DNA of 64,000 bases from Lama guanicoe (Eukaryota): the NCBI GenBank assembly GCA_013239625.1, contig MU056277.1, positions 1,528,076 through 1,592,075 on the forward strand, read 5' to 3'. The stretch's first letter is position 1. The number at the start of each line of letters is the position of its first letter. The notes below the pieces were generated by a model. That model did not search any database, was not told the DNA's origin, and was given only the letters and a program-made list of their open reading frames with translations. Shown piece by piece: positions 1 through 64,000 of the stretch. Both the position numbers and the translations under genes were made by a program.

Positions 1-1649
1 CATACTTGAAGGAGAAGAATTCAGGTGGGAGACAGCGTTGTGTAGTGAACGATTTGAGAGGACTTCCTGGCAAAGGGAGAGCGCATCTCCGAGAGCCGGC
101 GGGCTGATCTGAGGGCGGTGGCAGTGGTCTCTGTCCCTCCTCTTATGCCCTCGCTTAGAGGTGGCCTCTTGAATGACTGATGGCCCCTGTCCCTGGAACC
201 CTCAGTCATGCCCGTCCCCCTTTCTGCATGTCCTCACCCATGATGCCCACAGGAGACCCCTGGGGAGCCTACGCCGCAATGCTGGCCATATTACAGTGAG
301 CGCTGGGTCACGGTCGGTTAGGTCCTTGTTGCTGCTGCGCGGTTGTGGCTGTCGGGTTCTAACGGGTTTCTTGCTGGCGCTCACTTAGAGGAAGTAAAGT
401 TGCTTTATGCTGGAGGCCGGCACACTGCCGTCTTCTGGGCCCTCCTCCCTCCCCTCCACCTTATCTGCCCAGTGCCCCCACCTGTCTAACCACCTAACAC
501 TAGGGATCACGTAGTTGGTCAGTCGGGGGATGAGCCAGGCTGTCGGTCATCCGAGTGGATGGTTTCCTCACAGAAGGGCAGGTCACCCCGAACTTGACGT
601 GGTGCCTGCAATGCGCTGACCGGCCCCAGCACCGCCTGTTCACCAGCTGATGGGTGACGTGGGTGCAGGAGTGAAGGGCCCCTGGAATGCCTAATGACCA
701 CGGTCAGTGTGCAATCTGCGGAGGTCAGAATAAACAGAAACTTAGAACCTGTCCCACTGCTTTGCTTTCCCACAGCCTGTGCATCAGAACAATGCGACTT
801 CACCATTTGGAACCTAAGTTAGGATCTAAGTTCCAGGTTACCCCCAGCCAGAGTGTGGCTGCCTCTCTCCTCACGTACCGTGAGCACAGTGTTGATGGTT
901 GGCTTCCCCGGTCAGTGGCTTGGGTTCAGCATGTCCGCTGTACTTGAAAAGTTTGTATTCCTTTACATTCGGGCCAATTACGGAGAGACCAGCTAGCCAG
1001 ACCATGACGTTGGGCACATCTTGTCATGTAAACTGAGGCGGCCTTTTCCTGCGCACTTTCAAGTATAATCTGGTGATCTGGTAAATTCTCCCTCCAGTGA
1101 AACCCTGATTTCAGCGAATATAAAAGGAAGTGCAGCAGCAAGGGTGTGCTTAGAGGCCGTGCTAGGAAAGAAGAGCGTCTCTGCTCAGACTGGCACTTGG
1201 TCCTGCCCAGACTTGGTGTCCTGAGTTGTGCTGACATTAAAGATTTCAGCCTAGACGTCTTCCCGTTCAGTGACTCGAAATTAGTGAAGATCATCCTGCC
1301 CTCACAGAGGCTTTTATTTGATGGGAGAAGGAACAGCCGGGAAGGGCTGGAAGGCGTTCCCTGGACCTCCCAGTGACTGCTGCTCGGATGAGGGTGTTCG
1401 ATTCGCAGCAGTTATGCCAAGGGCATTCTCAGCGGCCTTGGCGTAGAGAATGAGCAGAAGTGGACGTTGAAATAGAACAGAGAGTCCCATTCGCTCTGAA
1501 ATCGGAGGCTTTCAGACCGTTGAGAACAGCATGAGAAGGTGCCAGAAGGGGGCAAAGCGCTGTGAGCAGGAAGGGGAGAAGGAAAAATTGAGGCGGAGGA
1601 GCTGGGCCTCGCATTAGAGGAGGGTCCAGTGAGAAAGTGAGGAGAGTTA

Positions 1650-1990
1650 ATTACAGGAAAAACCAGACGTGGGACTAGTGTGCAGAGCTGCAGTGTGCTG
1701 CGTAGACAGAGGATCAGTGGGACCTCTGTAGGGTGGACGCGCGTGGCCGGAGGGCTGAGCAGCACCAAGGACAGCGGGAGAAGAGCCTCCCGAGGGGCTG
1801 GTGGCCCCCACGCAGCATGGCCAGCTCAGCCGACAAGTGGGCACCGGGCTGCAGGGAGGACCAGGGGTGACGGGAGAGGGGCAGCGGGAGCACCTGAGAC
1901 GCAGCAGGACAGGGGTGCTCTGTGGGGGCCGGGAGCTGGAAAGGAAGGAAGAGGCTGTTGGAAACATCGAGAGACGTATGTCTACAATGA
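1650..1990 (-). mobile_element. Degenerate L2 LINE fragment
   Basis: Purine-rich tract that resembles the antisense L2 ORF2/3' region; for example ggctgagcagcaccaaggacag resembles ggatgagatcaccaagggag. Heavily diverged, so boundaries are approximate. Confidence 0.4.
1758..1778 (+). promoter_or_regulatory. REST/NRSF binding site (RE1/NRSE)
   Basis: agCAGCACCaaGGACAGCGgg has both half-sites intact (CAGCACC 1760-1766, GGACAG 1769-1774) with the canonical 2-bp spacer. The consensus is TTCAGCACCACGGACAGCGCC. Confidence 0.6.
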
Positions 1991-2006
1991 AACTGGAGGA
2001 CACGGC

Positions 2007-2136
2007 GGGGCGGGGTGTGTAGCTCGTGCTAGAGCGCGTGCTTAGAATGAACAGGGTCCTGGGTTCAATCCCCAGCACTGCCTCTAAAAATAAATAAATA
2101 AATAAACCGAATTACCACCCCCCCCAAAAAAACCAC
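2007..2136 (+). mobile_element. Camelid tRNA-derived SINE (Vic-1 type)
   Basis: tRNA-like head with a damaged A box (tagctcgtgctagagcg) and an intact B box GGTTCAATCC (2062-2071). This is followed by (AAAT)n, aaaccgaattaccaccccccccc and an A tail. Flanked by the target-site duplication (TSD) ctggaggacacgg at 1993-2005 and 2140-2152. Confidence 0.9.
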
Positions 2137-4989
2137 AAGCTGGAGGACACGGTCAGGCAGGCAGGGGTCGAACCCAAACCCAGGGCTCAAGGACGGACAG
2201 GCGGGAGGACTGCATTTCTCTGCCCAGGAGGCTCGGCTGGTGACTAGTTTCTGCTGAAGCTCACGGCAAACATCTGACTGAAGGGTGATGGGAAGCAGGG
2301 CTGTGCCTTGGGCTGGGCTCCCCGCCGCCCGTGACATCCAGCGCCGACAGCCTCGGTCTCCGCATGTCCCCCTGCGGTGGGCAGGAGTGGGGAAGGATAC
2401 TCTGCAGAGTATCCGGCCTGTGCTGCTCCGCATTCCAGAAGCTTCTACACTGCGCCACCTCTCTGTCAGCCAGGACGCCCACCATCACAGGGCAGGGGGA
2501 GCCGGAGACGCTCACTGCTCTTCTGTGGGGTTGGGGAGGAGGACCTCCAGACGTATGCTGGGGCTGGCTCTGGGCCACCCTCCCTGGCACAGAGGCCCTG
2601 TCAGGGCATCTCTCCCAGGCCATCTCCTCAGAAGGACTCTTGGAGCTTCCGAGGGTCCCCCGGAGCAGGGAAGAACACGAGGCTGTGATTGTCCTACTCG
2701 GGTGCTCCAAGCAGGCTGGAAGGGAAATGGCTTCCCTCTTCCTCTGCCCTCTGCAGGCCCTCGGTGGCCCTCAGCCACCCAGGGGGTGGGTAGCCGCCGT
2801 CCCGCCAGACCCAGCGCCTTTGCTCGGGGCCTTCACCCACGGCTTTCCAGACGCCCTCTCCTGCCGGGTGTCCCCTGGGGTCCCACACAGTAGCCCCTAG
2901 AAAACCCTGGAGACCGCAGGGATGCAGAAGCCGGAGCAGGGAAACGTCTGTCCAGCCCGGCCCCGCCCCATTTTGTTCTCTCCCTTTTGCTTCCCACTCA
3001 GCCAAAGACCCTGCGGGGACGGGGACAGTGGCGACGGCCACTCCGAGCCCAGCCGGTGCCCCATGCGCCCCTGTGGACCCTTTGTTCCGGGTGTCGTCAG
3101 CACTGCTGTGAAGCCAAGACTGCCTCCTGAAGGGCTTCCCCGCATCTCGTCTCTGTCGGAAGCGTGACCCTCAAACATGAGACGGAGCAGAGATCGCAGA
3201 CCCTGTGAGCCCTGTCAACCAGGTGTGACGGTGCCATCTCCTCAAATTGCCGCTAATCTACCAGGGGCCGTGCTGTCTGCAGCCTCCCTTGCGCTGTTTG
3301 CTCCCATTCGGTTACCGCTTTCGGTTTCCTTCTGAGGTGTCACTGTTTGCCATTTAGTCAGTAAGGAGAAGCGTGCGAGGGCTTCAGGCATGCGGATCTG
3401 GGGAGCTGGGAAGAGCCGACTGGCTGTTTAGGGAGGACGGTCTTGCTGAGGGTGGTGAGAGCTGGAGAGAGAGTGCCCCTCCGTCCTGGGAACAGCCTTC
3501 TAATTATGTCGTCAGGCTTGCTGGCGAGCTCTTTCCCTGTGCCGTTGAGAAACCGTGTTCTGTGTTAAGGAGATTACCAGATTGTGATGCTGTTTGCTGA
3601 TTACTTTTTATTGTTTAAAGAATTTGGATGTATTAAACCAAACATTAAAAAGTGATTCACATGGAGCGTAATTACTGGAGATGAGGCTGGGGGACACGGG
3701 TGGGTGGGAGGGGAGGGAGGAGATGGCGTTTGGGGGCTCTCACGGGGCCAGTGGGGCACAGGCAGGGACCCCATGTCAGTGTGACAGACGCAGGTGCTGA
3801 TGGATGCAGCTGGAAGGGTCGGGAGCCGGGTGGCAGAGAGGTGCAGCTGTAGGTTTCTGAGTGAAACAAACATTTCCAGGTGAGAGATGTTCCTTACTGA
3901 GCAGGAGAAATGAGCCATTTGAATTGTGCACAAACACGCTGTCCTGGTGCCCGCCCTTCCCGCTGGGAGAGAGAACCAGAGCAGCGAGTAGGGGAGCCTG
4001 CCCTGAACGGCCCCTCCCATGTGGGCTGCCAACCCCCCCCAGGGCCCCCTCTGATCTCAGACCCACTTCTGGGGGAGACAGTCGGGGACCAGGGGAACAG
4101 GCTGCACACTCTCCCTGCCTGTCCATCGCTCGTGGGCACCAGTCTTCATGCCACACCGTCTACTACCTGCTAATGTAAATAATAAACAGCCCGGAGCTTT
4201 GTTTCCAGCTCCACGTGAACACAAAGGGCACAAGAGTGGGTATCGAAGGATTTCATGGCAGGTCCCATCAAGGGAGTGCACAGTGAACCATGGCTGTTTG
4301 CGCCGTTTGCCGCCCGGGAGCGGGCGGCAGTCCTGGGCCGTGTCCTGCCCGCCGGCCCACAGCCAGGCGCTCCTCAGGAGGAGCTGCAGTAGGATTTGGG
4401 TTGATTCTGACAGATCCTGCAATTGTCAAGTTTGAACTGACGCATAGGTGCTCCGGTGTCACCGCCCTGGTGTGTCTGTAAGAGCAGGAGGTGGGCCAAG
4501 GGCTTCTCCCACAGGCGACAAGCTGCAGGCTGCGAGGACGCTCGCCAGCTACTGAGCGCTCGTGGGCCGGAGGCTGCCGGGCATCAGGGAGGCGTGAATG
4601 GCGCCGTGGCAGCGTCGGTGTGGGCAGAGCTCGGCTGGGAGGCCGGGTCGGCCCCTCCTTTCTCAATCTGGGCTCCCGGAACTGCAAATAGGAGCAACCG
4701 TTTACTTTGGAGATGTTGTAAGGCTGAAAGAAGTTTTGTTTCTTTCTTTCCTTTTTTGTTTCTTGTTTTTTTTTTTGAATGGACAAGACATGCACAAAAT
4801 TCGAAAGATACCAAAAAGACCCATCTCCTGATAAGTTCTTTGATTTGTCAATTTGTGAAGCCCCGCCCCCGTTCACATTTTGGAATGGGACCCGGGAATG
4901 GGACTCACTCCACATGGAACCATAAACCCAGGGAGAAGGGGGACCTGCAAGAACGTTCCCTTGTCTGGTTGTGGGGATCACCATATACC

Positions 4990-5550
4990 GCTTAGCCGGC
5001 TGTTGTTGGGTTAGTGTACCATTTCACACAGCCTCGAATGCTGCGGTGGGTTCTCTGGACACAGGCATTTTGCACACGGGCCAGTGTATATAAGAGAGCA
5101 ATCCCCTGAAGTGCAATTTGGGGGTCGAAGCGTGTATGCAGTTTTTGATCGGGAGATTGCCAAACTGCTCTGCACGGATTCTGCACTGACTCGCCCCCAC
5201 CCCCAGTCCCTGGATCCGCCATCAGCACCAGCCTAGGGTTTGTCACACGTTTGGCCTTTGCCAGCCTGAGAGGGGAATGGTGGTGTCTCACTACAGTTTT
5301 AATCTGCGTTTCTCTTTTCATGAGGAAGATGGGGAGTTTCACGTGCGGGAGGCACTTGTGTTTCGTTCCCTGAGAACCGTCTGCCCGCACCCTGCCGTCT
5401 GTTCTGCTGGTTTGGTCTTCGGCTTATTGATTCGGAGAAGTTCTTTATCTCCCAGACAAATTAGCACCTTATAAATGAGTTCCACTGTTTTGATCCACTT
5501 AGTCATTTGTCTTTTCTCTTTGTTCCTATTCCTTTCTGTAATTCAAAAAT
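4990..5550 (-). mobile_element. Old L1 (L1ME-like) ORF2 3' region, part 1
   Basis: Antisense L1 motifs such as gattgccaaactgctct and tggtgtctcactacagttttaatctgcgtttct. ORF 4992..5390(-) contains the ORF2-like segment QIKTVVRHH. Confidence 0.7.
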
Positions 5551-5559
5551 CTCTAACTT

Positions 5560-6450
5560 TTTTATGTAAGGTGAGGCAAAAATTTCTTAGGCATGACACC
5601 AGAAGCATGATCCAAGGAAGAAAAAATGACAAATTGAACATAAAAAAAACTTCTGCTCTTCTAAGGCCGCTGGTAAGACAATGGAAGGACAAGTCACCGA
5701 CTGAGGAGAAATATTTGCAAGTCATATATCTGATGAAGGGTTTGCATCCAGAATACGTAAGGCGCTTTTAGAACTTAATAATAAAAAGACAATGACCCAA
5801 CTTTTAAAACGGGTTAAAGCTGTGAATAGACACTTCACCAAAAAAGAGACCTAAGTGGCCAGCGAGCGTGTAACAGGCGCGCGGCTGCTCGGCGACNNNN
5901 NNNNNNNNNNNNNNNNNNNNNNNNNNNNNNNNNNNNNNNNNNNNNNNNNNNNNNNNNNNNNNNNNNNNNNNNNNNNNNNNNNNNNNNNNNNGGGGGGGAC
6001 CCGCGTGCCCGCCCAGCCCCGCGCGCCCCGGGCCCTGCGGCAGCGTTGCGTCGTAGCCCCAGGTGGGAGGGGACCCAAGCGTCCCCCGGCGGCGCGTGGG
6101 CGGACGCGTCCTGGGGCGCCGCGCTGTGCGGCGCCTGTGACTCGGGAGGACAGAGGACCAAGCCTGTGATACACACGGCGACAGCTGCGTGAGTGAAAGC
6201 GACCAGGCAGGGCGCGCCCCGCGTGGCTCCGGTTGCTCGGCCCTCTGGAAAAGGCGACCTGCCCCTCGGTGCCAGAGAGCAGGGCGGAGCTGCTGGGGGA
6301 GCCGAGGGGGGAGCGGGAGCAGCCGGAGGGCGGGGGACCGACCCTGGGCAGAGGCCACGAGGGGACCCCGGGCGTGCCTGCGGCCCGCGGACGGCGACTG
6401 TCTCGACTGGTGACGCCGCCAGGCCGCGCGCTCCTGCATCTGGGCCTGCT
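5560..6450 (+). mobile_element. L1 (L1MB/MC/MD class) ORF2 end plus 3' UTR, distal half strongly GC-converted, spanning an N gap
   Basis: 5560-5855 is clearly L1 (aatatttgcaagtcatatatctgatgaaggg; tgaatagacacttcaccaaa). After the gap, collinear L1 anchors persist: ACCCAAGCGTCC 6073, TGATACACAC 6167, TGAGTGAAAG 6190, TCTGGAAAAGGC 6244, CAGAGAGCAG 6273, CACGAGGG 6356. Confidence 0.8.
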
Positions 6451-6510
6451 GCCCGCAGCGTGCTCCCCGGCTGACTGCGCAGGAAGGGGGGCTGTACGGA
6501 GCGCCTGACT
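5860..6510. promoter_or_regulatory. CpG-island-like segment (L1-derived)
   Basis: By eye about three-quarters or more G+C, with very dense CpG and GC boxes GGGCGG at 6098, 6282 and 6328. No associated exon was recognised. Confidence 0.55.
5897..5991. other. Assembly gap (95 N)
   Basis: Run of N. Confidence 1.
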
Positions 6511-6844
6511 TCTCTTTACGGACTGTGGGTCTCGTGGCGATTCTTTCCTCACTCCCACTTTGAGGAACAATCTATTTTGTGGGACGAGGCAGCGAGCCCT
6601 TAGGAATGCCGTCTCAGAGGGTTTCACTCTCCACGTGCGTGTAACTCCAGCCGGGATTTGGAATAGTGTGAAGCAGAAATCCAGCTTCTTCCCCCACTTA
6701 GGCCAGCGTTCTTCATTGTAGAAATTAGTCTTTCTGTCCTTACTTGAAATGCTGTCTGTGTCACCTAGTAAATCCTGTATAAATTTGATTGTTTCTGGAC
6801 TTTCCCTTTTGATGCTTTTGTCCCTTTTTGTACCGATACTGCAT

Positions 6845-6915
6845 TTTTTTAAATTGAAGTTTAGTTAGTTTTTACAGTGTTGTGTTGGTTCCTAGTGTAC
6901 AGCATAGCGATCTAG

Positions 6916-6958
<43 letters not shown>

Positions 6959-7028
6959 ATTTTTCACATTGTCTTTGTTTTAGGTTAGTACGAGTTCCTG
7001 AATTTAGCTCCCGTGCGGCACAGTAGGA
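6845..7028 (-). mobile_element. Short L1 3' terminal fragment (artiodactyl/camelid type)
   Basis: Poly-T followed by aattgaagt...tgtacagcatagcgat...cacagtagga. Matches the L1 3' ends at 40745 and 55945. Confidence 0.8.
6920..6955. repeat. (TA)n microsatellite, about 18 units
   Basis: Perfect dinucleotide run inside the L1 3' end. Confidence 0.98.
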
Positions 7029-7537
7029 ATGTCACATTGTTTGGATTACTGTATATATATTTTAATGTTTAACATGGAGAGTCTATAACAAGTTCCTTAC
7101 TACTTTCAATTTTCAGAGTGATTTTCAAAGTAATTGAAAGTGAAGTTTAATTTTCAAAAACTCCTTGACTATTCTTGCTGATGACTTTTCCCTCTGAAAT
7201 TTAGAATCCGTATTTTGGTTCAGCGAATCCTCCTTGCGCCTTTCTGGAGGTGGCAGAGCGTTAGCTGCAGGCTGTCATTAATGGCACAGGTCGTCTCGCG
7301 GAGGACTGACCTCCTTGTGCTCTCGGGTCTTCCCAGCAGAGACTCTGCTTATCTCAGAACCCTTTCCACTTACTTGTCCTTTTTCACATCTTCCAGTAGT
7401 ATTTTCATTTTCTTCGTATAAATCTTGTGCAGTTTCCTTTTTCAGTTAAACACGTATTTTAAGACCCAAGCTGCCTTGTGGAAATTTAAAATAAGATGGT
7501 TTCATCGGAGAAGTAGCAAAATAATCACATGTCAGCT

Positions 7538-8440
7538 TTTGTTTTATTATGGAAGTAGAGTTGATTTACCACCTTACATTAGTTTCAGGTGTGGAGCGCA
7601 GTGGTTCAGTACTTCTACAGATTATACTCCACTGAAAGTCACTACAGGGTGACGGCTGTAGTTCCCTGCGCTGCACCGTGCATCCTTGTTGCTCATCTGT
7701 TTTGCGTACAGCAGTCATGTCTATTCATCCCCCACACCGTCTAGCCCCTCCCCACGCCCCTCCCCACTGGGAACCACTGATTTGCATTCTGTGTCTGTGG
7801 GTTTGTTTTGCATATACATTAATTTGTATTATTTTCAGATTCTGCACGTAAATGATATCGTACAGTATTTGCTGTTGTCTGACTTAACTCAGTGTGATCA
7901 TCTCTAGGTCCATCCATGTTGCTGCAAATGTCAATAGTTCACGCTTTTTACGGCTGAGTAGTATTCCACTGCATAAATATACCACATCTTTATCCAGTCT
8001 TCTGCTGATGGACGTTTAGGTTGCTCCCATATCTTGGCTTTTATAAATAGTGCTCTGAACATGGGGTGCATTATCTTTTTGAATTAGTATTTTTGTTTTT
8101 TCCAGGTGCAGCCCTAGTAGTGGGGTTGCTGGATCATATGGTAACTTTGTGTTTTTTTCAGGACCCTCCATACTGTTCTCCAATGTGGCTGCGCCAGCTT
8201 ACACTCCCACGAGCAGAGCGGGAGGGCGCCCTTCTCCCCACACGCTCTCCAGCACGTGTTATCTGTAGGCTTCCCGACGGCGTCAACCTCAGAGGCGCGA
8301 GGTGGTGGTTCAGTGTTGATTTGCTTTTCCCTGGTGGTCAGTGATGTTGAGCGTCTTTTCATGTGCCTGTTGGCCATCTTTGTGTCTTTGGAGAAATGCC
8401 TATTTAAGCCCTCTGCCCATTTTTGATTTTTTTTTTTGTT
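7538..8440 (-). mobile_element. 5'-truncated L1 (ORF2 C-terminus plus 3' UTR)
   Basis: ORF 8114..8377(-) reads MANRHMKRRSTSL...CWRACGEKG...CSWECKLAQPHWRTVWR, which is the ORF2 cysteine-rich C-terminus. Also contains ggtccatccatgttgctgcaaatg. Confidence 0.92.
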
Positions 8441-8454
8441 TGTTTAATCACAGG

Positions 8455-8535
8455 TCAGTCTTGGTTTCGACATCCAGTCTGTGGCTTACTAACCAGGTCT
8501 CAGCCCGTTACTTAACCTCTCTGAGTCTCAGCTAC
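8455..8535 (+). mobile_element. MIR fragment
   Basis: MIR core sequence ttacttaacctctctgagtctcag. Confidence 0.65.
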
Positions 8536-10849
8536 TGTGGGCCCCAAACCTCACACAGCTCTCTCCGGGCAAAGCCTGCAAGAGGCCTGGGCTGCAGGGG
8601 TAGCGATTAGCAGGTGCTCACAGGCCACCGCCAGGGTCCGGCTGAGACCGCCTGCCCTCCCCACACCGGGGCGCCAGGACACAGGGCCTGCAGGAGGCCA
8701 GCGGCCTCCTCCACGACAGGGCCACCCCTCCAGCCCTTCCCGACGTCATGCTGTATTCTGATCCTTCAGTTCCTGGAGGCTCTGTTGGGGCAGGACGCAG
8801 AATCAGGGAGAAGCTGCTTGCCCGAGCACTGCCGTGAGACCCCGGTGTGAGCGGAGGGGGACAGTTGCTGCCAGGTGGCCTGTCCCCACGTCCCCTGACC
8901 GTCCGGGAGTAGGGCCCAACAGGAAGAGGGGAGGCCTGGCTGTGGACAGAAGGGTGCAGCCGCGCTCGGCAGGAGCCTCCTCCCGGACGAGCAGCGTGGC
9001 TTTAGCTGCTGCGTGTAATGCGATAGTGGAGAAAGCACCACCACTGAGTCTCGGTGTTGGGGGCGGGGTGTGGCCGCGAGGAGGCCGGTGAGAACCGGCG
9101 CACAGCTGGGTGGGATCACCGCAGATGCAGGGTGTGGCCCCACAGTGGGTGCTGCGCGTGCAGACACGGACCCGGTGGCCCCGTCATCCCCTCCCTTAAG
9201 CCCTAGTGCCCACCCGCCGGTGAGAGGGGTAGGTGACAACTCAGGAGAGCACCCTGCTCCCCGCCCAAGTGCTTCAGAACCCCTGCCTGTGTCTTGTGGC
9301 GCAGTGGTTCTGGGGGGGCCTGGCGTGAGCGCAGGTTAGGGTGGGGGGACATCCTGATGCCCAGAGGAGCCAAGGTCTGTCCCGAGCCCCCTCCGGCCAG
9401 GCCAGTGCCCTGGGCCCCGCCCCTCTGCTCTCGTGTCTGGGTTCAGGTGCTCCTTTGTGGGTAAGAGCACCTCCTGGGCTAGGACATGTGCTCCGTGAGG
9501 ATGGGGAGCTCTGGGGGCACCCCTGGACTGGAGCAGAATCCCTGGGGCGTGCTGGGTGCTTAACAAAGAGCGAGGAATGAAAGCCAGGGAGGGAGGGAGC
9601 ACCCACCCTGGAGAAGACAGAGTCCATCTTGCGAAGCCCTGTCTTGGTGGGTGATGAGCAGTCTGTCAGCCAGACCAGGGTTCACATGCACCGACTGTGT
9701 TCTGGGACCCCAGCCTGCAGTTACAGGCAGAAGCGCTTTATCACTAAGGTACACAGTGATTCATGCTGAGAATGTAGTTAAAGTATCGTGGCAGTTTAAA
9801 AATGACACGCCATCAGGGTAACGCAGCGGAGTGGCTCGTTGAGACTGAGCGCTTCCTGCTCGCCTGCAGCGCGGTCAGCGCATGACAGTGAGCGCTCTCG
9901 CCTGACACGTGGCTGCACACGTGAATACACCACCTCACGTGCCACGCCTTGGACTCTGGGCAGGTGACCCTTGAAGATTGCTGTGGGACCCAGAGGTGTC
10001 TAAGGGCAGCGTCCTGAGTTCACCCTGGGTTTGAAGTCCCAGCACCTGGAGGAGGGCAGCCTCCTCTGAACATCAGCCCTGGTCCGTCCGTCCGTGCGAA
10101 GACGTGCTGCACACCCGCTTGGCAACCTTTGCCTCTGTCCTTTTGCAGATTACACAGGTTGGGATTCTGAGACCCGAACGAGGCTCTGAGCCCTGTGCTG
10201 ATGGCTGGGAGGGGTCTCAGGGACCCTTCGAGTGCAGCCGCGGAGGTAGGGGCCCAGGGGAGGGGGAGGGTTAGCCCCAGGCTCTGCCCTCCTGGTCCCC
10301 GCAGGGCAGACATGCTGGCCTGGAATCAGGGCTCGGCCGCTTCTCCACTTCGTAGGGGTCTGGGAACAACGATGTACGGTCAGTACCACCCAGAGCTCCC
10401 GACACCGACTGAGAACTTACCCTGACCGTCCCACCACCTTGGCTGCCTCAGACTTTTCTGGGGGCTGTGTCAGGATGCGGATGCTGGCCCCTGGGGTTCT
10501 GGTCCCTGGGTCCAGCCCTCATGGGCTCTAGGATGCCCCAGCTGCCGGTCTGGACGCCCTGGACACCTGCTGCCTCTGCGGGGTCGCACCAGCCCTCGCG
10601 CTGCTGACGCGCCGGGGCTCAGGCATCCATCCCAGAGCCATCACTGTTATCCCTTTGTGTTAACAAGAAATAAGACAGGAAAAGAGAACAAAGACAAACC
10701 AGCAGAAAAGCCCAAGAGGAGAGTGACAGTTTGCTCAGGCGCCCACACCGGGCACTGACCTGCGGGCCTGGGTCCTCCCCTGGCACACCGAGGGCGGGCA
10801 CAGGGGTTAACGCGGATCGAGACTGCCTCCCGGGCCTGAACCACCATGG

Positions 10850-11218
10850 CAGTGCTTCCCAGGGCCACGGTAGCTGCGGACACGAAGCACCACGGAGCGG
10901 GCGGCTTAACACCACCAACTGTGCTACAGAGTGGAAGCCGGAGCCCAGGCTGCTGACCCAGGCTGGGGGGCGGCAGTCCTCAGCTGGCAGACACGCAGCC
11001 TGATCCCTGCCTCCAGGTCACGTGCGGCTTTCTTCGGGGGGAGTGTCTCCTCGGGACACCCGTGGTCACACCCGTGGCTGGAACAGGCCCAACTTGATGA
11101 CCTCGTCTTAACTAACTTCATCTGCCAACACAGCCTGTCTCCACTAAGTTCCTGCTCTGAGATTTTGGGGGCTTGGGGCTTCCACACATCCGTCTGGGAG
11201 ACAGTTCAAGCCGTAAGA
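10850..11218 (-). mobile_element. MLT1 (MaLR) solo LTR, MLT1A-C type
   Basis: gatgacctcgtcttaactaacttcatctgc...gggagacagttcaagccgtaa matches the reverse complement of the MLT1 5' end. Confidence 0.75.
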
Positions 11219-14200
11219 GAGGGCATTTTGCATCACTAAGGCCTAGAACGTCCACTCAGCAGAGGCAGACCTCCTCATCCTGGGGCTCAGCCACGGCCCA
11301 GTTGCCTTCCGGTGGAAGTGCAGGCTGGCCTGACACAGGAGGAAGCCCCCCCGGCCTCTCCCCTTGCCCCAGCTCAGGCCTTCCCAGGGCTTCCTTCTTA
11401 TCGGCCAAGCCTCCTGGAAGCCATAGCCAAGGGAGCCTGGGAGACGTAGTCCCCTGGGTCCAGACACAGCGGTGACAGGACCTGACCCTCCAGCAGAGGC
11501 TCAGACAGGTCCTTCCCACCTAAATTCCCCATCAGCCTCTGGGCTAATGCTGGCCAACACTTGCACGCCGAGCCTTCAGCTCCTGAATCCCATGCAGTTC
11601 CAGGTGGCACTGGAGGAGGCCCCTGACGGACAGTCCCGGGAGCTGAGCCCAGCCCAGAGCTGCCCCTGAACGTCTTCCTCAGCCAGCCACTCGGCCGGCC
11701 TATGCGATGCCCTGCGTCCCACCCGGCTTCTTGATGGAATCTGCACCTGCTGGTGGTGGAGACCAAGTTCTGTTCAGAGGAAGGAAGCTCAATTGACTCT
11801 GGGGAACCTGCCGGGCGCACCCCTGGGCAGAGGCGCCGACGCTCCCAGCGGCCGTCTGTAAACTCACGTCCTCCCCGAGGAGTCAGAGCGGGTCGGCTCC
11901 ACCCTGTCCTGTCCGTGAAGGCTGAGTGTTCACAGTACTGAGGCACGACCTGGTGGTGGAATTGAAAATGATATTTGTAACATTTCACAGCCCAGATACC
12001 ACGACAAAATGACGGCACACAGGTTGCAAAAATAGCCTTCAGACCAAACGGTGATTTTCTACACATGCCCCTCCACGCCGGCCCCCACACTTGCTGCGCC
12101 CCCTCCACCCGGCCCGGCAGGTACCGTTCTCTGTGGTTCTTCCGCCTGGGGGTCCAGTTTTGTCCCCACAGACTCCCTCCCAAATGCGCCAGCCATGCTG
12201 CTGCTCAGCGTCTCCAGATTCTTGGCCAGGAGACTCCGGAGTCGTGGCCGGGCTGGGCATCTCTGGGCAGAGCCCCGTTCTCGGGACAGCAGGCTATCAC
12301 ATGCGGCTGTGCAGAGCACCGGCCCGCGCTGCCTGTGGGCTCGGCTCGGCGGCCGAAGCGGAGGGCGGGCCGTTGGAATCTCCGTCTGCGGATGGAAGGC
12401 TTATTACTCTGTTTCATCTTGCCTTGTTTGGGGAGCAGAATTTCTGGTCTCGTCTTGGGTTTGTTTTGAGGATGAACAGAGAAAGAAGGAAAAAATGGGT
12501 CAGAGAAGATTGGGGAGAGTCAGCCATCCCACCAGGCGAGCAGCTGTGAGACTTATAAACATTGCACCTCGTTCTCTGTGAAGCGTGTTCTTCTGAAAAC
12601 GCGAGGTGAACCCGCAGGCAGCCTGTGCGCAGCCGGGAGTGCTGGTGCCGCCGGAGAAGTCAGGTCTTAAAGTGGGAACTGCGCATAGATGGCTTTTCTC
12701 ACACTTGTACGCCCATGTGGCGTTAAAGAGAGTTTTCAGGGTAACGACGGAGCCTTGGCCCGCCGTGCTTTACCTTGAAAGAAAGACGCCCTTCCACCGG
12801 ACGCCAGGTTTTCCTGCCCGGCCAGCTGGGCTTTTCCCTCTGCTGAGGAAATGCCATTTGATGGTGGGGCGAGGATGTGGCCCCGGCTCCCCTGCCCTGT
12901 CCCGCGGGGGCCCCCAGCCGGGAACACAGAGGCCCCGCCTCCCCCCCACCCCCATCCTTATCCCTCTTTGCTGATGCTCTGGGCCTTTGTTGAAGACAAC
13001 GCGGAGGAAGAATCCACATTCTGATGTTATTCTGCTTCTCGCCCAAGGCTCGGTGCTGCCTGTTCATCATTCAAACAGCAGATGAGTTAGCAGGCTTACG
13101 TTTCTCTTAGACAGAGAAATATGACCCTTTGAAATATGACTCTGTTCTTTTTCTGCGGACCGTGGGGCCGTCCAGAACGAGGGTCAGCTGAGTGTCTGTG
13201 GACGGACACACCATCCTGCCCCGAGGGCGTGAGTCAACAAGATAATCCACTTGCTAATTGTCTATCTGGAAGGGCTGAGCTGCAGCTGGGCAAACACTGG
13301 CGCACAAGCCCCGCCGCACGGCGACCGCCTCCTGCACAGCAGCTCCCCTGCCAGCGCGCTGCCGCGGGCGGTTGGGTCCATCTCTGCCACCGTGCATCCC
13401 GGGGGCCCTGCGCACCCGCCCTCAGGTCTCTCTACCCGGACGCAGCAGACCCACTGCTGCTCCCATCTCCCAGATCAGGAAGGGGAGCCACTTCCCAGTT
13501 TCCCCAGCTGGGAACCGCTGCGTCCCGCACAGCCCCTGCCCAGCCCCACTGGGTGAGGTCAGACCCCGCAGCCCCGGCCACGTCTCTGCCAGAAGTACTG
13601 GCGGGAGGGTGAAGACGGAATCACCCCGCCCACGAGCCACTGTGCCGCACGCACAAGGAGGTCCTGGTTAAGTGACTAGCTCCACTGGCCTGAGTGACCC
13701 GGCCGGCAGCCTCACACAGTGACATGGCACAGACACAGCCAGGGCGTCTCCAAGATGCTGCGGCAACTTCCTCATGATGAAGGAAGCTGTAAGGCCCTGT
13801 CTCCCCAGGGAAGGCCAGCGTTACCCCCAGTCTGTGTAACTCTCGATAGAAAAGGACCCGGGCGCTAATCACCTTTATCTGAAATCACTCATTTATTCAT
13901 GCTCGTCAGAAAATAATTCGCTGGTGCTTTTGGCTGGTTAGATGCCGAGAGACGAAGGCATGAGTCTGTGGTGGGCCCGCCCTCCGCGTCCGAGTGCCCT
14001 GGGTGCCAGCAGAGGGCCCTCTCTGTAGGTGGTGCCCTTGTAACTTACTGTCAGTCCTTCCTGTTTGTCCTCACCCGGCACAGCCATCACACTCTCTTAC
14101 CTTTTTTTTCCCGTCACTTATCTCTACTCGTTCCTTCATTTCCATCCTTCCTTGCCTTACTTTAGGTGGGTTCTTGTGCACAGAACACAGCCCCACCCGA

Positions 14201-14559
14201 CTGTCCCTGTCTCACGAGTGATGTCCCCTCCCTGCTGCACGGAGTCAGTGGTGTAGTCGGTTCTTCACCACTGTGACCACAGGGTTCCAGGTGTCTCCCG
14301 CTGACGCACCCTCCTGCCCTCCCTGGTGAGCCCCCACAGCTCGCTCGTCTCGGTTCCGTGAGAACCCGGGGGGGCTTCCTGCCTGTCCTCCATGCCCCCT
14401 TCTTACCGAAGCCCCTCCAGAGGCAGGACGTCTACCCCCCCAAGCCCGCCATTCCAACTCCTAGGTTTTCTAGATCTAATACTTTTATTTCTGGGCGTTT
14501 GGAGGCTTTGCCTATGGTACGTCTGTTCAATTTCAAAAAATACTTCTTTAGCACCTGTA

Positions 14560-14960
14560 TTTCTCTTTCCTGGATAAGTTATCATCTCTTATAGGGACCT
14601 GTGTGTGTTTATCTGCTTGTTTGCAAGCTCACCTCGAGGTTCCTTCCTCAGGTGTGTCCCAGGGAGGCTCCCTGGGTACTTGGCACCATCCTTCCGTCCC
14701 CTCGACAGACAGCGGCACCACGGGCTCCTGGGACTGCACACATCCTGCCTGCCTCCAGCTGTGCTCTGTGGTCATCTGGCTTTCAGTGTCCGGGCGGGAA
14801 GCTGATGCCGGCCTGGCGCTTCTTCCTCTGTGATGGATTTGTTCTTCACTTCTGAAGGCTTTGGGATTTTTCTCTTTTTCGTGTCTTGCAGGATTTTTCT
14901 GACTTTCCCGGCTGGGTCCTTACTCCCTGGGGCTCCCTGTGTCTACGGGCTGATCTCTCT
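14560..14960 (-). mobile_element. Ancient L1 (L1M4/M5-like) ORF1-region fragment
   Basis: catctggctttcagtgt...gaagctgatgcc...tctgaaggctttgggatttttctcttt resembles the antisense ORF1 region. Confidence 0.5.
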
Positions 14961-15048
14961 GTTGCTCCCCAACTGATTTGATCATTGTCCCCCTGCCACC
15001 CGTGTCCTCCTGTGTCCTCATGCGAGTCTCACTTCTCAGCGGGCAGCT

Positions 15049-15188
15049 CCCTGGGTGTCCCCTCTGGCCCCCTACACTTGCATCCCCGGCCATCAGGGCG
15101 TCCTGTCCTCTCTGTCCCCTGGGTGTCTCCTCTGGCCCCCCACACTTGCATCCCTGGCTGTCGGGGCATCCTGTCCTCTCTGTCCCCC
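15049..15188. repeat. Tandem duplication, 2 x 68 bp
   Basis: ccctgggtgtc(c/t)cctctggccccc(t/c)acacttgcatccc...tcctgtcctctctgtcc starts at 15049 and again at 15117. Confidence 0.9.
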
Positions 15189-18100
15189 AGAGGCCCTTCT
15201 CTGCTTTGGTTTTCAGTTGAAATCGGGCATTTCCTACAAGAAATAACTGCCGTGTTGGATGAACCTCTGACAGCTGTGCCCTCAGAACTGGTCCAAGCTC
15301 TGGCCCCCTCCCCGCCCAGCGCCCCCTCAGGAGTGTGACTTTCTTTCCTGCTCTTTGGGGCCGAGATCAAGCAGGAGATGACTTGTGTGGGGCCACCCCG
15401 GGGTCCCCTCCGGCCTTGGGAGGCCCTGCCTGGCCCCACGACCCCAGGCACTTTTCAGGGGTGAAAACGGGGGCATGCAGAGGTTAGACCACCCTGGACA
15501 CTGAGGAAGTCAGTAGCAGGGTTGGCATTTGGACCCAGGCCCGACACTTGTCACACCGACATCCATGATGCTGCCTGTCTGTGTCCGTCTGCCTGGGCCG
15601 AGCTTCCCCATTGCAGCCCGAACGTCACCGTGGGCCGTGCACAGCGGGTCTGTGGGCATTGACCAGGCTCCGGTCTGTCGCTGGGGAAGCTTTCCTTTCA
15701 TGGGCATCTGCTTGGTTACTGCCTTGCTCATGGGCACAGGACAAGCTGGAAAGAGGCGTCACAATAATTCTGGGTCAGGCAGAGGAAACAGGGCTGAGCT
15801 GAGCCAGAGAGGTGGGAGCTTGGAGAGCTGGCCCCATGGCCAAGGCCAGTCCTCACATGACAGGGCCAGAGCACAGCCCTAGGACACCAGAGGGGGACTC
15901 ACAGGACCCCAGGGGACAGGAAGAGATTGCATGTGGAGAGGAGGAGCCAGCAAGTAGGCTCAGGGCACAGGTCTCAAGCTGGGCCTGAGGACATGGGTCC
16001 AGGGTCTCGTGGGGAGCAAAGGGGCCCAGCCCTGAGCCAGGAGCAAGCAGCCCAGGGGGGGCCTCTGTAAAGAGAGGCTGGGCTGAGTGAGAGGAATCTG
16101 AGAGCCGGTCATCCCTGTCCCCTGCTCTGCCCGCACCGGCTGGGGGCTGACGCCTCACGCGGTGGGACTGAGTGCGCTGTGGCTGCCCACAGACCGGTCC
16201 TGGATGCCGGCCCCTCCAGCAGAGGGCCTGAGGGTCCCCGGCTCCCATGCCCCAGGCCTCCAGCTGCGCACACACGAAGGCCGGGATGAAGAACCACTGT
16301 TTTTCCAATTCTGCTTTCCTCCCCAAGGGAGGCAACTTTAGAGGGAGTAATCATTGTGATGACAAATAAATTTTAAAATCTGGGCGACTTGTCTTTCCTC
16401 ATCAGTTGCTATTCTTCAGGTCCTTAAACCTTGAAGTTTTAAATGGGGGAACACTCCCTCAGCAGAAGCCAGGCCCTGGGGACGTGGCTGCCGGGAAATA
16501 GCCCAAGTCCTCCCAGTGCGACCGGGACAACTGTGTGCCGTGGTCTTTGCACATCAGTTCACAGAGCATCTTTGTTAAAGGCGTGCATGGCTTTGGCGGG
16601 CCTGCCTGTCAGTTCTCGCTCCGTCCTGGTCTCCAGGGGCCACCAGGGCTGGGAGAGCATGTGGCGCCTGCCGTGGGCGCCCAGAGGGCCAGCTCGTCAG
16701 TCTGGAGAGCCTCTCCCTGGTGCCGCACTGATGTCACCTCGGGTACCTGGAGTCAAGGCTGTCTGGGCGGGGCCTCCGACCAGCTCTTTCTCTTTTTCAT
16801 GTCTGGAATGGGGAGGGAGCAGAAGAGCTGCTCTGTTTTATGGAATCACGTGCACACCTGAGATTCCTGACTCAAGCAGGGGCTTCACTCACCTGTTTCT
16901 TGGTATCCACCAGTCTCTCCTCCAGCCGCCACAGAAATGACAGAAACAGCACAACAGGAAACATACAGAACAGGCTGCAGCCCCCGGCAGGGTGAGCGGA
17001 CCCCTCTGGCTAGGGCACCTCCCCATCCCCTCGGGGGCCTGGCTTCCCCTCACCCCCAGACCGAGTCCTCACAATGGAGTGCAGTCAGCATCCGCGCAGG
17101 GCAGGGCATGCCGAACCACCCCGGTCCCAGTTCTGCGGGTCTCAGGCGGGACCCAGAGAATGCACTTTGCTCACGGGTCCCCAGGTGCTTGGAGGCCCTG
17201 CCCAGGCTGCGATGGGGCGGGGACACCAGGGCGAGAGGGCCCCGCTTGTCCTTACAGACCTCAAGTACAGCCTTGGTCCCCTCCCCCGTGGTAGACAGAG
17301 CTGAGCCTGGGCCCTCCCTGCCACCTACACGTCCAGAAAACGGAATCTTTACCCCGGATTGACCCTCTTGTCTGCCATCCTCTCTGAATGTGTGGCCGCG
17401 GTGCTGTGGCATCTGGGGTCATCTGGACCTTTGTAAAGAATGCAGTTTTCAACTAGAGCCGGCAGCCTGTGCCCAGGACAGTCACACAGACGGCCGCACA
17501 AGAGGCCCCTCTCAGGGCTGCTGTGACGCGCCCTCGTCCAGATGTCGGCGTGGCCAGACTCTGCAGTGGCCGTGCCCGTAGGGAAGGACGTGCATCACCG
17601 TGGAGATAATTCTGAACCTCTTCGCCAGCCAGAGCCTAAATAAGATGCCCAGTGAAGCCACAGGCCACTCACTCCCGGTACTGACCACACGCGGTCCAGC
17701 TATGCCCCTAAGCTCACGGCCAAGGTTAACATCAGAGCCTACGCTTCCCCACCGACTTGCGGTGTTTCCACCCCAGCCACTCCCTCCTGAGTCACAGCAC
17801 CTCTCCTGCCCAGCCCTGGTGGGCGTCAGGCGGGCAACCATCAAACAGGAAGGTCTTTCTCTGGCTTTGCAGCATTTACAGCCCAGTTGTTCACACGTTA
17901 CAGACACTTGCACAGCCGATTACTCACAGTCCTCACTGTGTGATCACAGCTGCCCCGGAGCCCATCCTGCCTCGGGTTGCAGGGGGCTTCCCCGAGGAGG
18001 CAGTTCAGCCGCCACCTGAGGAGAGGTAGCCGCAAGGACGGGGGACTATCACTTGCGCCCGCCTCGCTGGTCAGGGTCTCCCGAGGCAGAAGTGGCTGGG

Positions 18101-19814
18101 CCAGGAGGCAAGAGGGTGCAAGGGGGCGTCTGCTGGGCTCTCAGGCCCCTCAGAGGGCTTTGGGATCTTCCCAAGGGTGATCAGATGCCTTGATACTTCT
18201 AATGAAGGGGAGAGAGATCATCCAGTTTGCACTTTCTAAAAGAGCCTTCTACCTGCTGGCTGAAAAGGAGTTGGGGGTAGAGGCGGATGTGGGGCGCCAG
18301 TGAGACCAGCTGTCCTGCTGCGAATGAGGGGGTGGGAGGTGGGGTCACAAACCCTTCACTGAGCAGAGCGGGCGGGGCGCCTACAGCCACGTTCAGGGCC
18401 CCCGGGAGCTGTCTGCCCCGCCATCCACACCTGGCTCGCCTCCGCCCCGAGCACTCAGTAACAGGGAGGCTAACCGGGGTCTCTGATCCCAGCCCCGTTC
18501 CAGCCAGCTCCCCAGCATCCAGGTCAGTGTGGGACCCCAGCTGCCTCAACGGCCCTTCCCGGCACCTGGACGAGCGAACGAGCTGGGGCTCTTCCTTTGG
18601 ACTTTGAGGGTGGATAACGAGGGTGGTCACCTATCTCCATGGGGGTGACTCAGGGCCCCTGAGTCTGCAGTGTCCTGTGAGCCAGGTGGTCTGGCCGCCA
18701 CACCCTCCCCACACTCACGTCTCCACTGTTCCTCAATCCCGGAGCCAAAGTCCCAAGCCCACCCTGAGTCCGAGAGTTAAGGGGCCAGTGCTGGGGACCC
18801 AGGAGAAAGCCGGCTCTCTCCTTGCCGAGAACCACGGCTCCCCACGCAGGGCCGGCCTTTGTGGTGGGCGGGACAGTGAGGACCGGGCACCGTGAGCCGG
18901 CACTTGCGTGCCTGCTCTCCGCTTCGTCTTCCTCGCTCGTCACCCCATCACCCACGCACCCACTTAATGTGATTAGGAGGTAAAGCTGCCCTCATGGCAG
19001 CCACCTTTCCCTGGACCCCTGTCAGGAGGTCCAGTGTGGCCGCATCGCGGGACCCTGTGTGGGCTGCTCGGGGACCTGGGTGCCCAGTGAGGAGCTGCCC
19101 CTTCCCGCCCATGACGGACAGTGAGCTGCTGGGTTCAGAGCAGCAGGCGAGCCAGCCTAGAAGACAGTTGCGGGCGGCGGGAGCAGCCGCAAGTGTGACG
19201 GTGGAGCTGGTCTGTGGTGCCCTGAGATGACCCCATCCATCGCTCCACACTGACTCTTCTCGAAGAGTGTGGGTGGGGTCAGGGCCAGACCCCAAGGGGC
19301 TTTTGTCAGTCGCTTAGAGCCACCCTCCCGGCCTCTGTGTTCCTGGGGCCACAGCAGTGCCTGGTGTCTGGCACGCTCTCAGCAGATGCTGGCAACAGAC
19401 ACTGCACCCGGAGTGACCTGTACCTGTGCCCAGGCTGCCCCTCCTTCCTCTTCCTGGAGACTCCAGAGGGCTGCCGAGAGCTGGGGGGCAGCTCCTGCCC
19501 GCCTGCTACCTGTGCCGCCATCCTCCTCTGGGGCGAGCGCCTCCTGTGCCCTGGGTACCGTGCTGGCCCAGGGGGCGGTGCCATTTCCCAGCCCGGCCCC
19601 TTCCAAGATTGACTCCGGAGTCTGGTGTCTATACAGGCTCCACCTTGCGTCTCCTCTCCAGGGTCCAGGGAAAGCGCTTGGCCCCTGGTCTCCATCTCTG
19701 CCAGGGTTGTAGCTGACCCAGGCCGGCGCCTGCCCTCCAGGACTCAGGGGTCGCTGGGTTAGGCCCTCTGGCCACTAATCTGAGCTCCTCGCGGGGCAGG
19801 AGCTGTCTGGGTTT

Positions 19815-19888
19815 GCGCACTGACCTGCCTCCCCCAGCACGTGGGAGGGTTCAATAAGCGTGTGTCAACTGAATGAATACATGAATGA
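19815..19888 (+). mobile_element. L2 3' end
   Basis: L2 tail ttcaataagcgtgtgtcaactgaatgaatacatgaatga. Confidence 0.65.
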
Positions 19889-20127
19889 CTGTTAGGTGGG
19901 TCTCTGGACTCACCACTTTTGCTCGTAGGTGTGCAGAGTGGGCTTGGGTTTACTCGCTGTCCGACCCTCTCGCTGGAGGGTGGGGCATCCGTGCTGTAAC
20001 TCAGCGCCTGCAGAAACGGCTCCGCACAGTAGGACCTCCAGAGATGCGTCAGAGAATGAATTTATCTTTATGCTCCCACGCAGCATGGATGCCTTACAAG
20101 CAGCCTGTCTGACTCATGACTTCGTCT

Positions 20128-20317
20128 CAGCCTGGAGCAGCTTGGCCTCACTCCGGGGAGCTGGCAGTGGTCACTGATGTCACAGTGGTTGCTTGAAATC
20201 AGCCATCCTGGGGATTTTTACACTGGAGGAGTGGGCGGACACTACAGGTCAGGACCCCTTCCCTCTCCTGTTTTGCTTTTTCAGAGCCATCTGTTGAGCA
20301 CGTACCAGCACACCCCT
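20128..20317 (+). mobile_element. MER63A-like hAT MITE
   Basis: gcttgaaatcagccat...atttttacac...actacaggtcagg...taccagcacacc follows the recalled MER63A consensus. Confidence 0.65.
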
Positions 20318-20409
20318 TCCTGCATCCCACCTAAACCACATTCACATCCCCCTGCTGGCTTCTGCAAGGACCTGCTCAGTGGCGTCCCTCTCTGACCCCA
20401 ACACACCAG

Positions 20410-20505
20410 TAACAGACGGAGAAACTGAGGCTCAGAGAGACGAGACAGGACTGGCTCAATGTAACACAACTTACAACAGCAAAACTAAGGTAGAACCAGG
20501 TCATT
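20410..20505 (-). mobile_element. MIR fragment
   Basis: MIR core acagacggagaaactgaggctcagagag. Confidence 0.75.
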
Positions 20506-22479
20506 TTTCACCCCACCAAATCCGCTGCCTTTCTGTGGCTGCACGTGGGACGCCCGTTGACAGTACAGAGGGCACAGCTTTGATGCCAGGGCACCTGATA
20601 CTCGGGGTTTGAGATTTTAGAGTTAACACACTTCACTGAAGTTACGCCTTCCATGGAGCGTCACAAAAGGGTACGGTTGCAAAAATTATTAGCGTTCTGT
20701 TTATGGGATGTGGCACAGGGTTGCGTGGCAGTGGTAGTTATCTTTTCATACTAATGAAAACATTCTCCTAATTGTTCAGAACCATCTCGGGACTGATAAG
20801 TATACAATATAAATATTTTATAGGTGTAATTCAATTAATCTCCCGAGAAAAATATCTGTTGGATGCGTGTAAACATACTGGTTAAATTGTACGTCTTCAT
20901 TCCTTCCACTCCAGTGCCTGAGACCGTGGAGAACAGACGATAAAAACTGCACCAAAGAGCTTATTCTCTTTTTATCGCCTGTCAAATTATTGCTGCGACG
21001 CCCATAGTTGGTGGTGAAACATTGCAGCCCGACGCTGCTAGCAATGAAACGCCAAGTGTGAGTTGCGCATTGACTTTAGGTAATGTACCAGAAAACGTTG
21101 CATGAAAACACTAATTTTCTCAATATATATTAGTAGGCCCGGTGTTTACCAATGAGAAGTGAAGATGTTTTGAAACAGTTTGTTAACTTGAAGCCTTGGC
21201 CGGGCTGCACGTAAATGCTGTCTGGCTCGTGTTAAAACTGGGGGCAGGAGCATCCTCAGGGCTGCGAGGTCCTGGCGGCACGGTTCTCGCCCAGCTGGTC
21301 CCCGGGGCGCCCTCGGTCACCCGGGCTCCGGGCTCCCTCCATGTTCACAGTTTCGGCATCACTGGTGTTTCCTGACATCCCTCCAAACAGGCGCAGCCTC
21401 TCTCTTCCCTCGGCTCCCCCGCTACTAGGCTTCCCACCTGCCGTGTGCCGCCCGCTCCTGGAGGAGGACCCCACGCCCGTGCACCTCGAGTGGGTCATTC
21501 CGTTGAAGGAGCAGAGCTATTTTTAACAACGCACCTCACGCTGTTGAGCAAAGAGCAGGTTTAATTTAATTTGTCTGGCCTGCAAAAAATAAAATAAGCG
21601 AAGTAGGCAATATATTATTATCAGCCTTGGATAACACCGGCATTCAAACATTTTATTATCTTACTATTGAGCAGTGTTTCCAAGAAGAACCTCTTTGTCT
21701 GTTAGCCTTTCTTAAGAAACCTATTCTTCAGTTTCAAGGAATAATTGTTGTCTAAGAGCTCAAGGGGAAAAATGAATCTCGGAATGTCCAAGCGGTTGGT
21801 CTGAGCAGCGGCCGAGAAAAGCTGCCTCCAGCTTTGCCCCGGGTGCCGTGTCCTCGTTTCTGTGATGGGCTTAGTTCCCGGTGTTCGGTGGGCTTCATCC
21901 GTGTGCGTTTTAAAGTAATCCTTATCCACCACCCGAAGTCTGAAGAAGGCAGAGTCTGAGCGTTGTAGGCACGTGGCACGGGCGTGTGCCGTTGTCCCCG
22001 ACGCCTGTGGCCCCGGTGATGCTGTCCTCACGCTAAAGGGAGGGGATGAGCCAGGCCATGTTGCGTCTGGCAAACTGCCACCAACGTCCAAATGACCGCA
22101 GAGCAACTTGGCACTAAAGCTGGCCTCCTTCCGCACCCAGCACCAGGCAGAATCGGGCCCTAATTCCACAGTCACATTGAAACGCAGTGGTGCAGTGCAG
22201 CTGTGGGTGGTCGGACATGACGTCCACCATGGGGGGCCCTGCCGCCGACCAGAGGCCGAGTCTGTGGGAGAACCACCTCCAGCAAGACCCAGGGTCGGGG
22301 AAGGATGCCGTTTCAGGTGAGCGGCTGGAGTTTGCCTCCGTTTTCCATATCTGTATTTATAGCGTGATTATTGTCACCTCCAGTGATGCTCTTATGACCT
22401 CAAGAATGTGGACTGACTGGGTTCCACTTAGTTAAGGATTTAGATCAGAAGGAGAAAAGAAATATTTTTCAATACGTTT

Positions 22480-22730
22480 ATTAAATAAGTTAAACGCATA
22501 TCATATACAGTTTTATTTTAGTAAAAGAAAACTTTGTGGAGTTTTAAATGGTATCCATTAGGAATATATGTAGAATCCCAAAGAAGAAAGTGAAGTCATC
22601 CCTAACCTCATTCTCAGAGAGAGATCTCTGTTACTGGGGGTGTTCCCTCTGATCAGGCACATCTACCATACACATCACGTAGCTCCTGAAAACCCTCAGT
22701 TTTGCAAAATTTTTACAACAAGCATGGGTT
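22480..22730 (-). mobile_element. L1ME3/4-like 3' end fragment
   Basis: aaagaagaaagtgaagtcatccctaacctcattctcagaga...ctgtta is typical of L1ME 3' ends. Confidence 0.5.
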
Positions 22731-22774
22731 GGGGCAGACTCTCAAATCTCTGGCCCTCTGTAAGGACAGCCCTG

Positions 22775-22960
22775 ACAGAATGATGTCATCTGAATGCCCC
22801 TCCAGGGAGCCCTTGGCAAGGGCAGGAGACGTGTTTCGATGTCACGACTGGGGATTCCCTGGCGTGGATCGGCGGGGGCCAGGTGCTGCCAACTCAGGGC
22901 GGCCCCGCAACAAAGCATCGTCCAGCCGAACTGTCTGCAGCGCGGACACCGGGAATCCCA
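22775..22960 (+). mobile_element. MER20 (hAT-Charlie MITE)
   Basis: ttggcaagggcaggagacgtgtttcgatgtcacgactgggg...ccccgcaacaaagcatcgtccagcc is collinear with MER20. Confidence 0.8.
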
Positions 22961-23902
22961 GCCCTAACCTCTCACTCCCAGAGGCCCAGCCAAGCTTCAC
23001 CTTCTCTGTACCGCTCACTCCTTACCTCCCTCCTCATCCACCTGTTCTGGCTCGTTTGTTTATTCACCCACAAACACGGGCCGTACGCGATTACAGACCG
23101 TGCGAGGAAGACACGGCCCCGCCCGGAGTTCTCACAGCCCAGACGGGGAGGTGACGTCGGCAGCGGCAGCGGCAGCTTGCTTTGTGTTTGTTAATTCGTC
23201 TAATCCTGCAGCCACCCCAAGAGGAAGCCCTTCGATAATGGTCACTTCACAGACGCAGAAATCAGTACATCAACAAACACTCACAGTGGGTAAAAGTGCC
23301 AGCGTCAGCGTGCAGGCAGCGCTGCAGGATCTCAGCTAACACTGGCTGAGTTCTCTCCATGCCAAGGGCTGTGGAGCCAGCGGTGAATAAAAATCCTGAT
23401 TTTTGGTTTAATAAGCACAACTTATTATGACAATTGGTTGTTTTAATCATATATACAAAATTACAAGTACATTTTATTTTATTTTTTAAACGTTCATCTT
23501 TTTCATATCTTTTTTTTTTCAAAAACTTGACTTGTTCTTTCATTTTTAAAGGATGAAAGTATTTGTAATTGCCTTCATATTGATCTGTGGCTTCGGAAAA
23601 AATACGCGCATGTAATTGTCTCACAGGACAGCCTTTTAAAGGAAGCAACATCTAAATTAAACAACAGCTACGTTAGAAACTCGCCCCAAGGACGTCAGCA
23701 AAGTGACGGACTGATGGCTTCGTTTCTCTCCTCCCAGTTTTCTAGTGACAGTTTGCACGCTTTATCAGTGAAAAAGGGGGAAAAGTACAGAACAGAAACT
23801 GAATTTTCAAATGATAAAAGTTGACTGCTGCCCCGAGTGCTCCTGCTGCAGTCGTGTGCCTGTTTATTTCTTCGTGAGTGTTATTCTGTGTGTGTGTGTG
23901 TG

Positions 23903-24490
23903 TTTTACTGAGACAGGATCGACAGCTATCGCTGTGTGTGTTTCAGGGCTGCAGCGTGCAGGTGTGATGCATTTGCGTGTCGCCGTGTGATGCCACCGGC
24001 CGTCAGCTGGTGCATCTGTCCTGTCACACAGTTACCCTTCCCTCTGTGGGGAGGACATTTACGACCCAGCCTGAGGAACGCTGAGGTTTACAGCCGGGTT
24101 GCTTGACCGTAGTCACCCGTTTTCCTTCTGGTCGCACCTTTGTGCTCTTTGCCCAGCCTCTCCCCAGTCCCCTCCCCCCGGCCCTTGGTGACCGCCATTC
24201 GGGTCTCTGCTTTTATGAGTTCAGCTTTTTAAAAATGTCACATGTCAGTGAGATTGTATGGAATCTGACTTTCTCTGAATTTTCTCACTCGGAATAACGC
24301 CCCCACGGTCCATCCATGTTGTTGCAAAGGGCCCGACTTCCTTCTTTCTCTCGGCTGCATAATCTCCCGTGGGGATTTATCCAAAGGAAATGAAAACACG
24401 ACATCGAAATGCTGCCTGCACCCCATGTTCAAAGCAGCGTTGTTCACGTCGGCCAGGACATGGAGACAAGCCCCGTGTCTACCCGTGGGT
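23903..24490 (-). mobile_element. L1MA-type 3' end with a 5' inversion (twin priming)
   Basis: 23903-24367 is antisense L1 3' UTR (ggtccatccatgttgttgcaaa). 24368-24490 is sense L1 (gggatttatccaaaggaaatgaaaaca...catgttcaaagcagc) from immediately upstream in the consensus. Confidence 0.8.
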
Positions 24491-26309
24491 GTGTGTGTGT
24501 GCTAACAGGAAGGCAGACTCGTTTCAGCCCACAGTGGGCCAGCTCCCTCGGGACCCCCGGCCTGGTGTAACCCACAGGCCTCAGAACCCATGGTTGGCCC
24601 CCTAGACGGCCAGTGGTGGGTTATTCGTTAGCATCGGTGAGAAGGGCCCCTGTCTCCGTGGGGCCCAAGCCACGGAGGGTGGAGGGTTTCCTTCCCTCCT
24701 GGGACTTTTGATTCTCAGCAGGCAGCTTCCTTCGGGCCATCGCCAGTCCTGGGTGGCGGAGAGCTTCAGGGTCGCCACGTACCTCCCATCATGGGACAGT
24801 CAGGGGCAGTCAGCAGCCCGACCCTGCCTGCAGGAAGGCGCCCTTGGCGGAGGTGCCCCTGCGGGCGGGCGTGTGCCGCGTGGGGGTGTGCCTGGTGCGG
24901 CCCCGCAGCTGCGGGCTGGTGCCGTGTCGCTCTCGCTTTGTTCCTCACAGCCTCTCTGCACTGAGCCCCAGATGCAAATGAAATGGTCACAAGAGAAGTA
25001 ACTGGGTTAAATGCGTGCTAAACAGGTTTAAAATTACTGCTCATTGTCTGGGAGCAGATGCAAGCCTCAAACAAATGCAAAGCATCCAGGCAGATGCAAA
25101 GGGAGGGCAACTGGAGCTGGGTCCCCAGTGCTCGCTTCCCAGCGCCGCCTGGCCATCCTGCCACCAGGCGAGGTGGGCAGCGGCCCCAAGGACAGGGAGA
25201 GCCTGGCCCAAGGGCAGGAGGAGCGAGAAGGGTCTTTGGCTCCGTGCCTGTCTCTGCCTCCTAAGACAGGGATCTTTGCATTGCTAGCATCTTGCCAAGG
25301 AAGGCCGATTAAAGCACACCTGCCCCTGGCCCCTGCTGTGTGTGCTCCATGTGGTTGTCCAGGGGCCTTTTTCTGTCCGCGTACCACCAGAGCCCCCGTC
25401 CTGGTGCACAGCAACACTCTGCCGGGCGGCCTAGCCCACGTCGGCGATTTGTGCTCTTCTCTGGGTGCTGAAGCTCACGTGTACGTGATGTGGCCTCGTG
25501 TGCAGAGCTGCCGCATATGGCACATGGGTTCCTTGATGTTTAACTTGGTAATAGAGCCTGGATCTCTGATCACCAAGTGTTCATGAAACATTCTCCGTTC
25601 TGTTTCAGCTCCATTAGAGAAGGTTCTAAGACGTCTCATCTGAGCCGGGCGTTTCAGAGAGCACCGACTCTGGCCTCCGTGGGGCAGGCTCACTTTGTAC
25701 TCACTAGTGGGGATGCAGGCATCCAAGGCAGGACGCAGCCCGCCCAGGGCGCCCTGGAGAGCAGAGCCGGCCCAGACCCACTCTGAGGTCTCTGTGGACA
25801 AGGCTCCGCCGACCACGGGGAGGGGGGTCGGGGTCAGCAGCTCAGTCCTGCTTTTCCTCAATGTTTTAGCGTCAAGATAGTATTTGGGGGAATAAAAGGC
25901 AATACTTGACTTTAAAAACCTTACTTTTGATCAATAGAAATAATTTATTTTAACTGCTCCATAAATGTTTTGCCAAAGTGGCTGAAAATGAGCTCTTTGA
26001 CCAACCGCTTTAAACTTTGCTAGCACTTTGCCGCTTACCACAGATTAATGTAAAGGGAATTTTAAAATCCCTCAATGCCGTGGGGAAATCAGGAGTCTCT
26101 CTGGAATCTGGAGTTCTGCTTTAGCTGTGTTAAACTGAAGGTGCCCACTGGAAATGCAAGTGGCGACATCAAGTGATCAGTTAGTTATGGTCCAGAGCTC
26201 AGGGGCAGCAGGCAGGGCTTGGATGTACATCCACCTGGGAGGCGCTGACACAAGTGCAGGTCACAGAACACTGAGACCCCGTCTTTTCCTCACTTTCAGA
26301 CTCCCCCTG

Positions 26310-26585
26310 ATGACACTGGGTGCCATGCAGAGAGGCTGGGAGCTGAGAGCAGCTCTCAGTGCAACAGCCAATTGGCTGAGCCTGGAAGCCCATCCTTCTC
26401 CCACCCTGCTGTGAGATGACCACAGCCTCAGCCAGTCCTCCATGGCAGCCTGTGCGGGACCCTGAGCCAGGCCACCCCTTGAGGCAGCACCTGAGCCACA
26501 GAACCACAGAACTGTTCCGTAACACACATCATTTAAGCCACTGTGTTTGGGGTAATTTGTTACACAGCAGTAGATAGCTGACACA
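26310..26585 (+). mobile_element. MLT1 (D/E/F-type) LTR, 3' part
   Basis: tttaagccactgtgtttggggtaatttgttacacagcagtagatagctgacaca is the canonical MLT1 terminus. Confidence 0.8.
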
Positions 26586-28154
26586 ATGCCCTGTGGGACA
26601 GCCTGCCCAAGAAGAACAGGAGTTTTGAGCACGTGCAGTGCCACAGCCCCTTCCACCAGCAACGCAGGCAGCAGGCTTCTGCAGCCAGTGGACTGCAGGT
26701 TTTCCATCTTCTCAGACACTAGAGGAAGAACATCCTTCTCTGAAGTGCCTCTTGCCCGGGCTGAGGCTATGAAAGGCATCCAACGAGCTTGAACCACAGC
26801 CCCCCGAGGGCTTGGAGGGTGCGTCCTGTTCCGCCTTTTGAAGATCAAGAGGCGAAGTGAAACAGGGTCCTCTGAGTTAGCATCTCATCCTCGCGGGAGC
26901 CACGTGCTCTCCAGGCCTCCTGGCACATGGACCCCCCCACCCCAGCCATGTCCTTTCATGGGCTTTGTAAAACATGGAGTGACTGTGAGCCACATTGACC
27001 TCAAAAGCTAGAAAACTGTTTTGGAGAAAAATGAGCTGTGACTTTTCCTTGTTGCAGTCCATGAAAACCCGCTGAAATTATTGAGCATTAGTCAAGAAAA
27101 AGGTTACTTAAAGAATGATGCATTTGAAGGCTAATTAGTTAAATTAGCAGGTTCAGAATAGATCACATGCACACCTATAAAACAGGAAGACTCAGCAGAG
27201 GACTTAATTAACTCTAAACACATCGATATGGGGCAGAAGATCCCAGAAGATGAGCTTCGCTTCTCCCTGGGTGAAGACAGGAGGGCACAATGGGAGCGCT
27301 GGCCGTGGTGCTGACGCTGGGTTCCGCCTGGGCTCCTTGGCCGCTCTCGTCTGCAGTTCTGAGCAACATCACTGACCTCCCTCACGTTCCCCCTGATGGT
27401 TGAGGTTTGCCCTAAAAAGTATTCACTTCAGCTCAAAGCATGCCAGAGTAAAGGTTCAGTGAGGTATAGACTTTTTTCCACGTGTTGTGGGAGCGATGCT
27501 AGAGCCAGGGAAGGGGGACAGAGCTGAACCTTTAGGAAGCAAGCCTGGCTCTGCTGATCAGGACTCTGTTTGGAGATGCTTGGTACGCCTGAGGCTTGGA
27601 GGAGCCCAACCCACCAGTGCAAGGCTCGTCTGCACTCATGTATTGCTGCCTCGGTGTTTCCTGCACCCATCTGCAATCTGCGTCTTCAGAGGGGGTGATC
27701 TGTGTGTGGCTTCCAGGGTATTCCTGTGTAATCCAGCATCCAGCTTAGCTGAATGCCTCCTTTGTCATCTTGCTCTAAACAGGATGGTTTGATGTTCCGC
27801 TGGCTTGGAAAGTTATTTCCTGGCTTAGAGCCAACATAAATACCCCCTCCTATGCCGAGAAGCCCAGACCCAAAGGAGCCCACAGAGCCACCCTGGGGGC
27901 CGTGGCTGCCAAGCCCTCACCTGACCATCGGGCCCCCTCATCCTGTGCTCCTCAGAGGGACACCTGGGAAGGATCGTGAGTCCTGAGCTGTGGCTCACAG
28001 ACCAGCCGGCAGTGGCCAGACCTGGGTGGCAGGCTGGTCATTTCACGGGTCTCTGTGACAGCAGCAGCAGAGCCTTCCCGTCAGCTGCAACATGCTGTGG
28101 GCGGAGCTGAGAATTCAGGTAGAACCTGAACTTAAACGCAGAAGGAGCAAGTTG

Positions 28155-28795
28155 CAGCTCCCTGTCCTCATTATTTGCAGCAGTCGTGTCCCATACAGTC
28201 ACCGTGAACCCTGAACCAGCAGTTCAGTCCTGGCCGTGGCTCCTGGGGAGATGCAGGCTGAGGTCCCTGCCACCCTCTAGTCACAGCACAGTCACCGACC
28301 GCTCATGCACAGCCCTGCTCCACGTGTGGATATGTTGAAGACATGTTATATGTGTTGCTGACGCAGCACATGGAGCCCGCGGCCAGCAGCACGGTACCTC
28401 GTGCCGAAGGAAGCACATCTGACGTGTGTATGCACGCGTTTCTTCGTGAGGCACACTGCACCCTTCTTGGACTTCAGAAAAGTTGACGGCGTTTCAGTGC
28501 CACGTTTGGGGGCCATTTCAAATGGTGAAATTATCAGCAACAAAAAAGCACAAAAATGTGAAAATGGTGGCACTAAGTAGACTGCGAAGAGGACCTTTGT
28601 TCACGGGGCGAGATGACCCAGGAGGGTGGAGTGCTGCCCGCGAGCCCTCGTCTGGGAGCGGCACTTCAGGCTACTCAGACTTTTCACTGCTCTGCACAGC
28701 TCAGTGGACATCCCTGAAAGCTCTGCAGTGACTTATTTCAAGGGCGCAAATAAAGTTTAACAAGGAGGTGAATTGTCGGTCCAGAATTCCGACTG
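28155..28795 (+). mobile_element. MER82 (TcMar-Tigger), near full length
   Basis: Collinear with the recalled MER82 consensus from ctcattatt through tttgggggccatttcaaa, aaaaagcacaaaaatgtgaaaa and gtggcactaagtagactgcgaa to the terminal cgactg. Confidence 0.85.
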
Positions 28796-28854
28796 CCTGT
28801 GTGTATAACTCCTGGGAGGGCAGAGTCCCTGCATGGGCAGGCATTGGAGCAGAG

Positions 28855-29065
28855 TGTTTAAGATAAGGCTCCGATTCCAGGCCTGGCCCAGCCCCTGCTG
28901 CTGTGTGACCTCGGTAAGTAGCTTAACCTCTCTGTGCTGCAGTGTCACCACCTGTGTAATGGGAGTAGTTTGCGTAGTTCTGTGGCGCAGGGGTACAGAG
29001 AGCTGGGCGAGGCTGTGCCTACACAGCGTGCCGGCCAGCACAGGCTCACTTTGATCGCTGTTAGT
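28855..29065 (+). mobile_element. MIR
   Basis: gctgtgtgacctcggtaagtagcttaacctctctgtgctgcagtgtcaccacctgtgtaatggg. Confidence 0.8.
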
Positions 29066-29759
29066 TGCTGGTGTTTTGTTGACAGGTGATTACCATCCTC
29101 AGACGTGAAGTCCATGGAAGGAGCAGGACTGAGAACCACGGTGCCTGGGACTGACCACATGAAGTGGCAGTCTTTACAGAAGATGGTGTCCACAGTTAGG
29201 CCGCTGGAGCCCAAGTTCAGGACAAGGGCAAAGCCAGCTGCTCTCCTTCTCATTAAACCTGCACGTTTTCAGACTGGAAGTTGTCCGCTTTGACGTCTGA
29301 CCTAAGCAGAGAGTCGTGTCTAAATGCAGCAGGACGGACCGCTATCCGGTTCTGGGTCTTTTCACGGCCGCCAGCCGGCGCCCCCGCCAGGACATAGAGA
29401 TGCAGACCTTCGATGCGAGCTGCGGTAAACTGCCCCCCACCCAGCTCAAGCCTGGGAGCAGGAGACCCTCTGAAGGGAGGTACCGAGCACGGGGGCTGGA
29501 AGGGCTCTGGCTCCCGCGGGTTCGTTCTGTTAGGTTTCTTCTCGAGGGGAAAAAAGCCCATGCAAGCGACAGTGGGAAAAACATTGCAAACCAAGGGATC
29601 GGCGTGACCGTGTGTGTTTGGTGAGAAGGCGACACTGGCCAGGGAGACTCTGACTCGGCGAGAGATGGAGATTGGGATTAATCTAACAGCCTGAGGCGAA
29701 CTGTCAGCCTTTGGGAGGGAACTGATAATGCGTTCATCATCAGGAGAAGTTCTTCTCCA

Positions 29760-30200
29760 TTGTGAGTAGGTTGAGTACCAGGGAATAGAGACCTAAAAAT
29801 TAAAATAATAAAAAGAAAGAAAAGAACAGAACTGCAGAGCTGGGCAGCCAGGTTGCCTTGGTGGACGCAGGATCCGTGGGAGTCGCTCCCCAGACTCTGC
29901 TGTGCCGTCCCTGGGGGTGGCCCTGGCTCTCGTGGCCCGAGAGGGCTGTGGTACTCCGCCCATCAGCTCCATGTTCCAAGCAGCAGGGCGGTGGAGGGAG
30001 GGGAAAAAAGGCACGCTCCTTCCCTCTCAGAGAGACTGTGCCGAAGTCGCTTGCAACACGTCCCTTCTGCTTGCATTTCATGAGAAAAAGCTTGGTCACA
30101 GGGCCACACACAGTTCCGAGGGGGACTGGGAAGTGTCACAGCCCTGGGCCCAACCAGAAGTTGCGGTTCTGTTAATTTTCTGAGGAAGAGAGGTGGATCT
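29760..30200 (-). mobile_element. Old MLT1 (J/K-type) LTR
   Basis: ccatgttccaagcagcagg...ttggtcacagggccacac...gggactgggaagtgt is typical of antisense MLT1J/K. Confidence 0.65.
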
Positions 30201-31019
30201 TTGAGAAGTTGATTTCAGCCGCCTCCTCAGAACAAGCTCCCGGCCAGGTAAGCGCTGTGTCTCACAGCCTCCTCGGGGTGACCGTGCCGCCGCCGCCGTC
30301 TGAAGGGGCGCCTTTAGGACAGGGTCTGTGAGGGAGCTCTCTGTGGTGACAACATCTGGGTAAACAAAGGCCACGTGGCACCATGTAAAGATGAGGGGAT
30401 TGGCTGCACTAACGAGACAAGTTCATAAAACTCCAGCCAGGCAGAGACTGGCCCGTTACAAACGTGGCGGGAAGGTTGCTCACTGGGCGTAATTAGTGTG
30501 CTGCCCAGAGGGGCTGTTCTCAAAGCGAGGCCGCCCCACGCGTGCTCCAGGCGTGGGCCTTCTAAGCCCTAAAGCACAGCCTGTGCTGCAGAGGGGCGTG
30601 TGGCTCACGTGGTGGGGGCCGCGCAGCATGGCCCCCGGACCCCCCCGCACGCTGTGTCGGCACCTGGCCGTCGACCTGGGAGGGGTGCGGCGATCACCTG
30701 GACGGGCCCGTCCCAGGGTCAGTGGGGAGGCCGAGTTCAAGCTCAATGGGAAGGACCATGGAACTGGGGGTGGGGAAGCGGCTGGGGGGCCACCCAAAGG
30801 GAAGCCGAGAGCCCTCGGGAGACGAAGGCGCAGAGCAGGCGGACACACGCAGACCCCCAGCCCCGACCCTTGGGTTTTCTTGGGCCGTCGCCTTCCTCCG
30901 GCCTCACCGCCCTCCTGGCTGGGCTAGGCTTTCAGAACTGCCATGGATCTGTCACTTAGGTGCCAGTGCTGAAGCATGTGGTTACTCTCTTTTTATGGGA
31001 TGTTTGAATATCTGCCAGG

Positions 31020-31480
31020 AATTACCATCCTTATTCCTTTAAAAAAATAATATTCTTAGCTGATCTTAGGTGTTTATTTTTCCATCTCGATAAGCTTACC
31101 TTGTTTTCTCCCACGCCACCCCCACAAAAAGAATCCTTCAGTGTTTTTATTGGAATCACGTTACTTGTACAGATTAACCTAGCATGTGTGTCTCTGTGAT
31201 TTAGACATCATCTTGTTTAAAGCAGCATACTTTTCATTTGTTCAGGCTCACGCCACGCCCTCAGGAGATTTAAAGTTTCCTTGCAGATTGTTTCCGCGTA
31301 TTTTAGCATTCTTGTTGCTCTGCTGCACAGGACACCTTCTTCAGTGTGTCTCCTAGTAGTTGTCCGCTCTGCTCTGGACCACTGCCTGGCGGTGTAGTTG
31401 GTGGGTAGTCACCTCAGATCCTCTTGAAAGCAGTGATAACTTTGCCGTATTTTTTTCTCGCATTTCCTGAGCTCTTGGTC
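31020..31480 (-). mobile_element. Ancient L1 ORF2 fragment
   Basis: ttttattggaatcacgtt...tacagattaac and tcttagctgatcttaggtgtttatttttccat resemble antisense ORF2. Confidence 0.5.
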
Positions 31481-34400
31481 TGAGAGACAGTTCCACGGCG
31501 TTGCCCGAGCACTGTCCTCCGCTCGCTGCAGAGCCCAGCCCCAGACATTGCAGTCTTTGTTGTAGGTCTGACCGGAAGCTTTGGCTGCTCTGAGAGCTTC
31601 AGTGACGTCAGTCCATTTGTGTCCCGAGGCCCAGACGGAGGGTGTCCAGGTCTCACTCTCACTGCTCTGGGTGGGGCCAGCTTAGCCTCCCTTTAAAGAG
31701 GGAACTGAGCTGGCCTGCCTGACACTGACCACATCTTCACTCTTCACTCCGCAGGCCCTGCCCTCGACCTCAGTGCCCGCATTGCAGCGTCCAGCTTTGT
31801 GGTCCCGGGCTGGTGACCCCTCAGCCACCCCCAGAGGCACCAGGGGCCAGGTGCCCCCAGCAGGTCTCCATCTTCCAGAAATGAAAGCATCTCCTCCCCA
31901 TCTCCCTTTGGTCCTCATCGGTACCCAGGTGCTGCCCGGACGTCTGGCTCCTCCCCGGGCTTCCTGACGTCGGCCTGAGAGCTTGCACGGCATCTGGTCC
32001 TCTGTGCCAGTGCGTGCTGGTCCCAGCCCGCTTCGGAGTGGGGTGGCTGCCCTGAGTGGGCTCTGCGCCCTCAAAAATCTGCCTTCTTTCCCCGACCGTG
32101 CTGTCACGAGCCCCCAGGAGGCCTCTCCCTGCACCCGGCTCCACACGGGCAGTGTCCCTGAAGCTCCCGAGAGCAAGTCACCCCCCTTTTCATCATGCTG
32201 TTTTGTTATTTTCCCTTCACTCCTTTGTTTAAGGACTACAGAGACAAAGAAGGATGCTCAGACAGAGCCGTGAAAGGGGAAACCACATCAAAGGGCTCAC
32301 CTGGTCCACGTGTATAAGCACTGCCCGGCCCAGTAGAGGGGCCACCCTCAACCCTCCCTGAAGAGCTCACATGTGTCCACGATCGCAGGACCCGTGGAAG
32401 TCACTGTGGGACCGTGGTCATGGTTCACGTGACGGCGACACAAGGGAGCAAAAATGAGCTCACGAAACTCGAGTGTTTAGTTGGCTAAGGCAAGTCTGGC
32501 CTCTTCCAGGATGAAACGCTGGCTCTGGAATCATCTCTGCGAAAGCCCATTGTTTTCCTTTAGAACAAGACAACGTGCTTGTAAATAACTGAGTTATGCG
32601 GTTACGAGAGGCAGGTTTTGTCATTCTCTCACAGTGTGACCTCGGTCTTCTGCAGACCCAATGACGGGCATGGGGACAGACGTGGAGGAGGCCTTCCGCT
32701 GGACGCTGTGAGGGCCGGGCTCTGTGGGGGAAGCAGGCGGGCACGCGGCGTGAAGGCCTCCCGGCCCGGGTGGAGGCAGGGCCGTCTGGAGATGCAGGGC
32801 GCCCTGAGGTCTCTGTCAGAGCACCTTCCACAGGGGAAGCTGCCAGTGACAGACAGACCACAACGCCCTTGGAAGGCAGGACCTGCCACGGACATTCTGA
32901 CGTTTCTGGGGCTGACTGTCCACGGAGAGCGGCCAGGAGGGAACGAAGTATCCACCAGGCTGGAACTCACTGCATGACATGAATCGAGCGTCTGTTTGCA
33001 CAAAATGGAGACACTGTTGTTTGAAGGAACAGATGTCATCAAAACTTGTGGACTGTTGCTCGTCGGGAAATTGCCCGGTGCCCGGACGATCCGAGAAGAG
33101 ATGGAAACAGGATGTGGTGAAGACGTGGAGGCTGGGTGCCCTGCAGGAATGTTCTGGAATGGAAGGCACCACCAGCTGCCCCCAGCTTCGACCACGGCCA
33201 CATCTTCCCCTTTCTCCCACCAGCGCTTCAGAGCCACGTTTCCTTCTCCTGTACCTGGTGAATGTCTGCAGGCCCCCTCTGAGCTCACTCCCTGAAGAGG
33301 GCCGAGCACTATCAGTGGCTCTTAAGACGGGGTGACTCCTGCTAAAATCAGAGGGAACAGGGAAAATGTGCTTAACAGCCCAGTGACCACACACAGCTGA
33401 GCCTTGCCGCCGTCCTATCGACCTCTCAACCCAGGAACAATTAACCCAGGGTCAGCACACCACCCAGGGTCCCTTCGGATTTGGATTACAAATTGCAGTC
33501 ATCTGAGAGCGGAGGCGATGGGCTCGGTCTCCGACGTGCTCCGCAGACGAGGGCTTGCGGACAACGTACGCCCGCCCCAGCGACTTGTCCTCGGCCAGGT
33601 AAGAGAGTGCACGCCTCCTGCCTCTGCTGGGAAGTGGCGGTTTCGTCAGGAGGACATGCTGGGGGCGGGGGGGGGTCCTGAAGGAGGCTCACTTCTGTAA
33701 AGACAGTCGTGTGTTCGTGGCCGATGGGGTTTCATCTCCGGGATTCGTGGGTTGTCACTGCCGTTTCCTGCTCCTAGAGATCTCCTCTGTTTTCGGAGGA
33801 GGAGACCTCGATGTGGAGTAGACTAGCCCGGACCCGTGCATCCTAATCTGTAGAGGGGAGCAGCCACTTCATATTCTTGCTTCATGATTTAAAAAGGTGG
33901 GGGTGCTGGAAATAGACAAGGAAAAGCACTGTTAGAATCAGGAAGATTGGGGTCGGGAGGAACGGTATAAATTGAGGAAGGGACGGATGAGGAGCTGGGG
34001 TGGTTTTTCATGGTGAGGCATTTGCTGAATCTTCGCCAGGACACACAAGAGATGCAGAGCTGTGTGGACAGAGGCTTCTGAGAGGCTGCTGTGTCAGAGC
34101 GGCTGGGGGTCGGGCTGGAGTTCAGGGTCCACTGAGGGGGAGAAGGGTAAACACTGCAGGTCGTTCCAGGTCACCCTCTCTGAGGGAGCTCGGGGGACCC
34201 TCAGCAGGACTCCGCCGTGCACGGGCACCCCAAGGTGGGTGAAGGGAAGAGTAAACCTGGGGGCGGGCGGGGGGAATCCCCTCCAGGCGTCCAGCTACAC
34301 ACGTGCTCAGACAGACCCGGAGCGGCGCCGCCCGCTGGTCGAAGCTGAGGGCAGGTCACTCTGGCTGCTGCCTGTGTCCCTGGCACCCACCCAAGAGCCA

Positions 34401-35437
34401 CTTCGTGCACTTGACCTTGCCCATCACAGTTCTCTGCTGGGAGTTCAGCACAGTTCCCAGGATGCCTGGATTTTCTGAGAGCGTCCCCGGCTCACCGGTG
34501 TGCATCTGAGCGAGACCAGCCCCACGGCGTTGCTGAAAGCAAGACCTGGGGTGGAGGCCTCTGACCGCCTGGCTGAGGCCAGAGTAAACCAGGGACCTAG
34601 ACACCCCAAGCTGTAGAAATAATGCACAAGGCAGACTCTGAGAAGGTATCCTCGAAGGGGTTATGAGTTCTCAGTGATAATTTGAAAGCCGGGCGACGCC
34701 AGGCGGAAGCGGGGCTGCGGAGGCTGGGGTCGAGCGGGGCTCTCAGGCAGGACGGGAGGCGCCGTCAGGGCGAGAGCCCACCTTTCCCGGCGGCAGGGCG
34801 CACCGTGAGCGTGCGGCTGGCTCTGACCTGGGGCGAACCACCGTCTGCGTCACTCTCCTGCCGCTGCGGGCCCCGCCACGCACGGGAAACTGGCGCTTCT
34901 AAAGACTCAAGCGCTCGCAGGAGGTCCGCGGCCAGACGGAGCAGAGGCAGCTCTGGTGACGCCGATGCTCCCGCCCCTCCCCACGGCCACCCGCCGCTGG
35001 CCCCAGCCTGCTGGGAGGGGTGGCGACTCCGTGAGCGTCTGGCGTGAACAGGAGCAGAGGAAGACGCACACCTGTCGGTTGTTTCAAGGTCCAGCAATGA
35101 AAGAACACTTCTCAGGCGTCAGAGACACGTATTTGAATTGGGAAGACCACAACTGGAAAATGTAGCTCAGATTCACGCGCTAAGGCTTATTTTGAAGTCA
35201 AAAAGGAAAGAAAGCCTCAAGAAAGCAGGCGTGCCGTAATACAACTTATACACGATGCCCAGCTGTTTACGTGCATGTACGTGCTGGGAGATGCTGCCGC
35301 TGGGGAGAGACACAGCTGCTCCTTCCAGGGGGAGAAGCGATGCACTCAAAGTGTCGACAGAGCTCAGTGAAGGATAGAAAGTCACTTAACGCAGGCAAAT
35401 GACGCAGTTCTGTAGCCAGTGTGTGCACAGAACAGTA

Positions 35438-35593
35438 NNNNNNNNNNNNNNNNNNNNNNNNNNNNNNNNNNNNNNNNNNNNNNNNNNNNNNNNNNNNNNN
35501 NNNNNNNNNNNNNNNNNNNNNNNNNNNNNNNNNNNNNNNNNNNNNNNNNNNNNNNNNNNNNNNNNNNNNNNNNNNNNNNNNNNNNNNNNNNNN
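35438..35593. other. Assembly gap (156 N)
   Basis: Run of N. Confidence 1.
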
Positions 35594-35887
35594 CTGGCTC
35601 TCGGGAGCATGCAGGCTGAGAGGCCGCAAACCCAGGAGACCGGGTGGTGTAGTTCCCTGTCCAGGGATGGGAGAGACCGACGTCAGCTCCGTCGTCAGGC
35701 GGAAGAGCGGTAAGTTCTTCTTCCTCCAGCCTTCAGCAGGTTGGCTGGTACCCCAGCCCCAACACTGGAAGGACAATCGGCTTTACTGAGTCGCCAGTTC
35801 AGATGCTCATCTCACCAAAAAGTGGACTCACAGACATACCATGCAGCCTGGGTCCAGTCACAGTGTCACAGAAAATTCGCCGTCCCA
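35594..35887 (-). mobile_element. MLT2 (ERVL) LTR
   Basis: ggacaatcggctttactgagtc...ttcagatgctcatctca...ctcacagacatacc...ccagtcacagtgtcacagaaaatt matches the reverse complement of the MLT2 5' end. Confidence 0.75.
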
Positions 35888-36393
35888 GGGGGCCCCCCAC
35901 CGTGCCCACCGTGGGCTTTGTGCCCTCATGGACTCCTCTCCCTAGCTGCCTGCGGAATCGACACCAGGCCATGGCTCAGGGCTTCTAGCAAGATGAATGT
36001 GTCTGAAGATGTTCCCAAAACACCAGATTATTAATCACCTTTGTGCCTCTGGGCAGGAATGTGCCTGTGACAGGGCCAGGACTAGGGTTTCAATCTTGCT
36101 TGGCACGTTTCTGTATTTTTTCCGCCCTTCACAGTGAAGATGTCTTCAAGCATCACAGAGAGAGAGAAGATGTCCGGGTGCTGATGAACTGACCAGGTGA
36201 GCTGCGCCCCCGCGGAGTGACCGCGGGTGGGCTTGGCCACGTCTGCTCCTTGACTGGAGACGCCGTGGCATCGTTACCGCTCAGTCTCCATCTGCTGCAA
36301 AGACTGCTCTGACCTTCTGAATGCTGAGAGGTTTGAAAGACTGGTTTAAATTCCTAAGATCTGGTAGGAAATGAAGAAAAGACTCGTCTGGAT

Positions 36394-36555
36394 CAGCACT
36401 TCTCCAACTCATGCAATTCCTGGGCATCTTCTTGATATGCAGAGAGTGGGTCAGTGGGTCTGAGATGAGTCCAAGATTCAGCATTTGACAAGCGCCCAGG
36501 CGATGCTGGCGCGGATGCCGCGGGCTGGTGGGCCTCACCTTGGGTGTCGGGGCAC
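36394..36555 (+). mobile_element. MER5A-like hAT MITE
   Basis: tcagtgggtctgagatgagtccaagattcagcatttgacaagcgcccaggcgatgctg. Confidence 0.7.
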
Positions 36556-38482
36556 AAGGGGGAACATCCAGGTGTGATACTCGAGATCTGGGGGCTACAG
36601 CAGCCGCGCTGCTCCCAGGGCAGAGTTCCTGGTTGCCGGTAGAACTGCAGCAGGGGCAAGAGGAAGACAGACCCGTGGGCAGCGCCAAACGAACACCTTG
36701 CATGAACTCGCGGGCTGCTGGCGTGGGTGGGGCTCTGGTCCCCAAGCAGCACCGGCGCCTTGTGTCCGTGGAGCGTCGGCTTTCTTGTCTGAGGGGAGGG
36801 TGCTGGCTTTGCTCCTCTCTGAGGTTTGTTCGGCCCTGGCGCTGGTTTCTCCGACCGAGGTGGAGCTGCTCCATTACCGCGTGGGAGGTCAGACGGCCGT
36901 GCGAGGTGAACAGGGCTGAACGCGAAGGCGTTCCCTACGCCGAAGGGTGGCCAGGTGCTGCGATCTGAATTTGCATGTTTGCCTGCTGTCCTCCAGGGCA
37001 ATCTGAAGCATCACGGCTGTGTTCGCGCCGGTCGCGCGCTGCACGGCACGGTCCAGACTCTGTCTGCCACGCGGGGCGAAGAGTCTCGTCGGCCAGCGCC
37101 ACGGGGTTGGCCTGTCGTTGCTGAGCCTCCAAACCCCTGAAAAGCCTCATCAGCCGGGAGGAAGTCGGGAAGCTCCGGATGCCCCGTGGAGCCACTGCAG
37201 TGGGCTGGTGGCGGCCCGTTCTCCCCGGACCTGCCGGCCCAGGGGCAGCGCTCTCGCCAGACGTCCAACTCCCGGCCCCCCAGGCCCCCGCCTGCCAGGC
37301 AGCAGCCTGCTGGGGCCCCCGCCCCAATCTGGCTTGGTGGAAATAAACGGAGACCAACCGGACGAAAGCAGGTGAAGTCTGCTCCAGGCTTGCTGTAGCG
37401 GGCAGCCGCTCCAGCGCTGTGTCTGGGGAGGCCCGGGGCGGGGGGTCAGCGGGAGAGCGCCCGGTGGAGAGGGGCTCGGTGTCCTGATGAGGCTCCTGGC
37501 CCGGGGGCCCGGGGCCGTTCATTAGAGCGGGCACCCCGTATGCGGGCTGAAGGGAGCACGTGTGATGTCCCGTGGCCAGTCCCGCAGTGGAAGCAGGGAC
37601 CCCCGCTTGGGAAGCGTGAGGGATCGACGAAGCCCTGGCCGCGTGGGGCAGTCGTTGCAGGTGTCGACGTTACCAGAGACCAGGGCCTGCGTCCTCCGCG
37701 TCGGACCAGTGGGGAGAGGCTGCTTCCTCTCCCCACCTACAGTCGGACCTACAGGCAGAGGCTGCCTCCTGGGCCGGCCCCATCTGCCAGAGGTTGGCCT
37801 CTTGGACCGGCTGCTGCAGGGTGCGGGTCCGAGTTCTGAGCTGACCGCTTGTATATTCAGCCTCTCCGCTTACGATGTGGCTGGTGAGGTGACGTCTTCC
37901 CAGAGCTTTAAGGGAGTCAAGGTGGCTCCTGGTTCAGTGAAGGCATAAAAATGTTTTTTTAGAGCAAGATCCAAGCAGAGGGGGGCTGTGTTTCGTTCTA
38001 ATGGAAAAGAAGCTTCCCTAACGGATCGGGTGTCACCCCCATAAGAAGGCGACAGAAGTCCGTGAGAACAGAGGACAGTGTGCCCGGCTCCAAGGGGGAG
38101 ACGAGGGGCGCCCAGGCCTGCCCCACTTCCGCTACGCAGACCCCACAGTTCCCAAGCAAATTCTGACTGCTGATGTGACCTTCAGCCATCACGGAGCTTT
38201 GGAGAGGGTGGACAGGGATGCCCAAGCTCCTGCAGGTGACCCCACGCACTCATGACAGATGTGTGGCTCCGGGGCTCCTGTTGTCACTGTGAGACGGGGT
38301 CGCCTTAGGGCTGGTGGATGAAACCAGGTTTGTGGACGTGCAGAGTGGAGGACCAGACAGATCCTTCCCCACAGAGACTTGGTCTGGCTGGTCCCTGGGG
38401 TGGCCACCCGGATGGCCTCTCTCCCTGGTGCCATTTTAGCCGAACCACGACCTCTTCTGGGGTCAGCACAGCGCTGTTCCGT

Positions 38483-38700
38483 CAGTGCTGTACCAGGGCA
38501 TACCGGAGCTTGAGGGAAAAGGGAAAATCAGTAGTACCACTTCGTTTTTATTTGAATTTTAATATTTTGTTTCTTATGGATTTTATGTTAACTTTGATTT
38601 ATTGAAGCATGGCGTTAACGTATTCTTTATCGGCATTTCTGGTGCATCCTGACATTTTGTACCCAAGGTGAGAGCACTCAGCCCTCCTTCCAGTGCCCTG
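38483..38700 (-). mobile_element. ORSL-like hAT-Tip100 MITE, full length
   Basis: cagtgctgt...ggaaaatcagtagtac...attttgtacccaaggtgag...gccctg is collinear with the recalled consensus, and both ends are present. Confidence 0.65.
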
Positions 38701-39429
38701 GAGACCCATGGCGGCCCCGATCTCTTCCACTGCCATCCTGCCTTCTTTTACTTCACTCGTTGCAAAGCTGGTCGCTCAGCTGAGTCTTACTGCGAGGGAG
38801 AGCGCGTAGCGGACCAGCCATTGTAAGCGTATGAGGGGACACAAATTGAGGAGGGCAGGGGAGCTCCAAGTTTTGGGTGTAACAACCACGAGAGACCAGG
38901 TGACTGTCCTGTTATTGCAGGTAGAATGCCTGCCTGATTCTGAGGCTGGGCAGCCCATGAGGCTGCCAAGCAGGGTTCCAGGCTCAGTGGACCCTGCTTG
39001 CAGACGAGACCAGGCGAGATGGAGGAGACTCTGTGAGCTCAGGGGGTGGTCATTTTATCCGCTTGCGACCTCAGTGCTTAATGCACGGAAGATGCTCATC
39101 CACGTGAACTGACTTCCTTCTTTTCCGTCTGGCTTGCCCGTGTGGACAGTGACATTATCAACAGAGGCATCTTGGATATAGGATGCAGCATGAAAAACTG
39201 AGGATGCAGCTGGTGAATGTGATCATTAAGTCCCTGGAGTTGAGAAACCTGTAGCAAGGAGCTGCCCCGGTGGGTACCTGTCTGCAAGTGGCATCGACCC
39301 CTTGGACAGGCCACTCTCATGCACGGCTGTTTCAGGAGCTCTCGCTGTACGTGGAGGACCCTAGTGGGCAGGTGTGAGGGTGGGGTCCTCTGCCCCGTCC
39401 AAAGAACACTCCAAAGCTCACAGCAGGTG

Positions 39430-39575
39430 TAGGGTCCGTCAGGCTGCGAACAAAGTCCAGGGCTCCTACTGAAATTTGAACTTCAGATGAACAACGAATA
39501 CCCTTTTTACTATAAATACATCCCACATCGTGCTTGGGCAGCCTACGTTTTTATCTGCTAACTCTGGAAACCCTA
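39430..39575. mobile_element. MER53 hAT MITE with internal deletion
   Basis: Termini tagggt...ctggaaacccta; internal aaatttgaacttcagatgaacaacgaata. Confidence 0.75.
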
Positions 39576-40046
39576 AATCTCAAAGCTCTGGCAGCTGAAA
39601 ACTGCAGACAGAATCATCACATCACCGGTGAGAGGCTGCTTGGGGCCATCGAGGGCGTGACACTCCCCTTCCCATCGTGGCCCCCTTGAAGCCCGGTGAG
39701 CTGTGGCCGCTTGGGTCCAGGTCTTTGTAAATCCCTAAGAAACATGTCGGTGTCGGAGGAGGCGGGAGGTAGGGGCGTTGTAGAGGAGAGGGGGAGCGGT
39801 GATTAAGGGGTGGTGGGACTGTGTGATTTATGGTTTATGAGCAGAGATTTAAAGAGCTGGATAACGTTTCCCTTAATTGTGCAAAGACAGATTATTCAAA
39901 GACGAGCGACAGAGATGAATGCCTGTAAATATCTTTCTGGGCAAAAGCATCAAAGGTGATTAAACTCTGCTGGAATTAGGGACAATGGGACAGTGTTAAG
40001 GAAAAAAAAGTTCTTAAGATAGATGGTTTTCTCTGAAAACACTGCA

Positions 40047-40108
40047 CCCCGCTCACGGCATGCCCTGCCTGCCGCGCGTCCCCGCTCTCGGCACGCCCTG
40101 CCTGCGGC
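40047..40108. repeat. Tandem duplication, 33-bp period, about 1.9 copies
   Basis: ccccgctc(a/t)cggca(t/c)gccctgcctgc(c/g)gc at 40047 and 40080. Confidence 0.85.
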
Positions 40109-40735
40109 CTCGGTCTCTGGCACCGTCCTGCTCTTGTTCTTCCGCTGTTTTCCTCGTTGTGAACACACATTCCAGTCCTCTGGGATTCGGGGGGACCAGG
40201 AGTTGGTGAAGGAAGGAGGCTTTAAGGATGTTTCTGTTTCTGAGACACTGGGTAACTCAGTGTGTTAGGTGATGCAGAGAATAAAAGAGGATAAAAAGCA
40301 CCATCTGAAAGAGGGGCGGGCAGGCTCAAAGCTGCGGGGTCGTTAAGGTTGGCCCGAGGCCCACGTGGTTTTGGAGACTCCAGGGAAGAACCAGCAAACT
40401 TGACTTGGGCGAGTTTGTGCCTTGAGGGTTCTGAATACATGGCGATGGTTGTGGAGACCCGTTTGCACACTATTCAGGCATGGATTTGAAGCTCAAGCCT
40501 TACACGGCCCAAAGGAAAGAGTGGAGGGAGGCCCCCCTCCTCGTGAACGAGCCCTGCCAGAGCCAGCAGCCCGGCTGACCAGCACTGCTCACGGGGGCGG
40601 TCCCGGGAAGAAGGCCGCTCGCTGCTGTTGGGGACGAAGGCAGAGAGGTCCAGGAAAGCGGGGGCTCTGTTCCTGATGACACGCGTAGACGGCTGGGACC
40701 CATGCTCGTGCAGTGAAAGCTCAAATGAGCAATTT

Positions 40736-41467
40736 CCTGTGTATATATATTTTATTGAAATACAGCCAGCTTACAATGTTGTGTCAATTTCTGGTGTACA
40801 GCATAATGTTTCAGTCATACATGAACATACGTATATTCGCTTTCATATTTTTCACCATAAGTTGCTTCAAGATATTAAATATAGTTCCCTGCTCTTTACA
40901 GTATAAACTTGTTTATTTTATATACAGTAGTTAGTATCTGCAAATCTTGAACTAATTTATCTCTTCCCACCCCCTTCTGCCCCTGATAACCACAGGTTTG
41001 TTTTCTATGTCTGTGAGTCTGTTTCTGTTTTGTAAATAAATTTGTTTGTCTTTTTTTTTAGATTCCACATATGAGTGATATTGTATGATATTTTTCTTTC
41101 TCCTTCTGGCTTACTTCACTTAGAATGACAGTCTCCAGGTCCATCCATGTTGTTGCAAATGGCATTATCTTATTCTTTTTTAGGGCTGAGTAGTATTTTA
41201 TTTTATAAATATACCACAACTTCTATATCCAGTCATCTGTCAGTGGACACTTAGCTTGTTTCCATGTCTCAGCTGCTGTAAATAGTGCTGCTGTGAACAT
41301 TGGGGTGCAGGTGTCTTTTTGAATTAAGACTTCCTCTGGATACATGCCCGGGGTGGGACTGCTGGATCATGTGGTAAGTCTGTTTTTAGTCTTTTGAGGA
41401 ATCTCCACACTGTTTTCCAGAACGGCTGCACCAAACGGCATTCGCACCAGCGGTGTCGGAGGGTTCC
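40736..41467 (-). mobile_element. 5'-truncated camelid-type L1 with TSD
   Basis: Well-preserved L1 3' UTR and ORF2 end. TSD ctcaaatgagc(aa/gg)ttt at 40720-40735 and 41468-41483. Confidence 0.93.
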
Positions 41468-42984
41468 CTCAAATGAGCGGTTTTGACTTGGGGCGTGTGC
41501 CCGTTACTGCGTGCTGTTGGGGATGTGGAGGGGTGTGAGCACTGGGGAGTGGAAATGCGGGTCTGCCCATTACAAATCGGTCAGACCTACCTTGAGAAAA
41601 AGAAACCCATCACCAAGCTGTCATGACACACGACTCAGTGGATTTAGTGAGTCTGGGGACAGGCTAGCACAACCCCTTCCTACCTCTCAGCCTGAGGGAT
41701 GTTTGCTTCCACAACGTTCGTCTTCCCCAAATCCACCACGTGCACCGAGTGGGCCTCCAGACGTGGAGAAGAGCTTTTGCGCCTTGTTTCCCAGCATGGC
41801 CTGCTGAGTCCCCGCGTCTCCCAGCGCCCAGGTGTGAGTCTGCTGAAAGGCGTCCCAGGGCTACAGCGTAATGCGTGTCCCTGACGGCGAGGTGTGAGGT
41901 GCGGAAACAGAATCTGTTTCATGGGAAGCACAGCGAGCCGTCCTCTGGGTGTAATGGGCTCGTGGGCGCAGCGCGATCTGTGACGTGTGTGCAGCAGTAG
42001 TCCTTCTCAGGACAGCTGGGACCGTCCTGGTCTCTTACTGACCGGGTGGTTTTGTTACTTGGCGCCTCTGTAGTTGAGCAGTTACAGTGGAAGCTTCAAG
42101 GCAAGAATGTATATTGATAATCACAGTTAAGTTTAGAAAAACCGAAGCCAAGTGAAAACAAACGGCTCCAACCCTAGAAGAAAACTCCTTGTCAGGTCCG
42201 TGCGGTCGCTGAGGCCCGCAGCTCGGGGGCCGCCCCGCACCCGGGGGAAGACCCAAGCGGGGAAGGAAGAGCGGCCGCCCGCACAGCCCCCCGGGCGACG
42301 GGGACGGTGCTTTTCATTGCATGCCTGATGTCTGAGAATACTAAGAAATGGCATTGCAAAGCCACCTTGTAGATGAGTCACAATTTGTGACTTTCTTCGG
42401 TATTGTCGTGCGGACAACCCCAGACTCTCAGACTTTTCCTTGGATGCCACCAGGTGCAGGGAGAAATGACAGTTGTACAGGTTGTAAGAGGGTCCAGAGG
42501 CGGCTGGCCTGGAAGCTGGAGGAAGGCAGCTCTGAGACCCGGCAGACTCCTGTCCCCTGGGAAGGGCTGAATCAGCCTGGAGGCCCGCGCCCAGGCTCGC
42601 AGGCATGTGGCGCAGAGCTCCGGCCGGAGACCGCTGTGCCTGCTGGGCGGGGAGCCCTTCTGCCCCTTCTGCGCCCAGGAAACTGCTCCAGGCACTTGCC
42701 AGGAAGAAGCCTTTTTTAAAACTTGAAGCAGCAGCACAAGAAGTGCTTGGCACAGTTCGTGCTCGGTGCCCAGAGCCCTCGGGAGAGGAGCTGGAGGTCG
42801 GCCTTGCCCGTGTCTTCTCTTTGTCGGGTATCTGAAGGTGTCTTAGCGCCTGTCCGGACCTGTCTGGTGGTGTGGCCCCTGTGGGCGCGCCCATCAGCTC
42901 TGCGTGTGTGGAAGGAAAGGCTCCCTTGATTGGTGGCCCGGACATTGTGCTTCTAGCAGAACCCGGGACCGGGACCCACAAGAC

Positions 42985-43125
42985 GCGGGTTTTCATTCTG
43001 CTCTGCCATCGATGGCTGTGTAACCCTGGGCAGGTCGCTTAACAATCTCTGAGCCTCAGTTTCTTTATAAATCAAAATGTTTGGACTTGATCTTTTCTCT
43101 CTCTTAACGCTTTACAGTTCTGTGT
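42985..43125 (+). mobile_element. MIR (MIR3-like)
   Basis: ggctgtgtaaccctgggcaggtcgcttaacaatctctgagcctcagtttc. Confidence 0.75.
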
Positions 43126-43139
43126 TTCATTGATATAAA

Positions 43140-43490
43140 AATTAAAAGAATGAAGTAATGCCCTTTGCAGCAGCATGGATGGACCTAGAGATTACCATAC
43201 TGAATGAGGTAAGTCAGAGACAGATACCATATGACATCACTTATGTGTGGAATCTAAGCCAAATGGCACAAAATAACTTATTTACAAAACAGAAATAGAC
43301 TCACAGACAGAAAACAAACTTATGGTTACCAGGGGAAAGGGGAGGGGAGGGATAAATTAGGAGTTTGGGAATCACCAGATACACACTACTATGCATAAAA
43401 TAGATAAACAAGGTCCTGCTGTACAGCACAGGGAACTATATTCAATATCTTGTAATAACCTATAATGATAAAAGACTATGAAAAAGAATC
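43140..43490 (+). mobile_element. L1 3' UTR fragment (camelid/artiodactyl type)
   Basis: aatgccctttgcagcagcatggatggacctagaga...acagcacagggaactatattcaatatcttgtaataacc. Confidence 0.92.
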
Positions 43491-43729
43491 TTTATAAATT
43501 GACCCTCAGCTCAGTACTTCTCTGACCGGAATCTGGGCCGGCTTTGCCTGGCCACTCTCTAGAACCAGAGTCTGAACACCATGGAGGCTCACTGCCGTGT
43601 TCCCGGTCCTCTGACCAGCCCCCGGGGCCGCATGTGAGCCCGAAGCAGGTATGTGCCTTGTGTCCCAGGCTGTGGAATTTGCACATGTGCACATGGGCTC
43701 CTAGAAAGCAAGGGACTCATCAGTGTTAA

Positions 43730-44440
43730 GTTGGTCTCATTACAGAGTAATAAATTGGAAATTGCAATGAAATTAGGTTGATTTCTGACTGACAAATTCC
43801 GGTTGCCAGGCGGAAAAGAAATAATGATTTTTAAAGCTGCAACAGCTGTTACATCATATTGTATTTTAAAGCCCTTTAGAGGAATTAGTTAATTAATTTT
43901 AACATTATTATACTCTCCTTAATAGTGTTCCAAAATACCTGGCAGTGATTAATCATGATCAGAATTTTTATCAGTCATGATCTAATACATTTTTCCAAAA
44001 AGAAGATTTTATTGCACATTAAAATTACTTTGTTTGAGTTCTTTAATTGTAGATCTTAATCTCGTTTGAAAATATAATCTTTATCCATTTAGCGCCACAC
44101 AAAGTTAGTGCTCCTCCTCAAAAAAAAAAAAAACATTTTCAAACTTGGCTTAGATTCTTTTCTTTCTTTTTTCTAAGCCGTATCATTTAATTTCATGTGG
44201 CTTTAATGAGTAATTGTTTTCAGCAGTTTCTAAGAGTTTCAGTCAGCCATATTTCATTCCAGAATAAAAGGTAATGATCCATAAATTCTTAATGCCATAT
44301 TTTTATAGCCAGGAAATTAGTCTTTAATGGGTTCAATAAGTTCTGTGATGTATGTCATTAATTGTTAATGGTGTTTTAACCTGATAATTGTGACGAAGGG
44401 TTGTTTATCACCCGTGCTGGTAAATGACTAATCCGTGCCC
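43730..44440. promoter_or_regulatory. Putative conserved non-coding element / developmental enhancer
   Basis: About 700 bp of AT-rich sequence I could not match to a repeat. Very dense TAAT/ATTA cores, PBX-HOX TGATTAAT at 43946, FOX TGTTTAT at 44402, TAATCC at 44429. Confidence 0.55.
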
Positions 44441-44591
44441 TCAGCTCCGCTTCACAGTGTGACTTAGTGACTGTGCTGAGAGCAGGTCAGGGCCCCAAAA
44501 GGCACCGACCAGATGTCAGATTCCAGCACTAGCATGTCATGTGGCAATGACACCATCCTACAGCCTTCAGTTCCAATTTGTTTATGTCTTC

Positions 44592-45260
44592 TGTGTCAGT
44601 CAGCTGTTGGTCCTGCAATGCTGAGTAACAAACATCCCAAACCTCAGTGGCTCATAGCCACAGCCATTTACACTCACAGTGATGGTTAAGTTTGCATATC
44701 ACCTTGGCTAGGCCCTAGGACCCAGTTATTTAACCAAACACAGATCTGGATGCTACTGTGAAAATGTTTGCAGGTACAGCTAACATGTACAATCAGTTGA
44801 CCGTGAATAAAGGAGATGACGCTTGATAACATGGTGGGCCTCATGTGGTCATTTGAAGGCTGTCAGAGCAAAGATTTCTCAGAGAAGAGGAATCCTGCAT
44901 CTAGACCACAGCGTTGAGTCCTGTCTGAGTTTGCGGCCTGCCTCCTGCCCCTCTTGTGTGTATGAAGGCTGGGTGGGGACAGGCTACCCTGGGCTGGGCT
45001 CAGCTGGGCTGGGCTCCTGGCCACAGTTGGGGCCACGTCTGTCCTCGTGTCTCTTGGGCTTTCAGGGCACTCTCTCCTTGAGCAATGGTAGAGAAGCGGG
45101 AAGTTACATCACCCAGGTGCATTTTGAGTCCTGCCTGCCTCCCACCTGCTCTCAACCTCTGACCAAAGCCCATCGGCGCTGGAACCGTGAGCACAAGGCA
45201 GGGAGGTTCACGCCACTTCCGGGGAGTAACAGGCGAAGTCCCACGCAGAGGGTAAGGGCA
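44592..45260 (-). mobile_element. MLT1 (H/I-type) LTR interrupted by MLT2D
   Basis: Begins tgtgtcagtcagct...gagtaacaaacatcccaaacctcagtggct and resumes after about 44955 (ctgggctcagctgggc..., tgaccaaagc). Confidence 0.7.
44678..44952 (+). mobile_element. MLT2D LTR, 5' part, nested in MLT1
   Basis: gtgatggttaa...ttggctaggc...acccagttatttaaccaaacac...tacaatcagttgac...taaaggagat. Confidence 0.85.
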
Positions 45261-45845
45261 CCAGCAGGACGAAGCACCGTCGCAGCGGTCCTCCCACCCG
45301 GTCCTGAGCCAGAGGAGGCAGGCGCCCCACGGCGCATCGCTGTCTGCCCCGGCCACACCCACCCTCTCGCTTGCTCAGGGCTGGACGGAACCAGACCAGC
45401 AGGTCAGAGATCAGCCAGAGCTCCCACGAAGGCCAGGTTTTCTCTAAGAAACTGGGAGGGCACCCTCGGAAACCAGCTCAGAATTGTCACCCCAAACCCT
45501 CCATTCTCGTCACCCTCGTGCCTGTTTCTGCTTTGGATCCATGTGCTTTTCCCCTTTTCTGGCAACTCTGCATGGATTAGGCGTGTATTTTTCAGGCTGG
45601 TCAGTGGGCTTACTTGTATTTTTTTGCAGCTGTAGAAATGCTGCAACTCCTCTCTCTGCAGTTGTGACCTTTCCAGACGGACAGCGTCTGGTGCTCCTGC
45701 CCTGAGAAGGTGGCAGTTACGTCTGAAAGAGGACCTGGGGGAGGGGCCCAGAGAACACATGACAAGGAGGAAGAACCGACCAAGATGGATGAGCATCCAA
45801 AAAGGATTTCCAGCCAAGGGAAATGCACCCGCAAAATCAGAGGAA

Positions 45846-45889
45846 ATGATAATTGGTGGAAGATGATAATTGGTGAAAAATGATAATTG
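45846..45889. repeat. Short tandem repeat, 3 x ATGATAATTG, 17-bp period
   Basis: Exact 10-mer at 45846, 45863 and 45880. Confidence 0.9.
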
Positions 45890-47279
45890 CTTCTGTACGA
45901 ACAAGGCTAACTCAATGAGACACGGTCCAAATGTTACAGCATGCTTATAAATCCTCTGGTAATCTGTCTCATCTACAAAAAGCTGCCCTAAAACTTCTCT
46001 TCAGGAAACCTTTGTGTGCACACACAGGCACACACTCTCAAAACCCACAACACCATAGCATACAATTAGAGGACTTACAATTTTAGGGAGACTGTGGCCC
46101 TTCTCTGGATCAGAAAGCTATTTATGGGCCCAGATTCACAGATAGTTGATCGGCTGGACATGTTAGAGTGAGGAGAGGGAAGAACCAAGGCTGGCTCAGT
46201 TCTGACTGGGTGGAGGATCAGGTCCTCTCCAGTCCAAGGGCTGGAGAGCAGCGTCTGCGGGAGAAGACTCGAGCGGGGCAGGAAGAGGTCAGCCATGTCT
46301 GCAGGCAGCTGTTCATCCAAGTTGAAGCACAGAAGTGAGTGGGGGTTTGAAAACGGAGTAGGAACCGACACCGTGGACGTGGTTGGAAGTGTTAGGACCA
46401 GAGCTCTGGGGTCCTCAGCACCCTGGGAAGGGGGGGCAGTGACGGGGCTGTGGGAGGCAAGGCAGAAAAGCAGAAGCAGCGGCAGGCGCTGAGCCTCAGA
46501 ACCTCCAGGAAGAGTAGGCGCCTCGGGGAGAATGGACGGAGGGCCCCGGCCGGTTGGGGAGGTCTCGGCTCCACCCTCACGACCTCATCTAAGCCTCGTC
46601 ACCCCCCAAAGGCTCCAGATGCCAGCACAGTGCCAGTGAGAGCTTCACCATGAGGATTTCAGGGGTACACAGGCATCCAGCCTTAACAGATGGTGCAGCA
46701 CAGCCGTTCCTGCCGCTGGTGAGCCAAGCACATGGGCCCTGCGTCAGGAAGCCCTCCCTGACGCCTGGAGGGAGGCAGCGCCGTCCTGCTGTTAACCAGG
46801 ACCTCAGGGGCAGCCCCTGCGCAAGTCCTTCTATCCGAGAGTGGGAGATCAGGGGTAAAACTTCCGCCAGGAGGAGCAGTCAGCGAGGTGTAATCCCCAT
46901 CATCAGGCAAGGCGCGGAAGTAAGACGCCGGCACGCATTGCTGCTTGTGCGAATGTGTGTGCAAGTATCCCCCAGCACTGCAGTCCACAAATGCAGCTTC
47001 TTGCACTACCACTGTGAGCGCAGTTACCATCCAGCCCCAGTGAGGGCTGGCCAAACAAAAGCAACATAAACTCTTGCGGACACCTTGTAACTCAGACGGA
47101 AGTTAAACGTGCTAGAGTTCACATCAGAACAGATTCAGTAAAGACAGCGTCACATCTGGAAGAATAACCCTATGATACCGTACGTGGTAACAATAACGGC
47201 ATGAATCAGCCGAAGGAGTTTGACTCCACAGTGGGGTAGATCCACACTGACGTTACTACCTCCGGGCAAAGATGCAGAC

Positions 47280-49440
47280 AGACTCTCTTGCAGGTTTAGG
47301 GTCTTCAGGAGAGCAGATGCAGTCACTGCAGACGTCGAGAAGCCATGGGTTGGTCTGTACTGTTGCTCAGCTCTTTGAGCTCTTCATCAATCTGTTACCT
47401 GGCTATTTGAGCCACTACTGGAAGTGGGGTGTTGGAAGTCCAGCTGTCGCTGTTACGTTAACTTCCCCCCTTCAGTTCTGTCACTTGTCGCTTCCTTTAT
47501 TTTATGCTGTTCTTGGCACCCGTTGCTTATAGTTCTTGTATCATCTTGGTAGAGCGATGCCTTTATCGTTATAAGATGTCCTGCTGTGCGTCTAGTGACG
47601 ATTTTACCTTGAGATCTACTCTGATGCCAGTGTAGCCACCCAATGTTCTCCACCGTTTCCTTGGTATATCTTTTTCCATCCTTTTCTTTCAACTTATTTG
47701 TGTCTCTGGTTATAGAGGATTCGTCTGTCACAGACAACACGCAGCTGGACCGCGTTATTTTTGTTCACTCTGCCCGTCTCTGCCTTTTGACTGGAGCGGT
47801 TACTCCAGTCGTATTTTATGTAATCACTGGTAAGGAAAGATGTACACTTGCCGCTCTGTTCATGGCTTTTGTAGACACGCTGTGTGTTGTTAGTTCCTCT
47901 GTCCTGCCATTTCTGCTTTCTTCTGTATTAAATGTACAGTTTCTAGTGTGCCGTTTTAATCCCTTTGCTTCTTTTACTATATTTTTAACTTAATCTCTTA
48001 GTGGTTGACCTGAAGGCTGCCATTGATATTTTAAAACCGTGTGGCTGGATTCATGCAAACTGAGCTCCAGTTGTGCTCCTGGGTAGCTCTCCCCGCCCCC
48101 CTCCTTCCTGCTGTTCCTGCCCTACAAATTGCGTCTGTGCAGATTGTGCAGCCATCACCACAGGCGTGTAATTACTACTGCATGCTATTTTCTTTTAAAT
48201 CAGACAGGAGAAAAAGAACGGAAACGCACTTACAGTCTTTTGTATTTATCCGTGTGGTTACCTGGACTGCGGTCCTTATGTCTTTGTGGATTTCGGCTGC
48301 CGTCTCATGTGCCTGCATCTATCCGAAGGACTCCAGTGTTTCTTGCAGGGCAGGTCTGCTAGCAGCAAACTCTGTGTTTGTTTGTCTGGGAGCGTGTAAA
48401 TCTCTCCTTCACTTCTGAGGGATAGTTTTGCTGGACATAGACATCTTGGTTGCCAGTTTTTTCCGGCAGCAGTTTGAAAGTGCCCTCCCTCCGCCTTCTG
48501 GCTCCCTGGTTTCTGATGAAGAAACCTGTTACCCGTATGAAGGGTCCTTGATGGGGTGAGTCACTGCGCCCTTCCTGCCGTCACGGTTCTGTCTTCCTGC
48601 AGTGTGTTATGGGGTGTGAATTTCTCTGCGTTTATCTGGCTTGGGGTTTGATGAGCCCCTTGCGTGTATTAGCATCTTCGTCCTGTTTGGGAAGGTTTTG
48701 CCGTGATTTCTTCAGACGTTCTTCCACCCCTTTCCACTTCTCCTCCCACCTGAGACGTGCGCTGCCTGCTGCCGGTGTGCTCGGCGAGGCCTGGTGGGCT
48801 CTGAGGCTCGCTTTCTTCTTCTGCATTCATTCTTCTCTGTGTCTCAGGCTGGATGACCTCCGTGGGTACCTGTGTGAGTTCACTGACGCTTTCCTTTGCC
48901 TGCTCACATCCACTGTCAAAGCCCTTCTAAAGTTTACATTTCAGTTACTGAACTTTTCATCTCCAGAATTTCTATTTGGTTCTTTTTTTTTTCAATAATT
49001 TCTCTCCCACTGTGGTATTTTCTATTAGCTGAGACATTGTTCTCATATTTTTATTAGTTAGTTGAACATGGTTTAAACAGCTGGTTAAAGCCGGTGTCTA
49101 GAAGGCCCCGCTCCTTTGCACATCTCGTGACTTTTGCTGGAAACCGGACATTTTGGTAACACAGCGCGTCCACTCTGGGGATCGGGTTCTCTCCCCTCAG
49201 CGTTTGCTGATGTTGCCATTTGCTTAGTGAATTCCCAGAACTAATTCTGTCAAGTCTGTGTTTTCTGTCACGTGTGGCCACGAAGTCTCGGCCCAGGGAG
49301 CTCGGCGATGAGCTAGTCATTAGACAGAAGCCTCCGTGAACGCCTGGGACTGTCCGTCTCCACTCTTTGCTGACAGGCCAGGCTGAGTGCTCCCCCGGCT
49401 CCAGCTGAGATTCAGCCTCTCCTCTGTGTTTGGCCGGTTG
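47280..49440 (-). mobile_element. Old L1 (L1M3/M4-like): decayed ORF1 and ORF2 endonuclease region
   Basis: ORF 47453..47740(-) DTNKLKEKDGKRY...GHLITIKASLYQDD resembles the ORF2 endonuclease (DTNRLKVKGWKKI...GHFIMIKGSIHQED). Downstream ggatagttttgctggacatagacatcttggttg is typical of antisense ORF1. Confidence 0.85.
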
Positions 49441-51629
49441 CAGTTCTGAACTATTTCTGATTTTCCAGTTAATTTTCCCAGCTACAAGTTTGCTGTTTAT
49501 TCTTTCAGTCAAGAGGCATTTTGGAAGCTTCTATTTTTTTTTTAAAGGTTTAACCAGAGAACCTTACAGAGCTTAGATCTAACAGAAAATAGATACAATG
49601 TCATACTCTTAAATACAAATTCTTATTTTTTTCTATGTAATAAGGACCTAAAAATAAAGGAGGCAGCCAGATGGAGCAGGACGGACATGCAGTCGCCAGA
49701 GACCTTCCTGAGTCTGGGACAAGACCCGTCTCCTTGTCACCCCTGGAGTCTGGGTGGCATCACTTGCTGTGGTTGATACAGGCAGCCTGAGGTTCGAGTG
49801 ACAGGTGTGGGCATGTGTGTCGTCACTGGGGGGTGGACACCTGTCACTCCTGTCACCAGGGAGACCCACGTGGCTCTGAGCTTGTAGGACACGCTCAGTG
49901 GAGGTTCCGACGGCAGCGGGAGGAGACTGCGGTTCTGTGCCCGGGTCCTTCTGCAGTTTGTTCACAGCCTGAAATGCCCATTTAGACTCAGCCCTGGACA
50001 CGGACTAATCCGTTCTTGTGATGGCCGCGAGGTTTGGGAGGATTTCCTCTGGCGTTTCGTCAAAGCTGTCATTCGTTTTGTAGAAATCACTCTGTAAATC
50101 AGCCTGATTATTTGGCTCGTTTTGTGCCTGAGGGCCGGGAGCCCAGCGGTGGGGCGGGGAGGGCATGGCGAGGGGTGAGCAGGTGGGCAGCCCAGGGAGG
50201 CAGAGGAGCTGGGAAGGGCTTTCCAGAACACGCCGGGTGGAGGGGGGTGCTGGGAAAGCAGAAGGCATGGCAGCGCGGGGCTCGGTGGGGGTTCTCACAG
50301 GAAAGTTCCTTCTCTTTGAGGCCCCAGGGCTCCACAAAAGAAGAGGTCCTTTCCTGTTGGGTCAGAACAGCCCCAGATGGCTTCTACCACACGTTCTGGC
50401 AGAGAAAGAAATTATCCGGCTGGAGAGCGGTGACCCTGGTGACTCAGAGTCCCGGCTTCAGAGCCACTCCTGAGGGTGCAGTGGGGGCGCTGACACTTGC
50501 CCACTGGGAGGCTCCTGGCATATCCCCGTGCTTCTTGGAACCTCAGCGGGAGGACGGAGAGCAGGGTCCCAGGCGGACACAGGCGCCTGGGGGATGCCGT
50601 GCGCTGAGGGCGGGAACTCCGGGCTTCCTTCAGGAAACCAATTCTAAAATGTTAAAATGTGTCTTTCTTAAGCCTAAATTGTAAATGACATTAAAAAATG
50701 CATTGCAAAAGCTAAACAGGCATATAAAAGGGTGGTTTCCTTAGATAAGTTTGCTCAATTTAAACCTGAAAGCTGGGCAGCTTAGGACGGGAGGGAGCCA
50801 GCTCCCACTGTGGGAGAGGGCTGGACAAATCCCCACTGAGCGCGTGATGCGAGGCTCGCACCGGGCTGCTGACTGCCAGGGCCTGACTGGGCTCGCTTCC
50901 CATCAGCTGGATGGTTCGAGAGCTCTGGACCTGCTACTGCCCGCCAGGAGCACTGAAAACCCGCAGTTGACCCCGGGACGCAGGCCTGAGCCACATCAGC
51001 CCGTCAGCTTCAGTCCGGAAGCTGCTGGAAACCCTACTGCTTACTCAGTGGGTCAACAGCCAAGTGCAAACGTCTGCAGGCAGGCAGCTCGTCCTGCAAG
51101 AAAAAGAATGAAAAAAGGAGAGACAATGGCATGTGTGGAATTCAGTCTGGGGTCAAGGACAGTTGCTGGGCGGGCAGATACAATACACACAGTGGCATCC
51201 CCTGACACCCCACCCTGGCGACTCGGGCCTCCTCCGCCGCCCTCCTCCATCCTGTTCGTCCCCCGGTGGAGCCGTCCCGGTGGCTGGACACCCTCACTGC
51301 AGGGTTTCTTTACTTGGTTAAATGCAGAGCCACCACGAGAGCTTGGTTTTAACTCCACTCTTCACGGATGCGCTGTTCCAAAACACACCATTTCTGACCT
51401 CCGTGTCGGCCTGGTGCTCAGAATCGTTCAGCCTCCCTGGACAGTGGCCTGTAGGACAGTGTCCGGCCAGCAGCCGACCAGGGAGCCCGTCTTCCGAGTC
51501 CATCTCCATCTGCAGCCTTGCTCGGAGAGGCGGCTCCACGCCGTGCGTTTGGGGCGAATGTGCCTCAAGTCCCAGTTCAGGAGCCAGTGTTCCTGGTTTT
51601 CAGGTGAAAACAGTAGGGCAGAAGCTGGC

Positions 51630-51845
51630 TCAGGACTTGCAGATACAAACTACTGAGTATCAAACAGGTGCACGGCGGGGCCCTCCTGCACGGCACAGGG
51701 AACTGCATCTAATGCCTCTGAGAGCCTTTAATGAAAAAGAACCTGAGAAAGAATATATGTACACACGGAGAACTGAATCGCTGTGCAGTATGCCAGAAAC
51801 TGACGTGACGTTGCAAACCGAATGTCCTTCAGCTTCAGAAAACGC
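51630..51845 (+). mobile_element. L1 3' terminal fragment
   Basis: gcagatacaaactact...gcacagggaact...aactgaatcgctgtgcagtatgccagaaactgac. Confidence 0.85.
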
Positions 51846-52929
51846 TGGCCTCTGCCCGGTCTGCCTCTGCACCTGAGGGGTGCCTCTTCATCCACATCAT
51901 GAACTTCCTGGGGCCTTTTTGGTGGGTTCTAGGCAGCAAGTCTAGGGCTGCGGCCCCCGTGGGAAGGACCAGGTGGTGACCCGAGGCCCTGGAGGCCTGA
52001 GCTGGGTGGGAGGCAGTGTCCCCTTCCTGCAGGCGCCTGCCTGGCCAGGGCTGCGAGCAGAGACGGGGTGGCTTTCCGACCCCTGCATCCTCGGGTCCAC
52101 TGAAACACCAAGCGGCTTTGCTTCCCCTGCGGGGACAGCCAGCTCAGGCTCCTCGCCGTGAGGATGGACTTGGAGGGCCAGGCGGTGTCTGACAGCCCCT
52201 TTCAGAGAGCTGCCTGCCTGCCGCTGATGGTGGGAAGTGCGATTTGGCTGCCCTGTTGGCTCCGGTAATGGCTGTGATCACGCCCATGAGGGTCTCCTTC
52301 CTGCGCCAGCCTTTTAGCCGAGCCATACATCGCGCCTGGATGAGACTCAGAGTGACTTGATACCAGGCTCCCCGGGGCTGCGACAGACAGTCCAACAGGG
52401 GCAGACCCAGCCGCGGCAACGTTTCTGGACGGTCCTGGGGTTCAAGTGCGCGCTGGGCGCCTGCCTCTGCTAACAGGAAATGAAGAGATTCAGCAAGTCC
52501 TCGCGTCCAGCCCAGCACGATGCAAACACCCAAACGTGGCTACCGAGCAGCTCAGGACACCCACCTGCAGGAGCAGGAGGGGAGGAACCAAAAACCTGCC
52601 TTGTGTGGTCGCAGCGAAGCCCTCCTGCGCGGGGGAGGACGCTCGGCCAGCTGGCTGCAGGTTTCCTTCTCTCGAACACTCCAGTGCCCACTGGGATCCC
52701 GTTTTTGCGAGCTGGGGACGAGGTGGGAACCCCACTGACTCTGGCCTCTGTGCTCCCACACACGCAGCCTCAGAGACCCCCGAAGACCAGCAGGTGCCCA
52801 TCTCCCCCGCCCCAGGACGTGTCTCCTGGGGAAGCCCGCTTCTCATCCCTGCCGTGCTCTGCGCCCACGGGACGGTCCGGAGGAGAGGGCCTCGGGCCAG
52901 CAGACGGGGCTCAGCTCCCGGCCGTGTCG

Positions 52930-53630
52930 CAGCTGGCGGGGGCCTTGTGCTCACTGTCCGGCCTCTCCTGGCCTCCACTCACTCATCGGTTTGAGGCACA
53001 AGCTGGGTGCAGGGCACGCTGTCCCGGCGCTTACCACGCAGAGGCAGCATTAGGCCGTGCAGGTTGAGGCAGAGACACCGCCCCCATGCCGCCCACCCTC
53101 CAGACCCGAGCCCGAGCGTGGGGCTGTCAGGCCGCCGCACTTCTGACAGCTGGCTGTAAATCCAGGGCCTTCCCCCACCTGCGGCCTCTTCAGGTGCAGT
53201 AATTCACCGGAGTGACTCACAGAACTCAGGGAAGTGTTGTTTCTACAGTTACAGTTTTATCATAAGGGACACAGATCAGGACCAGTCAAAGGAAGAGGAC
53301 GCTGGCCAGGCTTGGGCGGTCCAGGCCCCTCCTGAGGAGGCCAGTTACATCGCCCCCCATCCTACCCACTACACATACGTGGTCTTGTCCAGAGTTTTTA
53401 TTGGGGTTCTGCATAGGGGTGGGCGAACCCAGTCTCACCTCCCTCCCCTCGCAGAGGTCAAAGGTCAGGCTGATACCGCGCGGCCGCCCCGCGGGCGCCT
53501 CGTCAGCGCAGGCTCCCCAGCGGCCCGCGTTAAGCAGCAGAGACCCTCCTGCCCCAGGAAGCTCTGTGGGCTTAGCTGCGACCTCCCGGGTACCTGGGTC
53601 AGGACCAGGCAAAGTCTGTATTAGATGACA
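52930..53630 (-). mobile_element. MER21B-like LTR
   Basis: gactcacagaactcagggaag...ttacagttttatcataagggacacagatcaggaccag; ends ggcaaagtctgtattagatgaca, the reverse complement of the MER21 start. Confidence 0.8.
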
Positions 53631-55943
53631 GTTACAAGAGTCCGATAACGCAGTGAGAAAACGCACAAGGTGTGAACGCACAAGGCTGGACTGGTGGCCC
53701 CTGAGTGGGGAGGGCGTGGGGGTGGAGTGGAAGAACCCCACCCGGACCCCGGGAGCAGGGGAGCTGAAGGTGCAGGCGGAGACCACGGTCTGCGATGGGG
53801 AAGGAGAACGAGTGTGCCTCCAGCAAACAGTGGCCTCAGACCTTCACCCTCCACGCCCCGGGCGAAGGGCTGCGGGAGAAGCAGCTGGTCTGAAACAACG
53901 CAGTGAAAAGCACGGCAGTCGGTTAACCTGCGTGGAAAACACAGAGCGCGTCGGGAAGAGGATCGACAGCTGGTGCTGTTTTAGAAAGGAGGAGATCTCC
54001 AGCCGCGGTCGGGAGACCACAGACTTTAAGGCCCTGCCTCTGTGTGTGTCTTTGGAAACCTAGCCCTGTGTTCGCCGGTGCTGTGTTTTCCGCAGTGTTT
54101 GAAAAGTGGTGCCCCCGACGGGCACCTGCGGGGCAGCGGGATCCAGGTCCTTCTCCTGCCGGCAGCCCGCAGAGCCGCGCCTGCCTCGGGCCCCGCCTCC
54201 TCGCCACCCCTGATTGGTCACCGCTGCTCCCGGCAGTCAGGAGCCCTGCGGCGCTTAACTCCGTCCTCCAGGATACTTTTAGCGCTTTTCCTGCCGACCC
54301 AGTCACAGCCCTTCCTCGGGTTTGCCTGCAGGAGCCCTTTGAATACCCCGCTGTTAAGTACCCTCTGAACTTGCATGGCCCCGGGGGCTGGATTGTGCTG
54401 TCAGTGCTGAGAAGTGCCCCGGAGCAGAATGTGTTACAGGTCAGCACCTCACTGCTGCTAAGACGGGGAGGTGTCCGCTGCTTGGTGGGCATCGGTTGCA
54501 TTTGAAACCTGATATCCCACCTCGATGGCATGATTTGGCTGTCCTCGAGGGGCAGTCTGCTCTTTACATCTAATCCTGCACCCGCCCAACTTCTCACGGC
54601 AAACAGGCGAGCCCCCGCGCCCCGCTGTGTGTTCAGAGAGGGGTGTCCTTCCTGCTGCTCAGGCTGGAGCCGCACGTCCGGCCCCGCAGTCTGATTGCTG
54701 GTCCATGGCAGCCCCTGGGCACTGACGGCTGGACAGGCGGGAAGGAGGCAGAGCTGTGGTTTGGGGTCTCCCTTCTCCCAGCACCTTTCTGGTTCCTGCT
54801 GTACCGTCAGGTAATCTAAGAGTGATGGGAGCAACCCCAGCATCTCGGTGGCTTAACATAGTAACAGCTTTGTCCTTTCCTCATTCATAGTCCAGTACAT
54901 GGGTTTTCCAGGCAGTGAGGCGGGATCCTGCTCTGGGCAGCTGTCCAGGGCCCACCGGCCAGAGTGCCGTCCCACAGGATGCCAGGCCCACAGTGCGGCC
55001 CAGTCAAAGATGGGACGTGTTTGCTGAGCACCAAACCGCTCCCCGGCCCTCCTCGGACTTCTGAAGGGTGGCATAACTGCTGTGGAGTCCACATCCGTGG
55101 TCACCACGCCGCAGTGAGCGTTTAAGTGGGTTGGAAATTTTAGCGAGCCGACTCTGCGGGAACTTGCTCTGCCACCCTCTAGACCCAGTCACCCAAATGC
55201 ACACAGAGGATTGTACCTGTAACGCCTTCGGACGCAGGGGGCTGCACAGGTGCTCCAGTCATTCTGCAGGGAGGTGAGCCCCTCGGCCTCTCCCCTGGCA
55301 TCTCCCGAGGCCGATGCACGGCCCTCAGCGAGAGTGGGCAGTGCACCAGGGGTCAGCCGCCAGGCCAGCCTCCTTCGGAGGTCCTCTTTGCCCCCGGCGT
55401 GCCCTTGACCGGCTGACCTCCATCACCATGGCCAATATGGAGCTGGGAAGTCCACGCAGTCCTGTGGCAAGTAAAGGTGTGGACCCAGTGGACTCTTGGG
55501 TCAAGAAGGCTGTGGTGTCCATCCCTGAAGGCCCAGTGAGCGGGAGCGCCTGAGTTCAAGGGCAGGGTTGCTCAGAGGTCAGGCGCTTGTCTTCTTCTCA
55601 GGCAGGTACCACGCACTGTCCTAGAACCTGGCTGGTCAAGTACGTCTGTGGACCCTGCGAGCTGGCTAGAGACGCAGCTCCTCAGGCCCTGCGCAGACCC
55701 CCTGTATCAGAGTTGGGTTTCCATGGGGCCAAGGGTGTTCCTGCAGCTCTTGGACCCTGGAGAAAAGCAGGTGAGGCCCTGGGAACCCCACCAGTGACAC
55801 TGGAGGGGCTGGCAGTACAGGTAGCCCCCGAAGACCCTGCGTGTCTCTGATGGGTTTTTAATGATCTGATGAAGGGGAAGGGCATTTGGGGGGATATTAT
55901 CTCTCTGTTAACCAAACAGGCAATTCATCAGCAGTCTCCTTTT

Positions 55944-56853
55944 TTTTCAGTTGAAGTATAGTCAGTCACAATGTTGTGTCAGTTTCTGGTGTCCAGCATC
56001 ATGTTTCAGCCATACGTGTACCTGCATATATTCCTTTTCATATTCTTTTTCATTAGAGGGTACTGCATGATATTGAATATAGTTTCCTGTGCTGTACAGT
56101 AGGACCCTGTTACTCATCTATTTTATATAAAGTAGTCAGTATCTGCAAAACTCGAACTCCTGATTTATCCCTTCCCAGCCCCTTCCCCCTTCCGGTAATC
56201 ATAAGTTTGTTTTCTATGTCTGTGAGTCTGTTTCTGTTTTGTAAATAAGTTCCTTTATATCATTTTTTTTTCAGATTCCACATGTAAGTGATAGCATATG
56301 GTATTTTTCTTTCTCTTTTTGGCTCATTTCACTTAGAATGATGATCTCCAAGTTCATCCAAATTGCTTCCAATGTCATTATTTTATTCTTTTTATGGCTG
56401 AGTAGTATTCCATTATAGAAATATACCACATCTTCTTTTTCCAGTCATCTGCTGATGGACATTGAGGTTGTCTCCATGTCTTGGCTATTGTAAATAGTGC
56501 TGCTATGAACATTGGGGTGCAGGTGTCATCCTGAAGTAGGGTTCCTTCTGGATATGTGCCCAGGAGTGGGATTCCTGGGTCATATGGTAAGTCTATTCCT
56601 AGTCTTTTGAGGAATCTCCATACTGTTTTCCACAGTGGCGGCACCAAACTGCATTCCCACCGGCAGTGCAGGAGGGTCCCTTTTTCTCCACAGCCTCTCC
56701 AGCATTTGTCATTTGTGGACTTTTGAATGATGGCCATTCTGACCGGTGTGAGGTGACACCTCATTGTAGTTTTAAGTTGCATTCCTCTAACAATTAGCGA
56801 TATTGAGCATTTTTTCGTGTGCCTGGTGGCCGTTTCTGTCTTCACTGAAGAAA
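55944..56853 (-). mobile_element. Young 5'-truncated camelid L1 with an open ORF2 C-terminal frame and TSD
   Basis: ORF 56378..56845(-) reads [19 protein letters not shown]...[10 protein letters not shown]...[16 protein letters not shown]...[11 protein letters not shown] cagcag(t/c)ctcctttt at 55929-55943 and 56854-56868. Confidence 0.96.
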
Positions 56854-59554
56854 CAGCAGCCTCCTTTTTAATGGCAGAGGGCTCGTGAGACCAGAGGTGA
56901 TGGCTGAATCATAGAACCACGTTCAGACGTCACATTCCCAATTTGTGATCGTATGTGACGCGGGACATCAACTGCCCAGTTTGATAAAAGGGTTAGCCTT
57001 AAACATAAATTTGTGCCTGGGACTAGAACCAAACACCTATGGGAGACAATTTTTAAAAGCCTACAGGGAGCTTCATAGCAAACCAGCAAAGACATCTAGA
57101 CTCAGAAGAAACCCAGCAGCACAGTTACTTAAACCCCACTCGAGCTGACTCTGCACTCGGTGTGCCGGATGCTCAGGACGGGCTGCGCTTGGGCCAAGTC
57201 CAGGTGCGTTTGTCGGAAAGAGGAGCTTATTAGCTCCGGACTGATTAGTGTTGGAGAATCCGCCAGCAGACAGGCTAGGGTTGTTGCGCATTGTGGGCCA
57301 CCGGCACATCTGCCCACCTCACGGCTCTGGGGGCCGTCAGGCTCCCACTCACTGAGCTGGTGGGGCTCTGAGGCCGTTGGCAGCAGGACCAGGACAGGTG
57401 GCTCTCCTGGATGGATGATACTTGGTACACAGTGACTTGGCCAGGTTTCCCCAGTGCCCTGCCCACGTGACAAGCGCAGCCCACTGACGGAGCGCCACTT
57501 GTGCCTGGGACCGCGCCGGGGTCTTCACCATCACGGCCGCCCCACGGGGCGGGGCCGTGCCTCCGTCATACAAGGGAGGCGACCAAGGTGGAGGTGACTG
57601 CCTGGTGACAGAGCCGCGTCCCCATAGCAGGGCCTTCCCTCACCTGCCCGGTCTGTTGGGCTCACCTGTTTCTGGAGCAGAACTCTCTCCCCTCACGGCA
57701 CCCCCACACCCCTGTGCCCCAGCCTCCTCACCGAGAGCCCTTGGGTCAGAAAACTGCAACTGAATTTGAGAATTTTTAAAAAATAAATGCTTTGTGTCCT
57801 ATTTGTTAACAGTTTGAAAGCTCAGATGCCACAGTTTCCTGGTCTTTTTCCCTCTTAGGCACGACGTGAGCACAGTGACCCTGGCACTTAGCACAACCCT
57901 CTCTCTCCAGCACCGCCACATCCAGTCCAGAGGGTCCCCTTCCACTCCTTGGGGCTCCGGCCCTCCGCAGGCCCGCCCTGCACAGCCGCGGGGCCGCTTC
58001 ACAGCAGTGACCATGCGTCTCGCCACCCGCCCTCCGCTCTCTTCATCAGCCGAGCAGGGATGCAGCCCCAGAGCCCTGAACTCTCCCGTCTGTGGCTGGG
58101 GTCCCTACCATGAGAGCTGGACCACAGCGCTCCCCGCGGCCGGATGTGTCACGCCGGCCCCGGGCTGCCCTGGCGTGCCTCCAGCCGCCCAGGTGGGCTC
58201 CCCCAGGGACAGTGTTCCCACGCAGCCTCCTCCGGTGTTAGGTGTCCGGTTCCCAGGGCCCCGAGCCTCTGACGGCTCCCACGCGGGCAGTGCGGGCATT
58301 CAGAGGAGCTGAAATCCATCGCATAATGAGTCCCATGTGACACTCACCTTTGAGGGGCCATGAATACAGCATTGTGCCCAGCAGGACCTGTGCCCAGTGG
58401 ATGGGCGGAGGCCCGCTGCACTGATGAGCAGTGCGGGGGCGGCCACGCCGGAAGATGAATGCGCCTCTGTCCCTCACACCGTGGCCCGGCACCTGCTGAA
58501 ACTAGACCTGGGCTGAGGCGCCGCCCGCGGCTGAGGACAGACGGTGGGAACAGAGCAGTCTGAGGTCCGGGCTCCCTGCAGCCAGGCCATGGGGTGCAGG
58601 TGGGGGCCGGGAGCCCAGCAGCCCAGCTCCCCGTTTCCCTGCGGGCAGGTGCATTTCCCCAGTAGGCTTCTCTTTTAACAGACACAACCCACTCCTTCTG
58701 GGAGAGACAGGGGCCCGCTGTTAAAACGGGGACGTGGGTGTTAAACTGAGGTCTGGCCCCCTCACCAGGCTGTGATATTAGGAATGGACTTTGCTTCTGG
58801 GGGCCACAGGGTCCTGGATGTCACCTGAGGGAGGGCTAATAAGATGAAGCAGACTGTCAGCTGAATGCATGGCGTGGGCTCAGAAACCCAACCGCAGGGG
58901 CCCTCCGCCCCAGCCCTCGGTGAGCCCAGGCAGCACGCAGGGCCGACGTCTGCGGTGTCTCCGAGGCCCTCGGGATCTGCCTGCAGCGTGGAGCCTGTGC
59001 GTTTATGTCGGTGTTGCCCGGCGTGAAGTGCGCATGGCAGAAAGGCCTCACCACATAACACCAGAGGTGAGCTTCCCGGAGGCTAAGGGGCTTGCGTGGG
59101 CTGTTGCCACATGGAACCCCGGAAACATGTTGGCAGGTGACTTCTGCTTTGACTGCGGTGACACTTGACCAACACGGTCCACTCTTTGTTCCTCTGTCCA
59201 GAAATGTAAGTCACCCATGGGCCAGCGTCCCCAGGACACACAAGGAGCCTGTCTAGGCAGAAGGGCCTCGGCCTCATAACCAGACCCTGGGTCACAAGTC
59301 GCCACAGCCCGTGCCCTGTGGAACCCCGAGTCCCCTGTGGGGAGCCACGACCAGGCTTCTCCCTCCCTGGGGAGGGGTCCAGGCCGCCCAGCCTTCGTTC
59401 TGCCTCCTCCAGTGCCCTACCTGGGCCTCGGCCTCCCGTGCTCTCCTGACCGTCAGCAGCCAGCTCCGGCTCACTGTGCCGCATCCTCCGGTCAGACGCC
59501 GGCCCGAGGATGCTCTGCTCCCCGCGGTCTCCCGTCCTTCTGCTCCTGGGCTGC

Positions 59555-59955
59555 CACAGCGGTTCCCTGGGGCGGCCCTGACAAGCACAGGGCGGCTCAA
59601 ACAGCAGGGATCTGTTCTCTGTCAGCTCTGGGGAAGCCTGAGGACAGGGTGGGCAGGGCTGTTCCTCCTGCGGCCGTGAGGGAGGGTCTGCTCCCTGCTG
59701 GCCCCCGGCTTCTGGTGGGGCTGGCCACCCCCTTCTCCCGATGTGAAAGCATCACTTGAGTCTGCCTTCATCTCCGTGTGGCGTTCTCGCTGTCAGGACA
59801 CCAGCCGTGTTGGATCGGTGCCTGCCGCCTCCAGCCTGACCTCAGCCTCGCTGGTTACACCTGCACCGACCCTGTTTCCAAATCCAGGTGCTTTCTGAGG
59901 CGCTGGGAGTGCGGACTTCAATACGAATTTGGGGGCACAGCTCCACCCATGGCGG
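59555..59955 (-). mobile_element. MLT1 (B/C-type) solo LTR
   Basis: tctgccttcatctccgtgtggcgttctc...ggttacacctgcaccgaccctgtttccaaat...ggacttcaatacgaatttgggggcacag. Confidence 0.85.
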
Positions 59956-62689
59956 CTTGGAGCTGCATTCCTAGTTCCTGGCTCTCCAGACCAGGGGGTC
60001 CAGGGTTGTTAAATTCCCTTGTTCATGTGCTCCTGACACCTTAGAAACCTCTGTAGCCACTCATCAGGTTTAAGACGGCGCTTACATCCATGTGGCACCC
60101 GGCTAAGCAGCTGCGCTGGGCACGCGCCCGAGCATCGCACGCTGGGGCTGCAGAGTGGAGCCTCGCAGTTGACCACCAGTGTTCACGTGCCCTAACCAGA
60201 ACACCCAGTCCCCATCAGCCCATCCAGACGCACCGCCTGCGTTCGTCAGGGTGGGGGGAAGCTCCCGTGACAAACGGCCCCAAGTCTCAGCACCCACACG
60301 AAGGGACTCCAGGCTCAGGCTGGATCCCGGGGCAGGGACATGGGTCCTCCCAGCACAGGCACGAGGCGCGTGGCGGAGGGGGTCCTCAGTGTGGGGTCAC
60401 GTCACCAGGCCAGGAGAGGAGAGCAGCGCCGAGCACAGGCGTCACGTACACACGTCCCCTCTGCTGCCCACAGTGGCCACGGCAAGTCGCGTGGCCATCC
60501 CCAACCGCAAGGGGGCGGCGAGCACACACCACGCAGATGCCCAGAAGGAGGAGAACCAGGATATCTGGAAACTTGGCTGACGATTGTCAGAAAAGTGATG
60601 ACGTCATTTTTAGTCCACACGTGTTCGTCCCCAGCCCCTTCATCTTCCCCGAATTCTAAGGCAGGGATGCGCTGAGGAGGCGAGCGTCACAGCCGGGCGC
60701 CTCCCAGGGTCCTGTGTGGCCCGGGGGCTGTCCCTCACCGGTCGTCCCTCTGTCTGGTGCCCTCAGGGTTTTGTCGCCTGGTGGTGGGACTAGGGCGGAA
60801 AGACTGACCCTGGACACAGAAGACCCAGTTCTGGGGGGAAGGCGACACCCACTTGTCAACTGGACATGCGGGCCCTGCTTCCTCCTGGCTGTGCCAGCTA
60901 GCCTCCCTAACTTGGGGGAGCTCCGCCCCGTGCTCTCCGGGGACCCCCATCCCACCTGCAGCAGCCCAAGTTTGGCCCCATCCTTGTCATCTGATGACAC
61001 GTCCCCTGACGGTCACCAGCATCAGCGCTTTTTCCGCACAGGAAGCCACACAGGGCGCTCAGTGTGATGCAGAGGGTGGCACGGGCTGGCTGAGGGAGGC
61101 CGGGACGCTGCGGACCCTGCCCCCGGGCCCCCGCCAGGTGCGCCGGCACAGCCCCGAGTTCCTGGAGTCACCTTCTAAAAACCAGCACACAGATCAGGAT
61201 TTTACGCGGCACACCTGGAGAAGCAGGTGCGGCTCCTGTCGGGTCACTCTACTCGCCGCGTAGACGGGCCGTCCGCGAACAGAGACGTCTGCGTCACTTC
61301 TGCCCGAGCCGTCCCCTGGGTGCTGTCATCTGGTCAGACTCAGGAATCTGGTGGTGCTTCAGGCCCTCTCTTGGAATAAAGGATTGTGTCAGCATTTCTG
61401 TCTGAATTCCTATTTTCAATGATTTTTAATGAAGCATCTTTTTAAAATGGATTCAGCTGTTGGAGCTATGCGGCCAAGAGAACAGATGAAATTGTTTGAT
61501 TTTTACAAAACATATTTAGCAAATTGTTGAAAGTATTGGCTAAACAAAAAATCTCATACATGAAATGTTGAAGTGATCAAGATGTTGGACTTTACAATCA
61601 TCTGCTTTCGCTAAACACTGCCTTTTTTCCCCACAAAGTTCAGTAAGGATTTTTAACATCATTTTACACATTATAAGTGCATTGCTCCGTGTTGTGAATA
61701 TTACGTCACTGCACGTTCTAATTACCTGATTGCATTCATTTACGTTAAATTCGTGATGAAACGTAATTTTGTGCTGGTTGAGTGACAGGCCTTGGAAACG
61801 CCGCGGTCGTGTTCCCTGCTGTGGTGTGTGAGGCTGAGGGCTGCCCAGACACGGGTGCCTGCAGCAGCAGTCAGACAGGCCCGGCCAAGAAGTCACAGGT
61901 GCTTCAACACACCAGCAGACAGCGAGGTGACGCGTCAAGAGGTAGCCCGTAACGAGGGAGGTGTTAGAACAAAAACCCCTGTTCCTGTGGCTTTGACCTT
62001 CTGGGGTCCTGGGCTATGCCTCGGAGTAGGAGACCGCTGTGTCTTCAAACTTGGGAAATTTTGATCTGTGTTCCAGTGACAGCTGCGTTACGGGAAGTCG
62101 GCAGCAGAAACCCTGCCTATGTTCAGACCAAGGGCTTTAAGTCGCAAGCATCCTTTCTTCTCATGCAACATTTCATAGTCTTTTTCCAAATTCCATCTCA
62201 TCTCTTCCCATCACCATAGCAACCCACCTCCTGTGCAAGCCTGGTGACGTTCTCAGATCAGCTAGGAGGGGGGCGTCTTAGCCGTGAATTTGGCCTTGAA
62301 TGACTAATTTTAGCTTCTTCTTGCGAACATCTAGCCTTGTGTGACCTTTCGGCAGCCACGTATCTGCAGTAAAAGGCTTCTTGGTGGATCTTGGCTTCCC
62401 TGGACATCTTGACACTAAAGATTGGTTTGAGTCCTCCCCTGTGGGTAGCAGAGAAAGATCAGGAAAAACCAAAACCACCTGCGTCTCATCTGTGACCTGC
62501 GAGGAGGGCAGGTTAGAGGCACGTCTAAGACAAGACAGGTGGGCCCGTCCCGCAGCCCAGGGCTGCCTGAGTTGGGGTCTGGGGGCGCCTCCCCGGGGCC
62601 TCCCGGAGCCCCTCTCCCCTGCGTAATTACTCACATGAAATAAAACTAAAGCCTTCCGCACCAAGAGGAGATGAATAAGGGTGTACCCG

Positions 62690-62850
62690 GGGCGCACACA
62701 CCTGAGCTGTGCATCAGGTTTACCTGGCAGACTTGTTAGCACACCGATGGCCAGGCTGCTCTGCCGGGTCCCAATGCAGTGGGTCTGGGGGTGCCAGGGC
62801 GTGCATGTCTAACAGGCCCCCGGCTAGGCTGCCTGCCATGCTGGCTGCGT
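62690..62850 (+). mobile_element. MER5A hAT MITE
   Basis: gtgcatcaggtttacctggcagacttgtta...cagtgggtctggggg...tgcatgtctaacag. Confidence 0.7.
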
Positions 62851-63789
62851 GGTGTCTCCTCCCTCGGGGTCTTCTGGACACATCATCGTGGCCCCAGACA
62901 GAGCTCTGCCCGCCTGGGGATCAGCACAGCGACCCAGGGCTGAACTCCCCCTGGGCCGCGCCTCCCCCCACGGGGTGGGGTGTCCCCTTTAATTCTGGTG
63001 GCAGCTTCTCATTTAGGAAGAGCAGTGAGGCCATGACTTTGGGGAAGAGGAGGAAAAGGTGTCTCTTCAGACGCCAATTTATAAAGCAGCCGCCAGAGAC
63101 CACGGGACAGGGGCCCCACTCAGTGGATCCAGCCCACGACGTGCTCACTCAGGGCAGGGACAGGAGGGACTCTCAGCGTCAAAGAGGACCCTTCCTCACG
63201 GACGCCCACGTGGAGACTTCCACGACCCACTCCAGGTCCAGGAACCGTCCTCCGTGGGGAAGAGTTACACCTGGGGGATAACATTCTTAAGCACAGCCTG
63301 CCCCGCGACTGTGTGGCAGCCCCTGGAGGAAGGGGACCATCGCTCTTCACTCTCACCTCGTCCCGAAGTGGGAGTCATCACTCTGCTCTTAGCTCGGGGA
63401 GGCAAGGTGCTCTCGCAGCCAGAGGCATCCCGCTGGGGTTCAGGATAAGCAGACCAGTAACCGTAAAAGTGCGCCACGTCTCTGGAGGCAGAGGGGCAGC
63501 GGGGGCAGGTGTGGCCCCTGCTGTGGAGTCGCAGGCACTGTTTTATGTTTTCTACATTTTTGGAAAGAGGCAGAGAAAAGATTCCAAAAACTTACTTGGG
63601 AAGCAAGTGATTTCTGGTAATATTAGCAAAACCACAGAGAATTGCCGGTTCACCAACATCAGTGTCAGTGCCCGCTTCCACAGTGACTCCTGCGGCCGTG
63701 CTGGGCGACGTCCCTCGTGAGGGGACCCGGTCTGTGCGCATCGCCGCCTCCGTGGTCACAGTTCTGTCGGCCGCCGTCCACTCCTGGGA

Positions 63790-64000
63790 CCGTTCCCACC
63801 GCGGGGAGGGCGGGGGCCCCGGAGTGCTCACCTCCCGTCGGAACAGCTGCTGCTCACGAGGACCTGCTGCGCAGCGCAGGGAGCCACTCAGCCTCTTGTA
63901 GTGACGCATAGCGGGAAGGACTCCGAAAAGAAATGTACCTGTGTCAGTGTGTGTGTGACTGAATCACTCTGCTGTCCCCCTGAAACTAACGCCGTGAAGC
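63790..64000 (+). mobile_element. L1 3' terminal fragment, strongly GC-converted, runs off the window
   Basis: gaggacctgctgcgcagcgcaggg...tcttgtagtgac...actgaatcactctgctgtccccctgaaactaac aligns with the copy at 43409-43489. Confidence 0.85.

Follow-up and report, generated by a model that had tools for sequence, protein, structure and literature searches.

Clustered weak-to-strong substitution (A/T to G/C, W>S) through GC-biased gene conversion (gBGC) is an established process, and L1 retrotransposons, which insert by target-primed reverse transcription, usually leave copies that are complete at the 3' end. In the dog genome, GC peaks of ~1 kb or less have been ascribed to gBGC at stable hotspots (Axelsson et al. 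2012, in the account given by Berglund et al. 2012, PMC4053742), and the same account defines a GC peak as a 500-nt window with at least 1.5 times the GC of its 10-kb background. For primates, another study (PMC8286816) describes a CpG-island-like class, the biased-gene-conversion islands of Cohen et al. 2011, as highly methylated and subject to rapid deamination. PRDM9-independent hotspots at hypomethylated CpG islands are widespread in placental mammals, and gBGC has been offered to explain why islands are rich in GC (Joseph et al. 2024, PMC11161765). The locus described here is a block of CpG-island grade that abuts an old L1 fragment, and whether this block is both derived from L1 and rewritten by gBGC is, in our judgement, an even call.

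The whole stretch of DNA analysed, 64 kb in length and hereafter called the window, has 56% GC and a CpG observed/expected ratio (o/e) of 0.53 throughout, far above the typical mammalian average. The background GC of the window is 56–69%, and its AT-rich patches are mostly pieces of L1. Composition and a phmmer search against PDB identify an old L1 ORF2 fragment at 5560–5854 on the + strand (GC 0.366), in agreement with the preliminary description, which had called this part an AT-rich L1. Residues 1038–1084 of ORF2p (PDB 8uw3, phmmer, E = 1.8e-5) are encoded by 5705–5851 (+), i.e. ~5708–5848. The abrupt switch to GC- and CpG-rich DNA that had been placed at ~5855 is also confirmed, with GC rising from 0.34 to 0.70 between adjacent 50-nt bins (5800–5849 vs 5850–5899). 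The GC-rich domain begins with 42 nt (5855–5896, + strand) that have a GC of 0.74 and 7 CpG, and they are followed by an assembly gap of 95 N (5897–5991), the length of which is an estimate and which has GC-rich letters on both sides.

To the right of the gap lies the main GC block (5992–6510, + strand), which has 519 nt, a GC of 0.761, 63 CpG, and an o/e of 0.85; the Takai and Jones thresholds for a CpG island are reportedly at least 500 nt, GC of at least 55%, and CpG o/e of at least 0.65, and the block lies above all of these. Over all known letters of 5855–6510 (561 nt), GC is 0.759 (~76%) and CpG o/e is 0.88. The right edge is graded over ~200 nt, falling from 0.74 to ~0.52 (6500–6700) and then to 0.37, i.e. 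through a shoulder at 6511–6700 into AT-rich, pyrimidine-rich DNA. Relative to the 10-kb background, the block is the top 500-nt GC peak of the window, at 1.37 times (0.77 vs 0.56). The Sp1 boxes reported earlier are present, as 4 GGGCGG/CCGCCC hexamers in 519 nt, but they are not enriched, with ~3 expected from composition by our own arithmetic. Purine skew and GC skew of the block are both positive, like those of the L1 sense strand, though its purine content of 0.55 is merely 1.4 standard deviations over that of other GC-rich pieces. Apart from one 31-nt repeat of a 9-mer, 5992–6510 contains no tandem array. Rfam returns no family for the block, Pfam no domain in seven of its frames, and phmmer against PDB no match for two frames. 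A conserved exon in the 212-aa minus-strand frame at 5992–6627 was considered and rejected, as the homologue search came back empty.

We propose that 5855–6510 would represent the rest of the 3' part, i.e. the end of ORF2 and the 3' UTR, of the + strand L1 at 5560–5854. Long-acting, local GC-biased fixation would have pushed this part of the element to ~76% GC and to the CpG density of an island, and the most probable process would be gBGC at a recombination-prone spot. Transitions (A/G and C/T exchanges in either direction) in the block would by now be near saturation, such that the purine/pyrimidine pattern of the L1 alone persists, while the weak or strong state of each site would mirror the local equilibrium. 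For the first element of this proposal, the descent of the GC block from L1, we lean modestly in favour. The composition, the L1 identity of the left part, and the regional W>S drive on other L1 copies are demonstrated, whereas three further steps, i.e. that the block descends from L1, that conversion drove its change, and that the two sides of the gap belong together, are inferred.

The position of the block is compatible with this proposal. The reference copy, a well-kept younger L1 3' end at 55940–56905 on the − strand (copy A), matches ORF2p residues 1087–1237 (E = 2e-67), and 885 nt of it lie beyond residue 1087. Since L1s are usually 3'-complete, and given this length in copy A, the block sits where the 3' part of the element is expected. 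With copy A as the query, nhmmer locates further L1 copies within the window. These include 3' ends at 40744–41490 (copy B), 7537–8416 (copy C), 43121–43573 (copy D), and 6843–7049 (copy F), as well as two + strand 3' tails with A/T-to-G/C rewriting, at 51608–51843 (copy E, E = 7e-19) and 63836–63998 (copy G, E = 4e-5), the latter serving as the in-window control for the drive. An older copy, at 24224–24493, has clear twin-priming geometry. The search also finds a second old L1 3' part on the − strand at 4745–5480 (E = 2.6e-7), which faces the + fragment in a head-to-head arrangement and includes copy H (5076–5384, −). This element matches ORF2p 1097–1180 (E = 0.04), shows an A-rich tail on the reverse strand, and is partly GC-enriched (GC 0.50), with GC swinging between 0.28 and 0.64 over a few hundred bases. 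A protein search with its GC-enriched frame yields nothing beyond a near-identical Logan frame (P0001) and two matches of low complexity, and phmmer against PDB finds no match for 5342–5500 (−) or 5630–5701 (+).

Private changes in each young-family copy, counted against the state common to the other copies, reveal large differences along the window. Copies A and B are balanced, with 77 W>S vs 84 S>W changes in total (copy A: 40 and 43, implied equilibrium GC 0.39; copy B: 37 and 41, implied equilibrium GC 0.38). Compared with A and B together, the counts are shifted toward G/C in copy D (41 W>S, 21 S>W, equilibrium GC 0.51, P = 0.017), copy C (89 and 47, 0.56, P = 0.003), copy E (34 and 7, 0.70, P = 4e-5), and copy G (23 and 1, 0.93, P = 3e-6). 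L1 sequence in the window has been subject to a strong A/T-to-G/C drive that differs from place to place. Given a window with 56% GC and an o/e of 0.53, in which at least 4 other L1 copies are rewritten, this drive is regional and patchy, a pattern that the singular hotspot of less than 1 kb suggested by the preliminary description fits poorly. The W>S excess expected from the earlier appeal to gBGC is seen on copies G, E, and C; in the block itself, the apparent 166 W>S vs 29 S>W changes equal the value that composition alone gives.

As the drive acts regionally on other L1 copies, gBGC is a plausible process at the block. Raising an element from ~40% to 76% GC requires the conversion of ~60–75% of its A/T sites, about twice the proportion in copy G (39%). 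An older element under a drive like that on copy G would reach 76% GC, and thus no exceptional hotspot is needed. Another route to the same composition would be a GC bias in mutation or repair, acting on an L1-derived block in a germline-hypomethylated island in place of meiotic conversion, with aberrant base-excision repair initiated by thymine-DNA glycosylase as the candidate. We regard this as improbable. An o/e of 0.85–0.88 is the level that a hypomethylated island keeps, and a bias of this type has been proposed for CpG islands (PMC4041421); however, it leaves unexplained how an AT-rich, normally methylated L1 turned hypomethylated, and the same drive acts on the short L1 tails E and G, which are no islands. 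The regional GC richness, with a CpG o/e of 0.53, also fits recombination-linked fixation bias.

L1 ancestry of the block was assessed against the 3' ends in the window, PDB ORF2p, and Pfam, with dinucleotide shuffles as the null, and four-letter scoring used a log-odds matrix lenient to A/T-to-G/C changes. Searches of the block against the window with nhmmer and blastn return only its match to itself. Asymmetric W>S log-odds Smith–Waterman alignment to five in-window L1 copies under two gap schemes gives z of −0.5 to 1.7, and the single higher case among the ten (z = 3.6, copy D) has its alignment outside the homologous register. Similarly, z is 0.6–0.7 for a position-specific profile of the L1 copies, −0.5 for the most conserved ORF2 stretch (residues 1196–1237), and 0.3–1.8 for collinear seed chaining between the block and in-window L1. 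When composition is taken into account, alignment to the older 24-kb copy reaches z = 2.6 but is off-register.

Simulations show what these values mean for different kinds of L1. If the block were a young-family L1 that had been rewritten, four-letter tests would detect it easily (z > 5), and as the block is at chance, this origin is ruled out. For an older family that shares just the ORF2 tail with the references, the power of the four-letter tests is ~20%, and the block is therefore compatible with an older L1. The claim that 5992–6510 is collinear with an L1 3' end had been made against an informal consensus and is not borne out by the four-letter and protein comparisons, which are at chance; just the two-letter comparison is above it. 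The consensus strings of the preliminary description and an informal L1M consensus, aligned to the block by eye, give ~60% identity over 6038–6183, and this is used as a lead only.

Of the private W>S changes in L1 copies of secure homology, 75–83% are transitions, so an alignment in purine/pyrimidine letters should outlast rewriting better than one in four letters, and in simulations its power is indeed higher (~50% at 30% extra divergence). Against the purine/pyrimidine majority string of copies A–F, the GC block scores 29.2 (vs 19.5 ± 2.7). This score is reached by 6 of 1000 dinucleotide shuffles, by 1 of 530 real pieces taken from the window outside L1, and by 6, 1, and 4 of 500 shuffles in chunks of 10, 20, and 40 nt, respectively, while the reverse complement of the block scores 15.1 and the reversed block 19.5. 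Over its 366 columns, the alignment is 78% identical, with 9 small gaps; it lies on the + strand and pairs 6022–6405 with copy-A positions 385–778, which begin at about ORF2p residue 1191 and extend into the 3' UTR as far as to include the G-rich tract. In L1 coordinates, this register is downstream of the 5560–5854 fragment. The independent older L1 at 24 kb repeats it (24350–24118 vs 6144–6357), with a score reached by 8 of 500 shuffles and by 0.8% of real controls. The old minus-strand L1, used as the two-letter reference, gives z = 0.2. The register also agrees with the by-eye alignment, an agreement that serves as a lead and not as a test. Because ~25 exploratory tests were run, the two-letter result (P = 0.002–0.01; ~0.2–1.2% of shuffles or controls) is taken as suggestive, and it lends modest support to a putative L1 ancestry of 5992–6510.

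The distribution of weak and strong bases over the same alignment carries no corresponding signal. Within the block, G/C is found at 77% of L1 G/C sites vs 74% of L1 A/T sites. The association is not significant in the purine/pyrimidine-matched columns (odds ratio 1.2, P = 0.32), nor in the ORF2 tail alone (odds ratio 1.5, P = 0.17). The preliminary description had pointed to conserved G/C positions, and with the in-window references we find no such weak/strong memory. It had also taken the observation that nearly all changes run from A/T to G/C as evidence for rewriting; this argument is circular, because any GC-rich DNA laid on an AT-rich L1 shows the same direction of change, and the two percentages reflect base composition.

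These results bear on a substantial, though clearly less probable, alternative, in which the block is older GC-rich DNA, whether a CpG island (true or orphan) or DNA left over from the GC-rich background, that abuts an L1 without its 3' part. The 3' part would have been lost by deletion, or twin priming would have produced the + fragment as an inverted 5' segment, with the 3' segment of the element at 4745–5480, and in these variants 5855 is a structural junction. Consistent with such DNA, the four-letter and protein tests of L1 ancestry are all negative, the weak/strong test is negative as well, and the background of the window is already at 56–69% GC. On the other hand, the purine/pyrimidine match is collinear, lies on the + strand, and is repeated with a second L1 copy, all of which speaks for descent of the block from L1.

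At the left border, the step takes place within 50 nt, as do the borders of younger AT-rich L1 insertions in the window; it is sharper than a conversion-tract gradient, and a structural junction fits it at least as well. In the register given by ORF2p and copy A, 10 of the 24 bases of 5855–5878 agree with copy A, which is marginal and in the direction of L1 (P = 0.056), and a free local alignment of 5855–5896 to copy A is at chance. The L1 reading frame may carry on into these 42 nt. That island-grade DNA was made from an AT-rich L1 3' part of which only the purine/pyrimidine skeleton is left, with a knife-edge border inside the element, we hold to be rather doubtful. On that reading, fixed spots of less than a kilobase would be places where the genome turns transposons into new islands, possibly as promoter-like targets of recombination.

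Insertion marks were searched for on both sides. On the + strand, no A-rich tail follows the GC block, and no direct repeat above chance flanks the element in any of three insertion models. The lack of both marks is a point against L1 ancestry of the block; in an old L1 copy, both the poly-A tail and the target-site duplication are expected to have decayed. The absence of a target-site duplication at 4745 and 5855 counts against an origin of the block outside L1. The head-to-head pair formed by 4745–5480 and 5560–5854 recalls twin priming, a geometry also present at 24224–24493; however, in L1 coordinates the two have, by eye, at least 135 nt in common, and the usual changes at twin-priming junctions are small, below such an overlap. 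In addition, no alignment was obtained between the + fragment (5560–5854) and the 5' part of the minus-strand L1 (4745–5480), which speaks against twin priming as well. Overall, a twin-priming or inverted-duplication origin for this pair is neither supported nor excluded.

Descent of the block from L1 also has consequences for the size of the gap. The left edge corresponds to about ORF2p residue 1100, and 6022 corresponds to copy-A position 385, or about residue 1191, in the two-letter register. If the two sides are continuous, the interval from 5896 to 6022 should contain ~272 nt of L1 but spans 126 positions in the assembly, and thus ~150 nt would be missing beyond the estimated 95 N, provided that the register is right. 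As an assembly artefact, a misjoin of GC-rich letters to the end of an L1 contig, or gap sides from different places, would produce the same picture, and just 42 GC-rich letters separate the step from the gap. Fourteen DNA runs from four organisms share 85–90% of the words of 5992–9500 (RNA runs share ~15%), and the missing 10–15% could equal the 519-nt block; the long frame of the block has no match among the predicted proteins of other assemblies. An artefact of this kind is nevertheless very unlikely. GC-rich letters flank the gap on both sides, the two-letter match keeps the orientation of the L1 on the left, and sequencing is expected to drop out at GC-rich peaks and leave gaps there, as reported for dog (PMC4053742). 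The window has two runs of N (5897–5991 and 35438–35593), and since the flanks of the second are not especially GC-rich, gaps do not mark GC peaks as a rule here.

What the locus means depends on the origin of the block. If its L1 ancestry is true, it would be a clean, datable case of GC-biased fixation making a CpG island out of junk DNA, in which one could measure how strong the drive was and how long it lasted because a transposon provides a known starting sequence, and the sharp border would show how tightly a hotspot is confined. Taken with the rewritten L1 tails, this would point to long-lived, patchy hotspots, resembling PRDM9-independent ones, in the present genome. If the block is not L1, the locus is an ordinary GC-rich island beside a broken L1, and the lesson is methodological, i.e. 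whenever GC-rich DNA is aligned to an AT-rich consensus, the changes will seem to run from A/T to G/C.

Compared with L1 3' ends, the locus is similar in having ORF2 on its left flank and a two-letter match that runs from about residue 1191 into the 3' UTR, and differs in that the block is without four-letter or protein similarity, poly-A tail, and target-site duplication. With the dog GC peaks, it shares its short length, strongly raised GC, overlap with a CpG island, and a nearby assembly gap; by contrast, its GC is 1.37 times the background and so below the 1.5 used for dog, because that background is already at 56% GC. The resemblance to biased-gene-conversion islands lies in a CpG density that would be kept by rapid W>S gain and not by selection or promoter function, and the near-saturated transitions proposed for the block fit fast turnover, whereas its CpG o/e of 0.85–0.88 is high for methylated sequence. 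The preliminary description supposed that the island may be unmethylated, promoter-like, and self-reinforcing; biased-gene-conversion islands, by comparison, are described as highly methylated (PMC8286816). As with PRDM9-independent hotspots, local peaks of equilibrium GC can be read as a fossil record of past recombination; those hotspots, however, are existing promoter-like islands, while here the island is proposed to have arisen from a transposon. The locus probably adds one more case to a kind already known, the gBGC islands or GC peaks.

GC rewriting differs significantly among the L1 3'-end copies in the window, with some copies strongly biased toward W>S changes (A or T to G or C) over the reverse (S>W). 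The L1 3' tail at 63836-63998 (copy G) is the clearest securely aligned example of such rewriting in the window: it carries 23 private W>S changes against a single S>W change relative to the state common to the other copies, and these private changes imply an equilibrium GC of 0.93. The spectrum is likewise GC-biased in the L1 copies at 51608-51843 (copy E, with 34 W>S against 7 S>W changes) and at 7537-8416 (copy C, with 89 W>S against 47 S>W). By contrast, copies A (55940-56905, minus strand; the reference copy) and B (40744-41490) have a balanced spectrum despite equally GC-rich flanks, and the GC drive on the L1 copies of the window is therefore patchy, by place or by time. Copy F, a young minus-strand L1 tail, includes a perfect (AT)18 microsatellite (6920-6955).

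Across the entire window (1-64000), GC is 56% and the CpG observed/expected ratio is 0.53. If the cut-offs for a CpG island are set loosely, many of its 500-nt bins qualify (e.g. 34501-35000 and 36501-38000). None of the 30 longest open frames of the window is a convincing coding frame. A second assembly gap (156 N) lies at 35438-35593; GC in its immediate flanks is 0.48-0.65, i.e. not extreme.

Two old L1 ORF2/3' fragments, 4745-5480 (minus strand) and 5560-5854 (plus strand), lie head to head with ~60-80 nt between them. By eye, both cover ORF2p ~1040-1084; no match between them was obtained by DNA-level alignment. When the old minus-strand L1 is translated at 4995-5321, it shares 89% identity with P0001, a predicted 109-aa frame from a public short-read assembly (2 contigs, the longest of 3821 nt); the locus is therefore present in a related genome.

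A head-to-head arrangement of plus- and minus-strand L1 pieces is also found at 24224-24493, where the element is GC-enriched (GC 0.52). The plus-strand piece (24364-24493) matches positions 338-462 of the reference copy and the minus-strand piece (24371-24224) matches positions 492-643. This arrangement has the layout that twin priming gives to a 5' inversion, ~30 nt having been lost at the junction.
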